Program-made: the position numbers and the translations under genes
Notes under the pieces: generated by a model
The model's input: the letters and a program-made list of their open reading frames with translations, nothing else
Told to the model about the DNA's origin: nothing
Database searches by the model: none
Source: Alistipes finegoldii
GTDB taxonomy: Bacteria > Bacillota_I > Bacilli_A > Acholeplasmatales > Anaeroplasmataceae
NCBI GenBank assembly: GCA_963621965.1
Contig: CAVFGN010000003.1
Span: forward strand, 8,107 to 72,106
Reading direction: 5' to 3'
Length of the DNA stretch: 64,000 nucleotides
Part shown: in pieces, positions 1 through 64,000 of the stretch
How the letters are laid out: every line of letters starts with the position of its first letter
How positions within the stretch are numbered: position 1 is the stretch's first letter

Positions 1-1865
1 ACTCAAGAGGTTTACATTATTTAATTTGGGAAATTGTTGACAATGCGATTGATGAAGCCCTTGCAGGATATGGTAAAGAAATCAAAGTTGAATTAAATAC
101 TAATGGTAGTGTAACTATCACTGATAACGGTAGAGGTGTACCTGTAGGTATTAACCACGAAACTGGTAAAAACAGTCTTGAAGTAATTTATTCAATGTTA
201 CACGCAGGTGGTAAATTTGGTCAAGATGGCGGATATAAAGTTTCTGGTGGTTTACACGGTGTAGGTGGTAAAGTAGTTAATGCCTTATCTACTTATATGA
301 AAGTAGTTTCATCTCGTGACGGAAAGATGTATTGTATCGAGTTTAAAGATGGTGGAAAAAAAATCCATGATGTAGAAGAGATAGGTCAAACTAAAAGAAC
401 TGGTACTGAGGTTACATTCAAGCCAGATCCTACTATTTTTTCAACAATTATTTTTAACTATGACACTATAAAACAACGTTTAAAAGAAGGTGCTTATCTT
501 ATTAAGGGTCTTAAAATGATTTTAATCGATCATAATAAGAACAAAAAAGATGAGTTCATGTATGAAAATGGTATCGAACAATATGTTTCTGATTTAAATA
601 GCGGTAAAGAAACTATGGCACCTGTTGCTTTCTTTGAGGGTGTTGAAGGTCCTATTGGCGTAGAAGTTGCAATGCAATATACAACAGGTTTTGATGAAAC
701 TTTAATTTCTTTTGCAAACAACTTGCGTACAATGGACGGTGGTAGTCATGAAATTGGTTTTAAAACAGCTGTTACAAAAGCATTCAATGATTTTGCACGT
801 AAATTTAATCTAATTAGTGCAAAAGATGACAATCTTGATGGTAACGATTTAAGATGTGGTTTAATGGCTATTGTATCGGTTAGAGTTGAAGAAAGTGTAC
901 TTGAGTTTGAAGGTCAAACTAAGGGTCGTTTAGGTACACCTAGTGCCAAAACTGCTGTAAATAATATTTTATATGATAATTTAATGGCTTATTTACATAA
1001 AAATAAACAATTAGCAGAAGGCGTTGTTGAAAAAGCTATTAAAAACTGTAAAGCTCGTGAAGCTGCTAGAAAAGCTCGTAATCAAATTAGACTTGATAAA
1101 AAAGATAAGAAAGAAATTAATTTATCTTCTAAACTTTCCCCTGCCCAAGGTAAAAATAAAGAAATAAACGAGTTATTTCTTGTAGAAGGTGATTCAGCCG
1201 GTGGTAGTGCTAAAAGTGGAAGAGATAGAATGTTCCAAGCAATTTTGCCTCTTCGTGGTAAAGTATTAAATACAGAACGTGCTAACGAAGAAGATGCACT
1301 TGGAAACCAAGAAATTGCAACTATGATCTACACAATTGGTGCTGATTATGGGGACAAATTTGATATTAAAAAATGTAATTATAAGAAAATTATTATCATG
1401 ACCGATGCGGATGATGATGGTGCTCACATTCAAATTTTACTTCTTACATTCTTCTTTAGATATATGCGTCCTTTAATCGAAGATGGTCGTGTTTATTTAG
1501 CCGTACCTCCTTTATTTAGAGTTACTAACAAAGGTGGAAAGAACAATTTCACTAAATATGCTTATACAACTGAGGAATTAAGTGAAATAATGAAGAAATT
1601 AAATAAAGATCAAACTTTAATTTCTCGTTTCAAAGGACTTGGTGAAATGTCTGCCGAACAATTATGGGAGACTACAATGAATCCTAAGAGTCGTACTCTT
1701 ATTCGTGTAACGCTAGAAGATTTTGATGAGGCTGAAGGCGAAATTGATTTATTCATGGGAGACGATGCGGCTAAAAGAAGAAATTGGCTTGAAAATCATG
1801 TTCAATTCTCTCTTGAAGATGAATACGAGATTGATAAACTAGACTTAAGCGGAGAAGGTATTTAG
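1..1865 (+). CDS. parE: DNA topoisomerase IV subunit B (ParE); 5' end lies outside the window
   Basis: Frame 3 is open from the window edge and translates ..GLHYLIWEIVDNAIDEA.. before the listed ORF start at 195. Type IIA B-subunit/Toprim motifs EGDSAGGSAK, PLRGKVLNTE, MTDADDDGAHI. ParE rather than GyrB is inferred from the adjacent ParC-like subunit and the non-origin context. Confidence 0.8.
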   Translation, partial: SRGLHYLIWEIVDNAIDEALAGYGKEIKVELNTNGSVTITDNGRGVPVGINHETGKNSLEVIYSMLHAGGKFGQDGGYKVSGGLHGVGGKVVNALSTYMKVVSSRDGKMYCIEFKDGGKKIHDVEEIGQTKRTGTEVTFKPDPTIFSTIIFNYDTIKQRLKEGAYLIKGLKMILIDHNKNKKDEFMYENGIEQYVSDLNSGKETMAPVAFFEGVEGPIGVEVAMQYTTGFDETLISFANNLRTMDGGSHEIGFKTAVTKAFNDFARKFNLISAKDDNLDGNDLRCGLMAIVSVRVEESVLEFEGQTKGRLGTPSAKTAVNNILYDNLMAYLHKNKQLAEGVVEKAIKNCKAREAARKARNQIRLDKKDKKEINLSSKLSPAQGKNKEINELFLVEGDSAGGSAKSGRDRMFQAILPLRGKVLNTERANEEDALGNQEIATMIYTIGADYGDKFDIKKCNYKKIIIMTDADDDGAHIQILLLTFFFRYMRPLIEDGRVYLAVPPLFRVTNKGGKNNFTKYAYTTEELSEIMKKLNKDQTLISRFKGLGEMSAEQLWETTMNPKSRTLIRVTLEDFDEAEGEIDLFMGDDAAKRRNWLENHVQFSLEDEYEIDKLDLSGEGI

Positions 1866-1866
1866 T

Positions 1867-4725
1867 ATGGCAAAGAAAAAAGATATAATTGAAGAATTAA
1901 ATCAATTTGCAAAAGAAACTTTCCAACATGAACGTCTAGAAGATGTAATGGGTGATAGATTTGGTAGATATTCTAAAGCTATCATTCAAGAACGTGCTAT
2001 TCCAGATGTTAGAGATGGTTTAAAGCCTGTTCAAAGAAGAATATTGTTTGGCATGCAACAACTAAAGCTTACATCTACTTCACCATACAAAAAATGTGCT
2101 AAGGTAGTTGGTGATGTAATGGGTAAATATCACCCTCATGGTGACTCATCTATTTATGAAGCTTTAGTTCATATGTCTCAAGCTTGGAAAATGGGTGTGT
2201 GTCTTGTTGACCTTCAAGGAAACAATGGTTCAATTGATGGTGACGGGCCTGCCGCTTATCGTTATACTGAATGTAGATTGTCAAAAGATGCCGATTACAT
2301 GTTACAAGACATCGAAAAGAAAACAGTCGAGATGATCGATAACTTCGATGGTGAGGAAAAAGAACCTATCGTTTTACCTGCAAGATTTCCTAACATTTTA
2401 GTAAATGGTGGTATGGGTATTTCATCAGGATATGCTACCTACATTCCACCACACAACATGAAAGAAGTTGTAGATGCAACAATTGCTAAAATTGATAACC
2501 CTAATCTAACAATTGATGAATTACTTAAAATCATGCCCGGTCCTGATTTCCCTACTGGCGGTATTGCCATGGGAAAAGAAGGTATTAGAGAAGCCTTCTT
2601 AACAGGAAGTGGCACAGTTGTTGTTAAATCTAAATATCATATCGAAGATATTGATTCTAAAAAAAAGAGAATTGTTGTAACTGAAATTCCTTTCGATACA
2701 GTTAAACAAAAAACTGTTGAAAAGATTGAACAAATTAGAATTGACCATAAGATTGATGGTATTGAAGAAGTAAGAGACGAAACTGATAGACAAGGTTTAC
2801 GTATCTCTATTGATCTTAAAGAGGGCGCAAATACTGATGCAATTATAAAGTATTTATTTAAAAATACTAATTTACAAGCCAACATTAAATATAATATGGT
2901 TGTAATTCATAATATGTGTCCTAAACGCCTTGGTGTTCTTGAAATATTATCTGCATATATTGATCATCAAAAAGATGTTGTAACAAACCGTACTAACTTT
3001 TTAAAAGCTAAAGATAAACATAGATTACATATCGTTGATGGTTTAATTAAGATGGTTTCAATTTTAGACGATGTTATTAAAACCATCCGTGCTTCTCAAA
3101 ATAAACAAGATGCAAAAGAAAACTTAATTGCGAAATTTGAATTTACTGAAATTCAAGCTGATGCAATTTTAGCTATGCAACTATATAGATTATCTAATAC
3201 TGATATTGTTCAATTACATAACGAACATGATACTTTAAATAAAAATATTGAGGGCTACGATAAAATCTTATCTGACGAAAAGAACTTATTAAATGTTATT
3301 AAGAATGAACTTAAAGAAATTAGTGATAAGATTAATCAACCTCGTAGAACACAAATTGAAGATGAAGTAACTGATTTAACTATCGATGAATCAAATCTTG
3401 TACTTGATGAAACAGTAATGTTAATTGCGACAAGAAAAGGTTACTTAAAGCGTGTTACACCAAAAGCTTATAACGCAAGTTCTGTTAATACAATTGGTGA
3501 AAAAGACGCAATTATTCTTGATGAAGAAGTTTCTACAAAAGATATTTTATTAGGATTTACCAACAAAGGAAACTTTGTATATATTCCAATTTATAAAATT
3601 GATGAATGTAAACTTCGTGACCGTGGTCAATTCTTAAATAATATCTGTCAAATTGATCCGAGTGAAGAATTTGTAAACTACTTTGTAATTAAAGATTTTA
3701 CTAAACACTTAAATGTTTTAATTGCAAGTAAAGATAACTTAATCAAACAATGCCAAATTCAAGAATTTAATGTCTCTAGATTCTCTAAAGAAGTCAAATG
3801 TATGAAATTGGCAGAAAAAGATTATGTAGTAAGTGTTGATATTTCTGATAATCCTTGTGAAATTATCACATGTTCAAGTGATGCTGAAGTACTTCGTATG
3901 CGTGCTGAAGATATTCCTCTTTATGGTAAAAATGCCTCAGGAATTAAGGCTCAAAAGATTAGTGAAGGACATTATTTAGTTGGTGCAGTTTATGCAAATA
4001 AAAACGATGATATCTTATTATTAACTAATAGAGGCACTATTAAACGTATTCCTTTACTTGATCCTAAAGATAAAGATGCATTGTATTTATCTACTCGTGG
4101 AAGAAGTGGAGATAAACAAATTAAGCTTATCAAAACAAATCCTGTAGTAATATACGATATAAAGAAATTAACTCCAAATCAATATAAAGAACAAGTTTCG
4201 ATTAATGTCTTATATGATTCAGCTAACGATTATATTAATTCATTTGATTTAAAATATAATCAACCTGATGTTGGAGTCAATATAGTAAAAGACGGACTTG
4301 GTGAACCTTTAAAGATTTTTGTAAATAAACCTAAAAATAGAGATAGTCAAGTAAGTGATGATTATCTAGTGAATACAAAAGATATAGAAACAACTTTTGA
4401 CGACTATGACTCTATTGATGATAAACCTTTAAAGAGTGCAAAAACTAGTAATGTATTTGATGAATTAGATAAGATTTTAGAACTTGAAGCTAAAGAAGAA
4501 AATAAGTTTAGTTTAGAAGACACTAATACAAATGATCTAGACAATTCATTTAATCAAATACCAGAAACCAGTAACTCTTTAGAGTTTAAAGTTCAAGAAC
4601 CAAAGGTTGAAAATAAGGAAAAAGAAGTTATAGAAACCGACAAGAATACAATTACTCGTACTAAGAGTACAACTATTGTAAGAAAGAAACCTAAAAAAAT
4701 AGATTTCTATGATGAAAATAATTAG
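1867..4725 (+). CDS. parC: DNA topoisomerase IV subunit A (ParC) with a long low-complexity C-terminal tail
   Basis: AIPDVRDGLKPVQRRIL (Q as in ParC; GyrA usually has VHRRIL). Catalytic-Tyr region AAYRYTECRL. Starts 1 nt after the parE stop. No GyrA-box noticed. Confidence 0.8.
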   Translation: MAKKKDIIEELNQFAKETFQHERLEDVMGDRFGRYSKAIIQERAIPDVRDGLKPVQRRILFGMQQLKLTSTSPYKKCAKVVGDVMGKYHPHGDSSIYEALVHMSQAWKMGVCLVDLQGNNGSIDGDGPAAYRYTECRLSKDADYMLQDIEKKTVEMIDNFDGEEKEPIVLPARFPNILVNGGMGISSGYATYIPPHNMKEVVDATIAKIDNPNLTIDELLKIMPGPDFPTGGIAMGKEGIREAFLTGSGTVVVKSKYHIEDIDSKKKRIVVTEIPFDTVKQKTVEKIEQIRIDHKIDGIEEVRDETDRQGLRISIDLKEGANTDAIIKYLFKNTNLQANIKYNMVVIHNMCPKRLGVLEILSAYIDHQKDVVTNRTNFLKAKDKHRLHIVDGLIKMVSILDDVIKTIRASQNKQDAKENLIAKFEFTEIQADAILAMQLYRLSNTDIVQLHNEHDTLNKNIEGYDKILSDEKNLLNVIKNELKEISDKINQPRRTQIEDEVTDLTIDESNLVLDETVMLIATRKGYLKRVTPKAYNASSVNTIGEKDAIILDEEVSTKDILLGFTNKGNFVYIPIYKIDECKLRDRGQFLNNICQIDPSEEFVNYFVIKDFTKHLNVLIASKDNLIKQCQIQEFNVSRFSKEVKCMKLAEKDYVVSVDISDNPCEIITCSSDAEVLRMRAEDIPLYGKNASGIKAQKISEGHYLVGAVYANKNDDILLLTNRGTIKRIPLLDPKDKDALYLSTRGRSGDKQIKLIKTNPVVIYDIKKLTPNQYKEQVSINVLYDSANDYINSFDLKYNQPDVGVNIVKDGLGEPLKIFVNKPKNRDSQVSDDYLVNTKDIETTFDDYDSIDDKPLKSAKTSNVFDELDKILELEAKEENKFSLEDTNTNDLDNSFNQIPETSNSLEFKVQEPKVENKEKEVIETDKNTITRTKSTTIVRKKPKKIDFYDENN

Positions 4726-4728
4726 ACT

Positions 4729-4756
4729 AAGCTGGCTTAATGCTAGCTTTTTCTTA
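4729..4756 (+). terminator. Intrinsic terminator after parC
   Basis: Hairpin AAGCTGGC-TTAAT-GCTAGCTT (one mismatch) followed by TTTTT, directly after the parC stop. Confidence 0.6.
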
Positions 4757-4822
4757 TTAAATACGAAATAGATTCTTATATCAGAAAAAATAACAATTTG
4801 TCGAATCCTGAAATAATAATTG

Positions 4823-4851
4823 TTGTAATCGCTTACAAAAAAGAGTATAAT
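4823..4851 (+). promoter_or_regulatory. Sigma-70 type promoter TTGTAA-17 nt-TATAAT, overlapped by a cre/LacI-type operator TGTAATCGCTTACA (4824-4837)
   Basis: The spacer was counted as 17 nt. The 14-mer fits the CcpA cre consensus TGWNANCGNTNWCA at every constrained position. It lies 35 nt upstream of the 4886 start. Confidence 0.55.
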
Positions 4852-4885
4852 ATAGTTCCTATTTTAAAAGAAAGAAGGTAATATT

Positions 4886-6523
4886 ATGAAAATAACAATT
4901 TCAAATGAGATTCGTGAAGTGGAAAATGGAACTAGACTTATTGATTTATTACCAGAAAATAATAAGAAGAGTTATTATTGTGCGACAGTAAATAATCGCT
5001 TACGTGAACTAGATTATATTATTCCAGGAGATTGTTCTGTAGAATTTTTAGATTTAACTAGTGCTGATGCAATGTTAATTTATCAAAATTCAATTAGATA
5101 TTTATTTGCAATGGCAGTAAATAGGTTATACAAGAAGGTTAAGGTTGTATTTAATACATCTATTAGCCGTGCAATTTTTGCAAATATTTCAGGTATAAAT
5201 GGGCCTGTTAATGTTAAAGAAATGACTAAGATTGAAAGTGAAATGCGTTCTTTAATTGAACAAGATATTCCTATTAAAAGATACTCTACAACTATTGAAG
5301 AAGCTAAGAAAATTTATAACAATTTTGGTTACTACGATAAATCAGCTATGTTAGATTATCGTCCTGAAAAGACTGTACATATGTATAAATGTGATAACTA
5401 TTTAAATTATATGTTTGGCTATATGGTACCTTCAACAGGATATTTAAAGGAATTTAAGTTAAAATTATATTTTCCTGGTTTATTAATTCAATACCCTCGT
5501 GCTGAACTTGGTGGTATTATTCCTGAGTTCACTGACGAAAAGATTTTCTCTAAGGCTCTAAAAGAAGCTAATGAATGGGGAAATATTACAAAAGCTTCAT
5601 CAGTTTGGCAAATGAACCAAATTGTAGAGCGTGGTGAAGAAAAAGAGTTTATCAATCTTTGTGAGACAAAACACAACAATATGTTGGCTGATTTGGGTAT
5701 GCAAATTAAAAATGATCCAGAAATCAGACTTATTGCGATTGCCGGACCTTCTTCAAGCGGTAAGACAACTTTCTGTAATAGACTTAGAGTTGAACTTTTA
5801 AGCCGTGCTTTAAATCCTATTATGATTTCTCTTGACAACTATTATTTAGACGCGGATAAATGTCCTCGTACAAAAGATGGAAGTCCTGATTTTGAACATA
5901 TTGAAGCTTTAGATATAGCACAATTTGATGAAGATATGGTTAAACTTATTCAAGGAGAAGAAGTTAGACTTCCTATCTATGATTTTAAAACTAAAAGTCG
6001 CTCTTATGGCTCTCCAATTAAGTTAACTAAAGGTCAACCTATTATGATTGAAGGAATTCACGCTTTAAATGATAGATTAACTCCTTCAATTCCATCTACT
6101 CAAAAATATAAGATTTATATTGCGCCCGAAGCTCAATATCATATTGATTCACAAAATCCTATCTCTTTAACTGATATTCGTTTAATTCGCCGTTTAGTGC
6201 GTGATTTTAACTATAGAAATGCGCCTGCAGAAGAAACATTATCTATGTGGGAAAACGTTCGTAAAGGAGAATTTGATTGGATTTATCCTACTCAAGCCGA
6301 AGCTAACTTTGTTTACAATTCTGAATTAACTTATGAACTATGTGTAATGAAGAAATATGCAATGAAAGTTCTTCAAGAAGTTAAGCCTGAATCTAAATAT
6401 TATATAACTGCTAATCGTCTAATTAAATTCTTAAAGTATTTTAAAGATATAGATGATAAGTGGGTACCATGTAATTCTATTTTAAGAGAATTTATAGGTG
6501 GTTCTATTTTCTACGATAATTAA
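4886..6523 (+). CDS. Long uridine kinase/phosphoribulokinase-family nucleoside kinase with an N-terminal TGS/ThrRS-like extension
   Basis: P-loop IAIAGPSSSGKTTF within a udk-like C-terminal half. RBS AAGAAGG upstream of the ATG. The reading of the N-terminal ~230 aa is from memory of similar long udk-family proteins. Confidence 0.6.
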   Translation: MKITISNEIREVENGTRLIDLLPENNKKSYYCATVNNRLRELDYIIPGDCSVEFLDLTSADAMLIYQNSIRYLFAMAVNRLYKKVKVVFNTSISRAIFANISGINGPVNVKEMTKIESEMRSLIEQDIPIKRYSTTIEEAKKIYNNFGYYDKSAMLDYRPEKTVHMYKCDNYLNYMFGYMVPSTGYLKEFKLKLYFPGLLIQYPRAELGGIIPEFTDEKIFSKALKEANEWGNITKASSVWQMNQIVERGEEKEFINLCETKHNNMLADLGMQIKNDPEIRLIAIAGPSSSGKTTFCNRLRVELLSRALNPIMISLDNYYLDADKCPRTKDGSPDFEHIEALDIAQFDEDMVKLIQGEEVRLPIYDFKTKSRSYGSPIKLTKGQPIMIEGIHALNDRLTPSIPSTQKYKIYIAPEAQYHIDSQNPISLTDIRLIRRLVRDFNYRNAPAEETLSMWENVRKGEFDWIYPTQAEANFVYNSELTYELCVMKKYAMKVLQEVKPESKYYITANRLIKFLKYFKDIDDKWVPCNSILREFIGGSIFYDN

Positions 6524-6537
6524 TTTAATATAAAAAA

Positions 6538-6566
6538 ACAGTCCTATTTTAAGGGCTGTTTTTTTT
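6538..6566 (+). terminator. Intrinsic terminator after the kinase gene
   Basis: 8-bp stem ACAGTCCT/AGGGCTGT (one G-U pair), 6-nt loop, then T8. An A-run precedes it. Confidence 0.8.
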
Positions 6567-6569
6567 ACG

Positions 6570-6595
6570 AAAAAAACTTAGCCCGAAGACTAAGT
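6570..6595 (-). terminator. Intrinsic terminator after galK
   Basis: Minus-strand RNA ACUUAGUC-UUCG-GGCUAAGU followed by U7. Starts 3 nt after the galK stop. Confidence 0.8.
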
Positions 6596-6598
6596 TTG

Positions 6599-7714
6599 TT
6601 ATTTTACACCATCTACTATATTAACTTTATATACGTCACATTTAATATTTGTTTTATTGTAATATCTTTCAATTACACTTTCTTTGAATGTTTCAAACTC
6701 ATTTTTATTTATAAGTGCAATCGCACATCCTCCAAATCCAGCACCAATCATACGTGCACCGATTGCGCCCGAATCTAAGGCAGCTTCAACGATTGAATCT
6801 AGATGAAAGCCTGAAACTTCATACAGATTTTTAAGAGATTCATGTGATTCATTTAAAAGGACACCAAGATTATCAATATCATATGATTTAAGAGAATCTA
6901 TAAACTTATAGACACGTCTATTTTCTAATATAACATGTTTTACTCTTTTTAATATTACAGGATCATTAATAAGCTCATTAATTTCACGTAAATCGCATTC
7001 TTTAAGTTCACACAAATTCTTAACAGAATAGCGTTTAGAAATCATTTCTAGCCCCTTAGAACACTCTAAAACGCGTTCATTATATTTTGATTCAACTAAT
7101 TTTCTAGATTTATTTGTCTTTAATATTACAAAGGTATAATTTTTAAGATTTAAATCATAATATTTGTATTTAAAACTTGCGCAATCAAGAAGAAGTGCTG
7201 TATTCTTTTTACCAAGAGTTATAATGGCTTCATCCATTATACCACTTGATAATTTACAATAAATATTTTCAACGTCTTTAGCAATTAAAACAATAGTTTC
7301 TTTATTTATATTTAAGCTAAATATTTTATTAATCGCAAAAATTGTAACAACTAAAATAGCAGCCGAACTTGAAAGGCCTGAACCTAGAGGAATTTCTGAT
7401 TTGTAGTATAGGTCAAGCCCTTTATCTACTTTATATCCTCTTTGTTTTAATATATAAAATACACCAACTACATAAGTAGCCCATAAATAAGAAGAAGAGT
7501 ATTCTAAATTATTTAAGTTCGTGTTAATTGATGTATCAAAATTATCTGAGCTAATTATTAATTGATTATCAGATCTTAAATTTACATACAAATTAATATA
7601 CAAATCTATACAACAAGGTAATACCACTCCACCATTATAGTCGATATGTTCGCCTATCAAATTGATTCTAGCAGGAGCCTTGAAGTTATACATAAAATTA
7701 GTCAAGACGTTCAC
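6599..7714 (-). CDS. galK: Galactokinase
   Basis: GHMP kinase motifs: PARINLIGEHIDYNGG (galactokinase signature) and PLGSGLSSSAA. Confidence 0.9.
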   Translation of the reverse strand: MNVLTNFMYNFKAPARINLIGEHIDYNGGVVLPCCIDLYINLYVNLRSDNQLIISSDNFDTSINTNLNNLEYSSSYLWATYVVGVFYILKQRGYKVDKGLDLYYKSEIPLGSGLSSSAAILVVTIFAINKIFSLNINKETIVLIAKDVENIYCKLSSGIMDEAIITLGKKNTALLLDCASFKYKYYDLNLKNYTFVILKTNKSRKLVESKYNERVLECSKGLEMISKRYSVKNLCELKECDLREINELINDPVILKRVKHVILENRRVYKFIDSLKSYDIDNLGVLLNESHESLKNLYEVSGFHLDSIVEAALDSGAIGARMIGAGFGGCAIALINKNEFETFKESVIERYYNKTNIKCDVYKVNIVDGVK

Positions 7715-9137
7715 CTGCGGCTAATTTTACACATTTATAAGCACCATCGTAATAGCCTTCATCTTTATTTTTGTTAATTATTTTAATCATATTAACAAGA
7801 AGTGACTTGTCATTAATAATTGAATCTAATGCTTCGTTCATACCTTTTTTAGTAGCTTCTTCTTCAAAACCATCACCATATTCACGAGAATGAATTTGAC
7901 CATAAACTTCGTGTCCACCTATATGTTTCATGAATAATTTAGGAATAGGATAGTAAGCAAGTTCACTTGGCTTTGTAATTAATAAATCCATATTAGGCAT
8001 TAATAAGTTAGTTACATAAACTGCTTTAAAAATATCTTCATCACAAACTGCATATATTCCTAATTTATCATTATTTGTAAGTTCATTATTTAAGTTTTTA
8101 ACGCTTGAATAATCATCAAATATAGTATTAATTTCTAATTCTTTAATATCTTTAATTAATTTTTTATAAACTGTATCATGGTCACCAAAGTTAATGAAAA
8201 GTGAGACTTGTTTATTTTTAACATAAGGTATCAAATGGATAATCATTTCTTTAAATTGTTTATACCCAGCGCCTGCTCCACCTACACTCATTAATATTCT
8301 AAGAGGTCGATTATTATAAATTCTTCGTAAACGACGCTCGTTATCTTGCTTAAGATTAACTAAAAGTTCATGGTCTACAAAACATCCTACATTATAAATA
8401 GTGTCATCAGGCATATGATTTAAAGATTTTTTATCAAATCCTTTTAGGGTTTTATAACCATTGTATGCATAGTTTGTTTGTACAGCATGAATAGCCCCCT
8501 CAGATAAGTGAAGAGCCATAGGCCAGTTATCAGGTATCGCGTTACAAACGTGTGTCATACCACCATGTATTGCGCCCTGAGATGGCCATACATGTGTTGC
8601 AATATAAGGAATATCTTTATCTATATTTTTAAATAAAGGGGCTAATAATTCGCTATTTTTTTGATCAATTGCGTTATAGCTAATCTTTTTAAAACCTTCA
8701 GAGTTTAAAGGTTCCCATACAAAATGGTTAAACAGATGAGATTTTTGTGAAATTCTACTTGCAATAGAATACATATCGTTTTGAGCTTTAATCATTTTAC
8801 TGCCAGTAGAATCAAAAGATGCTAAATCAAGCCAATAAGGAGTGTAACCTAAAGCTCGTGCACAAGAAGCCATTGCAATAGAAATTCGGTAGTGTCCAAA
8901 ACCCATACGGATATTACCAACAATTAATGGATTGTTTTCAAATTTTTGGTTCTCACGTCCAATCTTTATCATCATAGGTTTTATATCGCCAAGTGAAGAT
9001 ATTTCTTCGAAGTTGAAACAGTAATTGCAATTTGAGTCGTCCCCAAACTTTTTAATCCATTTATTTTTTGATTTATTAGCTTTTTTAATGGTTTTATTAC
9101 TCATTTTATTATTATAAATTTTAGTTGTTTTATCCAT
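7698..9137 (-). CDS. GT-B-fold glycosyltransferase-like protein (MGDG synthase/UgtP-like); specific function unknown
   Basis: GFGHYRIS near the N-terminus, LMSVGGAGAG, and LLITKPSELAYYPIPKLFM resemble GT28/MGDG-synthase donor-binding segments. Overlaps galK by 17 nt and is coupled to the upstream gene by a TAATG overlap. Confidence 0.35.
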   Translation of the reverse strand: MDKTTKIYNNKMSNKTIKKANKSKNKWIKKFGDDSNCNYCFNFEEISSLGDIKPMMIKIGRENQKFENNPLIVGNIRMGFGHYRISIAMASCARALGYTPYWLDLASFDSTGSKMIKAQNDMYSIASRISQKSHLFNHFVWEPLNSEGFKKISYNAIDQKNSELLAPLFKNIDKDIPYIATHVWPSQGAIHGGMTHVCNAIPDNWPMALHLSEGAIHAVQTNYAYNGYKTLKGFDKKSLNHMPDDTIYNVGCFVDHELLVNLKQDNERRLRRIYNNRPLRILMSVGGAGAGYKQFKEMIIHLIPYVKNKQVSLFINFGDHDTVYKKLIKDIKELEINTIFDDYSSVKNLNNELTNNDKLGIYAVCDEDIFKAVYVTNLLMPNMDLLITKPSELAYYPIPKLFMKHIGGHEVYGQIHSREYGDGFEEEATKKGMNEALDSIINDKSLLVNMIKIINKNKDEGYYDGAYKCVKLAAGERLD

Positions 9138-10741
9138 TATAATAAAATTCCTTTCTTAGAATCATATTTAATTACAAATTCTCTGTCTTGTAGTGTGTAA
9201 TATATTGTATAAATATTATTCTTAACTTCATAATATTTGTTAGTCGCATTATAGAATATATCTAACGCATTGTCCAAAACTTTATTTTTTTCCTTATCAT
9301 AAGTTTTAATATTGTCGCTAGTCATTAAAATCGAACCAAAGATGGCATTAATTGTAATTAAAGCAATTTTTTGACTAAATGATAGTTTATTATTTTCATC
9401 GCGTAAAATAAACGAATCAGGGTCATTTAAAAATAGTACGTCATCAAATATTGATCTAGTGATAGTATCAACTATTGTATGCTTTGTAGAGTTTCTTTCT
9501 CTATGAAAATGTCTCATGTACCAAAAATCATCAAAGATTAAAGAAGTATCACACCCTACACGAGAATAGTCAAATATATTAGCTGATGAGAATAAGTTGT
9601 TACCACATCCTAAAATCAATTTATTTTTTAATATCATACGTAAGAACTCGTAACTTTCTCTTTGCGTTTCAGCTTTAGTTTTACCTTTGTTATTTACAAT
9701 ACTGCCTGCATAAATAAAGTCTAATTTAAAATAATCAAATCCTAAATCAATATAATATTTTAAACATGAGCTTATGTATTCTTTAACTTCGCTTTTTTCT
9801 AAGTCAAGCGCAAAGAAACTAGACCAGTTTCCACCGCCTTTAACAAGAGAACCATCAGGATATTTTTTTATCCAATCATTGTGATTTTTAAATAATTTTG
9901 AATTGGTTTCACAAACAAAAGGTGCTAACCAAATTCCTGCTAACATACCTTTTTGATGAATTTTTTCAACGATTGAACTTAATCCATGCTTAAATTTGTT
10001 AGAATCAATATCTAGCCAGTCACCGACAAACGTTTCATATCCGTCGTCAATTTGAAATAAATCAAATCTATTATCAAGCGCTTCTAGATCATTTAAAATG
10101 ATATCTTCATTTATGTTTTGATAATAATTATACCAAGAAGAATATCCTAGTATCTTTTTATTTTTAGAAGATTTAAAATCTTCCTTAAAGGAAGATAGAC
10201 CTAATTCGTAAGTATCAAAGTACTTGAAGTTAAATAGAATAAAACTTTCGTCTTTTTTTAAAACTTTACCTTTTATATCAGAGATTAAATTTAGGGTTTT
10301 TGTTTTTTTATTAATTTCAAAAATTAGATAAGCATTTTTATAATTAAGATTGTAGAAGAAGTCATTCCTACTTCCTTTAATATAGAAAAGATCATAACTA
10401 TGAAGTTTATTTTTTTTATAATTATAAAATTTTGCATCCCCGTAATCACGCATACCGAATTTTTCAGTGATGAATTTAGGCATTTTTAAGATATTTTTTT
10501 CAACAAAATTAATATTAGTTAAATGCGTATCTGTCCAAGATTGATATCCATTTAAAAAATATAAATCTTTTGAATTTATAATATTTTCCTTTAATATAGT
10601 TGCACTAATAAGTGTAATATTAGTTTTTGAGATAATTGAATATTTAAAGTTATTAGTAGCGCAATCAATAATAATCTCTAAATCTTCGTTTGAAGATTCT
10701 GTTTTATATATTTTGTTTTCTTTTATGTATTCAAGTAACAT
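9137..10741 (-). CDS. Alpha-galactosidase (GH36-like, short form)
   Basis: FQIDDGYETFVGDWL, GIWLAPF, YFKLDFIY, LNDPDSF. I prefer the ATG at 10741 (MLLEYIKEN) to the ORF-track start at 10768. It sits 1 nt after the symporter stop and has AAAAGGA upstream. Confidence 0.7.
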   Translation of the reverse strand: MLLEYIKENKIYKTESSNEDLEIIIDCATNNFKYSIISKTNITLISATILKENIINSKDLYFLNGYQSWTDTHLTNINFVEKNILKMPKFITEKFGMRDYGDAKFYNYKKNKLHSYDLFYIKGSRNDFFYNLNYKNAYLIFEINKKTKTLNLISDIKGKVLKKDESFILFNFKYFDTYELGLSSFKEDFKSSKNKKILGYSSWYNYYQNINEDIILNDLEALDNRFDLFQIDDGYETFVGDWLDIDSNKFKHGLSSIVEKIHQKGMLAGIWLAPFVCETNSKLFKNHNDWIKKYPDGSLVKGGGNWSSFFALDLEKSEVKEYISSCLKYYIDLGFDYFKLDFIYAGSIVNNKGKTKAETQRESYEFLRMILKNKLILGCGNNLFSSANIFDYSRVGCDTSLIFDDFWYMRHFHRERNSTKHTIVDTITRSIFDDVLFLNDPDSFILRDENNKLSFSQKIALITINAIFGSILMTSDNIKTYDKEKNKVLDNALDIFYNATNKYYEVKNNIYTIYYTLQDREFVIKYDSKKGILL

Positions 10742-10742
10742 A

Positions 10743-12197
10743 TTAATCCTTTTCTTTTTGAACAGCACTTAAATAGTCGTTATCGCTATCTTTACTTATA
10801 ATAGTCATGATTTTCTTTTCTTTATAGAACATAAGAATGATTGCGCCTAGGCAACAAAAAGCGCATGCAACGAAAGCTACAATTGTTAAACCTAGTTTAC
10901 CAGCTGTTAGGTCATTAGCTTTTAAATCTACATTTGAAGCTCCGATAATAGCTAAACTTGTAAACATTAACATTGCCACAGATTGACCAAGTTTCATTGC
11001 GAAGGTTCTTGCTGCAAAGAACATTCCTTGTCTATTTTCACTAGTTTGAATAGAATCGGCTTCAGCTACATCAGCTACAATTGATTGAGGAATAATTCCA
11101 AGTAAAGCCATAGGTAAAGAGGCTACAACAACAATTACAATACCATAAACAAGTCCTGGTATTTGAGGAATTAAATAAATACAAGCACAAATAAGGTAAC
11201 ATAATGCAAGTCCAAAGAATCCGGCAATGGTAAGTTTTTTCTTACCAAACTTTTTAACTAACTTATCTACAAAAGGATAGAAACAAGCAGAAAGAACTGT
11301 CATTGCGCCCATGAAAACCATAACAAGAGATTCAGATAAACCCATTGAAACTTTTACAAAGAAAGGTAGTCCTGTTTGAAATAGAGTTAATCCAATCCAA
11401 TACATTATATCAGAACAAACAAATACTCTGAAGTCTTTATTCTTGAAAGTTGATTTAAGCGATTTAAATGCATTTGTATTGCTTGGCTTAGCTTCAACGA
11501 AATCTGTTTCTTTAATTAAGAAAGTAGGAAGTAACATACATATAAGTGCAATAATAGCTAAAACAACGAAGCAAATTCGATATGAATTATAGTATCCAAC
11601 TTGATCTTTAAAAAATCCAGCAAATACAAATGGTGTATAAGCTAGTAATGTACCAGCAAAATAAGTAAGTGAAATATATGTAGAAATATTCATTCTATCT
11701 TGTTGAGTTTTACCAAATTCAGAAATTAAAGCATTATAAGGTGTACAGTAGATAGTCATGAAGGTATAGAATAACACAAGAGCTATACTTACCCAAATGA
11801 TGTTAAGTGCATAACCATTGTCAGTTGAAAAGTTAGCACAAAAAACAAGTACTGTAGTTAATGCAAAAGGGATGGCTGCAAATCTCATAAATGGCATACG
11901 ACGTCCTTTTTTATTTTTTGAGTTGTCACTTAAATTAGCTACAAGTGGATCACTTACGGCATCCCAAATTCTACACAAAGCTGTAATTAAACCTAAGACA
12001 GTTAGAATACCACCGATGATTAGGCCTGATGGTAATAAATTTTTTACGCCCTCATTTTGAGTTTCTTCAGTAATTAAATAAAACGAAACTAGCCAAGCAT
12101 TAATGATGCCACCCAAAATAGACCAGCCAAGTTGACCAATTGCAAAGATCCACATTTGCTTTTTTGTTAGACGTTTTGAAACTATATTCTCCTCCAT
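10743..12197 (-). CDS. Glycoside-pentoside-hexuronide:cation symporter (MelB-like)
   Basis: 12-TM-like profile with a GPH-type N-terminus (KQMWIFAIGQLGWSILGG, DAVSDPLVANLSDN). Start moved to the ATG at 12197 (MEENIV), which has AGGAGAG 6 nt upstream. Confidence 0.75.
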   Translation of the reverse strand: MEENIVSKRLTKKQMWIFAIGQLGWSILGGIINAWLVSFYLITEETQNEGVKNLLPSGLIIGGILTVLGLITALCRIWDAVSDPLVANLSDNSKNKKGRRMPFMRFAAIPFALTTVLVFCANFSTDNGYALNIIWVSIALVLFYTFMTIYCTPYNALISEFGKTQQDRMNISTYISLTYFAGTLLAYTPFVFAGFFKDQVGYYNSYRICFVVLAIIALICMLLPTFLIKETDFVEAKPSNTNAFKSLKSTFKNKDFRVFVCSDIMYWIGLTLFQTGLPFFVKVSMGLSESLVMVFMGAMTVLSACFYPFVDKLVKKFGKKKLTIAGFFGLALCYLICACIYLIPQIPGLVYGIVIVVVASLPMALLGIIPQSIVADVAEADSIQTSENRQGMFFAARTFAMKLGQSVAMLMFTSLAIIGASNVDLKANDLTAGKLGLTIVAFVACAFCCLGAIILMFYKEKKIMTIISKDSDNDYLSAVQKEKD

Positions 12198-12366
12198 ATT
12201 ATACTCTCCTTTAAATAAAATATAGTTAGTTAGCTTATATAAGTTTAAACGCAAAAAAATAAAATTTGTATCCTTATATAATATATAAGTAAACTTGAAA
12301 ATATTAAATTTTAATCTTACTCCTTAAAGTATTTTAAACAACTGAGAAATGCTAACTATTTTAATA

Positions 12367-12395
12367 ATTTTATCATATGGTGTAAGCGCTGTCAA
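12367..12395 (-). promoter_or_regulatory. Promoter of the galactoside operon, TTGACA-17 nt-TAAAAT, overlapped by a cre-type operator TGTAAGCGCTGTCA (12381-12394)
   Basis: On the minus strand: TTGACAgcgcttacaccatatgaTAAAAT. The 14-mer fits TGWNANCGNTNWCA. This leaves a 5' UTR of about 160 nt. Confidence 0.65.
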
Positions 12396-12539
12396 TTTAA
12401 TATAAAAAAGCAGTCGCAATTAAATGATTTTTCAATTATATATTTTTTAATTCAATTTTAAAAAAAGTTAATAAAAAGATCAGATATATCAAACAACTTT
12501 TTTGAAATAAACTTTACAACGAAAAAATTCGTTTTGTAT

Positions 12540-12556
12540 CTAGCTTTTAAAACTAG
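12540..12556. repeat. P1: CTAG-bounded palindrome CTAGCTTTTAAAACTAG (16/17 to family consensus)
   Basis: Flanked symmetrically by AAAAAATTC..(12522) and ..GAATTTTTTTT (to 12578), giving about 55 bp of dyad symmetry. TTGTAT and AATAAT abut the core exactly 17 nt apart. Confidence 0.8.
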
Positions 12557-12614
12557 AATAATCTTTTGAATTTTTTTTATATTAAATTATAAATATTTAT
12601 TAATTATTATAACG

Positions 12615-12667
12615 AATCGAGATGATGTTTTATACGTTAAGTAGAATCTCGATTTGTCTATTTTTTT
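12615..12667 (+). repeat. H1: hairpin with 9-bp stem AATCGAGAT/ATCTCGATT, 22-nt loop, then a T7 run
   Basis: Arms at 12615-12623 and 12646-12654 are perfect complements. T-run at 12661-12667. Terminator-like, but the loop is unusually large. Confidence 0.7.
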
Positions 12668-12726
12668 ACTACGTTTTGGCTTATTAATAATAAATAAGGA
12701 GAATCCTTAAAAAATTCGTTTTGTAT

Positions 12727-12743
12727 CTAGTTTTTAAAACTAC
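12727..12743. repeat. P2: CTAGTTTTTAAAACTAC (16/17)
   Basis: The 40 nt AAAAAATTCGTTTTGTATCTAG.TTTTAAAACTA..AATAA is nearly identical to P1. Confidence 0.8.
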
Positions 12744-12877
12744 GAATAAAATGTAAAATTATTTTTAAATAAGTAGACATAATTTGCTTTTCTATGATTT
12801 AATTTTTTATTAAAGAATTTTATTTATTCTGATTTTTACCGAGTCTAATTAACCCCAAAAATATTTTCGATTTATTA

Positions 12878-12894
12878 CTAGTTTTTAAAACTAA
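12878..12894. repeat. P3: CTAGTTTTTAAAACTAA (16/17)
   Basis: The left flank TTTTCGATTTATTA resembles the P1/P2 flank. Confidence 0.75.
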
Positions 12895-13051
12895 ATAATA
12901 CAATATAAAAGTTTTATAATATAATTATAGAAAATAAGTGATTTTTGAACGTACGACAACGTGTAATTTTTAATTTACTTTTACTTTACAAATTAAAAAA
13001 ATTAAAATAGTTTTATAAATTATAATATTTACATTTGATGTTTAAGTTTTA

Positions 13052-13080
13052 TTGAAAGAAATCCATTCATTTGTTATAAT
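13052..13080 (+). promoter_or_regulatory. Strong sigma-70 promoter TTGAAA-17 nt-TATAAT with extended -10 (TGtTATAAT)
   Basis: Spacer counted as 17 nt. Lies 25 nt upstream of the ATG at 13105. Confidence 0.75.
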
Positions 13081-13104
13081 TTAGATAATTATGTGAGGTG
13101 CAAA

Positions 13105-14193
13105 ATGTTCAATCTTGAGAATGTTAGAAACCTTGGCGTAAAAGAAGAAGAGGTAATGAAATTGTTGAATCTCTACCAGTACAAAGGAAAAGATATTCAT
13201 TACGCAAAGCTTCTTGAAAAAGACCAAGATAAGATAATCAAAAAGAATACAAATATTGATATTTTAGAATTAACTAAATTCTTTAAACTAGATATTACAG
13301 ATGCAAGAAAAAAGTATATTATTAAAAACGGCGGAAGTGGTAAAAATAAAGCCGAACAATTCATGATTAATACTAGAAATGTTATGTACAAATTTGTATC
13401 AAATTACATGAATTTTGAACTAGAAAGCCATGAATTTGTTCGTTTTGTAGAAGAATTATTTAGTAAAATTGAAACAGTTAAGCCTGCTGTTTACTACACG
13501 CAGGATTCATCAAATGTTCTATATACTGAAAAAAAGAAGGTATTTAGACGTAACGATTTAGATGCAATGCTTGATATTTTTACTACTAAAAAGAATTCGA
13601 ACGAATATGAAATCACAAATCTTATTGCCAATTTTTATATCGATTTTGTGAATCAGAATATATTCACAGCCCATAATGACATTATTGGTTTATTTATTTT
13701 GTATATGTTATTAATTGTTTCTGGGTTTACAGTTTTTAGATATGTTAGTTTCTTTGAGCTATTTAATACACATTATGGCGAATTTGAGGATGCCATGAAA
13801 ATGGCTAATGCTAACTATGAAGATGGATATTCTAACCCAATAAAGCTTAATAAATTCTTAATTAATATTGTTTTAGAAGCTTATAATAAGTTAGAGGATT
13901 TCTTACATGAATATTCATACGAGACAAGAATTTCTAAAGAAAATGAGATCATAGGCTTGATTTATCATTTACCTCAGGAATTCACAAAAGAAGATATTCG
14001 AAAGGCTAATCCGTTTGTTAGTGATTCAACCATTAATCGAGCATTAGCTAGTCTATCATCTGAAAATAAAATTAGATCTTTAGGAACTGGGCGCTCTGCT
14101 AAGTGGATAAGATTAATAGAAAAACCTACATTTGAAACTACACAAACTACTAGTATATTTGACTTTACAGGAGAAGAAGATGAGAGTGCTTAA
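13105..14193 (+). CDS. Orphan protein with Fic-fold-like architecture, a degenerate active-site motif, and a C-terminal winged-helix DNA-binding domain
   Basis: The only long ORF in 4.9 kb. Start set at the ATG at 13105, with GAGGTG 4 nt upstream (the ORF track starts at a GTG at 13093). Where Fic proteins carry HPFxxGNGR, this one has FTAHNDIIGLF. The C-terminus DSTINRALASLSSENKIRSLGTGRSAKWIRL looks like a wHTH. It has its own promoter and terminator. Confidence 0.55.
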   Translation: MFNLENVRNLGVKEEEVMKLLNLYQYKGKDIHYAKLLEKDQDKIIKKNTNIDILELTKFFKLDITDARKKYIIKNGGSGKNKAEQFMINTRNVMYKFVSNYMNFELESHEFVRFVEELFSKIETVKPAVYYTQDSSNVLYTEKKKVFRRNDLDAMLDIFTTKKNSNEYEITNLIANFYIDFVNQNIFTAHNDIIGLFILYMLLIVSGFTVFRYVSFFELFNTHYGEFEDAMKMANANYEDGYSNPIKLNKFLINIVLEAYNKLEDFLHEYSYETRISKENEIIGLIYHLPQEFTKEDIRKANPFVSDSTINRALASLSSENKIRSLGTGRSAKWIRLIEKPTFETTQTTSIFDFTGEEDESA

Positions 14194-14213
14194 TAGCACT
14201 CTATTATTTTTTT
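14183..14213 (+). terminator. Intrinsic terminator of the Fic-like gene
   Basis: Perfect 8-bp stem AGAGTGCT/AGCACTCT with the stop codon in the TAAT loop, followed by a T-rich run. Confidence 0.8.
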
Positions 14214-14223
14214 CAAAATATAA

Positions 14224-14240
14224 CTAGTTTTAAAAACTAC
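14224..14240. repeat. P4: CTAGTTTTAAAAACTAC (15/17)
   Basis: Flanks TTTTTTTCAAAATATAA / TATACGTATGAATAAA fit the family flanks. Confidence 0.7.
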
Positions 14241-14297
14241 TATACGTATGAATAAATAACGACTTTTCATTTTAAAAACATGATTATATAGTAATTT

Positions 14298-14350
14298 TAA
14301 TCTCAAAATACTTAAATTTAAATTAAAAAAAGTTTACATTTTTGAGATTA
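14298..14350. repeat. Long inverted repeat: 11-bp stem TAATCTCAAAA/TTTTGAGATTA with a 31-nt loop
   Basis: Arms at 14298-14308 and 14340-14350 are complementary. The arm sequence (AATCTC) resembles the H-family arms. Confidence 0.6.
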
Positions 14351-14414
14351 GATATAAATTAAAATTTATTAATTATAACTATAAGCTGATCAATTTAAAC
14401 TCATTAGTTTAAGC

Positions 14415-14455
14415 ATTCGAGATCTGATGTATGGTGAATAATACAGTCTCCAATT
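14415..14455 (+). repeat. H2: degenerate H-family copy (ATTCGAGATCTGATG ... AGTCTCCAATT)
   Basis: The 5' box matches H1/H3/H4 (TCGAGAT..GATG). The 3' arm is decayed and the stem no longer pairs fully. Confidence 0.45.
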
Positions 14456-14471
14456 AATTTTCAAAAATTAT

Positions 14472-14488
14472 CTAGTTTTAGCAACTAG
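14472..14488. repeat. P5: CTAGTTTTAGCAACTAG (14/17)
   Basis: Flanks AATTTTCAAAAATTAT / ATTAAAAATGAAATTTTTT. The right flank is shared almost exactly with P8. Confidence 0.7.
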
Positions 14489-14495
14489 ATTAAAA

Positions 14496-14582
14496 ATGAA
14501 ATTTTTTATATTGTTGTTTGACAGAGAAGAAGAGGCAATTCATCAAATCAGATTTTACTCTCCATTTGGTGATTTAAAGTGA
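14496..14582 (+). CDS. Possible 28-codon mini-ORF (MKFFILLFDREEEAIHQIRFYSPFGDLK) starting in the conserved P flank
   Basis: ATGAAATTTTTT is conserved after several P copies, but no Shine-Dalgarno is present and the other copies stop after 1-17 codons. It may be a relic, not a gene. Confidence 0.12.
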   Translation: MKFFILLFDREEEAIHQIRFYSPFGDLK

Positions 14583-14586
14583 TATA

Positions 14587-14630
14587 AATCGAGAAGATGA
14601 AATGTTCAGCATTTATTATTTGAATTGTTA
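14587..14630 (+). repeat. H3: degenerate H-family copy (AATCGAGAAGATG...)
   Basis: The 5' box is conserved. No convincing 3' arm. Confidence 0.35.
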
Positions 14631-14786
14631 ATAAATCTTTGAAACCGAAAATAAACACGCTCATAGAATGTTTTGTGAATATGTTTATTCTCTTATATTG
14701 GTCAAATCCACCCTGTTTTAGATACTCATATACAATTATAGAGGCTGATTAAGACTCTAATTTATTATAGAAAAGAACTTCGAACA

Positions 14787-14814
14787 ACTACCGATAATAT
14801 ATATTATGTTAACC
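14787..14814 (+). other. dif: dif, the chromosome dimer resolution site (XerC/XerD target): ACTACCGATAA-TATATA-TTATGTTAACC
   Basis: 11-6-11 layout. By hand alignment, 23/28 identical to the B. subtilis dif as I recall it (ACTTCCTAGAATATATATTATGTAAACT), including the whole central TATATA and TTATGT. The right arm is 9/11 to the E. coli XerD arm TTATGTTAAAT. It lies at the point where gene orientation converges. xerD and ftsK are in the window. Confidence 0.75.
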
Positions 14815-14824
14815 AATAAATAAA

Positions 14825-14845
14825 GCCTTAGTTAAGGCGTTTTTT
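14825..14845 (+). terminator. Terminator-like hairpin 10 nt after dif
   Basis: GCCTT-AGTT-AAGGC followed by GTTTTTT. Short stem. No annotated gene upstream. Confidence 0.4.
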
Positions 14846-14918
14846 AAATCGTTGTGGATTTGTATGTTTCTACATGTTCCGTTAATTTATTCAAAACATA
14901 TATATTGCTTATTTCGCT

Positions 14919-14971
14919 AATCGAGATCGAAGAGAGTCCAGAACTGTAAAACTCGATTTCTCAAATTTTTT
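14919..14971 (+). repeat. H4: hairpin with 7-bp stem AATCGAG/CTCGATT, 26-nt loop, then a T6 run
   Basis: Arms at 14919-14925 and 14952-14958. The stem sequence matches H1 but the loop is unrelated. The downstream segment (T-run, TTTTGGC, ATAWAAA, CGAAT) aligns by eye with the segment after H1. Confidence 0.65.
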
Positions 14972-15020
14972 GGCATTTTCATATAAAAAGCGCCATTCTC
15001 ATCACGAATACAATTTTTAT

Positions 15021-15037
15021 TTAGTTTTTATAACTAG
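15021..15037. repeat. P6: TTAGTTTTTATAACTAG (15/17)
   Basis: Right flank ATGATATATGAAAAT fits the family. Confidence 0.7.
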
Positions 15038-15452
15038 ATGATATATGAAAATCCCATTAATTTAGCTGGAATATTTAGAAAAAATAATACACCAATTTGA
15101 TATCAATTTCACCTTTTCTGATTATTATTATAAAACTAAAACTTACAAAAATAATGTAAGTAACTTTTAAAATTATTTTTTTTGTGAAAACCAGTTTGTT
15201 TTACATTTCTATGTTTTATAAGCATCGAATAATATAAATACTTATAATAATAGCTTTCGAATTATTAAAAAAGTCTTCTTATACTTCTGAGAAAGGTTAT
15301 TGAAATAGAAAGAAAATTATGAGTATTTTGTGTAAACTTTTTTAGCAAAAAAACTATAACTGTTTTTGACGATTTTTGATACGAATTATAAAGCTCTTAT
15401 GATTATCAAATTAGATGATCAAAGTTTCTTTCAAAAACATCAAATTAAATAT

Positions 15453-15469
15453 CAAGTTTTTAAAACATG
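15453..15469. repeat. P7a: CAAGTTTTTAAAACATG (14/17)
   Basis: Degenerate copy, separated from P7b by a 28-nt hairpin. Confidence 0.5.
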
Positions 15470-15473
15470 CTAA

Positions 15474-15501
15474 AACCATCTTAATGTAATATTAAGTGGT
15501 T
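15474..15501. repeat. Hairpin AACCA(T)CTTAAT-GTAAT-ATTAAGTGGTT between P7a and P7b
   Basis: 11 bp plus one bulged T, read directly from the sequence. Confidence 0.55.
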
Positions 15502-15512
15502 ATTAAAACTAC
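15496..15512. repeat. P7b: GTGGTTATTAAAACTAC (13/17)
   Basis: The right flank ATACAATTTGAATTTTTTT is the reverse complement of the P1 left flank (AAAAAATTCGTTTTGTAT) with few changes. Confidence 0.55.
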
Positions 15513-16699
15513 ATACAATTTGAATTTTTTTCAAGTTCTTCTTCCTGTACTCAGTTGGTTTATATGTGCATAAACTCTTAAAATTAGTGTCGCTTTCTTC
15601 GAATTGCTTATATGATAAAACGTCTTCTTTTGTATTCTAGATTTACAAAATATTAAAATAAATAAGTGAAATTATATTTATTCGATACGAAAAAAATCCT
15701 CAAATTGAATGGCCAAATTTGAATTCTAAAATAACAATTTTTGAAGAAAATTTTTAAGATAATTTATAATTTCTGGTTTTCGTATTGATAACTTTTATAA
15801 TTGATTTTATACCTTTTACATTCAAGTAGTTTAGATTTGTATTTCTATTTTTGGTTAAATTTGTCCAATGCTAAAATTAGAAATTCTATTAAGATCAACT
15901 CATGATGATGTACAAGAATTTTATCAAATCCAGTCCTAATTTTTTTAATTTTCTTTGATTTTAAGTGATTAATTATATCTCATTTGACAAACTTTCGTAA
16001 CTAATTTAGATTCGAAGTCATGTTAAAAAACAAACATAAATTGATACAAAAAATCGAATTTGGTTAATTATCACAGTAAGACTTAAATTCATATGATTAA
16101 ATATTTGCGAGGATGTTAAAGGAAGCTGTTGGTTATCGTATGATATGCAATTTGAACTCATCTGAGAATTTAATTGAAAATTTATTTTCGTAGCACGTAA
16201 ATATTCACCAGCCGCATTTCGAAACATTACCTAACTTACACATAGTTTAAACTAAAAATTATTAATTTGATCTTCATGTTATTCAATTATCAAATACGGT
16301 TTATTTATTGAATGGAATCAAAAAAAGAATTGTGAACAATTTGCATAATTAATAACGTTTTTGGAGCTAGTTTGAAGCATTTCATTTCGTAAATAAAATC
16401 AAATTTTCTAAAGCATTTAACAGCGGCACACAAAATCTTTCTACGAAAATTAAAAATATAATATTCCAACAAAAGTGAATGTTAAACATTCATTTAAAAT
16501 TTATGTTTAAAAAATCATATTTTTTTGCAATACCAGATTTGAATAAATTTAATCCTTCTTAAGTTGGCCTCTTATACTGTTGTAATTCACTTCGTAATTG
16601 TTAAAAATCGTCAAAAAAGTATTATATTTAATTTTTAAATTTTCTTAAATTGTTTGTAAACTTTTATTATTTTTTATTAAGAGAAAATTTTGATTATAT

Positions 16700-16716
16700 A
16701 TAGTTCTTAAAACTAG
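16700..16716. repeat. P8: ATAGTTCTTAAAACTAG (15/17)
   Basis: The right flank ATATTAAATGAAATTTTTTA is nearly identical to that of P5. Confidence 0.7.
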
Positions 16717-17106
16717 ATATTAAATGAAATTTTTTAATTGCTTTCAGTAAGCTCAATAAAAAATTATTAATTTTCGATAAAATCATGATTCGCAATTTTT
16801 TATAATATAAAAGTAATTTGTTCTCTTCTTCTTTTGTTTTTTAAAAATTCATGAATATTGAAAGACATCCTGATTACGGTGTATATGTAATATGAGCTTA
16901 AAAATTTTATATTTTCATAATAGTTCAAATAAATACCAAAACTAGTATTCAAGACTATATAGAAAACTAAAAATTTTTTATACACTATTTTTGAGTTAAA
17001 ATATTGCTAAAAAATACCCATTTAATTTCACTACTATCATCAATTATTTTTCAGATAAATCATATGTTTATTATAATTGCAACTAGTATATTCAATGTTG
17101 CAGCAA

Positions 17107-17123
17107 CTAGTTTTTGATACTAG
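17107..17123. repeat. P9: CTAGTTTTTGATACTAG (15/17)
   Basis: Preceded by a partial copy GCAACTAGTATA (17079-17090). The right flank TATACATTTGAAAAAAATTT merges into the deoB terminator. Confidence 0.65.
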
Positions 17124-17133
17124 TATACATTTG

Positions 17134-17163
17134 AAAAAAATTTGACCCGTATCGCTACGAGTC
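17134..17163 (-). terminator. Intrinsic terminator after deoB
   Basis: Minus-strand RNA GACUCGUA-GCGA-UACGGGUC, then AAAUUUUUUU. Confidence 0.75.
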
Positions 17164-17173
17164 AAGCTTATAA

Positions 17174-18370
17174 TTATTCAATATCTTTCAAGAACGAATG
17201 TCCCCATTCACTTTCTTTAACACCAAAATTTTCAGCGACTGTATTGCCAAAATCTGAGAAAGATTGACGGATACCAAGATCAGTAGAACCTATGTTTTTG
17301 TGCCATACAATTAGAGGTACATATTCTCTTGTATGGTCAGTTCCAAACCATGTAGGATCATTACCATGATCAGCTGTAATCATAACTAAATCATCATCAT
17401 TTAATTGATTAATTAATTGTCCTAGTTGTGTGTCAAATTCTTCCATGGCTTGTCCATAACCTTGAGGGTTTCTTCTATGTCCATATAATGCATCAAAGTC
17501 AACTAAATTTAAATAACAAAGTCCTGTAAAATCTCTATTTTTTGCAATATCAATCATATGGTTCATACCATCTGCATTTGATACTTGTCTAATAGATTCT
17601 GTGATACCACAACCATTATATATATCTGAAATCTTACCTAAACCTATAACTGTATAATTAGCTTCTTTAAGCTTGTCTAGAATTGTAGGCGCAAACGGTG
17701 AAACCGCATAATCGTGTCTATTTGGAGTTCTTGTAAAGTTAGTTTTGTCAGTACCTACAAATGGTCTTGCGATAATTCTACCAACTTTCCATTCTGGCTT
17801 CATACATAATTCACGCGCAATATGACAACATCTATATAGTTCTTCAAGACCAAATGTTTCTTCATGTGCCGCGATTTGTAATACCGAATCACTTGAAGTA
17901 TAAACAATCATAGAGTTATCTCTCATTTGTTCTTCACCTAAGTCTACTAGGATTTGAGTACCTGAGGCGGCACAGTTACCAATTACTTTATGTCCTGTTT
18001 GCTTTTCAAGTTCATCAATTAATTCCTTAGGGAAACCTGTATCAGTGAATGTTTTAAATGGTTCTTTTACATTTAAGCCCATAATTTCAAGATGACCTGT
18101 TAACGTATCTTTACCACGAGAAATTTCTTGCATCTTACCATGAGCGCCTTGCTTACATGTTTTGCTTAATCCTTCAATATCAGTTATCATTCCATAACCC
18201 ATAGATTCAAGAACAGGTAATTTTAAGCCATTGCAAGACGCTGCTATATGAGCTATTGTATTAGCTCCTTCGTCTGTGTGGCCTGCATTAAAGAATTCAT
18301 TTGAATCCTTACAAGTACCACAGCCTACGCTATCAATTACGATAGCAAAAATTCTTTTAAATTTTTTCAT
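17174..18370 (-). CDS. deoB: Phosphopentomutase
   Basis: Alkaline-phosphatase-superfamily DeoB features: IVIDSVGCG near the N-terminus, ITADHGNDPT, and GHRRNPQGY. Confidence 0.9.
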   Translation of the reverse strand: MKKFKRIFAIVIDSVGCGTCKDSNEFFNAGHTDEGANTIAHIAASCNGLKLPVLESMGYGMITDIEGLSKTCKQGAHGKMQEISRGKDTLTGHLEIMGLNVKEPFKTFTDTGFPKELIDELEKQTGHKVIGNCAASGTQILVDLGEEQMRDNSMIVYTSSDSVLQIAAHEETFGLEELYRCCHIARELCMKPEWKVGRIIARPFVGTDKTNFTRTPNRHDYAVSPFAPTILDKLKEANYTVIGLGKISDIYNGCGITESIRQVSNADGMNHMIDIAKNRDFTGLCYLNLVDFDALYGHRRNPQGYGQAMEEFDTQLGQLINQLNDDDLVMITADHGNDPTWFGTDHTREYVPLIVWHKNIGSTDLGIRQSFSDFGNTVAENFGVKESEWGHSFLKDIE

Positions 18371-19303
18371 CTATTTTTCCTCCTTATTTGCTAGTGGATG
18401 AACACTTTCTACTAAATCTTTTAGTTTTAATCGATTTGTATGTGTATAAATTTGAGTTGTCGAAATATCTTCATGGCCTAACATTTCTTGCACAAAGCGT
18501 AAATCAACACCATTATCAAGTAAATGTGTCGCAAATGAATGTCTTAAAGTATGAGGTGAAATTTCTTTATCAATATTGTTATCACTCGCAAGTTTCTTTA
18601 CAAATTTAAAAATACTTTGTCTTGATAAAGGTTTACCTAAATAAGATAAGAAAACGAAATTGCTAAAACTATTATTTGTAAAATTAGGTCGAGACTTAGT
18701 TATATATGTTCTAAGCGCATCTACCCCAGATTCTCCAAGTGGAACAATTCGCTCTTTATTTCCTTTACCTATAATAGATATATATTTTTCATTTAGATGT
18801 AAATCCCCTACTTTAAGATTAGCAGCTTCACTTACACGAAGTCCTGAACCATATAAAACTTCAATTAAAGCTTTATTGCGAACTCCTGTATCAATTGATG
18901 TATCAATTGAATCAATCATTTTATTAATTTCTTCAACTGATAAAAATGTTGGTATCTTTTTCTCTTTTTTAACGCTATCAACCATTTTTGCAGGATCAAT
19001 ATCAGTCGAGTCTTCTTTAAGTAAATATTTATGAAACTCTTTAATTGCAATAAGTTTTCTAGCTTGGCTGGTTTTACTTATTTTATTATTTTTAAGAGTT
19101 TGTAAATATTTAATAATATGAACCTCTTCTATTTCATTAACCGATTCAATTTTTTGATATTTTGACAAATAAGAAGCGTATTGTTCAATATCAGATATAT
19201 ACGCTTTAATAGTATTTTCGCTTAAATTCTTCTCATTTTCTAAGAAAAATTTGAAGTCTTGCATTTCATAAAAAACTACTTCTTTTTCTTTCTTTTTTTT
19301 CAT
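18371..19303 (-). CDS. xerD: Tyrosine recombinase XerD-like
   Basis: GSGLRVSEA, HTLRHSFATHLLDNGVDLRFVQEMLGHEDISTTQIYTH (the R-H-R-Y catalytic set). Adjacent to deoB, as for ripX/xerD in Bacillus. 3.6 kb from the dif candidate. Confidence 0.8.
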   Translation of the reverse strand: MKKKKEKEVVFYEMQDFKFFLENEKNLSENTIKAYISDIEQYASYLSKYQKIESVNEIEEVHIIKYLQTLKNNKISKTSQARKLIAIKEFHKYLLKEDSTDIDPAKMVDSVKKEKKIPTFLSVEEINKMIDSIDTSIDTGVRNKALIEVLYGSGLRVSEAANLKVGDLHLNEKYISIIGKGNKERIVPLGESGVDALRTYITKSRPNFTNNSFSNFVFLSYLGKPLSRQSIFKFVKKLASDNNIDKEISPHTLRHSFATHLLDNGVDLRFVQEMLGHEDISTTQIYTHTNRLKLKDLVESVHPLANKEEK

Positions 19304-20409
19304 ACAAACTCCATAAATACTAAATCGCCTAACATAATTCCTTTATGAGTTAATTTAATATAGTCCTCATTTGCTTCTAAAAGGCCTGTATCAAAGAGTT
19401 TTGACAAGTCGTATACATTTTCTATTTCTTTGCCAAAACGTTCTCTAAACGCATGTTTTGAAACTCCTTTAGTCATTCTTAAACCTAACATCATAAATTC
19501 ATTTTGGTTAGTTAGTTCATCTATTATTTCTTCTTCTTTAATTCCAATATAATAATCACTAAAATTAGAACTATTAGTGTAACGTATATTATCTAAATAT
19601 CCGCTTGCATTAAGCCCACAACCAATATATTCTAAATCAAGCCAATATATCATATTATGAATTGATTCAAAGCCTTTTCTTGAGTAATTAGATATTTCAT
19701 ATTGATTATACCCATGCTTACTTAAATCAGACATAATATACTCATACATGTCAGCTGACACATCTTCGTCAATCAATTCTAATTTATTATTATTGTATAA
19801 GTAAGACATTATAGTTTTATCTTCTAAAATAAGTGAATAATAAGAAATATGCGGTATATCTAATTTATAAAATTCATTTAGATTTTCCTTTATTAGTTCA
19901 AAAGAATCGTAGGGATGAGCAAATATTAAATCAACATTAATATTTTCTATACCAACATTCTTTAAAATTCTAACCGCTTCAAATATTGTCTCTCTATTGT
20001 GAGTTCTTCCAAGTTTTAATAAAACATCATTGTTAAAAGACTCAGCGCCAATACTAACACGGTTTATATTATGTTTCTTAAAAAGCTTTGCTTGATCTTC
20101 TGTGAGCAAATCAGGATTAATTTCTATAGAATATTCTTTAATGTTTAAATTTATACTAAATATATCAATAGTATCTAGTAAATGTGATAATAAATCATAA
20201 GGTAAATAGTTAGGAGTTCCTCCTCCTATATAGATAGTTTCAATATCTTTGTATTTATCTCTATAAGATAAAATTTCTTTTTCAAGAAATGAAACATATT
20301 TACTAATTATTGATAAATTTTTGCTTACAGTTTTACGAAAATCGCAATACGTGCATATTTTTTTACAAAATGGAATATGTATATATAATCCTCTCACATA
20401 AATCACCAA
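19300..20409 (-). CDS. hemW: Radical SAM HemW/HemN-like protein (heme chaperone or oxygen-independent coproporphyrinogen oxidase-like)
   Basis: YIHIPFCKKICTYCDF (CxxxCxxC). C-terminal HemN_C-like region. Non-ATG start (TTG/GTG). Confidence 0.8.
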   Translation of the reverse strand: MVIYVRGLYIHIPFCKKICTYCDFRKTVSKNLSIISKYVSFLEKEILSYRDKYKDIETIYIGGGTPNYLPYDLLSHLLDTIDIFSINLNIKEYSIEINPDLLTEDQAKLFKKHNINRVSIGAESFNNDVLLKLGRTHNRETIFEAVRILKNVGIENINVDLIFAHPYDSFELIKENLNEFYKLDIPHISYYSLILEDKTIMSYLYNNNKLELIDEDVSADMYEYIMSDLSKHGYNQYEISNYSRKGFESIHNMIYWLDLEYIGCGLNASGYLDNIRYTNSSNFSDYYIGIKEEEIIDELTNQNEFMMLGLRMTKGVSKHAFRERFGKEIENVYDLSKLFDTGLLEANEDYIKLTHKGIMLGDLVFMEFV

Positions 20410-20460
20410 CTAGATTATACCACAATTTGAATATAATGAAAAAAGAGTAGTCAAAATAAA

Positions 20461-21396
20461 CTACCCTTCGATAATGTTTGATAAATCGATTTTTTCATAA
20501 TTTAAGAATAACTTATCTAAATCGATTCTTTCTCTTTCCGCATCAGTCATAACATGGACTAAGAAATCAAATCCATCAATTAAAACCCATCCTGAGTTTT
20601 CGCCTTCACTAGCTTTAACTTGATATCCAACTTTTGCTAATTCTTCTTTAATATATTCGATACTAACGTTAGCTTGACGTTCAGAGTCAACACTTGCGAT
20701 TAAGACAAATTTAAAGAATGGTGAACTTAAATTAGTATCGTAACATACGATATCATGAGGATTTACTCTCTTTAATCCCTCATAAATTGTTTTAATTTTT
20801 TCCATAATTAATTTCCTTTCATATTCATATAATACATCTTTTTGCATAGGATGTACGTTTTTATTTTGTTTATTTAAAAAGTTTATAGTAAATAAAGTAG
20901 ATAAATATATAGCTTCGTTAAGCCTTCCACTAAGTAATATATTTCTTACAGTAATACAATCTTTATAAGTTCTATTTTCTTCAGTATAGTCACTTATTAG
21001 AACAATCTCTTCAAGCTTAGTCATATTTGTATGTCCAAAGACATGATTTTTAATTGCACTTTTCATCTCAAGATCATCTATATTAAATACTTTTTTCAAA
21101 GCTTCGCTTGAGGCATAAGCATGGTATAAAACAGTGCATTTTTCGCATTCTTCTAAATCGCTTGGGTCAATTAATGTTTTCATCTCTTCTTCAGATTCAT
21201 ACTTATAAAAATCATGTACAAGTCCACATATAATAGCACGTGATTTATCTACATTATAAATAGAAGCTAAATATTCACACATTTTAGCCACACCTAGTAT
21301 ATGAGTAAATCTAGATAATTTATCAGGATATTTAGTTTTATACTTAGCTTCAACTATATTTCTAACTTCGTTAATTTTTTGATCCGAAAATTGCAT
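20461..21396 (-). CDS. In-frame fusion of the YqeK HD-domain phosphohydrolase and the ribosomal silencing factor RsfS
   Basis: The N-terminal ~195 aa has RFTHILGVAKM..GLVHDFYKY..NHVFGH (YqeK-type HD). The C-terminal ~115 aa (MEKIKTIYEGL..FKFVLIASVDSERQANV..GWVLIDGFDFLVHVM) is RsfS/iojap-like. No stop codon separates them. AAAGGAAA lies 8 nt before the internal ATG. Confidence 0.65.
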   Translation of the reverse strand: MQFSDQKINEVRNIVEAKYKTKYPDKLSRFTHILGVAKMCEYLASIYNVDKSRAIICGLVHDFYKYESEEEMKTLIDPSDLEECEKCTVLYHAYASSEALKKVFNIDDLEMKSAIKNHVFGHTNMTKLEEIVLISDYTEENRTYKDCITVRNILLSGRLNEAIYLSTLFTINFLNKQNKNVHPMQKDVLYEYERKLIMEKIKTIYEGLKRVNPHDIVCYDTNLSSPFFKFVLIASVDSERQANVSIEYIKEELAKVGYQVKASEGENSGWVLIDGFDFLVHVMTDAERERIDLDKLFLNYEKIDLSNIIEG

Positions 21397-22486
21397 TTCT
21401 TAGGAACACATCCAATCCACGTAAATATGTAATTTCAATTGTACATGGTTTATTTATTGTTATAAAGCCAAGTCCTGAAATTACAAGATCCTGTTTTTTA
21501 GGTCCGATTTTCATCACTTTTGTATCAAATACAAGTTCTGTATTGTCGCCAATTGCAGGTGGAACTAGAATCTCGCCTTTATGCTTATTAATAAACTCAA
21601 GCAAATCTTTATCTTTTCTTCTATGCACACTAACGTTTTCTGATACATATGAAGTAAATGTAACAAAGCCTTCAGCTTCTTTTAGACTAGCTGTAAAGAT
21701 AGCGCCTAAGAGTACGCAGTTTCCAACCTCAATTTGATAACTAATAGGTTTAATTTCCTTTTTAGGCACTAATAAATCATAGCTTTTTTCAGTTAAATTA
21801 GAAAATGCATTATTTAAATTAATTAAGCCAGGTGTATCAATGAATGATTTATTATCAATAAAGAATGGTATATTAATCTCTTTAAGTGTGGTACCTGGAA
21901 TAGGACTAGTCGCAATTAAATCTTTCTTACGAGTGCTAAAACGTTTAATTAGCATATTTATTAAGCTAGATTTACCTACGTTTGCACAACCCATAAAATA
22001 AACATCTTTTCCATTTCGAGCTAAATCTATAGTATTCATTAAATCATCAATGTAATAACCTGTTTTACTAGATACAACGTGAATCGCAAGCGCTTTAAAG
22101 AAATATCTATCAACCATTTGGCTTAACCAAGTAACGATATTTGAAATATTAACACTTTTTGGTAATAAATCTAGTTTGTTTGCGACTAAAATTACATCTT
22201 TATTACGGAGTTTATTTAATATTTGAGGTATAAATGTACCAGTAAAATCAAATAAATCTACTACAAGTACAATTACCCCGTCTTTCTTAAGTAAATTATC
22301 AATAACATAAACATAATCATCGTTAGTTGCGGTGATCTTAGGATATTCATTATAATTCATTAATCTGAAGCAACGTTTACAATAAAGGGTAGATTTTGAT
22401 GTATCAATTGTTTTTATGAAACCTTCTTTAGTTTCATCTTCTGTTTGTAAAATGGCGCCACAACCATTACATATTATTTTGCTCAT
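21371..22486 (-). CDS. yqeH: Ribosome biogenesis GTPase YqeH
   Basis: N-terminal zinc ribbon CNGCG..CKRC. Circularly permuted GTPase motifs NKLDLL..GCANVGKSSLIN..DTPG. Start set at MSKIIC (22486), with AAAGGGA upstream. Confidence 0.75.
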   Translation of the reverse strand: MSKIICNGCGAILQTEDETKEGFIKTIDTSKSTLYCKRCFRLMNYNEYPKITATNDDYVYVIDNLLKKDGVIVLVVDLFDFTGTFIPQILNKLRNKDVILVANKLDLLPKSVNISNIVTWLSQMVDRYFFKALAIHVVSSKTGYYIDDLMNTIDLARNGKDVYFMGCANVGKSSLINMLIKRFSTRKKDLIATSPIPGTTLKEINIPFFIDNKSFIDTPGLINLNNAFSNLTEKSYDLLVPKKEIKPISYQIEVGNCVLLGAIFTASLKEAEGFVTFTSYVSENVSVHRRKDKDLLEFINKHKGEILVPPAIGDNTELVFDTKVMKIGPKKQDLVISGLGFITINKPCTIEITYLRGLDVFLRNAIFGSKN

Positions 22487-23054
22487 TTTTATCCCTTTCA
22501 TAAAGTAAAATTATATTGTTATAAGAATCAATATCCTTCTTCTTAATTTTTTCTATAATTTTCTTTTCTCTTTTTCTATTAAATCTAGTGGTCCAAACCT
22601 CAGTTTTATTATCAATTGGTTTTACAAGGATTGTATAAATATCAAGGCCACGAGATCCGTAAACATCAGTTAAAAGTTGGTCCCCGATTTCAACAATTTC
22701 ACTCCAAGTGTATTTTTTACTTAGTTTTCTTCTAGCTCGTTTAAATGCTAATTTTAAAGGTTTTAAAGAATTGGCAGTATATTTTAGTTTAGTTTCATTT
22801 GCAATTACTTTAACTCTTTTAGGCTTGTTGTTAGAGACAAGCATAATTTCAAAACCCATTTCTTCAAGTTTATTTATAAGATTTAAAGCGTTTTGTGTAA
22901 TATGCATATCTTTATAAGAAATTAAAGTGTTATCAACATCAAAAAATATTACACGTTTACCTAATTCATATAGTGCTTTATAATCAATATCATATACTGT
23001 TTTAGTGTATTCATTTGGTATACACTTTTTATAGTTTAAAATATGTTCAATCAT
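22467..23054 (-). CDS. yqeG: YqeG-family HAD phosphatase
   Basis: FFDVDNTL (DxDxT), VSNN, IGDQLLTDV. Conserved yqeG-yqeH order. Confidence 0.7.
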   Translation of the reverse strand: MIEHILNYKKCIPNEYTKTVYDIDYKALYELGKRVIFFDVDNTLISYKDMHITQNALNLINKLEEMGFEIMLVSNNKPKRVKVIANETKLKYTANSLKPLKLAFKRARRKLSKKYTWSEIVEIGDQLLTDVYGSRGLDIYTILVKPIDNKTEVWTTRFNRKREKKIIEKIKKKDIDSYNNIILLYERDKNEQNNM

Positions 23055-23093
23055 TTGATCCTCTTTAAAAAAATAAGAGTAGAAATACTACTC

Positions 23094-23573
23094 TTATTTG
23101 TTTTCAACTGTTACATCAACAATTGTTACTGCTAGCATACCTACAGGTGTTTGTACATGAACTGTATCGCCTTTTTTGTGTCCAACAAGAGCTTTACCAA
23201 TTGGAGAATCAGTAGATAATTTATTAACTAAAATATCTGATGTTACACTTGCAGAAATTAAGAATTGTTCTTCGACAACACCTTCTGGTCCCTTATATTT
23301 AATAGTAACAAATTTACCGATACCAACTGCATCGCTTGTATCTACGTTAACAATTTCACTGTTCTTGATAATTTCTTCAACTCTGCTCTTTTCAGCAGCT
23401 AAGTTTGCTTGCTTTTCTTTAGCAGAACTATAATCAGCGTTTTCAGATAAGTCGCCTTGTTCACGAGCTTCTTTTAAAGCTTTAGTATTTTCATCAATCT
23501 CGTGGTTAATACGAGCTAATTGTTCTTGATAATTTTCATATTCTTTTCTAGTAATTTGATATTTAGTTGCCAT
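23094..23573 (-). CDS. greA: Transcription elongation factor GreA
   Basis: Start set at MATKYQITRKEYE, with GGAGGA upstream. GDLSENADY motif and a C-terminal FKBP-like domain. Confidence 0.9.
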   Translation of the reverse strand: MATKYQITRKEYENYQEQLARINHEIDENTKALKEAREQGDLSENADYSSAKEKQANLAAEKSRVEEIIKNSEIVNVDTSDAVGIGKFVTIKYKGPEGVVEEQFLISASVTSDILVNKLSTDSPIGKALVGHKKGDTVHVQTPVGMLAVTIVDVTVENK

Positions 23574-23637
23574 AATAGAATATCCTCCTACACATAATAC
23601 TTTATAATTATACAACAAGATTTATTTTTTTAAAAGA

Positions 23638-24360
23638 CTAATATCGGTCATTATATTGGATTTTTTTCATTTGCGTTTGAACCTTTTTAGCATTAGGAAA
23701 ACAAAGTTCGAATATATAATAGAATCTAATGCCATGGTTTGGTACTACAAAATGAGTTAATTCATGATACAAAACGTTTTTTATATCTAACTTATTATAT
23801 TTTGCAAGAATTATATTAAGAGATATTTTATTTTCTAAAGTATAACATTTACCGTAAAACGTTTTAACACGTTTATAAATAATACTAGGCATAGTATTAT
23901 ATTTATAGTCAAAGATGTTTTCCTTGTAAATGCGAAATGCTTCAGGTAATATTTCTTTAATATATTTGTCTAATTCTCTTTGATAAAATGAATATAAAAT
24001 ATAATCAATATGTTTATCATTGTTAGAAGTTGTATGTATTATAATTTCATCATTAAAAAAAGAAACATGTTCTGAAAAATCTAACTCAATTTTTACATTG
24101 TATGATTTTCCAAAGAAATGAACCATATTATTATCTTTATTGTTATTATTGATCTGTTTATTTAGACGTTGTTTTATAACAAAATTATAAAGTAGATCTT
24201 CATTTTCATGAATAAATATTTCCGGATTTTTGCATTTTTTATAATTTGGTGAAGTAATAGAAACTGTATTAGTTTCCTTGTCATATCTAAAATAAGTACG
24301 CTTATTTCTAGGCTTATATAAAACTTCTATATTGATATCAATATCTTTAAGCTTCATCAT
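23638..24360 (-). CDS. YgjP/DUF45-type metal-dependent hydrolase
   Basis: C-terminal HELTHFVVPNHG (HExxH-like zinc motif typical of the family). Confidence 0.55.
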   Translation of the reverse strand: MMKLKDIDINIEVLYKPRNKRTYFRYDKETNTVSITSPNYKKCKNPEIFIHENEDLLYNFVIKQRLNKQINNNNKDNNMVHFFGKSYNVKIELDFSEHVSFFNDEIIIHTTSNNDKHIDYILYSFYQRELDKYIKEILPEAFRIYKENIFDYKYNTMPSIIYKRVKTFYGKCYTLENKISLNIILAKYNKLDIKNVLYHELTHFVVPNHGIRFYYIFELCFPNAKKVQTQMKKIQYNDRY

Positions 24361-25540
24361 GTATCCTTAACATATCATATTGTTCACATTCCTCATCAAT
24401 TTTTAGGTAAACAATGTCACGAGGGTGATTTGCGACTTCAATATCTTCAAACTTATCATTTAAAAGAACTTGAGGTACAAAGATATAATCATCTTTTTTA
24501 GGTCTAAATAATTCTAAACTCATAGACTTTTTAAAATTGTTTCTAACATCAACTTTAGCCATATGTGTTTCTTTATTATATTCAATAACTATACCACAAA
24601 ATCTTTGATCAGCTCTATCACTAAATAGGTCATATAGTTGTTCGTTTACTGTAGTTTGTCCTTTTAAAAAACCAATTGATGTTTCTCTATTTTCAGCCTT
24701 TTCTATTTGATAAAGGTATTTATCAATATTTTTTATATCCCCAGTTTTATAATATTCATCAATAGCTTCTCTATAGCTTTTAACGATAGTCGCAATATAG
24801 TGTAGTGACTTCATTCTTCCTTCAATCTTAAACGAATCAATACCTGTTTCTAAGTATTCTTTAAGCAGTGGTAGTGCACATAAGTCTTTACTAGACATTG
24901 CAAAATAATCATCGTTATTAATTTTTTCGTCTTTCACAAATAGGTCATAATTCCATCTACAAGAGTGGGCACATCCTCCTCTATTGGCATCTCTATTTGT
25001 CATATTATTTGATAACATACATCTTCCACTATATGATACACACATACCACCGTGTATGAAAGCTTCAATATCTACATTAGTTTTTTCTTTTATCTTTTTA
25101 ATACTTTTTAAATCAAGTTCTCTACCAAGAACAACACGCTTTACGCCAAGATGTGTCCAAAAATTCACCATATTAGTGTTTAAAGTGGATTCTTGTGTAC
25201 TTACATGGCATTCCATTTTTGTTTTTAAAACTTCATTTATTATAAGTGGTGATGCACAAATTATTGCGTCTACACCTACATCTTCAAGTTCCTTTAAATA
25301 TTCTTTTAAACCCTCTGTATCAATAACATGAGGTAAAATGTTGCACGTTACATGCACATATGCATTATGTTCATGTGCAAAAGCACAAGCTTCTTTAATA
25401 TCATCGATAGTAAAATTTGAAGCACGAGAACGTAAAGAGAATTTTTGACCACCAATAAATACAGCATTAGCACCGTAAAGGATGGCAATCTTTAGTTTTT
25501 CTAAATCTCCAGCAGGAGCCAATAATTCAACTTTATTCAT
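24347..25540 (-). CDS. Peptidase U32 family protein (YrrO/TrhP-like)
   Basis: ELLAPAG, GANAVFIGG, EAFIHGGMCVSYSGRC. Pairs with the smaller U32 gene upstream. Confidence 0.75.
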   Translation of the reverse strand: MNKVELLAPAGDLEKLKIAILYGANAVFIGGQKFSLRSRASNFTIDDIKEACAFAHEHNAYVHVTCNILPHVIDTEGLKEYLKELEDVGVDAIICASPLIINEVLKTKMECHVSTQESTLNTNMVNFWTHLGVKRVVLGRELDLKSIKKIKEKTNVDIEAFIHGGMCVSYSGRCMLSNNMTNRDANRGGCAHSCRWNYDLFVKDEKINNDDYFAMSSKDLCALPLLKEYLETGIDSFKIEGRMKSLHYIATIVKSYREAIDEYYKTGDIKNIDKYLYQIEKAENRETSIGFLKGQTTVNEQLYDLFSDRADQRFCGIVIEYNKETHMAKVDVRNNFKKSMSLELFRPKKDDYIFVPQVLLNDKFEDIEVANHPRDIVYLKIDEECEQYDMLRIHDEA

Positions 25541-26409
25541 TAAAACTCCTCCTTTTGATAAACACTATCTTTGTATTTAAATCCGTCCTTAATATCTAGA
25601 TTAAGTTCATTAATTAAAACTAGTGCTTCTTCTTTTGTAATAATTTTTTTAATATACTTTGAATAAGCTTCAACAACTTTGTTAAAAGTTTCATCTTCAA
25701 TAAATATATTATCTAAATAAATAAATCTAGGATTAATTAAATCTAATTCATTTAAATAAGATAAAATGTAATTTCTGAAAATAATTGTACCTTTTTCAAA
25801 TTCATAAATATGAAAAAAATCATTTTCCCTTTTAATTTCTCTTAAGTAAGAATGATATTTATCAATGTCAAAATCAAGTCCTTTGTACTGTTTATATAAA
25901 GAGATTAAATGACGCTTTGAATAGAACATTTGATGATATCCGAAAGCTTTTAAAAAGACGTTATTATCGTTATATTTTGATATTGTTACTTGATCATTTA
26001 CAGGTATTTCAAGAGAAATAGCACTAGATAACATATTTTGTTTTAAATAAAATTCTTGATCATATTGATTTGTACACAAAGTTTGAGAGTTGTATATCCC
26101 TTTGTTTTCTAAGCCTCTTAAACGAAGAGATTCGTATACTCCAAGATCTGAATAAATAAAATAATAATCTTTATCTTTAATTTGGTCTAATAATTTATTA
26201 AGTCTTTCTATATCGCTATCCTCCATCATAATAGTTAGATCTATAAAAATCTTTAAATTATCTCTATTTTGGTAGATTGTTTCAATTTCATTTAATGAGA
26301 AAGACTTATTATAAAACGAAGAAAAGTCGTTTAAATAAACGACTACTCCATCAACCTGATTTTTTAAATTATTAAGATTATTTTTTTCATTTAATGAAAC
26401 AATAAGCAT
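25540..26409 (-). CDS. Peptidase U32 family protein, short (YrrN-like)
   Basis: Size, position immediately upstream of the large U32 gene with start/stop overlap, and U32-like central region (LKAFGYHQMFYSKRHL). Confidence 0.55.
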   Translation of the reverse strand: MLIVSLNEKNNLNNLKNQVDGVVVYLNDFSSFYNKSFSLNEIETIYQNRDNLKIFIDLTIMMEDSDIERLNKLLDQIKDKDYYFIYSDLGVYESLRLRGLENKGIYNSQTLCTNQYDQEFYLKQNMLSSAISLEIPVNDQVTISKYNDNNVFLKAFGYHQMFYSKRHLISLYKQYKGLDFDIDKYHSYLREIKRENDFFHIYEFEKGTIIFRNYILSYLNELDLINPRFIYLDNIFIEDETFNKVVEAYSKYIKKIITKEEALVLINELNLDIKDGFKYKDSVYQKEEF

Positions 26410-26417
26410 AATATCAC

Positions 26418-27839
26418 CTAAAATCTAAAGTTGCCTTTTCCTTTTCCCTTACCTTTTTTTACATTTTGATTTTGCATATTTGCAAAATTACCATTTTTCA
26501 TATTAATGGCCATTTTTTGCATATCATCTTCTGACATACCTTGCATTTTCTTCATAGTTTTAACTTGTTGATCTAATGCTTCACGAAGTTTATTAACTTC
26601 CATTACAGTATGTCCCGAACCTTTTGCAATACGTTCTCTACGACTAGCGCTTGTATTGATTAATTGAGGATTTTTTCTTTCTTCTTCAGTCATTGAGCCG
26701 ATAATTTCTTCTAATACTTGGAATGCTTTATCACTATCTATTTGACTAGCGGCTTGTTTAATTTGTTTCATACCTGGTAAGAAACCAAGAATCTTTGAAA
26801 TAGAACCCATACGTTTAATCATTTTGAATTGTTTTAACAAATCATTATAGTTAAACTTGCCACTCATCAATTTCTCAGTCATGTTCATCATTTCATCTTC
26901 ATCAACGTTTTCAGTAACAGTATCGATTAAAGATAAAACGTCACCCATACCAAGAATTCTATCAGCTAATCGATCAGGATGGAAAACTTCTAGTTGGTCA
27001 AGTTTTTCACCTGTAGACATTAACTTAATAGGAATACCTGTAATATGTTTGATTGAAAGAGCCGCACCACCTCTAGTGTCGCCGTCCATCTTAGTTAAAA
27101 TACAACCAGTTAACTTTAATTGATCATTAAATGATTTAGCGATGTTAACTGCATCTTGACCAGTCATTGCGTCTACTGTAAGTAATGTCTCATCAGGTTG
27201 CGCAATGTCTTGAACGTTTTGAAGTTCTTTCATCAATGCTTCATCAATATGAAGACGGCCAGCTGTATCGATGATTACTAAATCATACCCACCATTTTGA
27301 GCCTCTTTTAAACCATTTTTAACAATAGTTTCAGCTTTTTCTTTAGTACCCATTTCAAATACAGGAACACCAATAGATTTGCCTAGAGTTACTAATTGGT
27401 CAATAGCAGCAGGTCTATAGATATCTGCCGCAATCAAGAAAGGCTTCTTGTTAGCTTTCTTTCTGTAATAAAGAGCCATTTTTGCGACTGCAGTAGTTTT
27501 ACCAGCACCTTGTAAACCGACAGTCATAATAACTGTAGTTTTATTTTCTTTAAAAGTAATTTCACTCGTTTCGTCGCCTAAAGTCTTTTTTAACTCTTCA
27601 CGGACAATTTTAACTACTTGTTGTCCAGGATTTAACCCTTTTAAAATCTTTTCACCATAGGCTTGTTCTTTTACACGAGCTAAGAATTCTCTAACAACTT
27701 TAAAATTAACGTCAGCTTCAAGAAGTGAAATACGTACTTCTTTAAGCATTTCATCTATATCTTTTTCATCAAGTTTAGAGCGTCCTGTGACTTTTCTTAA
27801 CGCCATTTGCAATCTATTCGATAAATTATCAAATGCCAT
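26418..27839 (-). CDS. ffh: Signal recognition particle protein Ffh
   Basis: MAFDNLSNRLQ.., GLQGAGKTT, DTAGR, TKMDGD. Methionine-rich M domain. Confidence 0.95.
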   Translation of the reverse strand: MAFDNLSNRLQMALRKVTGRSKLDEKDIDEMLKEVRISLLEADVNFKVVREFLARVKEQAYGEKILKGLNPGQQVVKIVREELKKTLGDETSEITFKENKTTVIMTVGLQGAGKTTAVAKMALYYRKKANKKPFLIAADIYRPAAIDQLVTLGKSIGVPVFEMGTKEKAETIVKNGLKEAQNGGYDLVIIDTAGRLHIDEALMKELQNVQDIAQPDETLLTVDAMTGQDAVNIAKSFNDQLKLTGCILTKMDGDTRGGAALSIKHITGIPIKLMSTGEKLDQLEVFHPDRLADRILGMGDVLSLIDTVTENVDEDEMMNMTEKLMSGKFNYNDLLKQFKMIKRMGSISKILGFLPGMKQIKQAASQIDSDKAFQVLEEIIGSMTEEERKNPQLINTSASRRERIAKGSGHTVMEVNKLREALDQQVKTMKKMQGMSEDDMQKMAINMKNGNFANMQNQNVKKGKGKGKGNFRF

Positions 27840-27842
27840 AAT

Positions 27843-28166
27843 TTACACCTCAATTATATTTTTAATTTTGTTTTTAATTTCACTAATATCATCACTATTA
27901 ACACAATTTTCAAGAGTTAAATATATACTATCTAAATGAAGTTTAGATTCATAATCTTCAAGTAAGTTCTCACATTTTTTTATTGCATCAAAGCAAGCAT
28001 TTCTACTTACATTATAGTTTTCTGCAATTTCTGATAGAGAACAATCATATAGATAATATTCTTCAAAATATGAGCATTGCTTTTCAGTTAATAGATTTTT
28101 GTATACATTATATAAACGAATAAGTCGTTCTCTTACATTAATTTCCATTATCAAAGAAATCCGCAA
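27843..28166 (-). CDS. ylxM: YlxM-like small helix-turn-helix protein of the ftsY-ffh operon
   Basis: LLTEKQCSYFEEYYLYDCSLSEIAENYNVSRNA. The true start may be the ATG at 28148 (MEINV). Confidence 0.7.
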   Translation of the reverse strand: MRISLIMEINVRERLIRLYNVYKNLLTEKQCSYFEEYYLYDCSLSEIAENYNVSRNACFDAIKKCENLLEDYESKLHLDSIYLTLENCVNSDDISEIKNKIKNIIEV

Positions 28167-29112
28167 ATAATCCGTATAAATATTGTTCGATATCGAACAC
28201 TTCTAAATCGTCAAGTTTTTCACCAAGTCCGATAAATTTAATAGGAATACCCATTTTATCTCTAATAGCTAAAACAATTCCACCTTTAGCTGTGCCATCA
28301 AGTTTTGTTAAAATGATACCACTAACTTTAGTGATTTCAGCGAAAGCTTCAGCTTGGTTCATTCCGTTTTGTCCTGTAGTCGCATCAATAGTTAAAAGAG
28401 TTTCACAAGGATTTCCGGGCGCAACCTCGTTTATTACACGGTTAACTTTTTCAAGTTCAGCCATTAAATTAGCTTTATTTTGAAGACGTCCGGCTGTATC
28501 ACATAAAACTAGATTATAATTTTCACTTTGTGCTTTTTTTATAGCTTCATACATTACACTTGATGGGTCACTTCCGGCAGGTTTTGCGACAATATCAACA
28601 CCAACTCTTCTAGACCATTCGCTTAATTGTTCGATTGCGCCAGCTCTAAATGTATCTCCGGCCGCAAGCAACACTTTATAGCCTTTATCTTTATACATTT
28701 TTGCAATTTTTGCAATTGAAGTAGTTTTACCAACACCGTTAACTCCAACAAATAAAATAACATTTAATTTATCAGGACTAACATTTAGGTTGGCATTTAC
28801 TACTTCGCCTTTTAAATATATATCAAACATTTTATCCATGATTAAACTTGATAATTCACTTGGATCAGTGATGTTTTTCTTGTCGCATTCTTCTCTTAAT
28901 TCTTCGATAAAATTAACAACAGTCTCAACACCAATATCAGCTTGAATAAAAATTTCTTCTAGACTATCAAAAAGATCATCATCAATTTTATCTTTACCAT
29001 TTAAAACTTCCTTAAGTGTACCAAGTGCACCTTCACGAGTCTTAAATAAGCCTAATTTATATTTTTCAGATTTAGACTTTTCTTTCTTTTTAAATATAGA
29101 AAAAAATCCCAT
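28138..29112 (-). CDS. ftsY: SRP receptor FtsY
   Basis: GVNGVGKTT, DTAGR, TKLDGTAKGG. Confidence 0.9.
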   Translation of the reverse strand: MGFFSIFKKKEKSKSEKYKLGLFKTREGALGTLKEVLNGKDKIDDDLFDSLEEIFIQADIGVETVVNFIEELREECDKKNITDPSELSSLIMDKMFDIYLKGEVVNANLNVSPDKLNVILFVGVNGVGKTTSIAKIAKMYKDKGYKVLLAAGDTFRAGAIEQLSEWSRRVGVDIVAKPAGSDPSSVMYEAIKKAQSENYNLVLCDTAGRLQNKANLMAELEKVNRVINEVAPGNPCETLLTIDATTGQNGMNQAEAFAEITKVSGIILTKLDGTAKGGIVLAIRDKMGIPIKFIGLGEKLDDLEVFDIEQYLYGLFADFFDNGN

Positions 29113-29136
29113 AAATTACCTCACAAAATATATTTT

Positions 29137-29165
29137 ATTTTATCATATAATGTTTTTACATGCAA
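29137..29165 (-). promoter_or_regulatory. Promoter TTGCAT-17 nt-TAAAAT upstream of ftsY
   Basis: Read on the minus strand; spacer counted as 17 nt. A direct repeat TTGGACTA x2 lies just upstream (29173-29200). Confidence 0.5.
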
Positions 29166-29206
29166 TTTTTAAATAGTCCAAGAGATTAAATTTTAGTCCA
29201 AATTTT

Positions 29207-29231
29207 TAAAAAAAAGACGCAATAAGCGTCT
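29207..29231 (-). terminator. Intrinsic terminator after the AEC transporter gene
   Basis: AGACGC-UUAUU-GCGUCU followed by U8 on the minus strand. Confidence 0.75.
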
Positions 29232-29234
29232 AAA

Positions 29235-30170
29235 TTATAATATTGAAGATATGAGCAAGGTAAAGAGTGGAAGCGTAACAATTGAAAGTATTGTAGTTAC
29301 AACGACAGTCGTGCTAGCTAAATCCTCGTTGTAATTAAATTTAATTGCAAATACACTTGTAATTGCGGCACAAGGACAACAAGCAAGTATAAACACTATT
29401 TGAATTACCTCTTTATCTATTCCTAGGAATGATAATAAATATAATACTAGTAATGTAATTAGTGGAATAATTATAAGGCGTAAAGAAACAGATAGCCATA
29501 AAAATTTATTCTTCAAAACAGTAAATACATTACTTGAAGCAATTATCATACCGGTAATAATCATTGATATTGGTGTGTTCATAGATCCAATTGTACTAAG
29601 TGGTGTTTTAATTATCTCAGGAATTGGGATTTGGAAAAAGAATATAATTAGTCCAATAATAAGTGAATAAATTACAGGTGTCTTTAATATACTCTTTAAA
29701 GCAAGCTTTACATTAAAACTACGACTTACTACCATGTATCCGATAGTCCAAAGTAATATGTTAAACACGGAAACGAAACATGAAGCATAAATTAAGCCTG
29801 TTGAGCCAAACATTGCACTAATTAGTGGAAAACCCATGTAGGCAGCATTCGAAAACATCATTCCAAACTGCAATATTGGTTTATCATCTATTTTCCAGAT
29901 AATAGTAAATAAGAATACAAAAACTATTGCTATAAGTAGTGCAATAAATGATATTAAAAATGCCCAACCCATATTTGTTAGGATTGTACTATCGTATGTT
30001 GTAATATATGAATTTACAATCATAAAAGGTACAACTAAATATACTAGTAAGTTAGAAAAACTCTTCTTAGCTTCTATATCAATTAATTTAAGTTTTACCA
30101 TCATAAAACCTAACATAATCATAATAAACATTATTAAAACTTGAGTAAACGAAATACGTGCTAATTCCAT
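29235..30170 (-). CDS. AEC (auxin efflux carrier) family permease
   Basis: About 10 TM segments with an AEC-like N-terminal half (ILGFMMVKLKLID, NSYI). Family call from overall pattern only. Confidence 0.55.
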   Translation of the reverse strand: MELARISFTQVLIMFIMIMLGFMMVKLKLIDIEAKKSFSNLLVYLVVPFMIVNSYITTYDSTILTNMGWAFLISFIALLIAIVFVFLFTIIWKIDDKPILQFGMMFSNAAYMGFPLISAMFGSTGLIYASCFVSVFNILLWTIGYMVVSRSFNVKLALKSILKTPVIYSLIIGLIIFFFQIPIPEIIKTPLSTIGSMNTPISMIITGMIIASSNVFTVLKNKFLWLSVSLRLIIIPLITLLVLYLLSFLGIDKEVIQIVFILACCPCAAITSVFAIKFNYNEDLASTTVVVTTILSIVTLPLFTLLISSIL

Positions 30171-30784
30171 TAAAAATTATAACCTTCTAAAGATTTCTTT
30201 AAGTGTGTTTCCATTAAAATTGAGGCTTTTTCTAAATCATTTTTCAAAAGTGCCTCAATGATTTCTAAATGTTCTTTTATTGAACTTTTATATCTATCTA
30301 AATTTTGTTCGTTTGATAAATATCTTATACGAGCTGACTTATCCATCAATTTAGTCAATTCTTGAGTCATTAAAGTATTATTAAGTTCGCTTATTAAAAA
30401 TAAATGAAAATCTTTGTCTTTATCATCTAATTCTTCTTTATCGCCATCTAATTTAAAATCATTAGAAAGTAAATTCAGATAATATTCTTTCCAATTTTTT
30501 AAAGAATTGAAATCCATTTTTTTAAGTCGCTTAATATAATTTGATTCTAAAACAATTCTAAATTCATAGACTTCCCTAATATCTGTCATACTAATGTTTG
30601 ATATAAGGGTGCCTTTCCTAGGGATTATAGTTAAATACCCTTCTTCGCAAAGTCGAAGTACAGCTTCTCTTACAGGAGTTCTTGAACAATTAAGTGACTC
30701 TGTAATTTTTGATTCATCAAATATTGAACCAGGTTTTAAATTTCCTGTAATTATTTCTTTTTTAATATAATTATATGGTGTCAT
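30170..30784 (-). CDS. GntR-family (FadR/FCD type) transcriptional regulator
   Basis: SRTPVREAVLRLCEEGYLTIIPRKG wHTH and a helical C-terminal domain. Start set at MTPYNY, with AAGAGG upstream. Confidence 0.7.
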   Translation of the reverse strand: MTPYNYIKKEIITGNLKPGSIFDESKITESLNCSRTPVREAVLRLCEEGYLTIIPRKGTLISNISMTDIREVYEFRIVLESNYIKRLKKMDFNSLKNWKEYYLNLLSNDFKLDGDKEELDDKDKDFHLFLISELNNTLMTQELTKLMDKSARIRYLSNEQNLDRYKSSIKEHLEIIEALLKNDLEKASILMETHLKKSLEGYNF

Positions 30785-30856
30785 ATAGCCTCTTATATAT
30801 TTGTGATATATCACTAATATATTACAACTCTACCTTATTTTTGTAAATAATAAAAT

Positions 30857-30899
30857 AAAAAAATCCCTAAAATAAAGTTATTACTTTACTTTAAGGATT
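30857..30899 (-). terminator. Intrinsic terminator after topA
   Basis: 16-bp stem that is perfect (with two G-U pairs) only on the minus-strand RNA, followed by U7. Confidence 0.8.
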
Positions 30900-30902
30900 A
30901 AT

Positions 30903-33173
30903 TTAATTAAATGATTTAACTAGTTCAATAATATCTTCACCAAACTTTTCGATTTTCTTATCTTCATCATAGATAAATATCTTCATATCTTTTAAATCAT
31001 CAATTGTTTGTGGATGAAGTGTATTAATATTTTCCATCTCTTTATTTGTAAATACATTGTATGCTTTTACATGAAGTTCTTTAAACTTCTGGCTTCTATA
31101 TTCGTTTAACTTATCCATTAATGTTATCTCTTTTGCAACATCGCATTGTTTAGAACAATATGTTGATCCGTCTTCACGTTTGAGCATTAAAGCATTACAT
31201 TTAGGGCAATGTTCATTTGTAGGTATGTCGTTAAATGTGATTTTACATTTAGGGAAATTTGAACATGCATAGAACTTATTACCCTTATTTTTACCCCTAC
31301 TTGCAACACGTATAACAATATGTCCTGTTTGGCATTGAGGACAAATTATATTAGTATCAATAGGCTCTTCTTTAGTTTCGCTTGGCTTAATATACTTACA
31401 TGTAGGGTAATTTGAGCAACCTATAAACTCAGTTTTATATTTACTTACTCGAACACATAAAGGATTACCACACAAAGGACAAGTTTCATCAAGTAACTTA
31501 GGTCCTACTTTTTCCATCTTTTCACTTGCATTCAAATACAAAGGATTAAAGTCATTATAGAAATTAGTTAATTCATTTAACTCTGTTTCATTTCCCTTAG
31601 CTATTTCATCTAACTTTGTTTCCATGTTAGCAGTATATTTTACATTAATTATTTCACTAAAATAATCATTTAATACTTTACTTGTTAAGATTCCTTGTTC
31701 TGTAGGAACTAAAGATTTTGCATCAAGTGTTACGTATTCTCTTTCTTTAAGTGTTGTGATAGTTTGTGCATAAGTTGATGGTCTACCAATACCTAAGTCT
31801 TCCATATCTTTAATAAGAGTAGCTTCTGTATATCTAGATTTTGGTTTAGTAAATAATTCTTTTAACTCGATTTCTACGTTTTCGATAGTATCACCGATAT
31901 TAAAATTCTTATCAACTTTTTGTGTTTCTTTCTTTAAGAAAAGATCAGCAATTTCAAAGCCTTTAAAAATATTTTTTGTATATACTAAATGCCAAACTGT
32001 ATCATTATCACTCAATTTATAAGTTAATCTTAAATCTCGAGATGAACTCATAAGTGTTGTAATAGATCTTGAATAAATTAAGGAATATAATTTATATTCA
32101 TCAATTGTTAAATAAGTTTTAATAGATTCAGGAGTACGTGTAATATCTGTAACACGAATTGCTTCGTGTGCATCTTGTGCTAATTTTTGTGATTTTATAT
32201 GAACATTTCCTACATATTCTTTTCCGTAAGTTGATTCAATATATTTACTTGCATCACGTACAAACACATCAGATAGACGCGTTGAATCTGTACGCATATA
32301 AGTAATCAAACCTGTAGAATATGTACCTAAATTTTTACCTTCATATAATTTTTGTGCTATAGACATAGTTTTGCTAGCAGTGAAGTTTAATTTATTTGAG
32401 GCATCTTGTTGAAGTGTTGATGTAGTGTAAGCGGGCTTTGAAGCTTTTGTCACTTCTTTTGATTCTTTATCAAAAATAGTAAAATTATGTGATAAAGAAT
32501 TATAGATTTCTTCTGCTTTAACTTTATCAACAATTCTATCCTTATTATTTTTATATGAAATAAAGTTGAACTCTAAATCATCTTTTTTAGCATCAAACTC
32601 GTAGTAAGGAGTTGATACGAAATTTTTTATTTCTTCTTCAAGGTCAACAATTAGTTTAAGTGCAACACTTTGTACACGACCAGCAGACTTGCTTTTAACT
32701 CTTTGTTGCATTAACTTAGATAATCTAAAACCAATAATTCTATCAATGATTCTTCTAGTTTCTTGACTACTAACTAAGTTCATATCAATCTTACGGCAAT
32801 TATCAAATGCACTTAATACCGCATTCTTTGTAATTTCATGAAATTCAATACGACTATAATCATCATCGCCTAGGTTCAAAACTTCTTTTAAATGATAACT
32901 AATAGCTTCTCCCTCTCTATCGGGGTCGGTCGCAAGATATACTTTTTTTCCTTTACAAATTTTCTTTAAATCGCTAACTAATTTAGTTTTTCCTTTAATA
33001 ATAACATAAGTAGGTTTAAAATTATTCTCTATATCTATTCCTAGTCCTTCTTTTCCTTTAGTCGCAAGATCTCTGATGTGTCCTACGCTTGCGACTACTT
33101 CAAAGTCTTTTCCCACATAACTAGAAATGGTATGGCTTTTTGATGGAGATTCTACAATTATTACACTTTCCAT
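30903..33173 (-). CDS. topA: DNA topoisomerase I
   Basis: Toprim IIVESPSK..DPDREGEAI, catalytic region GLITYMRTDS, C-terminal CxxC zinc ribbons. Confidence 0.9.
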   Translation of the reverse strand: MESVIIVESPSKSHTISSYVGKDFEVVASVGHIRDLATKGKEGLGIDIENNFKPTYVIIKGKTKLVSDLKKICKGKKVYLATDPDREGEAISYHLKEVLNLGDDDYSRIEFHEITKNAVLSAFDNCRKIDMNLVSSQETRRIIDRIIGFRLSKLMQQRVKSKSAGRVQSVALKLIVDLEEEIKNFVSTPYYEFDAKKDDLEFNFISYKNNKDRIVDKVKAEEIYNSLSHNFTIFDKESKEVTKASKPAYTTSTLQQDASNKLNFTASKTMSIAQKLYEGKNLGTYSTGLITYMRTDSTRLSDVFVRDASKYIESTYGKEYVGNVHIKSQKLAQDAHEAIRVTDITRTPESIKTYLTIDEYKLYSLIYSRSITTLMSSSRDLRLTYKLSDNDTVWHLVYTKNIFKGFEIADLFLKKETQKVDKNFNIGDTIENVEIELKELFTKPKSRYTEATLIKDMEDLGIGRPSTYAQTITTLKEREYVTLDAKSLVPTEQGILTSKVLNDYFSEIINVKYTANMETKLDEIAKGNETELNELTNFYNDFNPLYLNASEKMEKVGPKLLDETCPLCGNPLCVRVSKYKTEFIGCSNYPTCKYIKPSETKEEPIDTNIICPQCQTGHIVIRVASRGKNKGNKFYACSNFPKCKITFNDIPTNEHCPKCNALMLKREDGSTYCSKQCDVAKEITLMDKLNEYRSQKFKELHVKAYNVFTNKEMENINTLHPQTIDDLKDMKIFIYDEDKKIEKFGEDIIELVKSFN

Positions 33174-33358
33174 AATATAACCTCAATTCATAATTAAAAT
33201 AATAGTCTAGTATAAATAAATTGTCAAATACTAAATTTTATGTTTTTTTAGTGCTTTTTTAAATAAATATATAATATATTTATAATTTTCATTTGTTTTT
33301 AAAAAAAACATCAAACTTTAGTTTAAAATAAAAGTTTAATGCTTAAATTATATCAAAT

Positions 33359-34018
33359 TTATTTTTCATCAAGAAATGAATCTAGTGTCATTTGTCTTTC
33401 AAAATATTTTTTAACAGGTGAAAATGTTTTTCTATGAATCTCACAAGGCCCGTACTTTGCAAGAGCTTCTAAATGAGCTTTAGTACAATAACCTTTATGT
33501 TTTTTAAATCCGTAATTAGGATATTTATGGTCCATTTTTTCCATGTAGTGGTCTCTTGTAACTTTTGCAAGTATGCTAGCAGCCGCGATTGAAGCACTTA
33601 AAGCATCACCGTGGATAATTGATGTATGTTCAAGTTCTAATTCAGTTAATGGCATCGCATCAATAAGTGCATGTTCAGCCTTAATTTTAAGACCATTAAT
33701 AGCTTCAATCATACCTTGTTTAGTAGCTTCGTAGATATTAATTTCATCTATTATTTTCTCATCTTTAAAAACGATGTTATAACAAACCGCATTTTCAACA
33801 ATGATTTTATACAATTCTTCGCGCTTTTTTTCGCTTAATTGTTTAGAATCATTTAAATCTTTAATATGTATGTTATTAGGCAGAATGCATGCAGCTACAA
33901 CCACCGGACCAGCTAAAGGACCACGTCCGGCTTCGTCAACTCCGCAAATATATTTATATCCTAAGTCTTCTAGCCTCTCCTCGTAAGCATATATGTTTTC
34001 ACATTTCACTTTTTTCAA
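33359..34018 (-). CDS. rnhB: Ribonuclease HII
   Basis: GVDEAGRGPLAGPVV, DSKQLS, ASILAKV. Confidence 0.9.
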   Translation of the reverse strand: MKKVKCENIYAYEERLEDLGYKYICGVDEAGRGPLAGPVVVAACILPNNIHIKDLNDSKQLSEKKREELYKIIVENAVCYNIVFKDEKIIDEINIYEATKQGMIEAINGLKIKAEHALIDAMPLTELELEHTSIIHGDALSASIAAASILAKVTRDHYMEKMDHKYPNYGFKKHKGYCTKAHLEALAKYGPCEIHRKTFSPVKKYFERQMTLDSFLDEK

Positions 34019-34856
34019 ATGTCATCATTCCAATCTTTGTACTTCTTATATCATTCAAAACATAAGTTACAGTTCTTTCAAAATCTATTTTAGCACCTTT
34101 TTGAATAAATCCACGTTTTTTAGCTATATCCTCCATCATTTGATATCCATCTTCATATATATCTAAATCTGTTAAAGAATAGCGGTTAATTAACATAGAT
34201 CTATAATTATTTTTCATATACATTAGAGCCCAATCGCAAACTTTGTATGTATCAATAATCTCATCTTTAATGCCTTGGCATAAAGATAATTTAATACCAA
34301 CTTCTTCACTTTCAAATTTAGGCCATAAAATACCAGGCGTGTCTAAAATTTGGAAATTTGGATTAACATTGAACCAATTTAAATGTTTTGTTACACCTGG
34401 CTTGTCTCCTGTAATAGTAACCTTTTTACCAGTTAGTTTATTAATAAATGTTGATTTACCTACGTTTGGTATACCTACAACAGCGGCTCTTATAGTTTTA
34501 TTTGTTAAACCCTTTTGAGCTAATTTTTCAAGTTTTTCTGCAAGAATCTTTTGTACATATGAATAAATTTTATCCATGTTGTAACCATTAATTGAGTCAA
34601 TATCTAATGCATAAGTATTTTCTTTTTCAAGACTTTTTAACCAAGCTCGAGTTTCACTTTTATCAGCTAATGAAGCCTTATTTAATAAAATTAAACGATG
34701 CTTATTACCAATAATTTCATCAATTTGAGGGTTTTTGCTGCTAAGTGGTATACGAGCATCTCTAAGTTCTAAAACAATATCTACTAAAGGTAAAACTTCT
34801 TTTAACTCACGACTGGCTTTAGCCATATGTCCTGGGTACCATTGAAATTGTGCCAT
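33999..34856 (-). CDS. rbgA: Ribosome biogenesis GTPase A (RbgA/YlqF)
   Basis: WYPGHMAKA, circularly permuted G motifs NKASLAD..GIPNVGKST..DTPGILWP. Confidence 0.85.
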   Translation of the reverse strand: MAQFQWYPGHMAKASRELKEVLPLVDIVLELRDARIPLSSKNPQIDEIIGNKHRLILLNKASLADKSETRAWLKSLEKENTYALDIDSINGYNMDKIYSYVQKILAEKLEKLAQKGLTNKTIRAAVVGIPNVGKSTFINKLTGKKVTITGDKPGVTKHLNWFNVNPNFQILDTPGILWPKFESEEVGIKLSLCQGIKDEIIDTYKVCDWALMYMKNNYRSMLINRYSLTDLDIYEDGYQMMEDIAKKRGFIQKGAKIDFERTVTYVLNDIRSTKIGMMTFEKSEM

Positions 34857-34866
34857 AATTTACCTC

Positions 34867-35781
34867 CTATTTTATATTCTTTTTAATTATTCCTATTTTT
34901 CCGTTTCTAGAGAAATATCTAAAAACTGCATGTCCTAATATATCTTTATTCAAAACTGATCCTATATATCTAGAATCATTTGAATAATTTCTATTGTCAC
35001 CTAAAACAACTGAGTAACCACTTGGTACATAGGCATCATACATGTTATAAGTGAATGGTACTAATGTATCATTAGTATATGTAGAACAAATGGTTAAATA
35101 TTCAGTATAGTTCATATTTGATTGAACCAATTCATCATTAACGTAAAATCCACCCTTAGTTGAATTTGTATCTTCTACTCTAAATTCTAAGTGGTCGCCT
35201 TCGACTGCTACTATACGTTTAATGTAGAATTGTTCCTCTTGTAATACTGGATAGTTTTCGCTTTTAATATCAACAATTACAATATCATCACGATTAGGTT
35301 TGTAATTTAAATGCCAAACAAGTAACATATCATTATCATACAAAGTATTATTCATAGAATTACCTGATACAGTAGTTGGTGTAATCAAAAATGATAATAT
35401 GAAAAATACTAAATATATAACAGCAACGAAAAAATTAATTACATCGTGTATAGAATATATGTAGTAGCCAACTAAAGGTGAAACTATATTAGTTTTAATA
35501 TGCATTAAAATGCCTATAAGCAAAGCTAAAAGGCTAAAGATCATGAAAATATAACCAACTGATAAAAATGAATTAATACTTATAATAGTTAATTTTGATA
35601 TTTTTTCTTTGTAAATAAAACATATAATGAAAAGTACAAAAACAAGAATAAAAGTGATAACAGATTTGCTTATTAAAATATTACCAAAAATTCTATTAAC
35701 ACTTTTATCTTTTTTTAAACTCTTCTCTTTTAATTCTAAATTTTTCTTCTTAGACATTAAGCACCTATTCATTACGTTCAA
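34867..35781 (-). CDS. lepB: Signal peptidase I with an extended multi-TM N-terminus
   Basis: SGNSMNNTL (catalytic Ser box), YIKRIVAVEGD, GDNRNYSNDSR. Confidence 0.8.
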   Translation of the reverse strand: MNVMNRCLMSKKKNLELKEKSLKKDKSVNRIFGNILISKSVITFILVFVLFIICFIYKEKISKLTIISINSFLSVGYIFMIFSLLALLIGILMHIKTNIVSPLVGYYIYSIHDVINFFVAVIYLVFFILSFLITPTTVSGNSMNNTLYDNDMLLVWHLNYKPNRDDIVIVDIKSENYPVLQEEQFYIKRIVAVEGDHLEFRVEDTNSTKGGFYVNDELVQSNMNYTEYLTICSTYTNDTLVPFTYNMYDAYVPSGYSVVLGDNRNYSNDSRYIGSVLNKDILGHAVFRYFSRNGKIGIIKKNIK

Positions 35782-38107
35782 ATAAATCGTTAATTTGACT
35801 AATATTCATTAAAATATCACGTTTTGTACCTTTACGTTCAGATACAACACCTAAGGATTGTAATTTTGTAATGATATTTTGAGCTCTATTAAATCCGATA
35901 TTGAAAGCTTTTTGAATGACATTTACAGAACACATTTGGTTTTCACAACACCATATACTGACATTATAAAGCATAGATGTTGATTCTTCTTCGATGTTTG
36001 CACCTGGACCGACCCCATTTTGTTCGCTAATGTCTTTTAAGTCATCATGATTGAATAAATAATGTGGTTCAGCTTGATCATGAATGAAGTTTACAACTGC
36101 ATCTATTTCTTCATCGCGAATAAATGCACCTTGAACACGACTAGCCATATCAACTTCTTTAATTAACATATCACCGCGACCAAGTAAAGATTCAGCTCCT
36201 GATTCATCTAATATTGTAATTGAATCGACTGAACTATTAACTCTAAATGCAATACGTGTTTGAATATTTGCTTTAATTGTACCTTTAATTACATCTACTG
36301 TAGGACGTTGTGTAGCACATAATAAGTGAATACCTGCAGCACGAGCTTTAGCTGTTAGCCTTTTAATTGAATCTTCGGCTTCTTGACCACATTGTAACAT
36401 CAAATCAGCCATTTCATCGATTACAATGACAATATATGGAATTCGTTGCATTGTAGGATCTTCTTTAGCTTTCTCATTATATGAAACAATTTCACGGGCT
36501 TTAACTGTTGTAAATAAATTATAACGACGTTCCATTTCATTAACAGCCCAGTCAAGAGCTTTACTTGACATTTTAGGATCACTAATTACTGGAGTAATTA
36601 AGTGAGGAATATCATTATAAACAGATAATTCAACAACTTTAGGGTCAATCATTAGAAATTTAACTTCGTCAGGTTTAGCCTTAAGTAAGATAGAAACAAT
36701 AATTGTGTTAATACTTACAGATTTACCACTACCAGTAGAACCAGCAATTAAACCATGTGGCCATTTAGCGATATTTGTAGTAATGACATTACCATCAATA
36801 TCTTTACCAAGTGCTACATTTAACACCTTGCCATCATTAATATATTCTTCACTTAAGATATCACCGAATGCTACCGCTTTTCTAACTCTATTAGGTACTT
36901 CAATACCTACTGTTTTCTTACCAGGAATAGGCGCTTGTATACGCAAACTTGTAACACCTAGGTTCATTTGTAATGTATCTTGAATAGATAAGATTTTCTT
37001 TACATTTGTACCTATTTCAAGACTTATTTCATAACGAGTAAATGTAGGACCTTCAACATAATGTTCAACCATACCATTAATATCAAATGATGCAAGGGTT
37101 TGATTAATGATTTCTTTTGATTCTTCAAGTCCTTCAATATCACTTTCATTCGCATTATCTGAACAAGAAATTAATGAAAGTGGAGGTAATTTATAATCTT
37201 GATATGGATTTAAGACAATTGGTAATACTAATTCCTGAGGCTCTTCATATGATATATCTTCTTCATTTTCTTCATCTAACTCTACATTTAATTCTTTATT
37301 ATTAAAATTGTAAAGATCGTTATTAGATTTATTTAAATCAACATTATTTGAAAAGCCATTTTTATTATCTATCTGTTCAAATTGTTCTTCGTGATTATAT
37401 ATTTCATTTGTGTGATTTTCGTTAGAGACATTAATTAAATTGTTATAATCGTTTGAATTTTGTTCTGTTTGATTATAATTATCAGTCTTTTGTTTTCTAA
37501 CAATTATAGTACTGTTTTTATGTACTTCGCCATTTCTTGAAACCATAGGACGTAGAGGAATTTCAATTTTAGTTTCTTCATGTACTTCGGGAGTGAAATC
37601 ATCAAAACTAAAGCCAGTATTTATATCTTCATTGATACCTTCGTTTTCTTCAGGAACATCAGAAACATTGACATCTTCGTTAATCGAATCTTTCTTTGTA
37701 TCTTCAATAAATGAGAAAGATGGATTTTTAGGTTCTGGTTTCTTTTCTGTTAAATCTTTCTTTTGAATTTTAATGTCTTCCCCATAAATTTCTCTAATAC
37801 TTTCTTCGTCAACCTCATCAAATCCAGGATATTTAGTACCAAATCTTTTTATATTATATTCATCAGTAATCTTTTTTTCATTATCATTTCTAAACGAATC
37901 ATATTTGACGTCATAATCGCCTAATTCTTCACTATTGTCATCATAAGTTGGTTTATCAGCTAAGCCAGTACCCATGATAGGGGATGCAAAGACAGAAGGC
38001 TTGAACTTATCTTTCGATCTCTTTAAGCCCTCGTAAGGACTAACTATTTGAGGAATAACAAATATTTCTTCTTCTTTTTCAAATTGTTTTTTCTTCTTTT
38101 TAAACAT
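35765..38107 (-). CDS. ftsK: FtsK/SpoIIIE-family DNA translocase without N-terminal membrane segments (SftA-like)
   Basis: Walker A GSTGSGKS, IVIDEMADLM, RAAGIHL..ATQRP. C-terminal gamma/wHTH (QKAFNIGFNRAQNIITKLQSLGVV). The N-terminal 330 aa are hydrophilic and N/E/D-rich, with no TM helix. Confidence 0.85.
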   Translation of the reverse strand: MFKKKKKQFEKEEEIFVIPQIVSPYEGLKRSKDKFKPSVFASPIMGTGLADKPTYDDNSEELGDYDVKYDSFRNDNEKKITDEYNIKRFGTKYPGFDEVDEESIREIYGEDIKIQKKDLTEKKPEPKNPSFSFIEDTKKDSINEDVNVSDVPEENEGINEDINTGFSFDDFTPEVHEETKIEIPLRPMVSRNGEVHKNSTIIVRKQKTDNYNQTEQNSNDYNNLINVSNENHTNEIYNHEEQFEQIDNKNGFSNNVDLNKSNNDLYNFNNKELNVELDEENEEDISYEEPQELVLPIVLNPYQDYKLPPLSLISCSDNANESDIEGLEESKEIINQTLASFDINGMVEHYVEGPTFTRYEISLEIGTNVKKILSIQDTLQMNLGVTSLRIQAPIPGKKTVGIEVPNRVRKAVAFGDILSEEYINDGKVLNVALGKDIDGNVITTNIAKWPHGLIAGSTGSGKSVSINTIIVSILLKAKPDEVKFLMIDPKVVELSVYNDIPHLITPVISDPKMSSKALDWAVNEMERRYNLFTTVKAREIVSYNEKAKEDPTMQRIPYIVIVIDEMADLMLQCGQEAEDSIKRLTAKARAAGIHLLCATQRPTVDVIKGTIKANIQTRIAFRVNSSVDSITILDESGAESLLGRGDMLIKEVDMASRVQGAFIRDEEIDAVVNFIHDQAEPHYLFNHDDLKDISEQNGVGPGANIEEESTSMLYNVSIWCCENQMCSVNVIQKAFNIGFNRAQNIITKLQSLGVVSERKGTKRDILMNISQINDLFERNE

Positions 38108-38112
38108 AATTA

Positions 38113-39042
38113 TTACTCCTCCTCAAATTCATTATTATCATCATTTATTTTCTTTTTTTTACCAAAGATATTTTTACTAAATATGTGTTTAAAACTAAAT
38201 TTTTTATGTTCTTGTCTAATTTCACTTTCAAGTAATAATTGCTCGTTTTGAGGTTCTTCAGTCTTAGTTGTATCTTCTTTAAGTTCATCATATTGACGCT
38301 TGACTTCATCCTCTAAATCACTTACAAGTAAGTCTACATTAGAATCAATTTGACCTTCTTCGTTATATATTGACTTAGAATAAATCTTATAAGTTTCTTC
38401 ACCAACTACAGAAATTAAAACAATGCATAATTTCTTTGATACTATGTCCATAGCTTTATTCATTACAAATTTACGAACCCACCAAACTGGATTTACAACA
38501 TTTATAACTTTTTTAGCCGCATTTAATGCTTCATTAATTTTATATTTTTTAGTAGTTTTTATAACTTCATTTTTAGATATATCTTCTTTTACATCATAAA
38601 TACCAAGTACATAACTTACTTTGATTTTACGCAAAAAACGTAAGCCTTTATGATCTAGAATTTCATCCATTCTTTTTGATATATAAACACCTAACATTAA
38701 CAGTTCATCAACACTTATTTCACATAATGGATGTTTCGATTTAGGATAAAACTTTTTAGCAATTGCAATTACTAAATTCTTTGAAATATCATAACCATAA
38801 GAAAAGTAATTAGTATCGCCTCTTAATTTTTCATCTTTAAATTGAATTTTCGCATCTTCAATTAATTTTAAAATATCAGATTCCGATACATCACTCGCCT
38901 TAGTTTGTACAATAAATTTCTTTTGTTTCATTGTTGTTAAAACTAAAATCAAATAGATGAAAACTGCAAGGGTTAAGCCTATGCCGACACCAATTAAAAA
39001 ACTTATTAAGATAGAAAAATTGAATGTAAAACTTAGTATCAT
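38113..39042 (-). CDS. Hypothetical single-pass membrane protein
   Basis: Start set at MILSFTF, with AGGAGA upstream. One N-terminal TM, an acidic/lysine-rich C-terminus, and no recognisable motif. Ends 5 nt before ftsK. Confidence 0.4.
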   Translation of the reverse strand: MILSFTFNFSILISFLIGVGIGLTLAVFIYLILVLTTMKQKKFIVQTKASDVSESDILKLIEDAKIQFKDEKLRGDTNYFSYGYDISKNLVIAIAKKFYPKSKHPLCEISVDELLMLGVYISKRMDEILDHKGLRFLRKIKVSYVLGIYDVKEDISKNEVIKTTKKYKINEALNAAKKVINVVNPVWWVRKFVMNKAMDIVSKKLCIVLISVVGEETYKIYSKSIYNEEGQIDSNVDLLVSDLEDEVKRQYDELKEDTTKTEEPQNEQLLLESEIRQEHKKFSFKHIFSKNIFGKKKKINDDNNEFEEE

Positions 39043-39158
39043 AAGCTTATCTCCTATTACTAAATAATTATACATTATTTTTAATGTTTATTAAAGTTTA
39101 GAATATATGATTTTTTTGTAATTTTTTTATTAATTTTATAGTGTTTTAATAATAATTT

Positions 39159-39167
39159 TGTTATAAT
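39159..39167 (+). promoter_or_regulatory. Extended -10 element TGtTATAAT upstream of the Cof-type HAD gene
   Basis: Read directly. The -35 is weak (TAGTGT). Confidence 0.4.
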
Positions 39168-39189
39168 TTTTCTAAAAGGTGAGAAATAA

Positions 39190-39999
39190 ATGAAATTAAT
39201 TGTTATTGATTTGGATAATACATTGTTAAAAAGCGATGGATCTGTTAGCGAATACTCAAAAAAATGTTTACAAAAATATGAAGAATTAGGCTATTTAGTG
39301 GTTCTTGCAAGTCAAAAGAATTATGGTGAAATGAAGATAATTCATGACACACTTGGTCTTAAAAGTCCTATTATTTGCGAAGGTGGTAGTGAACTTTACT
39401 ACTTCAAGAGTGAGGTTGAGGATGTAGTTATGAGTATTGATATAAATGTATTACGTGATATATTTAGTGAAAACTACGATTATATTGTAAGTGCATTCTA
39501 TCATTATAAAACAAACTTATTTCTACATAAAAGAATGGATATAATTACACCATTATATGGGATAAATGCAACAACTAAAATTCATGAAAATGATTTTTTA
39601 GATATGGAATTATTGTATCCTAATATGATTTTTACAGTGATTGATAAGAAAAACAACGAAAAATTCTTAGAAAATTTAAGAAAATATAATGACTATATTG
39701 AATTAACCTCTCTTGGAGCTGATTTAGATTATGCACTTTATTATATAAACATTAAAAATGTAGATAAAAGTTATGCTACCATAGAAATAATGTTAAAATA
39801 TAATATATCAAAAGATGATTTAATTGCCGTAGGTGATTCTATAAAGGATGTAAAGCTTCTTAAAATGCACGGAGAAACTGTATGCATGATAAATGGAGAA
39901 AAAGAGGCTAAAGAAGCTAGCAAATATATATCAGAGTTTGATAATAATGCTGACGGAGCTGTTAAAGCTATTAACAAAATATTAAATATCAAGATTTAA
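39190..39999 (+). CDS. Cof-type HAD-IIB phosphatase
   Basis: IVIDLDNTLL (DxDxT) and GDSIKDV. The only + strand CDS to the right of dif. Confidence 0.7.
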   Translation: MKLIVIDLDNTLLKSDGSVSEYSKKCLQKYEELGYLVVLASQKNYGEMKIIHDTLGLKSPIICEGGSELYYFKSEVEDVVMSIDINVLRDIFSENYDYIVSAFYHYKTNLFLHKRMDIITPLYGINATTKIHENDFLDMELLYPNMIFTVIDKKNNEKFLENLRKYNDYIELTSLGADLDYALYYINIKNVDKSYATIEIMLKYNISKDDLIAVGDSIKDVKLLKMHGETVCMINGEKEAKEASKYISEFDNNADGAVKAINKILNIKI

Positions 40000-40029
40000 A
40001 AAAGGCTGAACTAAAAAGTTCAGCTTTTA
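39997..40029. terminator. Bidirectional terminator between convergent genes
   Basis: GCTGAAC-TAAAAA-GTTCAGC, flanked by an A-run and a T-run. Confidence 0.75.
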
Positions 40030-41790
40030 TTCATCTATTATTCCTGCTAATTTAAGTAAATAAATAGCATTTCTAGTTTGAGACACACCATCATGAATCT
40101 TATAATCAAATTTAATCTTATCGTCTTCATAATGTTCTAAGAAGTGATAATTTTTAACACCATCAATATTACACAATTCAGGATCATGTGTAGTTACAAT
40201 AGAGTAAATATTATCTTTGTTTAACTTTTCGATAGCCTTAGTTGCACCTATAATTCTATCTTTTGTATTAGTACCTTTAAATATTTCATCAACTAATACT
40301 AACATCGGTTTATTTTCTTTAGAATAATCACATATAGCTTTAATGCGTAATATCTCACCATAGAATGTAGAGATATTGTTATTAACATCATCAACTACTT
40401 TCATCGATGTAAATAGTTTTAAAATCGGAGCTTCAAAAGAATCAGCACACACAAAGGCACCTGCTAAAAATAAAACATAGTTAGTACCAATAGAACGCAT
40501 AAATGTAGTTTTACCAGACATATTTGATCCTGTAATTATATTTCTATCCTTAAATACAAACGAGTTAGGAATACATTTAGCGTCTTCTATCAATGGATGT
40601 TTAATATTAGTAAACTCAAACTTTGTGCTAATATCTGGTTTTGATGCAGTATCTCTTACAAGTTCTATAGTAGCTAATGATATTAGTGCCTCTATCTCAC
40701 CAATCGAATTTAGTGCTTCGTAAATCGAGTCTTTATGCTTTTTTTGCCAAACATTGTAAGCTAGTACAATGTAACTATCTATCATAAATAATCCATTAGA
40801 TAATATTTGAAACAATATATTCTTTCTTGATTCACTTATTGAAGAAATAAGATTAAAATGTTTAATTGTTTTACTTGATAAAGTTTTTACATTACTTGTT
40901 AAGTTATTTATGTATTCGTTCTTCGTTTCGTACTTGCTTATTTCGTCTATCAATTCATCATATCCATAAAGTACCTTTTTTGCGTTAGATAAATCATCAG
41001 ACAATGAACCTGCTTCACTATTTATAAACATAGAAGCAAAGAAGCCAACAAAAACAAAAGCAATTGGTAAATAAATACTTACTAATTTGAAACTTGCAAG
41101 TATAAATAATGTAACAAGTATTAAAAAATATACTATAGATATTCCCACTTTAGCAAAACTTGGTTTATATACATTATCTAAACTCTTAAGTCCTGTTTCA
41201 ATATTTTTCAATTTAATACTTGGATTGTTTTGTTTATACTCAAATGATGCGGCTACAATTTTTAGTGTAGAGTCAAAATTAGTTGCAAAATCACTAACCG
41301 CTTCTTGTTTCTTACTTAAAGTTTCTTTATCTATTAAGTTTGCTTCAAGAGAATCTGCAAGACTTTTTTTACCATAAACAGTTTTCGCTACTGTTAAATA
41401 ATTATAAAGACTAGCTTGTCCAAAAATATCAAGATCATTCTCAAAATATTGGCCTTGTACGAACTCATTATCTTCTTTTTCTTTTTTGTACTGCGAACTA
41501 AATCTAGCTAGGTAATGATTAACAGTTTCTTGCATATATCTATATTTTTTATCAATTCTTTTATATTTAGAAACAACAATAGTTAAATAAATCCATATTG
41601 CAAAAGTAACTATTAATAAAATTGTAAAAGGAACATAATTGTTCTTTTTAGATAACATTGTAATAAGAATTACAATAAAAGCTAGAATATCAACAATTCT
41701 TATGTTGATAAACTTATTCATAACTTTATTATTTTCTTCAATATTCTTATTAATTTCTTGTTTTTTTAAATTAAATTTATCAATTTTCAT
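40027..41790 (-). CDS. MutS-family (domain V) ABC-type ATPase with N-terminal and central TM segments; no mismatch-binding or Smr domain seen
   Basis: GSNMSGKTTFMRSIG (Walker A), LVLVDEIFKGTN (Walker B), TTHD. Hydrophobic stretches at about aa 35-75 and 215-260. Confidence 0.6.
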   Translation of the reverse strand: MKIDKFNLKKQEINKNIEENNKVMNKFINIRIVDILAFIVILITMLSKKNNYVPFTILLIVTFAIWIYLTIVVSKYKRIDKKYRYMQETVNHYLARFSSQYKKEKEDNEFVQGQYFENDLDIFGQASLYNYLTVAKTVYGKKSLADSLEANLIDKETLSKKQEAVSDFATNFDSTLKIVAASFEYKQNNPSIKLKNIETGLKSLDNVYKPSFAKVGISIVYFLILVTLFILASFKLVSIYLPIAFVFVGFFASMFINSEAGSLSDDLSNAKKVLYGYDELIDEISKYETKNEYINNLTSNVKTLSSKTIKHFNLISSISESRKNILFQILSNGLFMIDSYIVLAYNVWQKKHKDSIYEALNSIGEIEALISLATIELVRDTASKPDISTKFEFTNIKHPLIEDAKCIPNSFVFKDRNIITGSNMSGKTTFMRSIGTNYVLFLAGAFVCADSFEAPILKLFTSMKVVDDVNNNISTFYGEILRIKAICDYSKENKPMLVLVDEIFKGTNTKDRIIGATKAIEKLNKDNIYSIVTTHDPELCNIDGVKNYHFLEHYEDDKIKFDYKIHDGVSQTRNAIYLLKLAGIIDE

Positions 41791-42385
41791 AGAGTATTTT
41801 TTCTACCTCACTATTAATAAGTTCATAAGGATATCCTCTTTGAAGTAAGAATTTCTTAAGCTTATTAATATTTTTTTCGCTTTTTTGAATATCATTAATT
41901 CTTTTTAAAATTAATCTGTCTATTTCATTAATATATGTATTTTGATCAACATTAGACATTAAATTGCTAGAAATTTTAGAATCTATATTATTTTGATACA
42001 ACTTATGTTTTATGTAATATTCACCGTAACCTTGATAAATATAATAATCAATTAATCTTTTTGAATAATTTAAATCATCTATTAATTTAATTGATTCTAA
42101 CTGCTCAATTATTTTACTAGTAGTTATTTCATCTATTCCTTTTTTTGTTAAATAAAGTTCAAGCTTATATTTTGAGCAAGAAAATCGTTCTAAATATTTA
42201 ATAGCTAATTCATATGAAAAATAATAATTAGTGTCTTCTTGTATTTTAGAAAATTGATCTGTCGAAATTTCTAAACCTTTACGTAAATAATATTTAATAA
42301 TTGTATCTTCATTAGTTATAAATTTAAAGTTCTCAAAAACTAAAATATAATTCTTTTTTTCTTTTTTAATGTCTAAAATTTTCAT
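41780..42385 (-). CDS. recX: RecX-like regulatory protein
   Basis: Size and repeated three-helix pattern (YLERFSCSKYKLELYLTKKGI.., RLIDYYIYQGYGEYYIKHKLYQNNI..). Moderate confidence; the family is poorly conserved. Confidence 0.5.
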   Translation of the reverse strand: MKILDIKKEKKNYILVFENFKFITNEDTIIKYYLRKGLEISTDQFSKIQEDTNYYFSYELAIKYLERFSCSKYKLELYLTKKGIDEITTSKIIEQLESIKLIDDLNYSKRLIDYYIYQGYGEYYIKHKLYQNNIDSKISSNLMSNVDQNTYINEIDRLILKRINDIQKSEKNINKLKKFLLQRGYPYELINSEVEKILYEN

Positions 42386-43317
42386 TAAATATAATCTCCT
42401 ACTATTTCCTTTGTTTCACTAAAGAAAGTGAAAGCTTTAGGATCAAGGGTTTTAAGCGCATCACGTAAAATATAACATTGTCTTTTTTCAATTGTACAAA
42501 CAATCATTTTGTGTCCTAAGTTAGTATAACCACCAACACAATCTAAAATAGTTAATCCTCTATCAAAGTTTTTAAATATATAATCTTTTATAGGTTCAAC
42601 ATCATCTGTAATAATAAAGGCAGTTCTTCTCTTTCTTGCGTTAAGTGCAAGCACATCACAAACATATCCTGTTAAAAATACGGTTATGCAGCCATATACA
42701 ACCATTTCAACATTATATATGTGACTTTGAGTAATTTGAGTATCATTTAATTGGTATAAATTTAATACAAAGAATCCTGAAATTAATACGACAAACCAAT
42801 CAGTTAAATACATTGATTTAGAGTATGGAATATGTAGACGTTGTTGTAATATTTTTTGTAAAATATCCATACCACCTGTTGAGGAGTTAGCACGTAAGCA
42901 TATACCAATACCAAAAGCTGAAATTAAACCACCGACAATAGTTGTTATAATATACCAATTAGACACAGGAATTATTTGTAAAAAGTAATCAGATTTACAA
43001 TTCAGCAAAGAAAACATCATATTAAACGTTGGATCTAAAATACAAGCTAAAATTGTTTTTAAAAAGAAATCTTTACCAACAAACACAAATGCACAAACAA
43101 GTAATATAGCTTGAGCTATATACATAAATATATAATCTTTATACCATGACATTTTAGCTAATGGACTGTTATTAAAGATAATTGTAATACCTGAAACACC
43201 ACCACAAACCAAATTAGCAGGTTTAAAAAAGAAATAATACCCAAATGACATTAAAAATACGCCAATTGTAACGCATATTAAGTCTTTTATAATTGTTTTT
43301 TTAGACATGTTTTTCAC
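42385..43317 (-). CDS. YitT-family membrane protein (with DUF2179-like C-terminus)
   Basis: N-terminal GYYFFFKPANLVCGGVSGITIIF pattern and a soluble C-terminal ~80 aa. Confidence 0.6.
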   Translation of the reverse strand: MKNMSKKTIIKDLICVTIGVFLMSFGYYFFFKPANLVCGGVSGITIIFNNSPLAKMSWYKDYIFMYIAQAILLVCAFVFVGKDFFLKTILACILDPTFNMMFSLLNCKSDYFLQIIPVSNWYIITTIVGGLISAFGIGICLRANSSTGGMDILQKILQQRLHIPYSKSMYLTDWFVVLISGFFVLNLYQLNDTQITQSHIYNVEMVVYGCITVFLTGYVCDVLALNARKRRTAFIITDDVEPIKDYIFKNFDRGLTILDCVGGYTNLGHKMIVCTIEKRQCYILRDALKTLDPKAFTFFSETKEIVGDYI

Positions 43318-44404
43318 TCGCTTTCATAACTAAATATTGTCTTATGAAATTATCTATTTCACCATTCATTACATCATTTACAAAACTTGTTTCATAATTA
43401 GTTCTATGATCTTTTACCATCGTATATGGTGTAAATACATATGACCTAATTTGAGAACCAAAGCCGTTTTGTAATTGTTCACCTTTAATTTCTTTAAGAT
43501 TGAGTTCTTGTTTCAAAAGTTCAATTTCAAGTAATTTAGATTTTAAAACTGTCATCGCACTTTCTTTATTACGTAACTGACTACGTTCATTTTGACAAGT
43601 TACAACGATGTTTAGTGGTAAATATGTAATACGAACAGCTGAATATGTTGTATTTACGCCTTGTCCTCCATGACCTGAAGATAAATAAGTATCAATTCTT
43701 ATATCTTCATCTTTTATGACGATATCTAAATCGTTTTTGATTATGGGCGCAATATCAACTGAAGCAAATGTTGTGTGACGTCTTTTGTTTGAATCAAAAG
43801 GAGAAATTCGAACTAGTCTATGAACTCCTCTTTCTGATTTAAGCAAGCCATATGCATTTTTTCCTTTAAATTCAGCAGATATACTCTTAATACCAACCTC
43901 ACCTGCTTCATAAGATAGTATATTAATTTTTAAATTATGTTTTTTAGCGAAACTTTGATACATTTTAAACAACATATCAGCCCAGTCTAACGCTTCTGTT
44001 CCTCCTTGACCTGGATGGATATCTAAAATGACATTTGAATCATCATATTCTCCGTCCAATAATATAGTAGTTTCAAAATCTGAAATTTTACTATCAAGTT
44101 CAAGAATTTTTTCCTCAATTTCAGTATCTAGTCCCTCAATTTCACCAGATAATTCGATTAATTCGAGGATTTCTGTATTTAAATTCACGAGATCATTATA
44201 AGAATTTAACAAATTCTTCTTTGAATTTGACTCTCCAATAATTTTTTCTGCCTCTTTAGAATTATTCCATAAATTAGGATCATTTATTTTTTCTTCAAGT
44301 AGTTTTACTTCAGTTACTAAAGACTCATAATTTATACTAATTTTTAATTCAGATAACTTATTTTTAAATGTATCTAAATATTTATTAATTAAAAATTGTT
44401 CCAT
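43301..44404 (-). CDS. prfB: Peptide chain release factor 2, encoded in a single frame
   Basis: SPF tripeptide (VRISPFDSNKRRHT) and GGQ (SGHGGQGVN). The complete N-terminus is in frame. Confidence 0.9.
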   Translation of the reverse strand: MEQFLINKYLDTFKNKLSELKISINYESLVTEVKLLEEKINDPNLWNNSKEAEKIIGESNSKKNLLNSYNDLVNLNTEILELIELSGEIEGLDTEIEEKILELDSKISDFETTILLDGEYDDSNVILDIHPGQGGTEALDWADMLFKMYQSFAKKHNLKINILSYEAGEVGIKSISAEFKGKNAYGLLKSERGVHRLVRISPFDSNKRRHTTFASVDIAPIIKNDLDIVIKDEDIRIDTYLSSGHGGQGVNTTYSAVRITYLPLNIVVTCQNERSQLRNKESAMTVLKSKLLEIELLKQELNLKEIKGEQLQNGFGSQIRSYVFTPYTMVKDHRTNYETSFVNDVMNGEIDNFIRQYLVMKASEKHV

Positions 44405-44416
44405 ATCCTCACCTTT

Positions 44417-44440
44417 TAAAAAAAGGCTTTTACAAGCCTT
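44417..44440 (-). terminator. Intrinsic terminator after secA
   Basis: AAGGCUU-GUAA-AAGCCUU, then U7 on the minus strand. Confidence 0.75.
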
Positions 44441-44443
44441 AAA

Positions 44444-46966
44444 TTAATGTCTACCGTGACAATATTTGAATTTCTTTCCTGATCCACAAGGACATAGATC
44501 ATTCATACCAACGTTTTTGAATTCATTCTTTGCAGGACCTTGATGTAAGGAATCTGTATGAGTATCATTAGTTGAAGTACCTTTTAATCTATCTTCAGGC
44601 TCTTGATCACGTCTAATTTGTGCTCTTAGTAAGAACTTTAATACATCTTTATTAATATTTTCCATCATCTTATTGTATAGTTCAATGCCTTCACGTTGAT
44701 ACATTTGTAAAGGATTGTTTTGACCATAAGCTTGAAGAGAAACAGCTTGACGTAATTCATCCATCTTATCAATTTGTTCTGTCCAATGATCATCTAATAC
44801 TTTAAGTACAATAACACGTAGGAATTGTTGATAAATTTCTTCACCAAATACATTTCTCTTTTCGATAAGCATTTTTAATGCGATTTCTTGAAGATAAGAA
44901 ATAATTTGTCTTTCATCGTATGATTTAATTACTGCAAGATCACAAGCACCTTGTCCAAAATAAACAGTATTAAATTCTTTGCAAATTGCTTCATCATCGA
45001 TATCATACTTGTTATGACCAACCTCATCCATATGAGATAAACATACAAGTTCAACACCTTTTTTAATCATTTTAACTGCAGTGTCTTCTACTGATTTATC
45101 ACGAATTATATGCATTCTTTCTTCATAGAAAGCTTCACGTTGATGTCTAATAACATCATCATATTTTAAAACGTTTTTACGTGCATCATAGTTAGCGCCT
45201 TCAATTCTTGTTTGAGCATTTGTAACAAGTTTTGTAAATGTCTTAGATTCAAGCGGAATAGAAATATCGCCACCATTAGTTAATCTAATTGCAAAGTCAA
45301 GACGCTTTTTAAATACATCTCCACCGAAACGAATCATTAATTGATCTTCGCTTGATGTATAGAATCTAGTGTAACCAGGGTCACCTTGACGACCAGATCT
45401 ACCACGTAGCTGATTATCAATACGACGAGACTCATGGCGCTCAGTACCAAGAACGCATAAACCACCGACTTCAAGAACACCTTCACCAAGTTTAATATCT
45501 GTACCACGACCAGCCATGTTAGTAGCAATAGTAACTGCACCAAATTGACCAGCTTGTGCAACGATTTCAGCTTCACGTTCATTGTTTTTAGCATTTAATA
45601 CTTCGTGTTTAATGCCTTCAGCAGTTAAACGTTGTGATATAAGTTCACTTGTTTCAACCGCAACAGTACCAATTAGAATTGGTTGTCCTTTTGCATGACG
45701 TTCTTTTACTTCTTTGATTAAAGCGCTATATTTAGCATCGAGAGAACCAAATAATAAGTCTGGTGCATCAACTCTTATAATAGGTTTGTTTGTAGGAACT
45801 TCAACAACATACATGTTATAAATATCTCTAAATTCCTCTTCTTCAGTCTTAGCAGTACCTGTCATACCAGATAATTTTGAATACATTCTAAAGAAGTTTT
45901 GATATGTTATAGTAGCAACCGTAACAGTTTCTTGCTTTATTTCAACGCCTTCTTTAGCTTGGATAGCTTGGTGTAAACCTTCACTATATTGTCTTCCCTT
46001 TAAAATACGACCTGTAAAAGAATCGACAATTAAAACCTCTCCGTCTTGAACAACATATTCAACACCATTTTGGAAAATAAGGTTAGCTTTCATCGCATTA
46101 TCAATTCTATGAACTAAACCTACATTATTTGTATCGTATAAGTTATCTAAATGGAACATTTGTTCAGCTTTAACAACACCTGTTTCAAGTAATTGAACAG
46201 TTCTATGCTCAATGTCTATTTCATAATCTTCATCAGCTAATGATTTAACAAATTTATCAGCTTCTGTATATGCAACATTTCCAGTCTTACCACGACCTGA
46301 GATAATAAGTGGAGTACGAGCTTCATCGATTAAAATTGAGTCGACTTCATCGATAATTGCATAGTTTAGACCACGAAGATTAACTAGACCATCTTCACTT
46401 GTTGCCATATTGTCTCTTAAATAATCGAAACCAAGTTCTGAGTTTGTTGAATACATAACATCACAGTTATAAGCGTCACGCTTTTGTTCGTGAGTTAATT
46501 CGCGAATGTTTAAACCAACAGTTAAGCCTAACCAACGCATTAAGTTACCAATGTCTCCATTAGCTTCACGTCCTGCAAGGTATTCGTTAACAGTAACTAT
46601 ATGAACTCCTTTTTCTTCAAGTGCATTTAAATAAGCAGGTAAAACTCCAGTTAATGATTTACCTTCACCTGTCTTCATTTCCGCAATATTACCGCCATGA
46701 ATTGCAATACCACCACATACTTGTACGTAGAATGGCTTCATGTGTAATAAACGCCAAGCTGCTTCTCTAACTACAGCAAAAGCTTCAGGTAAAATATCAT
46801 CTAATGTCTTACCATTTTTTAACAATTCTTTAAAGTAAGGAGTTTTTGCTTTAAGTTCATCATCACTAAGTTTTGAGATTTCAGCCTCTAAAGCTAAAAC
46901 TTCATTTGCAATCTTTTGATCACGTTTTAATTCTTTTCTTCCAGTATCAAATAATTTCTTTAACAT
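44444..46966 (-). CDS. secA: Preprotein translocase ATPase SecA
   Basis: MKTGEGKSL, DEVDSILIDEARTPLIISG, TNMAGRGTDI. C-terminal zinc motif CPCGSGKKFKYCHG. Confidence 0.95.
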   Translation of the reverse strand: MLKKLFDTGRKELKRDQKIANEVLALEAEISKLSDDELKAKTPYFKELLKNGKTLDDILPEAFAVVREAAWRLLHMKPFYVQVCGGIAIHGGNIAEMKTGEGKSLTGVLPAYLNALEEKGVHIVTVNEYLAGREANGDIGNLMRWLGLTVGLNIRELTHEQKRDAYNCDVMYSTNSELGFDYLRDNMATSEDGLVNLRGLNYAIIDEVDSILIDEARTPLIISGRGKTGNVAYTEADKFVKSLADEDYEIDIEHRTVQLLETGVVKAEQMFHLDNLYDTNNVGLVHRIDNAMKANLIFQNGVEYVVQDGEVLIVDSFTGRILKGRQYSEGLHQAIQAKEGVEIKQETVTVATITYQNFFRMYSKLSGMTGTAKTEEEEFRDIYNMYVVEVPTNKPIIRVDAPDLLFGSLDAKYSALIKEVKERHAKGQPILIGTVAVETSELISQRLTAEGIKHEVLNAKNNEREAEIVAQAGQFGAVTIATNMAGRGTDIKLGEGVLEVGGLCVLGTERHESRRIDNQLRGRSGRQGDPGYTRFYTSSEDQLMIRFGGDVFKKRLDFAIRLTNGGDISIPLESKTFTKLVTNAQTRIEGANYDARKNVLKYDDVIRHQREAFYEERMHIIRDKSVEDTAVKMIKKGVELVCLSHMDEVGHNKYDIDDEAICKEFNTVYFGQGACDLAVIKSYDERQIISYLQEIALKMLIEKRNVFGEEIYQQFLRVIVLKVLDDHWTEQIDKMDELRQAVSLQAYGQNNPLQMYQREGIELYNKMMENINKDVLKFLLRAQIRRDQEPEDRLKGTSTNDTHTDSLHQGPAKNEFKNVGMNDLCPCGSGKKFKYCHGRH

Positions 46967-47051
46967 ACTTTACTCCAATATATAAAAACATTTTATAACT
47001 ATATTACTATAAAATGCATATTTATTCAATAATTGATATTATTTTACAAAG

Positions 47052-47075
47052 AAAAATCCCTTTATTTCTAAAGGA
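47052..47075 (-). terminator. Intrinsic terminator after the 478-aa orphan gene
   Basis: UCCUUUA-GAAA-UAAAGGGA, then U5 on the minus strand. Confidence 0.65.
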
Positions 47076-47086
47076 ATTTTCAAGTA

Positions 47087-48523
47087 TTAATTTTTCATAT
47101 CTTTATCCTTATTAATTTGATTATCAAGGATATTTTCTTTTTGATGAACTAGATTTATTTGTTTATCATTTTTTACTTCACGTACATCAATTTGTTTAAT
47201 AGCTTCATTTGTTTTTGCAAAATTCATACCATGGTCACGAACAACTTTATCAAGTCCATGAATTACGACGTTACTGTATTCGCTAAATACCTCTTTATTA
47301 GCTTCGTGAATTACATTTTGGTAATTGTTTAAATTTTTGATTCTCTTTCCTGTAAAGAAATTTATAACCTTATCCCAAAAACCAAATGTTTTTTCAAACT
47401 TTTCTTGATCATGATTTAAGTACATTGGTTTAACATTTGCACTAAACTCGTTTTGAGAAGAGTTAATCTGAATGTAGTCGATACGTGCATTCTTATTTAT
47501 CACATTATCTATAAATATTTTAGGACATACATTACCCAATTGGTAACCGTCTAAATTATTTCCTGCAAGTTCATGTAAACTATGACCATTTAATAAAATC
47601 AAATCATACCATTTAAGATCTAGTTTTTGAGCTGTTTTATATTCATTAGTTCCTGGTGGTAAAATTGACTCTAATACCACTCCTGTATAGAAAATATAAT
47701 CGCTTAAGGCACGCGCATCTTTTTTAGACATATTTGTATTTTTTTCGTTTTTTATAATTTTTGCATATTTATAAATTTCTTCTGTATCTATATCAACAAA
47801 AACTTTATCTTTATATTTACCACGGTTTAATTTATTTTTAGTTTGAAGTTCAATAGCTCTAACACCTACATTACCAGTTTTTTTTGCGGATGCATTTTTT
47901 GCACTAAAATCTTTAACTGCTGGGTATTTTAGAGTATCTATTTCAAATTTAGAAAAGTTTTCATAAATTTTTGAAGTACAGTAAGTACTACCTAATACAT
48001 CTTCATCATATTTTTGAAGTTCTTTTACACTCTTATTTTTTTCAAGTAATTCGATAAATTCGTCATGCTTTGTACCAAAGCATTGAGCTAAGCGGGCATA
48101 TGCGACGAAAAATTCAAGATCACGAGGTTTAGAAGAATCCATTTTATCAATATTTTCAATACCAAATTTTTGGAAGTCAAATAAATTTTTTAGTTCACGA
48201 CTTACATTCATTTCATATTCTTCTTTATTTTCAAAATTTAAAAATGCATCTATTAATTCATAAGATTTTGCCTTAAACTTAGTTTCAGTATCTAAGTTCA
48301 TAGTGTATGCATACATAAACATCATATCCGAAAAGTCTCTACAATCGATTGCTATTCCATTAATTGTAGGTTTTCTAGATGTAATATTGTGCTTATCTAA
48401 ATATTTACGAAGTACTTCTTCAAGCCAAGTAGATTCCTTTTCAATTTTAGCTAATACTTCATCAAAAACAACATCACTTTTTATATATTCGTTTTCATTT
48501 ACAATTTGAATTTCTTTTTCCAT
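47087..48523 (-). CDS. Hypothetical 478-aa soluble protein with no recognisable domain
   Basis: Long uninterrupted ORF with its own terminator. Inserted between hpf and secA. No motif I can assign. Confidence 0.5.
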   Translation of the reverse strand: MEKEIQIVNENEYIKSDVVFDEVLAKIEKESTWLEEVLRKYLDKHNITSRKPTINGIAIDCRDFSDMMFMYAYTMNLDTETKFKAKSYELIDAFLNFENKEEYEMNVSRELKNLFDFQKFGIENIDKMDSSKPRDLEFFVAYARLAQCFGTKHDEFIELLEKNKSVKELQKYDEDVLGSTYCTSKIYENFSKFEIDTLKYPAVKDFSAKNASAKKTGNVGVRAIELQTKNKLNRGKYKDKVFVDIDTEEIYKYAKIIKNEKNTNMSKKDARALSDYIFYTGVVLESILPPGTNEYKTAQKLDLKWYDLILLNGHSLHELAGNNLDGYQLGNVCPKIFIDNVINKNARIDYIQINSSQNEFSANVKPMYLNHDQEKFEKTFGFWDKVINFFTGKRIKNLNNYQNVIHEANKEVFSEYSNVVIHGLDKVVRDHGMNFAKTNEAIKQIDVREVKNDKQINLVHQKENILDNQINKDKDMKN

Positions 48524-48623
48524 AATATCACGTTCCTTTTTGTTATATTATTTTTAACACTCTTATTATAATATGCGATGTAGGACAAGATTATTCATTT
48601 AATTTTTTAATCAACTAAGTATA

Positions 48624-48656
48624 TAAAAAGGCTATAAAACCTAAATTCTATAGCCT
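48624..48656 (-). terminator. Intrinsic terminator after hpf
   Basis: 8-bp stem AGGCUAUA/UAUAGCCU with a 12-nt loop, followed by U5. Confidence 0.7.
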
Positions 48657-48669
48657 AATTATAAACTTA

Positions 48670-49212
48670 TTATCTAGTAGTTGTGATAATTGCGTAATCG
48701 CCATCTTCACGAACATATAGAACCTTAACTTCTAATGTTGCACTATCTAAGTAAATATAGAAATCATGTCCTGTAAGTTCTAATTGTTCTTCAGCCTCTT
48801 CTTCAGTCATAGGGACTAATTGAACAGTCTTTTCACGAACAACTTTTGCAACCTTCACTGGTTCCTTTTCTAAACGAAGATAACCCTCAGCAAATGTATC
48901 TTTAAGTGCATCTTTGCCTTTGTGCTCTTTAACACGAGTTTTATATTTACGAACTTGACGCTCTAATTTATCAATAGAGATATCAACTGCTGAATATAAA
49001 TCGTCAGCCTTAGCTTCTGCACGAAGAACGATATTCTTTGTTGGAATTGTAACTTCAACCTTGTGGAATGAAGAGTAAACCTTACATACAACTCTAGCCT
49101 TTAGTTCTTCTTCTTGGAAGTATTGAGCAACCTTTTCTAACTTTGTTTCAATAAATTCCTTGTTTCTTTGACTTGGTTCAAAACCATTTTTTCCAATAAC
49201 TTCTACTTTCAT
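48670..49212 (-). CDS. hpf: Ribosome hibernation promoting factor, long form
   Basis: The N-terminal S30AE/YfiA domain (VEVTIP.., YKTRVK) plus a C-terminal dimerisation domain (VVREKTV..PMTEEEA..GHDFYIY). Confidence 0.9.
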   Translation of the reverse strand: MKVEVIGKNGFEPSQRNKEFIETKLEKVAQYFQEEELKARVVCKVYSSFHKVEVTIPTKNIVLRAEAKADDLYSAVDISIDKLERQVRKYKTRVKEHKGKDALKDTFAEGYLRLEKEPVKVAKVVREKTVQLVPMTEEEAEEQLELTGHDFYIYLDSATLEVKVLYVREDGDYAIITTTR

Positions 49213-49312
49213 AATATCGACTCCTTTACACTCGTAATAAGTTATCCTCTATCCCTACTTCTATTATAGCACTAAATGTAATAAATAAAAGGGCTTTCAT
49301 TCTAATTTTATT

Positions 49313-49690
49313 CTAAATTTCACAATAATTACATACAATTATTAAATCATTATTGATCAATTCCGATAAATTTGTAAAATTTTTTAGAGAATATTCGTTG
49401 ATACGTAAATTAAAATATACAAGAATATTATCATTTTCCTTTTCTTTATTTAAAACGTATGTAAAAAGCCTAGAAAATTCATCTTGATATGGATCACGTT
49501 TGAAATAGTAATATTCAGAAAATAAGGAATATATAATGAGTTTATGATTTCTAAGAGGAAGTACATTGTAAGTAATATTGATTTTATATTTATTATAACA
49601 AGTATCACACACATTATAGTTTTTTGTAGAGAAAAGGTTTACTAAGCTTCTTTTAATAACAAAATTATTATTGCAAATCATACATCTCAT
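49313..49690 (-). CDS. ComFC-like zinc-ribbon protein lacking the phosphoribosyltransferase motif
   Basis: Start set at MRCMICNN, with GGTGA upstream. CxxC...CxxC N-terminus and the position upstream of hpf match comFC. No DDxxTTG-type PRT loop. Weak call. Confidence 0.3.
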   Translation of the reverse strand: MRCMICNNNFVIKRSLVNLFSTKNYNVCDTCYNKYKINITYNVLPLRNHKLIIYSLFSEYYYFKRDPYQDEFSRLFTYVLNKEKENDNILVYFNLRINEYSLKNFTNLSELINNDLIIVCNYCEI

Positions 49691-49770
49691 ATAATCACCC
49701 ATATAATTATAGACATGAAGCATCTTATTTTCTAAAAAATGCATCCAAAAAAGGATGCATAAATAATTTA

Positions 49771-50925
49771 TTATTTTAAAAGTTTCTTGAAGCAATCAAC
49801 CTTATCTAGATGTTCCCAAGGAAGATCAACATCGTTTCTACCAAAGTGACCATAAGAAGCAATTTTAGAGTATCTAGGCTTTAATAAGTCTAAACTTTCA
49901 ATCATGCCCTTAGGAGTTAACTTGAAGTTTTCTCTAATTGTCTTAACAATTTCTTCTTCACTAACTTTATTTGTATTAAATGTATCAACTAAAACACTAA
50001 TAGGTTCAGCCACACCAATTGCATAAGATAATTCAATTTGGCAGCGACTAGCTACACCACTAGCTACAACGTTTTTAGCGATATAACGAGCCATATAAGC
50101 AGCTGATCTATCTACTTTAGATGGGTCTTTTCCTGAAAATGCACCGCCGCCATGAGCTGCAGAACCACCATATGTATCAACGATTATCTTTCTACCTGTC
50201 AAACCTGAGTCAGCAGCTGGTCCACCAAGTACAAATCTACCTGTAGGGTTAAATAAATATTTAGTTTCACTATCTACTAAATCTTGTGGAACAATTTTAT
50301 CTACCACTTCTCTTTTGATATCGCGAGATAATTGTTCAAGACTAACTTCAGGAGAATGTTGAGATGAAATTAAAATTGTATCAATTCTTTTAATTTTATT
50401 ATCATCATCATACTCAACAGTAACTTGTGTTTTGCCATCAGGACGTAAATAATCAAGAGTTCCGTTCTTTCTTACGTCAGCTAATTGTTTAGCTAAACGA
50501 TGAGCTAAAGTGATTGCAAGAGGCATATAAACATCAGTTTCATCACACGCATAACCAAACATAATACCTTGGTCACCTGCACCTTGTTCATGTCCTTCTG
50601 ATTCATCAACACCCATGGCAATATCAGGTGATTGTGCATCAATTGCAGTTAAAACTGCAACATTATCCGCATCAAATCCGTATTTACCACGAACATACCC
50701 GATTTCTCTTAATTTATTTCTAACAATACTCTGAACATCAACATAATGGTTAGTTGTAATTTCACCAAATACCATTACCATACCAGTAGTTGCTACAGTT
50801 TCACATGCTACACGGCCCTTAGGATCATGAGCTAAAATATCATCAAGAACTGCATCACTGATTTGATCACAAACCTTATCAGGATGTCCTTCTGTTACTG
50901 ATTCACTTGTAAAATATCTTCTCAT
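49771..50925 (-). CDS. metK: S-adenosylmethionine synthetase
   Basis: [39 protein letters not shown]. Confidence 0.95.
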
Positions 50926-50926
50926 A

Positions 50927-51187
50927 CTACATAACCTCCTTAATTGCTTTTGTTAATTGATCGGCACATGATGTAGTCTTTGTGCCGCAAATATTTCCTT
51001 GTAATAATTCATATATCTCTTTTAAATCTCTACCTTCACAAAGTTTAGAGATAGCACTTAAATTTCCAGGGCATCCACCATGGAACTCTAAATTATACAT
51101 CTTACCATTTTCATACTCAAACGAAATTTCTTTAGCACATGTGCCATTTGTTTTAAAAGTCTTTTTCTCCATAACTATTTCCTCCAT
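50927..51187 (-). CDS. Small TSCPD-domain protein (TIGR03905-like, conserved Cys set)
   Basis: [39 protein letters not shown] matches my memory of this family. The start could be the ATG at 51172. Confidence 0.55.
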
Positions 51188-52544
51188 AATTTACATACAT
51201 ATTATCGAATTTATCTATAAAATTCATGAATCTTTCAAATATACTAGAATCAAAATATTGTCTAAAATCTTTTGTAAGAATATTAATTGTTTCTTCTTTG
51301 TTTTTAGGACGTTTATAAACCCTTAGTGCTCTAAGAGAAATAAATACTTCACATATACCAATAATTTGATCTTCTTCACTATGGTATGTTTTTTTCATTT
51401 TTTCACTATATTCTTCAGTAACTGAACCTTGAATATATTTTCTAACTAACTCTTCATATCTTTTTTTACTAGCTTCTCTTTTAATAACAATTGCACCTAA
51501 ACTTGTTTCTTTTCGAAGTTCTTCGAATTGTTCGTCTTTGTTTTCAATGTTTTTTATTTTGGATAAATCCATATTATTATTTAAATAAACGATTGAATAA
51601 GCTCCTATTTCTTCACACTTTTTTGGGCTATAACCTAAATAACTTGCAAGTTTTATGGCCATTTCTTTTAAGAGCGGAGCTTCGTATATATCATCTTCTG
51701 AGATATAAAAAGAATCGAACTCAATTTTAAAAAGATCCGAAACAGTATCAATAAAATCATTTTCTACTTCTTTTCTTTTAGCTAATTCCTTTTTTCTCTC
51801 TTCAAGTAGATACTGTGAAATAGAAACGTTAATATAAAGAACACCCATAAATAAAATAAGTACAAACATTCTAAGTACTATATCTCTAAATTGTTCACTC
51901 TTTACAACCTCTTTAAATACTACAAGTGCTCCTTCGGTCGCATGTCCGTATTCATCAGAGAAGTTATAAGTAACTGTAAAATTCAGAATAAAAACTCCAA
52001 CTATTAACCATTTACAAATTGTAGCTAAAGCTTTTTTATCTTGATATAAAGATACAACTACAAGTGATACGTAAAGCATTGCATATCCTACTTCGCCATA
52101 TATTACAATTTGTGTTTCGTTATCCACGCTTGATGTAAACTGATTTTTTAGTTTAACGTACATTAATAAAGAGGATATAAACATATAAAGACAAGCAAAA
52201 TACATCGCAATCTTTTGATTTGACATATCAAGTTCTTCTTTAAATATCATCTTTTTAAGTGTTTTATTTAACAAGAACGAAAAAGGTAATAGTAATAAAG
52301 ACAATATTAAGTTTTTAGAATCATTAAAGGATATTAAAAATAAAATAATTGTGTATAACAAGTTTGTTACAAAAATGATATTTTTAATAACTATATTTCT
52401 TCTGTGTAAAACCTCAACATCATTTGATAAATCAACATTTGATTCAAATCCAAAAAAATTTGAAAATAAGTTATCTATTTTAGTTTTTAAGCTTGTAAAC
52501 TTTTTGTTAGTTTTAACACGTTTTTTAATATTAGCTAACGACAT
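51153..52544 (-). CDS. Multi-pass membrane protein with a C-terminal degenerate HD-GYP-like domain
   Basis: About 7 TM segments, then a soluble domain whose end (IIGICEVFISLRALRVYKRPKNKEETINIL) parallels the HD-GYP tail (..ADVFDALTS.R.Y+). The HD and GYP residues are not evident. Confidence 0.35.
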   Translation of the reverse strand: MSLANIKKRVKTNKKFTSLKTKIDNLFSNFFGFESNVDLSNDVEVLHRRNIVIKNIIFVTNLLYTIILFLISFNDSKNLILSLLLLPFSFLLNKTLKKMIFKEELDMSNQKIAMYFACLYMFISSLLMYVKLKNQFTSSVDNETQIVIYGEVGYAMLYVSLVVVSLYQDKKALATICKWLIVGVFILNFTVTYNFSDEYGHATEGALVVFKEVVKSEQFRDIVLRMFVLILFMGVLYINVSISQYLLEERKKELAKRKEVENDFIDTVSDLFKIEFDSFYISEDDIYEAPLLKEMAIKLASYLGYSPKKCEEIGAYSIVYLNNNMDLSKIKNIENKDEQFEELRKETSLGAIVIKREASKKRYEELVRKYIQGSVTEEYSEKMKKTYHSEEDQIIGICEVFISLRALRVYKRPKNKEETINILTKDFRQYFDSSIFERFMNFIDKFDNMYVNYGGNSYGEKDF

Positions 52545-52579
52545 AATTTACTCCTAAATTAATATATATTATACATATA

Positions 52580-53497
52580 TTAGGCAATAATTTCATCAAT
52601 AATAAATAATTTTTGCCCATTTAGGAAATCTTTAGTTTTAAGTTCTTTTTTACCTTCAACTTTAAGACTTAATATTTCAATTGCGTCCGTCTTACACTTA
52701 ATAATTAAATGTTTCTTTGCATCAATTATAGTGCCACAAGGCTTCGTGCTATCATCTTTAATTATTTGACTTTCGTAGACTTTAACACGAACGTTGTTAA
52801 TCATAAAATAAGCACCCGGTTCATGACTCAAACCTCTAATTTTGTTGAATATGTCACGTGCATTTTGATTAAAGTTAAACTCTTCTTCACTTGGTAAAAT
52901 ATTAGGAGAGATGGTTGCATCATCTTCATTTTGAATAATTCCTTCATTCTTACCACAAATAATATCAGGAAGTGTTTCAATAAGTAAATCTCGGCCAATA
53001 TAAGATAATTTTTCGAACACAGTGTCTTGCGTATCACTATCTAATATTTCAAGTTCTCTTTTTGCATACATTCTTCCTGCATCCATTTTCTTAACCATTT
53101 CCATGATTGTAACACCTGTTACACGATCCCCTTCAATGATTGACCTTTGAATAGGGGCTCCACCACGTCGTTTAGGAAGTAGAGAGCCATGAACATTGAT
53201 ACACTTTTTGAATGCTTTTAAGACTTTTGTAGGGACAAATTGACCGTATGCTGCTGTAATTAGTATATCAGCTTTTGCATTTAAAACTGGCTCATAATCG
53301 TCTTTAATTGAAACAGGCTTAAATGTCTGAAGGCCTAATTCACTAGCAGCTACGCCAACAGGGGAAGATGTTAGAACTTGTTTTCTACCTACAGTTTTAT
53401 CAGGTTGAGTTACAACTAATACTACCTCATAATGATTTACTAATTCTTTTAAAATAGGTACACTAAATAGAGGAGTTCCCATAAATACTACTTTCAT
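52580..53497 (-). CDS. fmt: Methionyl-tRNA formyltransferase
   Basis: MKVVFMGTP, VVTQPDK, HGSLLPKRRGGAPIQ. Confidence 0.9.
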   Translation of the reverse strand: MKVVFMGTPLFSVPILKELVNHYEVVLVVTQPDKTVGRKQVLTSSPVGVAASELGLQTFKPVSIKDDYEPVLNAKADILITAAYGQFVPTKVLKAFKKCINVHGSLLPKRRGGAPIQRSIIEGDRVTGVTIMEMVKKMDAGRMYAKRELEILDSDTQDTVFEKLSYIGRDLLIETLPDIICGKNEGIIQNEDDATISPNILPSEEEFNFNQNARDIFNKIRGLSHEPGAYFMINNVRVKVYESQIIKDDSTKPCGTIIDAKKHLIIKCKTDAIEILSLKVEGKKELKTKDFLNGQKLFIIDEIIA

Positions 53498-53501
53498 ACA
53501 A

Positions 53502-55823
53502 TCACATCCTTTTTATAAATAAATCTAATTTAGATATATTTTTATAATCTTCATATAATTCATTTAGATATTCAAAATTCTCGTCTTCTTTTGCTTTAAT
53601 AGTAATAATATAACGATATTCATTATTTAGTTTAAATAATCTATCTGTTGATGGTCCTAAAATAAGAGACTTATGTAAATGATTTTTCAGTCTATCTCTT
53701 ATTTTTTTTACCTCTTCATATGCGATCATTTGATCTCTTGACTTAACTAAAAGTTCAATTAGTGTAGTAAACGGAGGATTATTAGACAATTCACGTCTTT
53801 TTATTTCTTCGTTATAGAACGCAAGATACGAATGATTTTGCGCATATTTGATAGGACTAGCCAGAGTATTATAAGACTGAATAATAGATAAACCACTTGT
53901 ATCTTTTCTTCCAGCTCTTCCAGTTACTTGTTCAAGCAAATCATAAGTTTTTTCATATGCATTGTAATAAGGCATATTTAGCCCTATATCTGCATTTATT
54001 ACGCCAACAAGTGAGACAAGAGGAAAGTCTAGACCTTTTGCAACTATTTGAGTACCAACGATTATATCAACTTTATGGTCTCTAATTTTTTCAGTCATAT
54101 CGTTATAACTACTTTTGTTAGTCATTGTATCTTGATCAACTCTAAGAATTCTAGCTTCAGGTAATATTTTGCTAACCTCTTCGCAAATACGCTCTGTACC
54201 AATAGACATATCGCGTATAGCACTACTTTGACACTTTGGGCAAACTTTAGTCGCAACTATAGAATAATTGCAATAATGGCACTTTAACTTATTTGTATCT
54301 TTATGAAAAATAAGAGATACATCACAATTAGGACACTTAACAGCCTCTCCGCAACTTCTACAAACAAAGGAAGAAAATCCTCTTTTATTTATAAATAATA
54401 TTGTTTGTAATTTATTATCATAATTTTTAATGATTTCTTCTTTTAAAACTTTACTAAAAGGTGATCTGTTTCCTTGTCTTAACTCATCACTTAAATTTAT
54501 AACGATACTTTTTTCTTGAGCTTTATTATTTGCTCTTAGATATAATGAGTAAAGCTTATATTTTCCGCTTAAGGCATTATAATAACTTTTTATTGATGGG
54601 GTAGCTGAACCTAAAATATAAGGAATATTATATTCACGCGCTAGAGTTTCGCATACAAAATGTGCATCGTAATTAGGCTCATGATCTTGGATATAGCTTT
54701 CTTCTTGTTCCTCATCCATGATAATAATACCTAAATTTTTAATAGGACTAAATATTGCACTTCTTACACCAACTACGACTCTTGCCTCTCCTTTTCTAAT
54801 TCGTCTGTATTCATCATATCTTAAATTATCATTTAAACCCGAATGAATAATTGCGACCTTTGAGCCAAATCTTTTGACAAACCTACTTGACATTTGTGGT
54901 GTTAATGAGATTTCGGGTACTAACATTAAAGCTGATTTGTTTTGATTTAAGACTTCTTCAATTAAGTTTAAATAAATCTCAGTTTTACCGCTTCCACAAA
55001 CACCGTGTATCAAATGAACATCAAACTTATTAAGAGTCTTTTTAATACTCTCGCAGATCTCATTTTGTTTAGAGTTTAGAACTACTTTTTCCTCTTTTAA
55101 GTCAACAACGTCTACTTTTCTGTACTCTTCACGAACAGTTACTTCGACACAATTATTTTTAATTAAAGTATTAATAGTACTTAAAGAACTTATGTTTACT
55201 GCATCTGATTTTAAAATTTCTGTCCCTAATTCTTTTAAGTAAGCACACATATTTTGCGCATCCTTACTTTTACCACTGTAATCAGCTTTAAAGCGTAAAT
55301 AAGTAGATGTTTTGATACTTGTTTTATCTTTTAAGATATACTCTACTTCTATGCTTGACGCATCAATCAACCTTTTAATTTCTAAAGCAAAAGGTTCTAG
55401 ACTTGAAGTGTAGATTATAGATTCATTGTTTCCCACTATTTCTTTTAGCTTATCGCTTAACTTATTCTTATCTTTAATAATTAATTTTTTATTGATACTT
55501 GTGCGTAGTGCTGTCGGTATAAATAGTTCTAAAGTCTTACCAAATGAAGAAAAATAATGAAGACTAATTTTTTTTGCTAAATCAATATTTGATTTAGTAA
55601 GTAAAGGTGTTGGATCTAGTATTTCGATTATATCTTTTAATTTAGAGCCAAACGAAGATGTATCTTTTAGCTTAGTTACATAACCTATAATTTTTTGGTT
55701 ACCAAAAGGAACAAATACTCTTTGTCCTATTTCAATTTGATTTATTAATCTTGCAGGAACATTATAGTCAAATTGTCTATCAATTTGTCTAGCACTCGAA
55801 TTAATTACAACTTCAGCAATCAT
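53502..55823 (-). CDS. priA: Primosomal replication restart helicase PriA
   Basis: Start set at MIAEVVINS (55823), with GGAGGA upstream. The 34 N-terminal codons of the track ORF overlap an RNA leader and terminator. GVCGSGKTE, DEEQE, Cys-rich zinc region CRSCG..CPNC..CHYC..CPKC. Confidence 0.9.
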   Translation of the reverse strand: MIAEVVINSSARQIDRQFDYNVPARLINQIEIGQRVFVPFGNQKIIGYVTKLKDTSSFGSKLKDIIEILDPTPLLTKSNIDLAKKISLHYFSSFGKTLELFIPTALRTSINKKLIIKDKNKLSDKLKEIVGNNESIIYTSSLEPFALEIKRLIDASSIEVEYILKDKTSIKTSTYLRFKADYSGKSKDAQNMCAYLKELGTEILKSDAVNISSLSTINTLIKNNCVEVTVREEYRKVDVVDLKEEKVVLNSKQNEICESIKKTLNKFDVHLIHGVCGSGKTEIYLNLIEEVLNQNKSALMLVPEISLTPQMSSRFVKRFGSKVAIIHSGLNDNLRYDEYRRIRKGEARVVVGVRSAIFSPIKNLGIIIMDEEQEESYIQDHEPNYDAHFVCETLAREYNIPYILGSATPSIKSYYNALSGKYKLYSLYLRANNKAQEKSIVINLSDELRQGNRSPFSKVLKEEIIKNYDNKLQTILFINKRGFSSFVCRSCGEAVKCPNCDVSLIFHKDTNKLKCHYCNYSIVATKVCPKCQSSAIRDMSIGTERICEEVSKILPEARILRVDQDTMTNKSSYNDMTEKIRDHKVDIIVGTQIVAKGLDFPLVSLVGVINADIGLNMPYYNAYEKTYDLLEQVTGRAGRKDTSGLSIIQSYNTLASPIKYAQNHSYLAFYNEEIKRRELSNNPPFTTLIELLVKSRDQMIAYEEVKKIRDRLKNHLHKSLILGPSTDRLFKLNNEYRYIITIKAKEDENFEYLNELYEDYKNISKLDLFIKRM

Positions 55824-55834
55824 TGTTCCTCCAC

Positions 55835-55968
55835 AAAAATAAAAAAGTCCGTAATGGACTTCTTTGAAATTAGTCCATCGTACAAGCATTAGCACTTTAC
55901 ATTTCGCAAGTTGCTGAAGGGTCATAGAGCTTGTCTCTCGCCTTCTCTTAATGGCTATGAAATTAAGC
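55835..55968 (-). promoter_or_regulatory. S-box (SAM-I-like) riboswitch with terminator/antiterminator; no recognisable P4
   Basis: Minus-strand RNA: UAGCCAUUAAGAGAAGGCGAGAGACAAGCUCUAUGACCCUUCAGCAACUUGCGAAAUGUAAAGUGCUAAUGCUUGUACGAUGGACUA. It matches the SAM-I core strings (AUCAAGAG.GG.GAGGGA..GCCC.AUGA..CC..GCAAC...GUGCUAA). P1 is UAGCCAU/AUGGaCUA. The terminator is AAGUCC-AUUAC-GGACUU plus U6. The P1 3' strand AUGGACU is complementary to the terminator 5' arm AGUCCAU, forming the antiterminator. Confidence 0.75.
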
Positions 55969-55974
55969 GTAATT

Positions 55975-56003
55975 ATTATAGACTATAATATATAAAAATG
56001 CAA
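55975..56003 (-). promoter_or_regulatory. Promoter TTGCAT-17 nt-TATAAT driving the S-box leader
   Basis: Read on the minus strand; spacer counted as 17 nt. Confidence 0.65.
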
Positions 56004-56047
56004 TATAGCAAAATAATTTTATTGCTTAAAAATGCTATTATTTAAAT

Positions 56048-57193
56048 TTATAAAAATCTTATAGTTTCCGCTTGTTTATTATTTATTATATTTGAAATAC
56101 TTAAAGGTTTAACAAGAGCTTTTATTAGCAAATACATTAATAAACTTTGAGGTATTAAATAAAACAAGTTTTTAGGTAGTGACATTATTAACATATAATT
56201 TAATGTTTGTTCAGAAGTAAAACTTGAAACTTGTCCCCACCAAATTGAGCCTAATACTACATTTACAAATAAATTTACAAAGACACGGCTTGAAAAACAT
56301 TTAGAAAAAGAGATATTTGTTTTGTACAAGCAAATTCCATAACTAAATCCTGCAAGAGCTGCATTTAGAGTATATCCCACATGGAATACATTTCCACTTT
56401 GTCCCATAAAAAAACCTAAGATATCAGACAAGGCACCAACTAGAAAACCAATAAGAGGACCGTAAATCATCCCTATTACACTAAATACTAAGTAAGACAA
56501 CCCGATACCTAAGTTTGAAAATCCTGAAGGTAATGTAATAAAGCCAAGTACTTTCATAAGTGCAAAAAGTATTGCTAGATTTACAAGACTTTTTAACTTC
56601 TTAAGTTCTTTTAATTGATTAGTCCAGTAATTTTTATGCACTACGAAACGAAATAAATTAATATTATCATATTCTATATGTAAATTATAAAAATCTTGTT
56701 TAAAGAAATAAAGTAAGATAAATAAGCTAATTGTAAAAATGAGAGAAGAAACAAGAGATATAATTAATACCTTATTAAGATTAATATAACTTAGAGTTTC
56801 GAAAGTGCCTATTGAGACGTTTGTATCGCCAATTATATTTGTATTAGAAACTACGCTTGTTAAGAATTTTTTTGACTGTGCTTTTTTATTAAATAATTTT
56901 TTATGTACAATTACATAGTATGTGTTATCATTTTCAGAAATCTTAATATTGTCGGTAATTTTATCAATATTTAAGTAGGTATACTCTTCCCCTAGGTTTT
57001 CTTTAACAAGGTTTAGATTATCTTTTGTGATAAGATTTTCAGTTAATACTGTTTTATCATAACTAAAAGATAACTTATAGTCAGAAGTATTATTATTAAT
57101 AATATAAAAAATACCATATGGAATTAAAGTAATAAATAAAATAAGAGTAAAAAATAATATAATCCTATTTTTTAAACATTTTAAAAATTTCAT
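56048..57193 (-). CDS. Fusion of a ~190-aa N-terminal membrane-anchored domain with an ECF-transporter folate S-component (FolT-like)
   Basis: The C-terminal half (LAILFALMKVLGFI..GMIYGPLIGFLVGALSDILGF..HVGYTLNAALAGFSYGICLYK) resembles FolT. The N-terminal half has 2 TM segments flanking a hydrophilic domain. RBS GGAGGT lies 7 nt before the ATG. Preceded by a THF riboswitch. Confidence 0.6.
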   Translation of the reverse strand: MKFLKCLKNRIILFFTLILFITLIPYGIFYIINNNTSDYKLSFSYDKTVLTENLITKDNLNLVKENLGEEYTYLNIDKITDNIKISENDNTYYVIVHKKLFNKKAQSKKFLTSVVSNTNIIGDTNVSIGTFETLSYINLNKVLIISLVSSLIFTISLFILLYFFKQDFYNLHIEYDNINLFRFVVHKNYWTNQLKELKKLKSLVNLAILFALMKVLGFITLPSGFSNLGIGLSYLVFSVIGMIYGPLIGFLVGALSDILGFFMGQSGNVFHVGYTLNAALAGFSYGICLYKTNISFSKCFSSRVFVNLFVNVVLGSIWWGQVSSFTSEQTLNYMLIMSLPKNLFYLIPQSLLMYLLIKALVKPLSISNIINNKQAETIRFL

Positions 57194-57206
57194 AATTTAG
57201 ACCTCC

Positions 57207-57316
57207 AATGAGATCCACAATTTGTGGATGGCAAATGCACCGCTAGTTAAACTATTCGTCTTAAAGATATCCAACCTTTAAGCACTTAACGCGCATATGT
57301 TTTTTATATTCACTAT
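57207..57316 (-). promoter_or_regulatory. THF (folate) riboswitch
   Basis: Minus-strand RNA: ..CAUAUGCGCGUUAAGUGCUUAAAGGUUGGAUAUCUUUAAGACGAAUAGUUUAACUAGCGGUGCAUUUGCCAUCCAC.. It parallels the THF-I aptamer strings GCGUUAAGUG-hairpin-AUGGGAU-hairpin-ACGAA...GCGGUG...UUGCAUCC. The downstream hairpin AUCCACAAAUUGUGGAU abuts the RBS. Confidence 0.75.
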
Positions 57317-57364
57317 ATTATATTAAATTATATTCAAACACAAGAGTTTTAATAATTTCATTTT

Positions 57365-57386
57365 AAAAAGGCAACCTAAGTTGCCT
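57365..57386 (-). terminator. Intrinsic terminator after the thioredoxin-like gene
   Basis: AGGCAAC-UUAG-GUUGCCU, then U5 on the minus strand. Confidence 0.75.
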
Positions 57387-57388
57387 GA

Positions 57389-57691
57389 TTAATTTATTTT
57401 TGATAAAACTTCATTGAAATCTATAAATCCTAAATTTCTATACACTAGTTCCTTATTTTTATAAACTAGTATTGCAGGAACTGCATAAATATTATTATTT
57501 CTTAGTATATTCATAAAGTTATTAGCATTTATACTATAGACTAATAATTCGTTATTTTCTAAATGCTTCTTAATTTGTTTCTCTAAAGTAATGCAACGAG
57601 CACAATTATCTTTATGAAATAAAAATACAACTAAGGTGTTGTTATCGATGATTTCATTAAATTTATCTTGTTTACTAAATTCTAAAAACAT
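57389..57691 (-). CDS. Thioredoxin-fold protein with a CxxC motif
   Basis: FHKDNCARCITLEK, with vPtILVYK-like AVPAILVYKN. Confidence 0.55.
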   Translation of the reverse strand: MFLEFSKQDKFNEIIDNNTLVVFLFHKDNCARCITLEKQIKKHLENNELLVYSINANNFMNILRNNNIYAVPAILVYKNKELVYRNLGFIDFNEVLSKIN

Positions 57692-57693
57692 AA

Positions 57694-58887
57694 TTAATGT
57701 TTCATATAAGCTCTAAGCTTATCAGATTTAGAAGGGTGTCTTAATTTTCTTAAAGCCTTAGCTTCAATTTGTCTAATTCTTTCACGAGTTAGAACAAACA
57801 TTTTACCTACTTCTTCAAGAGTACGAGGATGATTATCATCAAAACCATAACGAAGTTTTAATATTTCAGCTTCACGCTCAGTTAAATATGTCTTAAGTGC
57901 GTATTCTAGTTCTTCACGTAACTTGATTTTTTCAGCATATTCATATGGTGTATCGTTTGAAGTATCCGCAATAAAATCACCGAGTGTAGAATCTTCTTCT
58001 TCACCAATTGGTTTTTCAAGAGATACAGGTTCTTGGGCTATCTTTAAAATATATTGAACCTTTTCAGGAGCTAAACCCATTCTTTGACCGATTTGTTCGA
58101 ATGATGGTTCGCCGCTATTTTCTTGTACCAATTCTCGCTGTACACGCATTAAACGATTAATTGTTTCAACCATATGTACAGGAATTCTAATTGTACGAGC
58201 TTGATCTGCAATAGCACGAGTAATTGCTTGTCTTATCCACCATGTAGCATAAGTAGAAAATTTGAATCCTTTTTCAACTTCAAACTTGTCAACAGCCCTA
58301 AGTAAACCTTGGTTACCTTCTTGAATTAAATCTAGGAAAGATAAACCTCTATTAGAATACTTTTTAGCAATATTTACAACTAAACGTAAGTTTGCATCAG
58401 TTAATCTATTTCTTGCATAACTTCCGTCTTCTTCAATAGCACATAACTCTTCGTATTCTTCGTCACTTACTTCCTCTTCACCAGAGTCAATTTTTTCAAG
58501 TCTTTCACGTGCCTCTTTGCCTTTAACAATTTTGTTAGCTAACTCTTTTTCTTCTTCATAAGTTAAAAGTTTGATGCTACCGATTTCTTTTAAATACATT
58601 CTTACAGGGTCATTTGTATTAACTTGACTAACAATACGTTCGAAAGTTTCATTTGAAGTTACTTCTTCATCTTCTAAATCACTTAATTCAGCTAAATCAG
58701 GTTCGTCTTGATTTAGTGAATCATCTTCTTCAATTACTTTAACGCCTTCCGCATCTAATAGTTCGATTAATTTATCATATTCTTCACTTTCAGAGGAATA
58801 ATATACAGCAAGGTCTTTTCCGGAAACAACGTTGTTATTTTTTTGACCTAACTCAACTAATTTATTTTTTACATCATCAAAATTCAT
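57694..58887 (-). CDS. rpoD: Primary sigma factor (SigA/RpoD), canonical copy
   Basis: [74 protein letters not shown]. Near-identical to the Bacillus SigA core as I recall it. Confidence 0.9.
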
Positions 58888-58900
58888 TTATATTCTCCTT

Positions 58901-59650
58901 TTAAATAAATTTTTTTAAACTTAGCCAATTCTTAACCAATTTAGTCCAAGAATTTATATAACTATCTTCTTTTCCATTAGTCATAGAAGAATCAGCCAAA
59001 CTCATACCATGTTCACCTTTAGAATACATATGAAATTCAGTGTTAATATTATGTTTATATAATTCTTCAACTAAATAGATTGAATTTAACGGATTGACAG
59101 ACTTGTCTGTATATGTTGTCCAAATGAAAACATCACACAATTTATCAATATGTTTTTCAAGAGATAACTTTTCTAATAATTCTTTGCTTGCTTTATCTTC
59201 TAATAAATATTCAAAAGAGCCTCTATGAGCAATGTCGTTTAAGCTCGATACAACAGGATAACACAAAATTAGACCATCAGGCATAGAATTTTTACCATAT
59301 TCATTATGGTAAATTGCTTGACTTAAACATAAGTGTCCTCCTGCAGAAAAACCTATATTAATAATTTTTTCGCCAATATGATATTTAGTATTATTAATAC
59401 GAAAATAGTCATTAACATAAGCTAATTCGTTTTGAGGTGTAGGATAAATATCTAAAGTTTCTCTATAATTTAAAACCACAGTATGAAATCCTAAATTTAG
59501 AAAAAATTCAGATACATTTTTTGCTTCAAATTTAGAAGTATGATTATACCCACCACCTGGAACTATAACTACAAGATTTTTAGTATCCTCACTTGTGCTA
59601 TAATACGTGAAAAAGTTTTTAGAATTATTAAAAAATATTTGTTCTTCCAT
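58901..59650 (-). CDS. Alpha/beta hydrolase (esterase/lipase-like)
   Basis: VIVPGGGY and the nucleophile elbow GFSAGGH. Confidence 0.6.
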   Translation of the reverse strand: MEEQIFFNNSKNFFTYYSTSEDTKNLVVIVPGGGYNHTSKFEAKNVSEFFLNLGFHTVVLNYRETLDIYPTPQNELAYVNDYFRINNTKYHIGEKIINIGFSAGGHLCLSQAIYHNEYGKNSMPDGLILCYPVVSSLNDIAHRGSFEYLLEDKASKELLEKLSLEKHIDKLCDVFIWTTYTDKSVNPLNSIYLVEELYKHNINTEFHMYSKGEHGMSLADSSMTNGKEDSYINSWTKLVKNWLSLKKFI

Positions 59651-60306
59651 TATTTAAGTATCTCCTCATACATAGCTTTTTCCATTTTTAATTTAGAAAT
59701 ACTTTGTTTATCTTTAGCTAGTAATAAAGCTTCTTTTGTCTTTTCAAGTAATTTTGTATATTTATCAACAAAAATTTGTGGCTTTTCTTTACGTAAAATA
59801 GGACCAAAATTCATATCATAGAAATCATACTTTTGTTCTAATGGTTTATTTGTGACAACTAAAATTTCATAAATTTTAGAGTTATCACTAATCATATATT
59901 CTTCTTCGATTTTAAATAAATTATTAATCAAGAAGAATCTTAATTTTGGTGTATTTGAGTGCGGAGAAAATATCATTTTAGTAAAAGACTTAGTATAATC
60001 AATATCATAGCTTAAAATATCTACAATATTTTCTCCACCCATGCCTGAAATGACAAGTGTATCACATTTTGGTTCAATAGCTGAAAATCCATCAGATAAG
60101 TACAAAGAGATTTTATCTTCAAGATTGGCCTTTTTTATATTTTCCTTAGCACATTCAAGAGGTTTGTTTGCAACATCAATGCCAACACCACTATTTACGC
60201 CGTAATCGCTTATGGCTTTAATTAATGTGTAAGCATGATCACAACCAACATCAACAACCGAATTCGCCCCTTTAGTAAGGGAGGCTATAAAATCTAATCT
60301 TTCCAT
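59650..60306 (-). CDS. trmK: tRNA (adenine22-N1)-methyltransferase TrmK
   Basis: VVDVGCDHAY, VISGMGG. Conserved position downstream of dnaG-sigA. Confidence 0.75.
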   Translation of the reverse strand: MERLDFIASLTKGANSVVDVGCDHAYTLIKAISDYGVNSGVGIDVANKPLECAKENIKKANLEDKISLYLSDGFSAIEPKCDTLVISGMGGENIVDILSYDIDYTKSFTKMIFSPHSNTPKLRFFLINNLFKIEEEYMISDNSKIYEILVVTNKPLEQKYDFYDMNFGPILRKEKPQIFVDKYTKLLEKTKEALLLAKDKQSISKLKMEKAMYEEILK

Positions 60307-61499
60307 TATTTATTCAAATATCCTTTTATTCTATTACTTCTTTGAGGATGTCTTAATTTTTTAAGAGCTTTAGCCTCAATTTGTCTGATTCTTTCACGAG
60401 TGATATTAAAAATTTTACCAACTTGTTCAAGAGTCATAGGATGTCCGTCATCCCAGCCGTAACGAAGTTTAATAACTCTTTCTTCTTTATCAGTTAGATA
60501 ACGTTTCATGGATAGTTCAAGATCTTCACGTAATTTAATACGTTCTGCATATTGATATGGAGTATCATTTGAAGTATCCGCAATAAAATCTTCTTGTGTA
60601 GATTCTTTATCTTCACCTACAGGTTTATCTAAACTTATAGGATCTTTAGCACTATTTAAGAAAAATTGAACTTTTTCTTCAGTCATTCCCATCTTATCAG
60701 CTATTTCTTTAGTACTAGGATCTCTTCCTAGTTCTTGAACAAGTTCACGCTCTACTTGGATAATCTTAGTAATTTTTTCATTAACATGAACTGGTAGTCT
60801 TATAGTTCTGCCTTGATCAGAAATAGCTCTATTTATAGCTTGTTTAATCCACCATGTTGCATAAGTTGAAAACTTGAAACCTTTTTCAACTTCAAATTTA
60901 TCGATAGCCTTAAGTAAGCCCTTAGTGCCTTCTTGAATTAAATCCATGAAGGCAAGACCTCTGTTTGTAAATCTTTTTGCTATATTTGCTACTAAACGTA
61001 GGTTCGAGTTAGTTAGTTTTTCACGTGCTAAATCTCCCTTTTCTTCAATATCTAATAGCTCATTGTACTCATCAAGAGATACAACGATTTCTTCATTATC
61101 AACTTTACTTAATTTTTCTTTAGCTTCTCTACCATATTTAATTTTGTAGGCTAAATCAATTTCTTCATCACGTTTCAATAAAGGAAATTTTCCTATGTCT
61201 TTAAAGAATAATTTAACAACATCATTAGAATTTGTACTAGTAACTTCAAAAGCAATAGTTTCTAAATCTTCGTCGGTTACTTCTTCAACATCATCTTCAA
61301 GTTCTGCTAAATTAGGTTCTTCTTCGGGTAATTCATCTTCTTCAAGGACTTTTATGCCCTCATTATCAAGAAGTTCAACCATCGTATCAAATGGATCAGT
61401 ATCAATTTCAATGTATTTAGCAACATCTTTAACACTAATAACATTATTATTAGCTTTAGCTAATTCAATTAATTTGTTTTTAATTTCTTCTTGATTCAT
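60306..61499 (-). CDS. Second full-length group-1-like sigma-70 factor (diverged RpoD paralogue), in the canonical dnaG-adjacent position
   Basis: Same length (397 aa) and same domain order as the other copy. [55 protein letters not shown]. Region 1.2 and parts of regions 2 and 3 are diverged (NDVVKLFFKDIG, KESTQEDFI). Confidence 0.85.
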   Translation of the reverse strand: MNQEEIKNKLIELAKANNNVISVKDVAKYIEIDTDPFDTMVELLDNEGIKVLEEDELPEEEPNLAELEDDVEEVTDEDLETIAFEVTSTNSNDVVKLFFKDIGKFPLLKRDEEIDLAYKIKYGREAKEKLSKVDNEEIVVSLDEYNELLDIEEKGDLAREKLTNSNLRLVANIAKRFTNRGLAFMDLIQEGTKGLLKAIDKFEVEKGFKFSTYATWWIKQAINRAISDQGRTIRLPVHVNEKITKIIQVERELVQELGRDPSTKEIADKMGMTEEKVQFFLNSAKDPISLDKPVGEDKESTQEDFIADTSNDTPYQYAERIKLREDLELSMKRYLTDKEERVIKLRYGWDDGHPMTLEQVGKIFNITRERIRQIEAKALKKLRHPQRSNRIKGYLNK

Positions 61500-61512
61500 A
61501 ATTACCTCCTAT

Positions 61513-63381
61513 TTATTTTTTAGAATCAATTCTACGCTTATTAATTCTTTTTAATTTCTCAATCATATCCTCAAGTTCAAGTAATTGTTCTTCACTAGAT
61601 TTATTTTTAAAATCAGTTTTAGAAGGAAGAAGAGAGGAATAAAAAATAGCATTTATACACTCTTCTAAATCTCGAGAATTATAAACATCACTGTCTTTTA
61701 AATTAAACAATGTTTTTTTGTCCGAAATTATACAATTATAATAACGGTCGTCCCCTAGCATTGATAGAAATGTGCCTTCATTATATGTATCATAAACATT
61801 ATAATAAGTATTAATTAATTCATCCCAAAGTTCTTGGTGAATCTTATCAAAACACATATAAAGTGGTTTCCCATTTTCAGACATTGAATCTATTTTTAAA
61901 GCTAGATTTTTGCTCTTACGGGCATAATTAAATAGCCTTAATTCAGCACGTTGTCTAAATAAAAGATTGTTCCACTCATTTTCTGTATAGCCTAAGAACG
62001 TATATGAATCATTTTTATATACATATTTTTGTGTATTTTTTAATTTTTGCTCACCACTAATTGTAGGATATAATGGATTTGTATCAATTTTGACTTTGTG
62101 ATAATTATTATAATCTAGCATTAAAGAAGTCTCAGAAATTCCAGACTCTTCACTAAATTTCTTTAAATATCCTTCAATTAACGTGTTAGAATTTAACATA
62201 TCAAAGAAACGGAACAATGAAGTTTTTATTTCTTCAATAACATCAAGTTTAGTTAAATCCTTATCTAAAGTTATATAAGAATAGATAAAATCATTAGGGT
62301 TTTCTAAATGACTGTCAAAATATTCTTTATATTTTTCTTCACCATATTTCTTTACATATTCATCAGGGTCTAAACCGTCAGGTAAACGAACAAGAGATAA
62401 ATTGATATTACCTTCGTTTTTGATCAACTTGATAGCTTTCATCATTGCATTAATGCCCGCTTTATCTCCGTCGTAACATATTACAATGTTTTCTGTTTGA
62501 TTATGAAGTAGCTTTACTTGATTTATAGTTAATGCTGTACCCATCGAACAAACAGCTTCACCAAGTCCAGATTTTGTACTTGCGATTACATCTAATTGCC
62601 CCTCGTGTAATATTACTCGATTTCTTTTAACAATATATGGTAAGGCTTTATCAATATGATACAAACTTAAATTCTTCTTAAATATTACAGTTTCTGGAGA
62701 ATTTATATATTTTGCTGTATCATTTTCCCCTGAAAATATTCTAGCACTAAAGGCTATAATATTGCCTTTTATATCGGTTACAGGAAAAGTTATACGTTTT
62801 CTAAATATATCGTAAAATCCACTATTGTTTTCGGATTTTTTGATTAAACCACAATCAAGTAAATCTAGATCCGTATATTTCGCATCTTTTAAAGTTAAAT
62901 AAAGACTGTCCATTTTGTCGGGCGCAAGTCCTATATTAAATTCTTCAATTATTTCTTTTGTAATTCCACGATTTTCTAAATATTTAAGTGCTTCAAGCCC
63001 TAGTTTAGTATGTAAAAGCGAAAAATGGTAGAAATCAGCAGAATCACTCATTATTTGATAATACTTTGAATAATCTGGCCCACTTTTCTTTTTAATGTTA
63101 AGTTCGACTCCAGCTCTATTGGCTAGTTCTATGCAAGCCTCTTCAAATTTTATGTGTTTTATTTTCATCAAAAATTTAATAGGGCTTCCGCCACCACCGC
63201 AGCCAAAACATTTGGCAATTTTTTTAGTCGGACTGACCATAAAACTACCAGTTTTTTCTTCGTGAAACGGACATAATCCTTTGTAGTCTGAACCAGCTTT
63301 ATGAAGGGATACAAATTCACTTGCCAAAGATACAATATCAGTTTTATCAATAATCTCTTGTATTTTATCTTGTTCAATCAT
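61513..63381 (-). CDS. dnaG: DNA primase
   Basis: Zinc finger CPFHEEKTGSFMVSP..CFGCG. Toprim EGQLDVI..DGDKAG. Confidence 0.9.
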   Translation of the reverse strand: MIEQDKIQEIIDKTDIVSLASEFVSLHKAGSDYKGLCPFHEEKTGSFMVSPTKKIAKCFGCGGGGSPIKFLMKIKHIKFEEACIELANRAGVELNIKKKSGPDYSKYYQIMSDSADFYHFSLLHTKLGLEALKYLENRGITKEIIEEFNIGLAPDKMDSLYLTLKDAKYTDLDLLDCGLIKKSENNSGFYDIFRKRITFPVTDIKGNIIAFSARIFSGENDTAKYINSPETVIFKKNLSLYHIDKALPYIVKRNRVILHEGQLDVIASTKSGLGEAVCSMGTALTINQVKLLHNQTENIVICYDGDKAGINAMMKAIKLIKNEGNINLSLVRLPDGLDPDEYVKKYGEEKYKEYFDSHLENPNDFIYSYITLDKDLTKLDVIEEIKTSLFRFFDMLNSNTLIEGYLKKFSEESGISETSLMLDYNNYHKVKIDTNPLYPTISGEQKLKNTQKYVYKNDSYTFLGYTENEWNNLLFRQRAELRLFNYARKSKNLALKIDSMSENGKPLYMCFDKIHQELWDELINTYYNVYDTYNEGTFLSMLGDDRYYNCIISDKKTLFNLKDSDVYNSRDLEECINAIFYSSLLPSKTDFKNKSSEEQLLELEDMIEKLKRINKRRIDSKK

Positions 63382-63400
63382 TCATATCCCTCCTTAATAA

Positions 63401-64000
63401 TTAATATTTAATTTGCTTTTCGATATAGTCTACAACTTCATCAAGTTTTAATGTAACTTGTTCCATTGTATCTCTATTTCTTACTGTAACTGTGTTATTA
63501 TTAATAGTTTCATCATCAACTGTTACACAGAATGGTGTACCAATCGAATCTTGTCTTCTATAACGCTTACCAATAGCTTGTGCATCGTCATAAGTTGTAC
63601 TAAATTCTTTTGCAAGAAGTTCATACACTTCGGTTGCTTTTTCTGTGTGCATCTTCTTAATTAACGGAAGTACACAAACCTTGTAAGGGGACAAATGATA
63701 CTTAAGTCTTAATACTTCTCTAGTGTCTCCATTTTCTAAAGTTTCAGTATCATAAGCGCTAAATAAAATAGCTAACATAAGTCTACCTACACCAACGCTT
63801 GGTTCAACAACGTAAGGTACATATTTAGTGTTTGTTTCAGGATCTAAGTACTCTAAATTTTCCTTAGAATGTTCCATATGACGCTTTAAGTCGTAATCAG
63901 TACGGCTTGCAATACCCCAAAGTTCGCCATATCCCCATGGAAAGTTATATTCAATATCAGTAGTAGCTTTAGAATAGAATGCAAGTTCCTTCTTGTCGTG
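63401..64000 (-). CDS. glyQS: Glycyl-tRNA synthetase (homodimeric GlyQS type); 5' part lies outside the window
   Basis: Class II motif-3 region VVEPSVGVGRLMLAIL and a C-terminal anticodon-binding domain. The reading frame stays open to the window edge. Confidence 0.85.
   Translation of the reverse strand, partial: HDKKELAFYSKATTDIEYNFPWGYGELWGIASRTDYDLKRHMEHSKENLEYLDPETNTKYVPYVVEPSVGVGRLMLAILFSAYDTETLENGDTREVLRLKYHLSPYKVCVLPLIKKMHTEKATEVYELLAKEFSTTYDDAQAIGKRYRRQDSIGTPFCVTVDDETINNNTVTVRNRDTMEQVTLKLDEVVDYIEKQIKY

Follow-up and report, generated by a model that had tools for sequence, protein, structure and literature searches.

Ten repeat sites in the 64-kb stretch of DNA analyzed here (the window) are arranged in mirror image about a dif site, and the arrangement resembles what would be a previously undescribed replication-terminus barrier. 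The same polar array, dif, and gene order were found in about 45 Anaeroplasmataceae-like genomes, and the layout is kept throughout an entire family of gut bacteria, all uncultured, that are related to Mollicutes. We tentatively propose, as a possibility that falls somewhat short of an even chance, that the repeats are polar binding sites for the product of a gene lying inside the array (X) and that together they surround dif with a fork trap that is compact and Ter-like.

The repeat around dif is real. A search of the 64-kb window for the core CTAGTTTTTAAAACTAG with up to three mismatches gave 18 strand-matches at 10 positions, compared with 1.3 ± 1.2 expected from dinucleotide shuffles of the window; 18 was reached by 0 of 100 shuffles. 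Nine of the ten positions were within 12540–17123, and the tenth was a weak match with three mismatches at 57453, inside a minus-strand ORF call (57389–57691). A 40-bp polar weight matrix was trained on 130 sites from which those of the window and of its nearest relative had been withheld. With this matrix the ten window sites scored 21.7–33.5 bits, whereas the best score outside the array in 64 kb was 13.0 bits and shuffled windows reached 10–11.5 bits. The claim of the original prediction that the other intergenic regions of the window lack copies is correct. The copies it had placed at 12540, 12727, 12878, 14224, 14472, 15021, 15496, 16700, and 17107 were recovered; the one at 15453, which has three core mismatches and no arm and was not recovered by the matrix, is not a site.

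Five sites lie to the left of dif on the plus strand. S1 (12519–12558, core 12540–12556, one core mismatch) has a left, dif-distal arm, AAAAAATTCG, and scored 28.8 bits on plus versus 19.2 on minus. S2 (12706–12745, core 12727–12743, one core mismatch) is nearly two-armed (26.8 bits on plus, 26.5 on minus). S3 (12857–12896, core 12878–12894), 227 bp upstream of the X start codon, had the top score of the window (33.5 bits on plus versus 14.2 on minus). S4 (14203–14242, core 14224–14240; 30.1 bits) is 31 bp past the X stop codon, and its orthologue is at +31 to +45 past the stop in the related loci L001, L002, and L004. The innermost left site, S5 (14451–14509, core 14472–14488), is at −323 from the dif center and has a second, weaker right arm (31.8 bits on plus, 28.9 on minus).

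The sites to the right of dif are on the minus strand. The innermost, S6 (15019–15058, core 15021–15037), is at +226 from the dif center (26.0 bits on minus versus 16.0 on plus). S7 (15494–15533, core 15496–15512; 24.8 bits) matches the core at 13 of 17 positions and has a good arm, TGAAT; its orthologues are at +602 to +744 in L001, L002, and L004. S8 (16698–16737, core 16700–16716) scored 30.8 bits on minus versus 20.3 on plus. S9 (16940–16979, core 16942–16958; 21.7 bits on minus versus 7.5 on plus) is a degenerate site missing from the earlier list of copies, which was thus incomplete; it aligned to its orthologue at position 13556 of L001. In S10 (17105–17144, core 17107–17123; 27.3 bits), the arm doubles as the T-tail of the deoB terminator (17142–17165, minus strand).

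Each site is laid out as an A-tract, TTTCA, eight nucleotides, and CTAGTTTTWAAAACTAG, and the site logo has a single arm. Because the core is a perfect palindrome, all polarity rests on the 5-nt arm and the A-tract. When the sites were oriented solely by their side of dif, the arm emerged as a conserved element on the side facing away from dif, separated from the core by 8 nt (C in 84% at −10 versus G in 16% at the mirror position). The flanks had been described as semi-conserved on both sides, making dyads of about 50–55 bp; instead, the mirror position is blank and the sites are polar, the only two-armed ones in the window being those at 12727 and 14472. By the matrix from other genomes, 5/5 left sites scored best on plus and 5/5 right sites on minus. 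Since the left five are armed on the left and the right five on the right, the polarity flips exactly at dif, a symmetry sharper than the one first claimed. Across 42 loci the arm side followed the dif side, with a left arm in 50 of 58 decidable left sites and a right arm in 69 of 72 right sites (Fisher p = 1e-23, a test that counts related genomes, which are not phylogenetically independent). Polar sites with a flip at dif fit Ter-like logic better than matS-like logic. Several genomes have, on the right side, inward-facing doublets about 46 bp apart, which are exceptions to the arm-side rule and are unaccounted for by a fork trap.

The array locus is a replication terminus, as indicated by the GC skew, which changes from plus to minus at dif, the gene convergence at the same point, the conserved dif, and the nearby xerD and FtsK genes. 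The dif sequence (ACTACCGATAATATATATTATGTTAACC; 14787–14814, plus strand) is identical or has one mismatch over 24 nt in L001, L002, and L004, and about 48 loci retain dif, always oriented the same way with respect to X. The xerD gene (18371–19303, minus strand; TIGR02225 XerD, 349.7 bits, above cut-off) is 3.5 kb from dif and points toward X from the far side of the array; almost every locus with an array has deoB-xerD downstream. A gene for FtsK with a gamma domain is about 21 kb away. The topoisomerase IV genes, parE (cut by the window start) and parC, occupy 195–4725 on the plus strand (parC_Gpos, 861 bits, above cut-off; parE_Gpos, 738 bits, the best B-subunit match for the truncated product although below its 900-bit cut-off). 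X is linked to these genes throughout its protein family and nearly always comes after parE-parC.

The innermost sites are at conserved distances from dif in four genomes (left, −323 to −328; right, +226 to +228), and further conserved blocks are found within 120 bp of dif. Sites centered on dif, held at −325 and +227 in four genomes, and accompanied by such blocks would suit a Xer accessory architecture, in which X-bound arrays wrap DNA into a defined synapse and act as a topological filter that favors dimer resolution, like cer/psi with ArgR/PepA/ArcA. Known Xer accessory sequences, however, occupy only one flank of the core and stay within about 200 bp of it, whereas the dif-array sites reach out to ±2.3–3.5 kb in both directions. 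Moreover, the left site closest to dif is 3.3 kb away in most genomes, beyond two genes. Because FtsK with its gamma domain is present, the usual FtsK-driven control is available, which also counts against this explanation. We consider it very unlikely.

The original prediction had asked whether copies in related genomes track dif and the Fic-like gene. In a scan that took in 10 kb on either side of X, and 49 kb for the window, 148 of 150 sites with at most two mismatches were from −5 to +3 kb of dif (49 loci), with two in the roughly 390 kb beyond, and the sites adjoin the gene for the Fic-fold/winged-helix (wHTH) protein. Among 241 million metagenome records, three of the four exact full-site matches adjoin an X gene; 2.9 million viral contigs gave isolated chance matches only. 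The sites and dif are the identity peaks of a four-genome alignment in which the spacers are at background identity, and orthologous positions after the X stop codon (+31–45, about +300, +860–900, etc.) are held at 44–83% X identity. Selection thus acts on the sites as separate units, whereas the DNA between them lacks both conservation and coding capacity. A second family of repeated hairpins occurs in the same region.

AT-rich, gene-free DNA tolerates repeats, and that second family could also suggest a non-functional or selfish repeat (REP/MITE-like, or decayed duplications) present by chance in a gene-poor terminus. Against this reading, orthologous positions and polarity are maintained across genomes whose spacers are at background identity. 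Copies were absent from the other intergenic DNA of the window and of the roughly 390 kb of relatives' flanks, there were no terminal repeats, target duplications, or transposase, and the matches in viral contigs were isolated ones. This explanation is already disfavored and we give it almost no weight. Relics of a duplicated promoter, as also suggested before, are excluded, since orthologous sites persist at 44–50% X identity while the inter-site DNA has diverged.

Gene X (13105–14193, plus strand) encodes a 362-aa protein, the candidate site binder, with N-terminal helices, a Fic fold with a dead active site, and a C-terminal wHTH. A profile search found the Fido protein 8uqu (E = 5e-29), and all Foldseek matches at E ≤ 0.001 of its AlphaFold2 model (mean pLDDT 85) were Fic proteins; Pfam and NCBIfam gave no family match. 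The catalytic His, GNG, and R of the motif HPFx[D/E]GN[G/K]R are absent in 50/50 relatives. Far from being a winged-helix orphan, as it had been called, X has 173 relatives that a sequence search recovered, and a genome scan located it at 302 loci. The synteny parE-parC-(udk-like)-X occurs in most of 80 loci of Acholeplasmatales, Anaeroplasmatales, and Izemoplasmatales, with ParC identities of just 42–57%. The predicted recognition helix reads STINR in array-bearing genomes and ATIDR in site-less relatives. X is also present in Acholeplasmataceae and Izemoplasmatales, where it comes after parE-parC but the ±10 kb around it contain no array sites, even at L065 and L068, which have a dif-like site 2–3.6 kb away. 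X therefore has, or had, an array-independent function, which counts against the fork trap.

Two Fic-wHTH proteins, CccR (PMC9755527) and SoFic (bioRxiv 10.64898/2026.07.09.737422), bind as dimers to inverted repeats at the promoters of their own genes. X could likewise be an autorepressor, the left sites controlling the udk-X (or X) promoter and the right sites repressing or roadblocking convergent-side transcription into the dif region, or controlling an unannotated leftward non-coding transcript. The left sites are always immediately 5′ of the udk-X or X transcription unit, even where parEC or udk has relocated. The outermost sites abut the X and deoB terminators, and the T-tail of the X terminator hairpin (14183–14202, plus strand) extends into the S4 arm. 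Against such operators, the right-hand sites (five in the window, two to six in relatives) have no downstream gene, and the gene-free DNA contains no conserved ORF under either genetic code and no Rfam match. The best promoter of the region, the likely X promoter (13052–13080, plus strand; TTGAAA-N17-TATAAT with an upstream TG, 11/12 consensus), overlaps no site and is 160 bp from the closest one. Ten sites also far exceed what autoregulation needs. We therefore consider this explanation improbable. The more specific proposal of operators within promoter spacers was not supported: TTGTAT/AATAAT is confined to two window copies, the logo shows neither a −35 nor a −10 element at any constant distance, promoter-like matches were not enriched (45 versus 43.9 expected), and the right-hand sites, downstream of convergent genes, have nothing to regulate.

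The linkage of X to parE-parC in most loci, despite such low ParC identities, would suit a terminus platform without a fork barrier. Here X would coat the array, mark the few kb around dif, and recruit or stimulate Topo IV via its Fic-fold domain or organize the terminus for XerCD/FtsK; the mirrored arms would then follow from how a higher-order complex is built, or would let converging replisomes or FtsK remove X easily. Models for this are MatP/matS and the XerCD-stimulated action of Topo IV at E. coli dif. X has lost catalysis with the fold retained, the array brackets dif, xerD is adjacent, and the FtsK gene is not far off. ParE and GyrB are established targets of proteins with a Fic domain (PMC7479194); physical contact between X and ParE is nevertheless conjecture, because the ParE-targeting Fic toxins belong to another Fic class than the SoFic-like X fold. 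Moreover, polarity is strict in the dif array, unlike in architectural sites of the matS kind, which have no polarity and are scattered across hundreds of kb, and a subclade (L021, L029, L030, and others) lacks parEC within 8 kb of X and retains the array and dif. A platform of this kind is a possibility that we regard as rather unlikely.

The comparative data favor part of the original prediction, an oligomeric DNA-binding protein acting at the terminus (in the manner of Ter/RTP-Tus or matS/MatP, with the neighboring wHTH protein as binder), because the sites are conservation islands, are confined to the dif neighborhood in the scanned flanks of about 45 genomes, and adjoin the Fic-fold/wHTH gene; its 50–55-bp dyads and its orphan protein were not upheld. 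In the fork trap that we propose, the repeats would be sites for a sequence-specific DNA-binding protein active solely at the replication terminus, most likely X, whose gene lies within the array and, in most relatives, closes the parE-parC operon. In favor of X as the binder are the Fic-wHTH architecture that it shares with CccR and SoFic, the constant place of the left sites just 5′ of the udk-X or X unit, and the recognition-helix difference between array-bearing and site-less relatives. The palindromic core (CTAGTTTTWAAAACTAG) would take a dimer, and the one auxiliary arm (A-tract and TTTCA, 8 nt off) is on the side nearer the origin. Because the left and right sites oppose each other across dif, they are proposed as direction-dependent barriers. 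We infer both that X binds the sites and that its binding blocks forks; the choice of blocking face follows the analogy with RTP. An origin-derived fork would meet the weak arm first and pass, and one that has gone past dif would meet the strong core first and be stopped. As a result, forks would fuse, Topo IV would decatenate, and Xer would recombine within a few kb of dif. We know of no precedent for a 0.55-kb inner gap enclosing dif, which counts against a fork trap. Known fork traps are at least 18 kb wide (PMC8707476).

Several known systems share features with the dif array. XerD binds the XDS sites, which look like halves of dif and serve to unload SMC at the B. subtilis terminus. Like them, the array has multiple (predicted) protein-binding sites clustered around dif, but its motif is unrelated to dif. 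MatP-matS of E. coli also has a palindromic, terminus-specific core linked to Topo IV and dif biology; the roughly two dozen matS sites lack polarity and are distributed across hundreds of kb, the window has no matS motif, and MatP and X are unrelated. CccR (Yersinia) and SoFic (Shewanella) share the domain architecture of X; they are active AMP-transferases with one operator, whereas X lacks the catalytic motif and is beside a multi-site polar array.

Tus-Ter of Enterobacterales, including the narrow "type I" traps, has opposed polar clusters (5 + 5 in E. coli, 5 + 5 in the window), a binder gene that adjoins a site (X being the candidate here), and upkeep across a whole clade (PMC8707476). 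In contrast, Tus binds as a monomer to an asymmetric site and the dif array has a palindromic core, the narrowest Tus traps span 18–56 kb and the innermost opposed pair is 0.55 kb apart in the window (3.6 kb in most relatives), and the window has neither a Tus homologue nor a GTTGTAAC core.

In RTP-Ter of Bacillus subtilis, the binder is a 122-aa protein, whereas X is a 362-aa Fic-fold protein and not an RTP homologue, and the window array does not match the Bacillus Ter consensus. The dif-array sites are also packed within about 5 kb and enclose dif, and their role as a trap is proposed by analogy. In both systems the terminus carries polar sites in two groups that oppose each other, sites of about 30 bp that are bipartite, with a strong and a weaker auxiliary element giving polarity, and a winged-helix binder gene embedded among the sites (X being the candidate). 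Both known traps consist of opposed polar-site clusters around the terminus with the terminator gene embedded among them, and in RTP a strong and a weak half-site give polarity, so that forks meeting the weak side pass (review PMC10331603). With its arm on the origin side and its core on the dif side, the dif array has the orientation that an RTP-type trap requires (review PMC10331603).

GC skew on the + strand is positive over the first 6 kb or so and negative beyond about 16 kb, and genes lie on the + strand at the left end of the window and on the - strand over the entire right 47 kb (G+C 24-33% per 2-kb window). Because the skew flips and the gene strands converge, two replichores converge in this DNA. 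At the left end are parE, truncated by the window edge, and parC, whose product scored 861 bits on parC_Gpos and exceeded the cut-off, followed by a udk-like kinase gene. The right side starts with deoB and xerD (TIGR02225, 349.7 bits, above the cut-off), and FtsK with a gamma domain is encoded at 35765-38107. A dif site, ACTACCGATAATATATATTATGTTAACC, is found at 14787-14814; the sequence is close to the Firmicutes dif consensus. Its assignment is sound, since 24 nt of it recur in related genomes with 0-1 mismatch and in one constant orientation relative to the neighbouring gene.

Several other features were observed near dif. A small G+C hairpin, GCCTTAGTTAAGGC plus T6, is located at 14825-14838, 11 nt to the right; it is terminator-like on both strands, and a hairpin-like sequence occupies the same place in many relatives. 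A DnaA-box-like 9-mer, TGTGGATAA (the reverse complement of TTATCCACA), stands at a fixed offset on the same side, at 14861-14869 in the window (copy TGTGGATTT) and 43 nt after the dif core in about 48 related loci. It was present with up to 1 mismatch in 26/48 loci and with up to 2 in 44/48, against 0/48 and 11/48 in a same-sized control left of dif; the terminus location makes a conserved DnaA box unexpected. Two more conserved blocks are found left of dif, at 14681-14693 (TGAATATGTTTA, about 105-118 bp away in distant relatives) and at 14524-14534 (a purine run, AGAAGAAGAGG, conserved in four close genomes). GAAGAAG, the KOPS-like motif reported for Lactococcus, is strongly strand-skewed across the window and flips at dif, with 12 copies left and 1 right on the + strand and 3 left and 33 right on the - strand, a skew confounded with coding-strand bias. 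The copies flanking dif, at 14526 (+) and 15538 (-), are both in non-coding DNA.

The 17-mer CTAGTTTTTAAAACTAG, with up to 3 mismatches, matched 18 times, counted per strand, at ten positions, where 1.3 matches were expected, and nine of these positions fell in 12540-17123. A 40-bp weight matrix was built from 130 sites of other genomes, oriented by side of dif alone, with the window and its nearest relative left out. It returned ten sites in the window at 21.7-33.5 bits (S1-S5 left of dif, S6-S10 right); the next best match in the 64 kb had 13.0 bits, and shuffled windows reached 10-11.5 bits. Nine of the ten copies listed in the original prediction were recovered by the matrix; the copy at 15453 was not, and a degenerate site at 16942-16958 was added.

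A logo of 143 sites, again oriented by side of dif alone, was one-sided. An A-rich tract at -21 to -14 is followed by TTTCA at -13 to -9 (T 86-94%, C 84%, A 71%), six variable positions, AT, the palindrome CTAGTTTTWAAAACTAG, AT, and then no signal; at the position that mirrors the conserved C, G was at background (16%). This makes the sites bipartite and polar, with a palindromic core and a single arm, and the earlier description of them as dyads of 50-55 bp does not hold. A second, weaker arm was found in the window at S2 (12727) and S5 (14472) only.

With the matrix, S1-S5 scored best on the + strand and S6-S10 on the - strand, so that two opposed polar clusters, five '+' and five '-', flank the terminus. 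The same flip was seen in three related loci (L001, L002 and L004), in which the protein encoded by gene X (13105-14193, + strand, inside the array) is 83, 50, and 44% identical to that of the window. Across 42 loci, the arm pointed left in 50 left sites, right in 8, and was ambiguous in 7; among right sites it pointed left in 3, right in 69, and was ambiguous in 6. The arm was thus on the dif-distal side in 50/58 left and 69/72 right decidable sites (Fisher p = 1e-23, the 42 loci including related, non-independent genomes), and therefore on the origin-proximal side. Some of the exceptions are inner members of facing doublets about 46 bp apart, as in the related loci L010 (13464/13510) and L013 (14542/14584); similar 46-bp doublets in L004 (13478/13524) and L002 (13698/13744) were not scored as exceptions. 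Right-side doublets 42-47 bp apart occur in several genomes, including L029 (12613/12657), with the sites facing each other and the arms outward, so that the inner one has the 'wrong' polarity.

The X search recovered 173 relatives, whose contigs share the neighbourhood. A scan of one genome per species gave 302 X loci, with labels that include Anaeroplasmataceae, Acholeplasmataceae, Mollicutes, and Izemoplasmatales, and 80 of them were fetched. About 45 of these 80, all Anaeroplasmataceae-like, had the same dif 0.3-3.3 kb after X and the motif on both sides. The question raised with the original prediction, whether copies track dif in related genomes, was answered positively: 148/150 sites (up to 2 mismatches) lie between -5 and +3 kb of dif, and 2/150 in roughly 390 kb of the relatives' flanks beyond, a restriction judged on the loci and their flanks. 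In an alignment of the 2.6-3.0-kb gene-free stretch, identity peaks coincide with each site and with dif, and identity between them is at background. A palindrome of another type, CTTACA-N7-TGTAAG at 15141-15160, separate from the CTAG sites, also forms an identity peak and is kept in all four close genomes.

The innermost pair in the window clade lies at -323 to -328 and +226 to +228 from dif (four genomes). A 'zipper' pairing of left with right sites was rejected, as distances are roughly symmetric in this clade but not in most relatives; in L029, for instance, sites at -3.4 and -3.3 kb stand against +0.25 and +1.2 kb. The distances also bear on the possibility that the sites are accessory sequences of a cer/psi-like Xer filter. 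The accessory protein sites of cer and psi lie within about 200 bp and on one side of the core site, whereas the sites here are on both sides of dif, 0.23 to 3.5 kb away; the fit is poor, and we consider this role very unlikely.

Among 241 million metagenome records, the exact full-site pattern had four occurrences. Three directly adjoin an X gene, two of these in a parE-parC-udk-X context, and the fourth is on a 2.5-kb contig whose context could not be judged. Viral contigs contained two isolated single matches, and an origin in a mobile element was rejected. A dispersed repeat of the REP/MITE type was rejected as well, because the other 59 kb of the window has no site above noise and the relatives' flanks hold just those 2/150 outside the dif zone. 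A selfish repeat fits these observations poorly and seems to us hardly credible.

X is the sole gene between 12198 and 17173. No other ORF of at least 90 aa was found there with table 4 or table 11, and tblastn of all 143 stop-to-stop frames of at least 20 aa against five relatives matched only X and dif; hidden genes were rejected on these grounds. Structured RNA was likewise dismissed, since Rfam covariance models gave nothing at gathering score or E <= 1 in 12150-17250, the tRNA search found no tRNA, and spacer identity is at background. Terminator-like hairpins were enriched (5 vs. 0.8 expected); they comprise the X terminator, the deoB terminator, and the small hairpin beside dif. The T-tail of the X terminator is at the same time the arm of S4, and that of the deoB terminator the arm of S10. 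A second repeated element, a terminator-like hairpin AATCGAG...CTCGATT with a T-run, is present at 12618-12667 and 14926-14975, with similar elements in L004 and L029; these hairpins could mark short transcripts.

The proposal that the sites are operators filling promoter spacers was not borne out, as promoter-like matches were not enriched (45 vs. 43.9 expected) and the logo has no -35 or -10 at a fixed offset from the sites. An operator role in general would account for the left sites but leaves the right ones unexplained, and we think it improbable. The occurrence of discrete conserved sites in unconstrained DNA, with a palindromic core and an arm at fixed distance, points to binding by a protein.

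X (362 aa) had no match among Pfam and NCBIfam models. A profile of 50 relatives matched the Bordetella Fido protein 8uqu (E = 5e-29, residues 19-335), and Foldseek with the AlphaFold2 model (mean pLDDT 85) returned 8uqu, 4rgl, 3zcn, 3eqx, and 8cil at E 1.9e-8 to 4.3e-4. These are Fic structures with C-terminal winged helices, including SoFic (3zcn/3eqx) and Coxiella Fic2 (8cil); profile and fold searches returned Fic proteins only. X thus has the Fic (Fido) fold of the class II Fic-wHTH proteins (SoFic/CccR-like), and their catalytic motif HPFx[D/E]GN[G/K]R was not found in its relatives (n = 50). In the columns aligned to HPFPDGNGR, His, the first Gly, the second Gly, and Arg were each present in 0/50, and the Asn alone was kept (45/50). 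Because the catalytic His, both Gly, and Arg are missing in 50/50, X is a Fic pseudoenzyme, with a predicted winged helix. Its residues 295-336 form a helix-helix-strand-strand domain that aligns with the C-terminus of 8uqu, and wHTH Pfam matches are present but weak in the relatives.

Fic-wHTH proteins bind DNA as dimers at inverted repeats of their own promoters (PMC9755527; bioRxiv 10.64898/2026.07.09.737422). CccR protects AGATAATCAT-N26-ATGATAATCT (PMC9755527), and the target of SoFic is the 100 bp upstream of its own gene (bioRxiv 10.64898/2026.07.09.737422). The palindromic sites flank gene X, and X is the obvious candidate for their binder, probably the right one. In array-bearing genomes the recognition helix is predicted to be SDSTINR, and in site-less Acholeplasmataceae SDATIDR, a difference confounded with phylogeny. 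A search for co-variation of protein and site found no convincing alternative repeated palindrome around X or dif in the Acholeplasmataceae loci. Two of these array-less loci carry a pair of TGAATA-N2-TATTCA copies, separated by about 240 bp and situated 2-3 kb downstream of X (L060, 13728/13985; L067, 12977/13208).

A strict polarity with inversion at dif is the mark of elements that face a directional machine, the known cases being Ter sites (the replisome), KOPS (FtsK), and Chi (RecBCD). To our knowledge, Ter alone, as against KOPS and Chi, consists of long, few, protein-bound, terminus-clustered sites with the gene of the binder among them. The polarity of RTP results from the pairing of a strong with a weak half-site, and a fork that reaches the weak side first can pass (PMC10331603). 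If the arm here acted as the weak half and the palindrome as the strong one, the sites would be oriented as a trap needs. For this reason a compact fork trap is the reading that we rank first, at somewhat less than an even chance.

The gene neighbourhood bears on the main rival of this reading. The order parE-parC-(udk-like) precedes X in most of the 80 loci, with ParC identity down to about 42%. Acholeplasmataceae and Izemoplasmatales have the parE-parC-X cluster without a flanking motif, and in two loci (L065 and L068) the motif is absent although a dif-like site lies 2-3.6 kb downstream. Within the array clade, in L021, L029, L030, and others, parEC is no longer within 8 kb, yet udk-X is still found with dif and the sites. 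In loci of this type the left sites are directly upstream of udk; they remain with X in the window and in L004, where other genes lie between udk and X. X might instead be a tether or marker for the action of Topo IV and Xer at dif, with polarity being secondary. The linkage of X to parEC and the known relationship of Fic with ParE/GyrB (PMC7479194) favour this rival, which we regard as rather unlikely.

Other neighbours vary among close genomes. A galactose/melibiose block at 6599-12197 (- strand; galK, a DUF6937/6938 protein, melibiase, and an MFS transporter) lies immediately to the left of the array, shows negative GC skew, and is oriented head-on to the fork arriving there; L001 has the block but L002 and L004 lack it, so a recent insertion or inversion is its probable origin. 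Downstream of xerD, stop codons break up a hemN-like gene (19276-20470) in the window, and the gene is intact (365 aa) in L001, L002, and L004; either a pseudogene or an assembly error may explain the window copy. The - strand also carries SAM and THF riboswitches (55872-55957 and 57219-57310, respectively), which are unrelated to the array.

The array is real, conserved, and previously undescribed: literature searches on fork traps, on Fic proteins with Topo IV or dif, and on Anaeroplasma/Acholeplasma termini yielded no account of it. Its function we infer. Under the fork-trap reading, X, encoded with the Topo IV genes, would bind 4-10 polar 38-bp sites set head-to-head within a few kb around dif, and forks would always fuse atop the dimer-resolution site in the wall-less, small-genome Anaeroplasmataceae. 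That a dead Fic-fold/winged-helix protein on polar sites near dif forms a third, independently evolved bacterial fork trap is a tentative proposal, nearer to doubtful than to probable. If true, a trap from yet another fold, less than 1 kb from dif and with a genetic link to Topo IV and XerD, would offer an independent test of why cells confine termination, and would support fork trapping, decatenation, and dimer resolution as one coupled process. Should the array not act as a barrier, the Acholeplasma/Anaeroplasma branch would nevertheless gain its first described terminus-specific site system, and a Fic pseudoenzyme would gain a cellular role.

Two fork traps only are known, Tus-Ter and RTP-Ter, which are mutually unrelated and whose purpose is debated (PMC10331603, PMC6549158). 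X is not a Tus homologue, having no Pfam or NCBIfam match and only Fic proteins in the searches, and no RTP structure was among its sequence or fold matches. The known terminus motifs were rejected as the source of the sites, all being absent from the array. The core of the 23-bp E. coli Ter site, GTTGTAAC, matched once in the window with up to 1 mismatch (55802, against 3.0 expected) and never near dif; the Bacillus Ter consensus gave 0 matches in the window with up to 3 mismatches; and the matS motif GTGACRNYGTCAC gave 0. Moreover, matS sites are non-polar and spread over a large Ter macrodomain, whereas the sites here are polar and within about 8 kb. Without a homologous protein or a matching motif, the array does not belong to Tus-Ter, RTP-Ter, or MatP-matS. 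It resembles both fork traps in its opposed polar clusters and the embedded gene of the candidate binder, and differs from both in protein fold, palindromic core, scale, and the enclosed dif. The narrowest Tus traps have an inner gap of 18 kb or more (PMC8707476), compared with 0.55-3.6 kb in the array.

What the first reader, a model, noticed from the sequence alone, without database searches (positions are those of the whole stretch)
12615..15060. Hairpin family with conserved stems and unrelated loops, part of a larger ~150-nt repeat unit
H1 (12615-12654) and H4 (14919-14958) share the stem AATCGAG(AT)/(AT)CTCGATT but carry different loops of 22 and 26 nt. Both are followed by a T-run. H2 (14415) and H3 (14587) keep the 5' box TCGAGA..GATG but have lost pairing. 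After H1 and H4 the sequence aligns again (T-run, TTTTGGC, ATAWAAA, CGAAT) and leads into a P palindrome (P2 and P6). The unit is therefore hairpin + spacer + palindrome, about 150 nt. H2-P5 is a shortened version. A conserved stem with a variable loop recalls cassette-type recombination sites, guide-bearing RNAs, and type I antitoxin or terminator modules, but it matches nothing I can name. With 22-26-nt loops they are poor canonical terminators.
Basis: seen in the sequence. Interest (0 to 1): 0.6.

Follow-up and report, generated by a model that had tools for sequence, protein, structure and literature searches.

The report
Conserved inverted-repeat sites flanking dif
The "hairpins" are copies of a 40-base inverted-repeat DNA element that, together with a one-way palindrome element, surrounds the chromosome dimer-resolution site (dif) at the replication terminus in a whole order of wall-less gut bacteria, so they look like undescribed protein-binding sites of the terminus rather than RNA hairpins, guide RNAs or gene-cassette sites.

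Summary
H1 and H4 are the only two AATCGAG-N26-CTCGATT inverted repeats in the 2.09-Mb genome. H3 is a decayed copy. H2 is not supported.

The 5-kb AT-rich tract is the replication terminus. A canonical dif site lies at 14787-14814, where gene orientation and GC skew switch.

H is a fixed 40-bp element found beside dif across the order (CM hits in 41 of 101 genomes, five families). One copy sits exactly 199 nt from dif in 20 loci. Its arms are conserved in sequence and show no compensatory change, so selection on an RNA or ssDNA structure is not supported. Its interiors share a consensus and are not unrelated.

The P palindrome is the core of a polar element of about 40 bp. Its orientation reverses at dif in 128 of 134 copies, in 11 of 11 genera. 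H and P lie within 150 nt of each other far more often than chance predicts.

My best reading is that both are double-stranded protein-binding sites of a dif-centred terminus complex, either a polar barrier or a Xer/FtsK accessory. No protein has been shown to bind them.

Cassette-site, guide-RNA, toxin-antitoxin and terminator readings are not supported.

Earlier notes of this scan describe similar polar arrays at dif in other genomes.

The parts
12519..12560 (-). P1: polar P element (P box 12540-12556)
   Evidence: PWM 30.5 bits on the - strand. CTAGCTTTTAAAACTAG.
12615..12654 (-). H1: 40-bp H element with a 9-bp inverted repeat. The best copy in this genome.
   Evidence: PWM 42.5 bits on -. 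CM E 5e-8. Folds at -16 kcal/mol, z -2.8.
12706..12747 (-). P2: polar P element (P box 12727-12743), 89 nt from H1
   Evidence: PWM 29.8 bits on - against 23.4 on +.
12857..12898 (-). P3: polar P element (P box 12878-12894), about 175 nt upstream of the promoter of the Fic-like gene
   Evidence: PWM 35.6 bits. Promoter TTGAAA-17-TATAAT at 13052-13080.
13093..14193 (+). Fic-fold protein with a lost Fic motif and an invariant C-terminal winged helix (P0001). Candidate DNA-binding partner; binding is not shown.
14203..14244 (-). P4: polar P element (P box 14224-14240), just after the gene's terminator
   Evidence: PWM 32.9 bits on -. Terminator at 14183-14202.
14415..14454 (.).
   Evidence: Arms 7/8 and 6/8 in register by eye, but the family PWM is negative on both strands.
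14451..14509 (.). P5: innermost left P element (P box 14472-14488), with flank motifs on both sides
   Evidence: PWM 30.0 on - and 31.5 on +.
14587..14626 (-). H3: decayed H copy at the conserved -199 position
   Evidence: PWM 16.2 bits on -. An H copy at -197 to -200, always on -, in 20 related loci.
14787..14814 (+). dif: XerC arm, 6-bp centre, XerD arm (ACTACCGATAA TATATA TTATGTTAACC)
   Evidence: 23/28 identical to the B. subtilis dif string printed in PMC3025954. The 20-nt core occurs once or twice in 63 of 81 family genomes. It lies at the GC-skew and gene-orientation switch.
14825..14838 (.). Short GC hairpin with T runs directly right of dif, within a semi-conserved block
14851..14859 (+). 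Degenerate DnaA-box-like 9-mer (TGTGGATTT) at the conserved +67 position
   Evidence: TGTGGATAA with at most 1 mismatch lies at +65 to +67 in about 27 of 55 loci.
14919..14958 (-). H4: H element 133 nt right of dif. Equivalent copies lie at +133 to +155 in ten loci of at least four genera.
   Evidence: PWM 27.4 on - and 20.9 on +. CM E 1e-4. Positions.
15017..15058 (+). P6: innermost right P element (P box 15021-15037), 102 nt from H4
   Evidence: PWM 24.3 bits on +. P at +217 to +290 in many loci.
15492..15533 (+). P7: polar P element, diverged core
   Evidence: PWM 26.9 bits on +.
16696..16737 (+). P8: polar P element (P box 16700-16716)
   Evidence: PWM 32.0 on + against 19.9 on -.
16938..16979 (+). 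Weak P element
   Evidence: PWM 20.8 bits on +.
17103..17144 (+). P9: polar P element (P box 17107-17123), abutting the terminator of the deoB-like gene
   Evidence: PWM 25.9 bits on +. Terminator at 17142-17165 on -.

Best explanation
H1-H4 are copies, two good and one or two decayed, of a 40-bp inverted-repeat DNA element (H). H belongs to the non-coding architecture around the chromosomal dif site at the replication terminus of Acholeplasmatales-type bacteria.

In this family H is interleaved with a second, polar element of about 40 bp. That element has the CTAGTTTTTAAAACTAG palindrome followed by ATA-NN-TTTTGAAAT, and its copies reverse orientation at dif.

I read both as sequence-specific protein-binding sites on double-stranded DNA that build a dif-centred nucleoprotein structure. 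Each H would have two 8-bp half-sites 32 bp apart, about three helical turns, bound by a dimer or a pair of dimers. The P arrays would form a one-way barrier or signpost on each side of dif. That could be a fork trap that confines termination to the roughly 550 bp holding dif, or an accessory structure acting with XerCD/FtsK.

Shown: the identity of dif, the location and polarity of the elements, sequence conservation without covariation, and H-P coupling.
Inferred: that proteins bind, which proteins (the candidate for H is the Fic-fold winged-helix protein encoded beside dif), and what the complex does.
For: 1. Terminus and dif. The 28-mer is 23/28 identical to B. subtilis dif. The dif core occurs once or twice per genome in 63 of 81 family genomes. 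GC skew and gene orientation converge here. FtsK with a gamma domain and two Xer recombinases are present.

2. H is locus-specific and old. There are 2-3 copies in this genome, all here. The CM finds it in 41 of 101 genomes of the order, in five families. 38 of 57 family dif loci have a copy within 1 kb of dif, and 20 have one at exactly -197 to -200. In family f2, where the Fic-like gene lies 14-285 kb from dif, H stays with dif in 3 of 5 genomes. No H was found within about 5 kb of the gene.

3. No structural selection. Pairing in the arms is 72.8%, equal to the shuffle mean, and covariation is 0.133 against 0.135. The frequent G-to-A change in the left arm is uncompensated.

4. P polarity. 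128 of 134 copies conform, in 11 of 11 genera. Distal copies 15-18 kb away also conform. 14 of the 17 genome-wide PWM hits lie in this 4.6 kb.

5. H and P are coupled in space: 52% within 150 nt against 19% for random positions.

6. The neighbouring protein has a Fic fold without the Fic motif, and its invariant residues cluster in the winged helix.
Against: - No binding, transcription or replication data exist for these uncultured genomes.
- H orientation is only loosely polar: left of dif 28 on - and 4 on +; right of dif 34 on + and 14 on -.
- Some H copies lie just upstream of ordinary genes (24 nt before the truB start codon, about 110 nt before a udk-like promoter). That would also fit a regulatory role.
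- The P box overlaps the -10 of an ordinary sigma-70 promoter in two genera, so its binder may be a plain transcription factor.
- The one strong P copy outside the terminus in this genome (upstream of a PFOR gene, contig C6) has the opposite polarity relative to GC skew. That is awkward for a strict fork trap.
- The genome has canonical FtsK/XerCD, so no accessory system is needed for dimer resolution.
- The Fic-like protein is only a guess as the binder. In family f2 the gene and H are far apart.
Confidence: 0.55

Rival explanations
1. Ordinary transcription-factor operators. The P box, and perhaps H, are operators of one or two regulators that control neighbouring genes (the Fic-like gene, a udk-like kinase, deoB, truB). 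The clustering at dif is a by-product of where those genes lie.
For: - The P box overlaps the -10 and start site of a TTGACA-17-TAAACT promoter beside a DUF1836 gene in genera g12 and g13.
- A P element lies in the leader between a TGnTATAAT promoter and the udk-like start codon.
- H lies 24 nt before the truB start codon.
- A strong P element lies upstream of the PFOR gene in this genome.
Against: - Five to seven copies per side lie in gene-free DNA (2.3 kb right of dif in the window).
- The asymmetric flank reverses at dif in 11 of 11 genera. Where gene direction and polarity can be separated (the PFOR copy), the flank does not follow gene direction.
- H sits at fixed offsets from dif (-199, +133 to +155) across genera.
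- H stays with dif when neighbouring genes differ.
Confidence: 0.2
2. RNA-level elements. H is a transcribed hairpin (5'-UTR or sRNA stem, or a terminator) and P a weak terminator or leader hairpin, so each H-spacer-P unit is a small transcription unit.
For: - H1 folds into a 12-bp stem (z -2.8) followed by a T run.
- P is a 7-bp A/U hairpin followed by a T-rich flank.
- H and P are spaced 50-150 nt apart.
- Some copies lie in leaders.
Against: - No covariation in either helix.
- H4, H2 and H3 fold no better than shuffled sequence.
- No Rfam match even at E 1.
- The terminator scan finds none at H or P.
- H occurs in both orientations at equivalent positions.
- The P polarity would terminate only transcripts leaving dif, antisense to every flanking gene.
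Confidence: 0.12
3. Recombination or mobile-element sites: attC-like folded sites, IMEX attachment scars or MITE ends gathered at dif.
For: - Imperfect inverted repeats with a one-sided bulge-like insert resemble folded single-strand recombination sites.
- The site is next to dif and a xerD-like gene.
Against: - There is only one dif-like site per genome in most genomes.
- No ORF cassettes lie between copies.
- No extra integrase is present.
- No copies lie elsewhere in the genome, as a mobile element would leave.
- The arms do not resemble the dif arms.
- Positions are conserved over an order.
Confidence: 0.05
4. Chance, or decay of one recent local duplication with no function.
For: Only two good copies exist in this genome, and their interiors differ.
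Against: The same arms, the same 40-nt length and the same positions relative to dif recur in five families. Meanwhile the flanking DNA is too diverged for BLASTN to align.
Confidence: 0.02

Closest known systems
RTP-Ter replication fork trap of Bacillus subtilis (and Tus-Ter of E. coli)
   Same: - Multi-copy, asymmetric sites of about 30-40 bp restricted to the terminus, in opposed orientation on the two sides.
- Each site combines a dyad-symmetric core with an auxiliary part.
- A winged-helix protein gene lies inside the cluster, with a site upstream of it.
   Different: - No RTP or Tus homologue was found.
- As far as I recall the Ter consensus, the sequences are unrelated.
- The array is far more compact (within about 4 kb on either side) and centred exactly on dif.
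- One copy outside the terminus has the wrong polarity.
- Fork arrest is untested.
Accessory sequences of plasmid Xer sites (cer with ArgR/PepA, psi with ArcA/PepA)
   Same: Protein-binding DNA at a fixed distance from a Xer core site. H lies at -199 and at +133 to +155 from dif.
   Different: - Those are plasmid sites, on one side only, and replace FtsK control.
- Here the site is chromosomal and FtsK-gamma is present.
- The elements lie on both sides of dif.
- No ArgR/ArcA-type boxes were demonstrated.
XDS, the XerD-binding sites that unload SMC at the B. subtilis terminus (Karaboja et al. 2021, from memory)
   Same: Extra protein-binding sites confined to the terminus region around dif.
   Different: XDS resemble dif half-sites. 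H and P do not resemble either dif arm.
matS/MatP of enterobacteria
   Same: A short palindrome bound by a dimer and confined to the terminus region (compare the P box core).
   Different: - matS is not polar and is spread over about 800 kb.
- P has an oriented flank and lies within a few kb of dif.
- A MatP homologue was not searched for.
KOPS/SRS, the FtsK/SpoIIIE orienting sequences
   Same: Polarity that reverses at dif.
   Different: - KOPS are 8-mers skewed genome-wide.
- The H arm and the P flank are not skewed genome-wide. The KOPS-like word here is GAAGAAG.

Membership tests
Chromosomal dif (XerCD site) | 28-bp site: two 11-bp partly palindromic arms around a 6-bp centre, similar to known dif sites | tested here: met
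   ACTACCGATAA-TATATA-TTATGTTAACC at 14787-14814. 23/28 identical to the B. subtilis dif string found in PMC3025954.
Chromosomal dif (XerCD site) | Single copy, at the skew and gene-orientation switch | tested here: met
   One copy in this genome. 63 of 81 family genomes have a match, nearly all at a single site. The GC-skew sign changes between contig positions 14 and 25 kb, and genes converge there.
Chromosomal dif (XerCD site) | XerC/XerD and FtsK with a gamma domain are encoded | tested here: met
   Two Phage_integrase-family genes, one 3.6 kb from dif. One FtsK of 785 aa with a gamma domain.
Structured RNA family (Rfam type) | Match to a curated covariance model | tested here: not met
   No hit in 12200-17200, even at E 1.
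Structured RNA family (Rfam type) | Base pairs kept by compensatory changes | tested here: not met
   64 copies, 16 pairs. All five measures equal the shuffle means.
Intrinsic terminator | GC-rich stem, loop of 3-8 nt, U run directly after the stem | tested here: not met
   H loops are 22-26 nt. The scan finds terminators at 14183, 14825 and 17142 but none at H or P.
Integron attC / cassette array | Integron integrase next to an array of ORF cassettes, each ending in a site | tested here: not met
   Only two Xer-type recombinases in the genome. No ORFs lie between copies under code 11 or code 4.
Guide-bearing RNA / CRISPR-like | Variable segment matches foreign or genomic targets | tested here: not met
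   The longest second match of the H1 and H4 loops in the genome is 13 nt. No phage match. The only plasmid match is to dif itself.
RTP-Ter / Tus-Ter fork trap | Polar sites in opposed orientation on the two sides of the terminus | tested here: met
   P element: 52 left copies in one orientation and 76 right copies in the other, with 4 exceptions, in 11 of 11 genera.
RTP-Ter / Tus-Ter fork trap | RTP or Tus protein encoded | tested here: not met
   PF02334 and PF05472 give no match at E 0.1 in a 94%-complete genome. The control genomes do match.
RTP-Ter / Tus-Ter fork trap | Orientation-dependent fork arrest | not testable with these tools
   Needs 2D gels or marker-frequency analysis.
KOPS/SRS | Short word, frequent and strand-skewed over the whole replichore | tested here: not met
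   AATCGAGA 13 against 11; ATTTCAAA 238 against 164. The top skewed word is GAAGAAG, 890 against 119.
REP/MITE-type dispersed repeats | Many copies dispersed in intergenic regions | tested here: not met
   H: 2-3 copies, all at dif. P: 14 of 17 hits lie in one 4.6-kb stretch.
Xer accessory sequences (cer/psi type) | Accessory protein sites at a fixed distance from the core | tested here: inconclusive
   H sits at -197 to -200 in 20 loci and at +133 to +155 in 10. The binding proteins and any effect on recombination are unknown.

The most novel reading that the evidence does not exclude
The P arrays and H sites form a third, unrelated kind of bacterial replication-terminus system. It would be a compact polar barrier that makes forks meet within a few hundred bases of dif, or that hands dif to XerCD/FtsK. 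It would be built by a winged-helix protein on a dead Fic-enzyme scaffold, in bacteria that have neither Tus nor RTP.
Probability: 0.2. Interest if true: 0.85.

Novelty: new variant of a known kind. Interest (0 to 1): 0.62.

Why it matters
Replication fork traps are known from only two unrelated systems, Tus-Ter and RTP-Ter, each confined to a narrow group. How most bacteria end replication and organise the terminus is an open question.

This locus provides defined cis-elements to work with:
- a 40-bp inverted repeat at fixed offsets from dif, conserved across an order;
- a polar 40-bp element whose orientation flips at dif in every genus examined;
- a short list of candidate binding proteins.

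That makes the question testable by gel shifts, DAP-seq and orientation-dependent fork-arrest assays in surrogate hosts or in culturable Acholeplasma/Anaeroplasma relatives.

If the elements turn out to be plain operators, the result still has value. It gives a well-mapped dif locus and a new regulatory motif for a poorly known group of gut bacteria.

Tried and rejected
- **Genetic code 4** (Mycoplasma-type): the long ORFs are the same as under code 11, and no new gene appears in the gaps.
- **Rfam**, at gathering scores and at E 1: nothing in the region. No tRNA or tmRNA.
only the P box aligns.
- **H as a sigma-70 promoter.** The 6 nt before H resemble -35 (TAGACA/TTGACA) and a GATAAT/TATAAT-like hexamer lies inside H. 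But the spacer would be 20 nt, and real promoters lie elsewhere. Not adopted.
- **The P flank TTGAAA as a -35:** no -10 follows it.
- **H interior as a DnaA box or ARG box:** only 14 of 64 copies come within 2 mismatches of TGTGGATAA. Dropped.
- **H arm or P flank as KOPS:** not skewed genome-wide.
- **First order-wide P search:** it used a wrong spacer (7 N instead of 8) and found almost nothing. Repeated correctly.
- **Two fold calls** on L090 and L084 used wrong coordinates and are meaningless (last two rows).
- **PDB sequence search for the DUF1836 protein:** nothing.
- **Literature search for the motif strings:** no relevant paper.

Full report
**1. What is in the window**

The finding lies in a 4.9-kb stretch (12255-17173) of 22% G+C. 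This stretch holds a single gene and is otherwise ORF-free under codes 11 and 4.
- To the left is a sugar-utilisation block on the minus strand (MFS transporter, melibiase-type hydrolase).
- To the right are a deoB-like phosphopentomutase and a XerD-like recombinase, also on the minus strand.
- H1 and H4 are as described. Both are exactly 40 nt, with arms AATCGAG(AT)/(AT)CTCGATT.
- The pattern AATCGAG-N18-32-CTCGATT occurs nowhere else in the 2.09-Mb assembly, and the reversed control gives zero.
- The 8-mer alone is not significant.

**2. The region is the replication terminus, and dif lies in the middle**

BLASTN of the tract against 40 relatives found only the gene and one conserved piece of 30-60 nt. 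That piece is ACTACCGATAA-TATATA-TTATGTTAACC at 14787-14814.
- It is 23/28 identical to B. subtilis dif. I recalled that sequence from memory and then found it verbatim in PMC3025954.
- Its 20-nt core matches at one site in almost every genome with a hit (63 of 81 family genomes).
- GC skew on the contig is positive up to about 15 kb and negative from about 25 kb.
- In relatives, genes converge on the site (udk-like, then Fic-like, then dif, facing deoB and xerD).
- The genome encodes FtsK with a gamma domain and two Xer-type recombinases. It has no RTP or Tus.
- The most strand-skewed 7-mer genome-wide is GAAGAAG, the kind of word expected for a KOPS-like signal.

Protein names attached to homologues (Anaeroplasmataceae, Izimaplasma) and the 0.7-Mb genomes in a sister family place the organism in the Acholeplasmatales in the broad sense.

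**3. H is a conserved, dif-linked 40-bp element**

- Exact-arm searches found H in 18 of 81 family genomes. Nearly all copies are exactly 40 nt and lie on the dif contig.
- I fetched 57 dif-centred loci and scanned them with a PWM. This gave 94 copies in 46 loci. 38 loci have a copy within 1 kb of dif.
- Positions recur: -197 to -200 in 20 loci of several genera, always in the same orientation; +133 to +155 in 10 loci; about +294 in one genus; -433 to -456 in the window's own genus.
- The window's H3 sits at -199 and H4 at +133, so both occupy recurrent positions. H2 scores below zero and is not supported.
- A covariance model finds H in 41 of 101 genomes of the order, in five families.
- In family f2 the Fic-like gene lies 14-285 kb from dif. 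There H stays beside dif in 3 of 5 genomes, and no H lies within about 5 kb of the gene.
- The 64-copy alignment gives the consensus ..ACnAATCGAGAAT..AAAATATGG.TAATT..CCATCTCGATT... The interiors are therefore related and asymmetric, not free loops.

**4. H is conserved as sequence, not as structure**

On the 64 copies, the outer helix and a possible inner helix pair in 72.8% of cells. This is exactly the mean of column shuffles, and the covariation score is 0.133 against 0.135.
- The commonest variant (left arm G to A) is not compensated.
- Only H1 folds better than shuffled sequence.
- Rfam has no match, and the loops match nothing elsewhere.

This argues for recognition of duplex DNA: two 8-bp half-sites 32 bp apart, about three helical turns.

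**5. The P palindrome is the core of a polar element that flips at dif**

- All nine P boxes of the 64-kb window lie in 12540-17123.
- Genome-wide, 14 of 17 PWM hits lie there.
- Flanks of 134 P boxes from the dif loci show a one-sided extension: AtCTAGTTTTtAAAACTAGaTa..tttTGAAATtTTTT.
- I assigned orientation from the flank alone, without using the side of dif. Left of dif, 52 copies point one way; right of dif, 76 point the other; 4 are exceptions. All 11 genera with copies conform, and 28 genomes have copies on both sides.
- Whole-genome pattern searches give the same picture. They also show distal copies 15-18 kb away, between matE and truB, that obey the rule.
- P is essentially confined to family f1 (32 of 36 genomes, against 0 of 35 in f2). 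P is therefore younger than H.
- In the window, P1-P4 score best on the minus strand, P6-P9 on the plus strand, and P5 is two-sided.

**6. H and P are coupled**

Across the loci, 52% of H copies have a P box within 150 nt, against 19% for random positions. The preferred spacing is 50-150 nt.

**7. The gene inside the cluster**

P0001 (366 aa) is found in 36 of 41 relatives and carries no annotation.
- It folds with pLDDT 85 as an SO_4266-type Fic protein (Foldseek E 3e-8 to 1e-4 against Fic structures; phmmer against 8uqu).
- The Fic motif is replaced (AHNDIIGLF).
- The invariant residues cluster in the C-terminal winged helix (SDSTINRAL...GTGRSAKW).
- In families f1, f4 and f5 its 3' end lies 250-1000 nt from dif.

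It is a reasonable candidate for a DNA-binding partner of an order-wide site such as H. This is inference only.

**8. Observations that cut the other way**

- The P box overlaps the -10 of a good sigma-70 promoter next to a DUF1836 gene in two genera.
- A P element lies in the leader of the udk-like gene.
- H lies 24 nt before the truB start codon.
- In this genome, one strong P copy upstream of a PFOR gene has the opposite polarity with respect to GC skew.

The binder of P may therefore also act as a regulator, and a strict fork-trap model has at least one awkward site.

**9. Verdict**

The hairpin family is real, and it is more interesting in context than in isolation. It is one of two cis-elements that build a conserved, gene-poor island around dif.

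I put about 0.55 on protein-binding duplex sites of a terminus/dif complex. Within that, about 0.2 overall is on a true polar fork barrier. The other readings are:
- ordinary operators, 0.2;
- RNA elements, 0.12;
- recombination or mobile scars, 0.05.

**10. Earlier notes of this scan**

Earlier AI notes of this scan describe polar site arrays converging on dif in other genomes. They include an Acholeplasmatales genome with a one-sided 41-bp motif (e1-3036111) and DnaA-type boxes beside dif (e1-3177148). I found these notes only after my own analysis.
- I re-tested the polarity here on my own loci.
- I partly re-tested the DnaA-type box: TGTGGATAA with at most one mismatch lies at +65 to +67 in about 27 of 55 loci.

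In those summaries I saw no mention of the H element, its order-wide spread, its fixed offsets or its lack of covariation.

Noticed in passing
window 14851-14859; related loci at +65 to +67 from dif: A DnaA-box-type 9-mer (TGTGGATAA, at most 1 mismatch), often followed by a second GTGGAWAA, sits at a fixed distance right of dif in about 27 of 55 family loci. The window's copy is degenerate (TGTGGATTT).
   Followed up: partly
window 14524-14534 and whole genome: GAAGAAG is the most strand-skewed 7-mer of the genome (890 against 119 on the leading strand), so it is a KOPS/SRS-like candidate. A GAAGAAGA run pointing at dif lies about 260 nt left of dif, here and in three genomes of the same genus.
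   Followed up: partly
L104:3150-3300, also L105, L106, L107 (genera g12, g13): A P box (CTAGTATTACAAACTAG) overlaps the -10 of a TTGACA-17-TAAACT promoter. That promoter drives a 174-aa unknown protein and a glycosyltransferase, divergent from a DUF1836 gene. DUF1836 is a candidate P-box binder.
   Followed up: partly
G000:C6:20062-20103 (locus L100:6062-6103): The best-scoring P element of the genome lies about 140 nt upstream of the promoter of a pyruvate:ferredoxin oxidoreductase gene. Its polarity is opposite to the terminus rule.
   Followed up: partly
L092:4915-5204, L093, L116 (genus g12): A P element plus an H element lie between a matE gene and the truB-ribF-rpsO-pnp operon, 15-18 kb from dif. 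H ends 24 nt before the truB start codon.
   Followed up: partly
window 6599-12254: A minus-strand sugar-utilisation block (DUF6937/6938 protein, melibiase-like hydrolase, MFS transporter) replaces the udk-like gene found left of the Fic-like gene in relatives. It runs against the local replication direction, so it is probably an insertion or inversion at the terminus.
   Followed up: no
G002:C41:9352-11170: One genome of the same genus has a second Fic-like gene with its own dif-like site on another contig. This could be a second replicon, an integrated element or contamination.
   Followed up: no
window 55872-55957 and 57219-57310: SAM (S-box) and THF riboswitches on the minus strand.
   Followed up: no
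window about 35800-38160 (G000:C3:43913-46270): The only ftsK gene of the genome (785 aa, with gamma domain) lies about 21 kb from dif.
   Followed up: no
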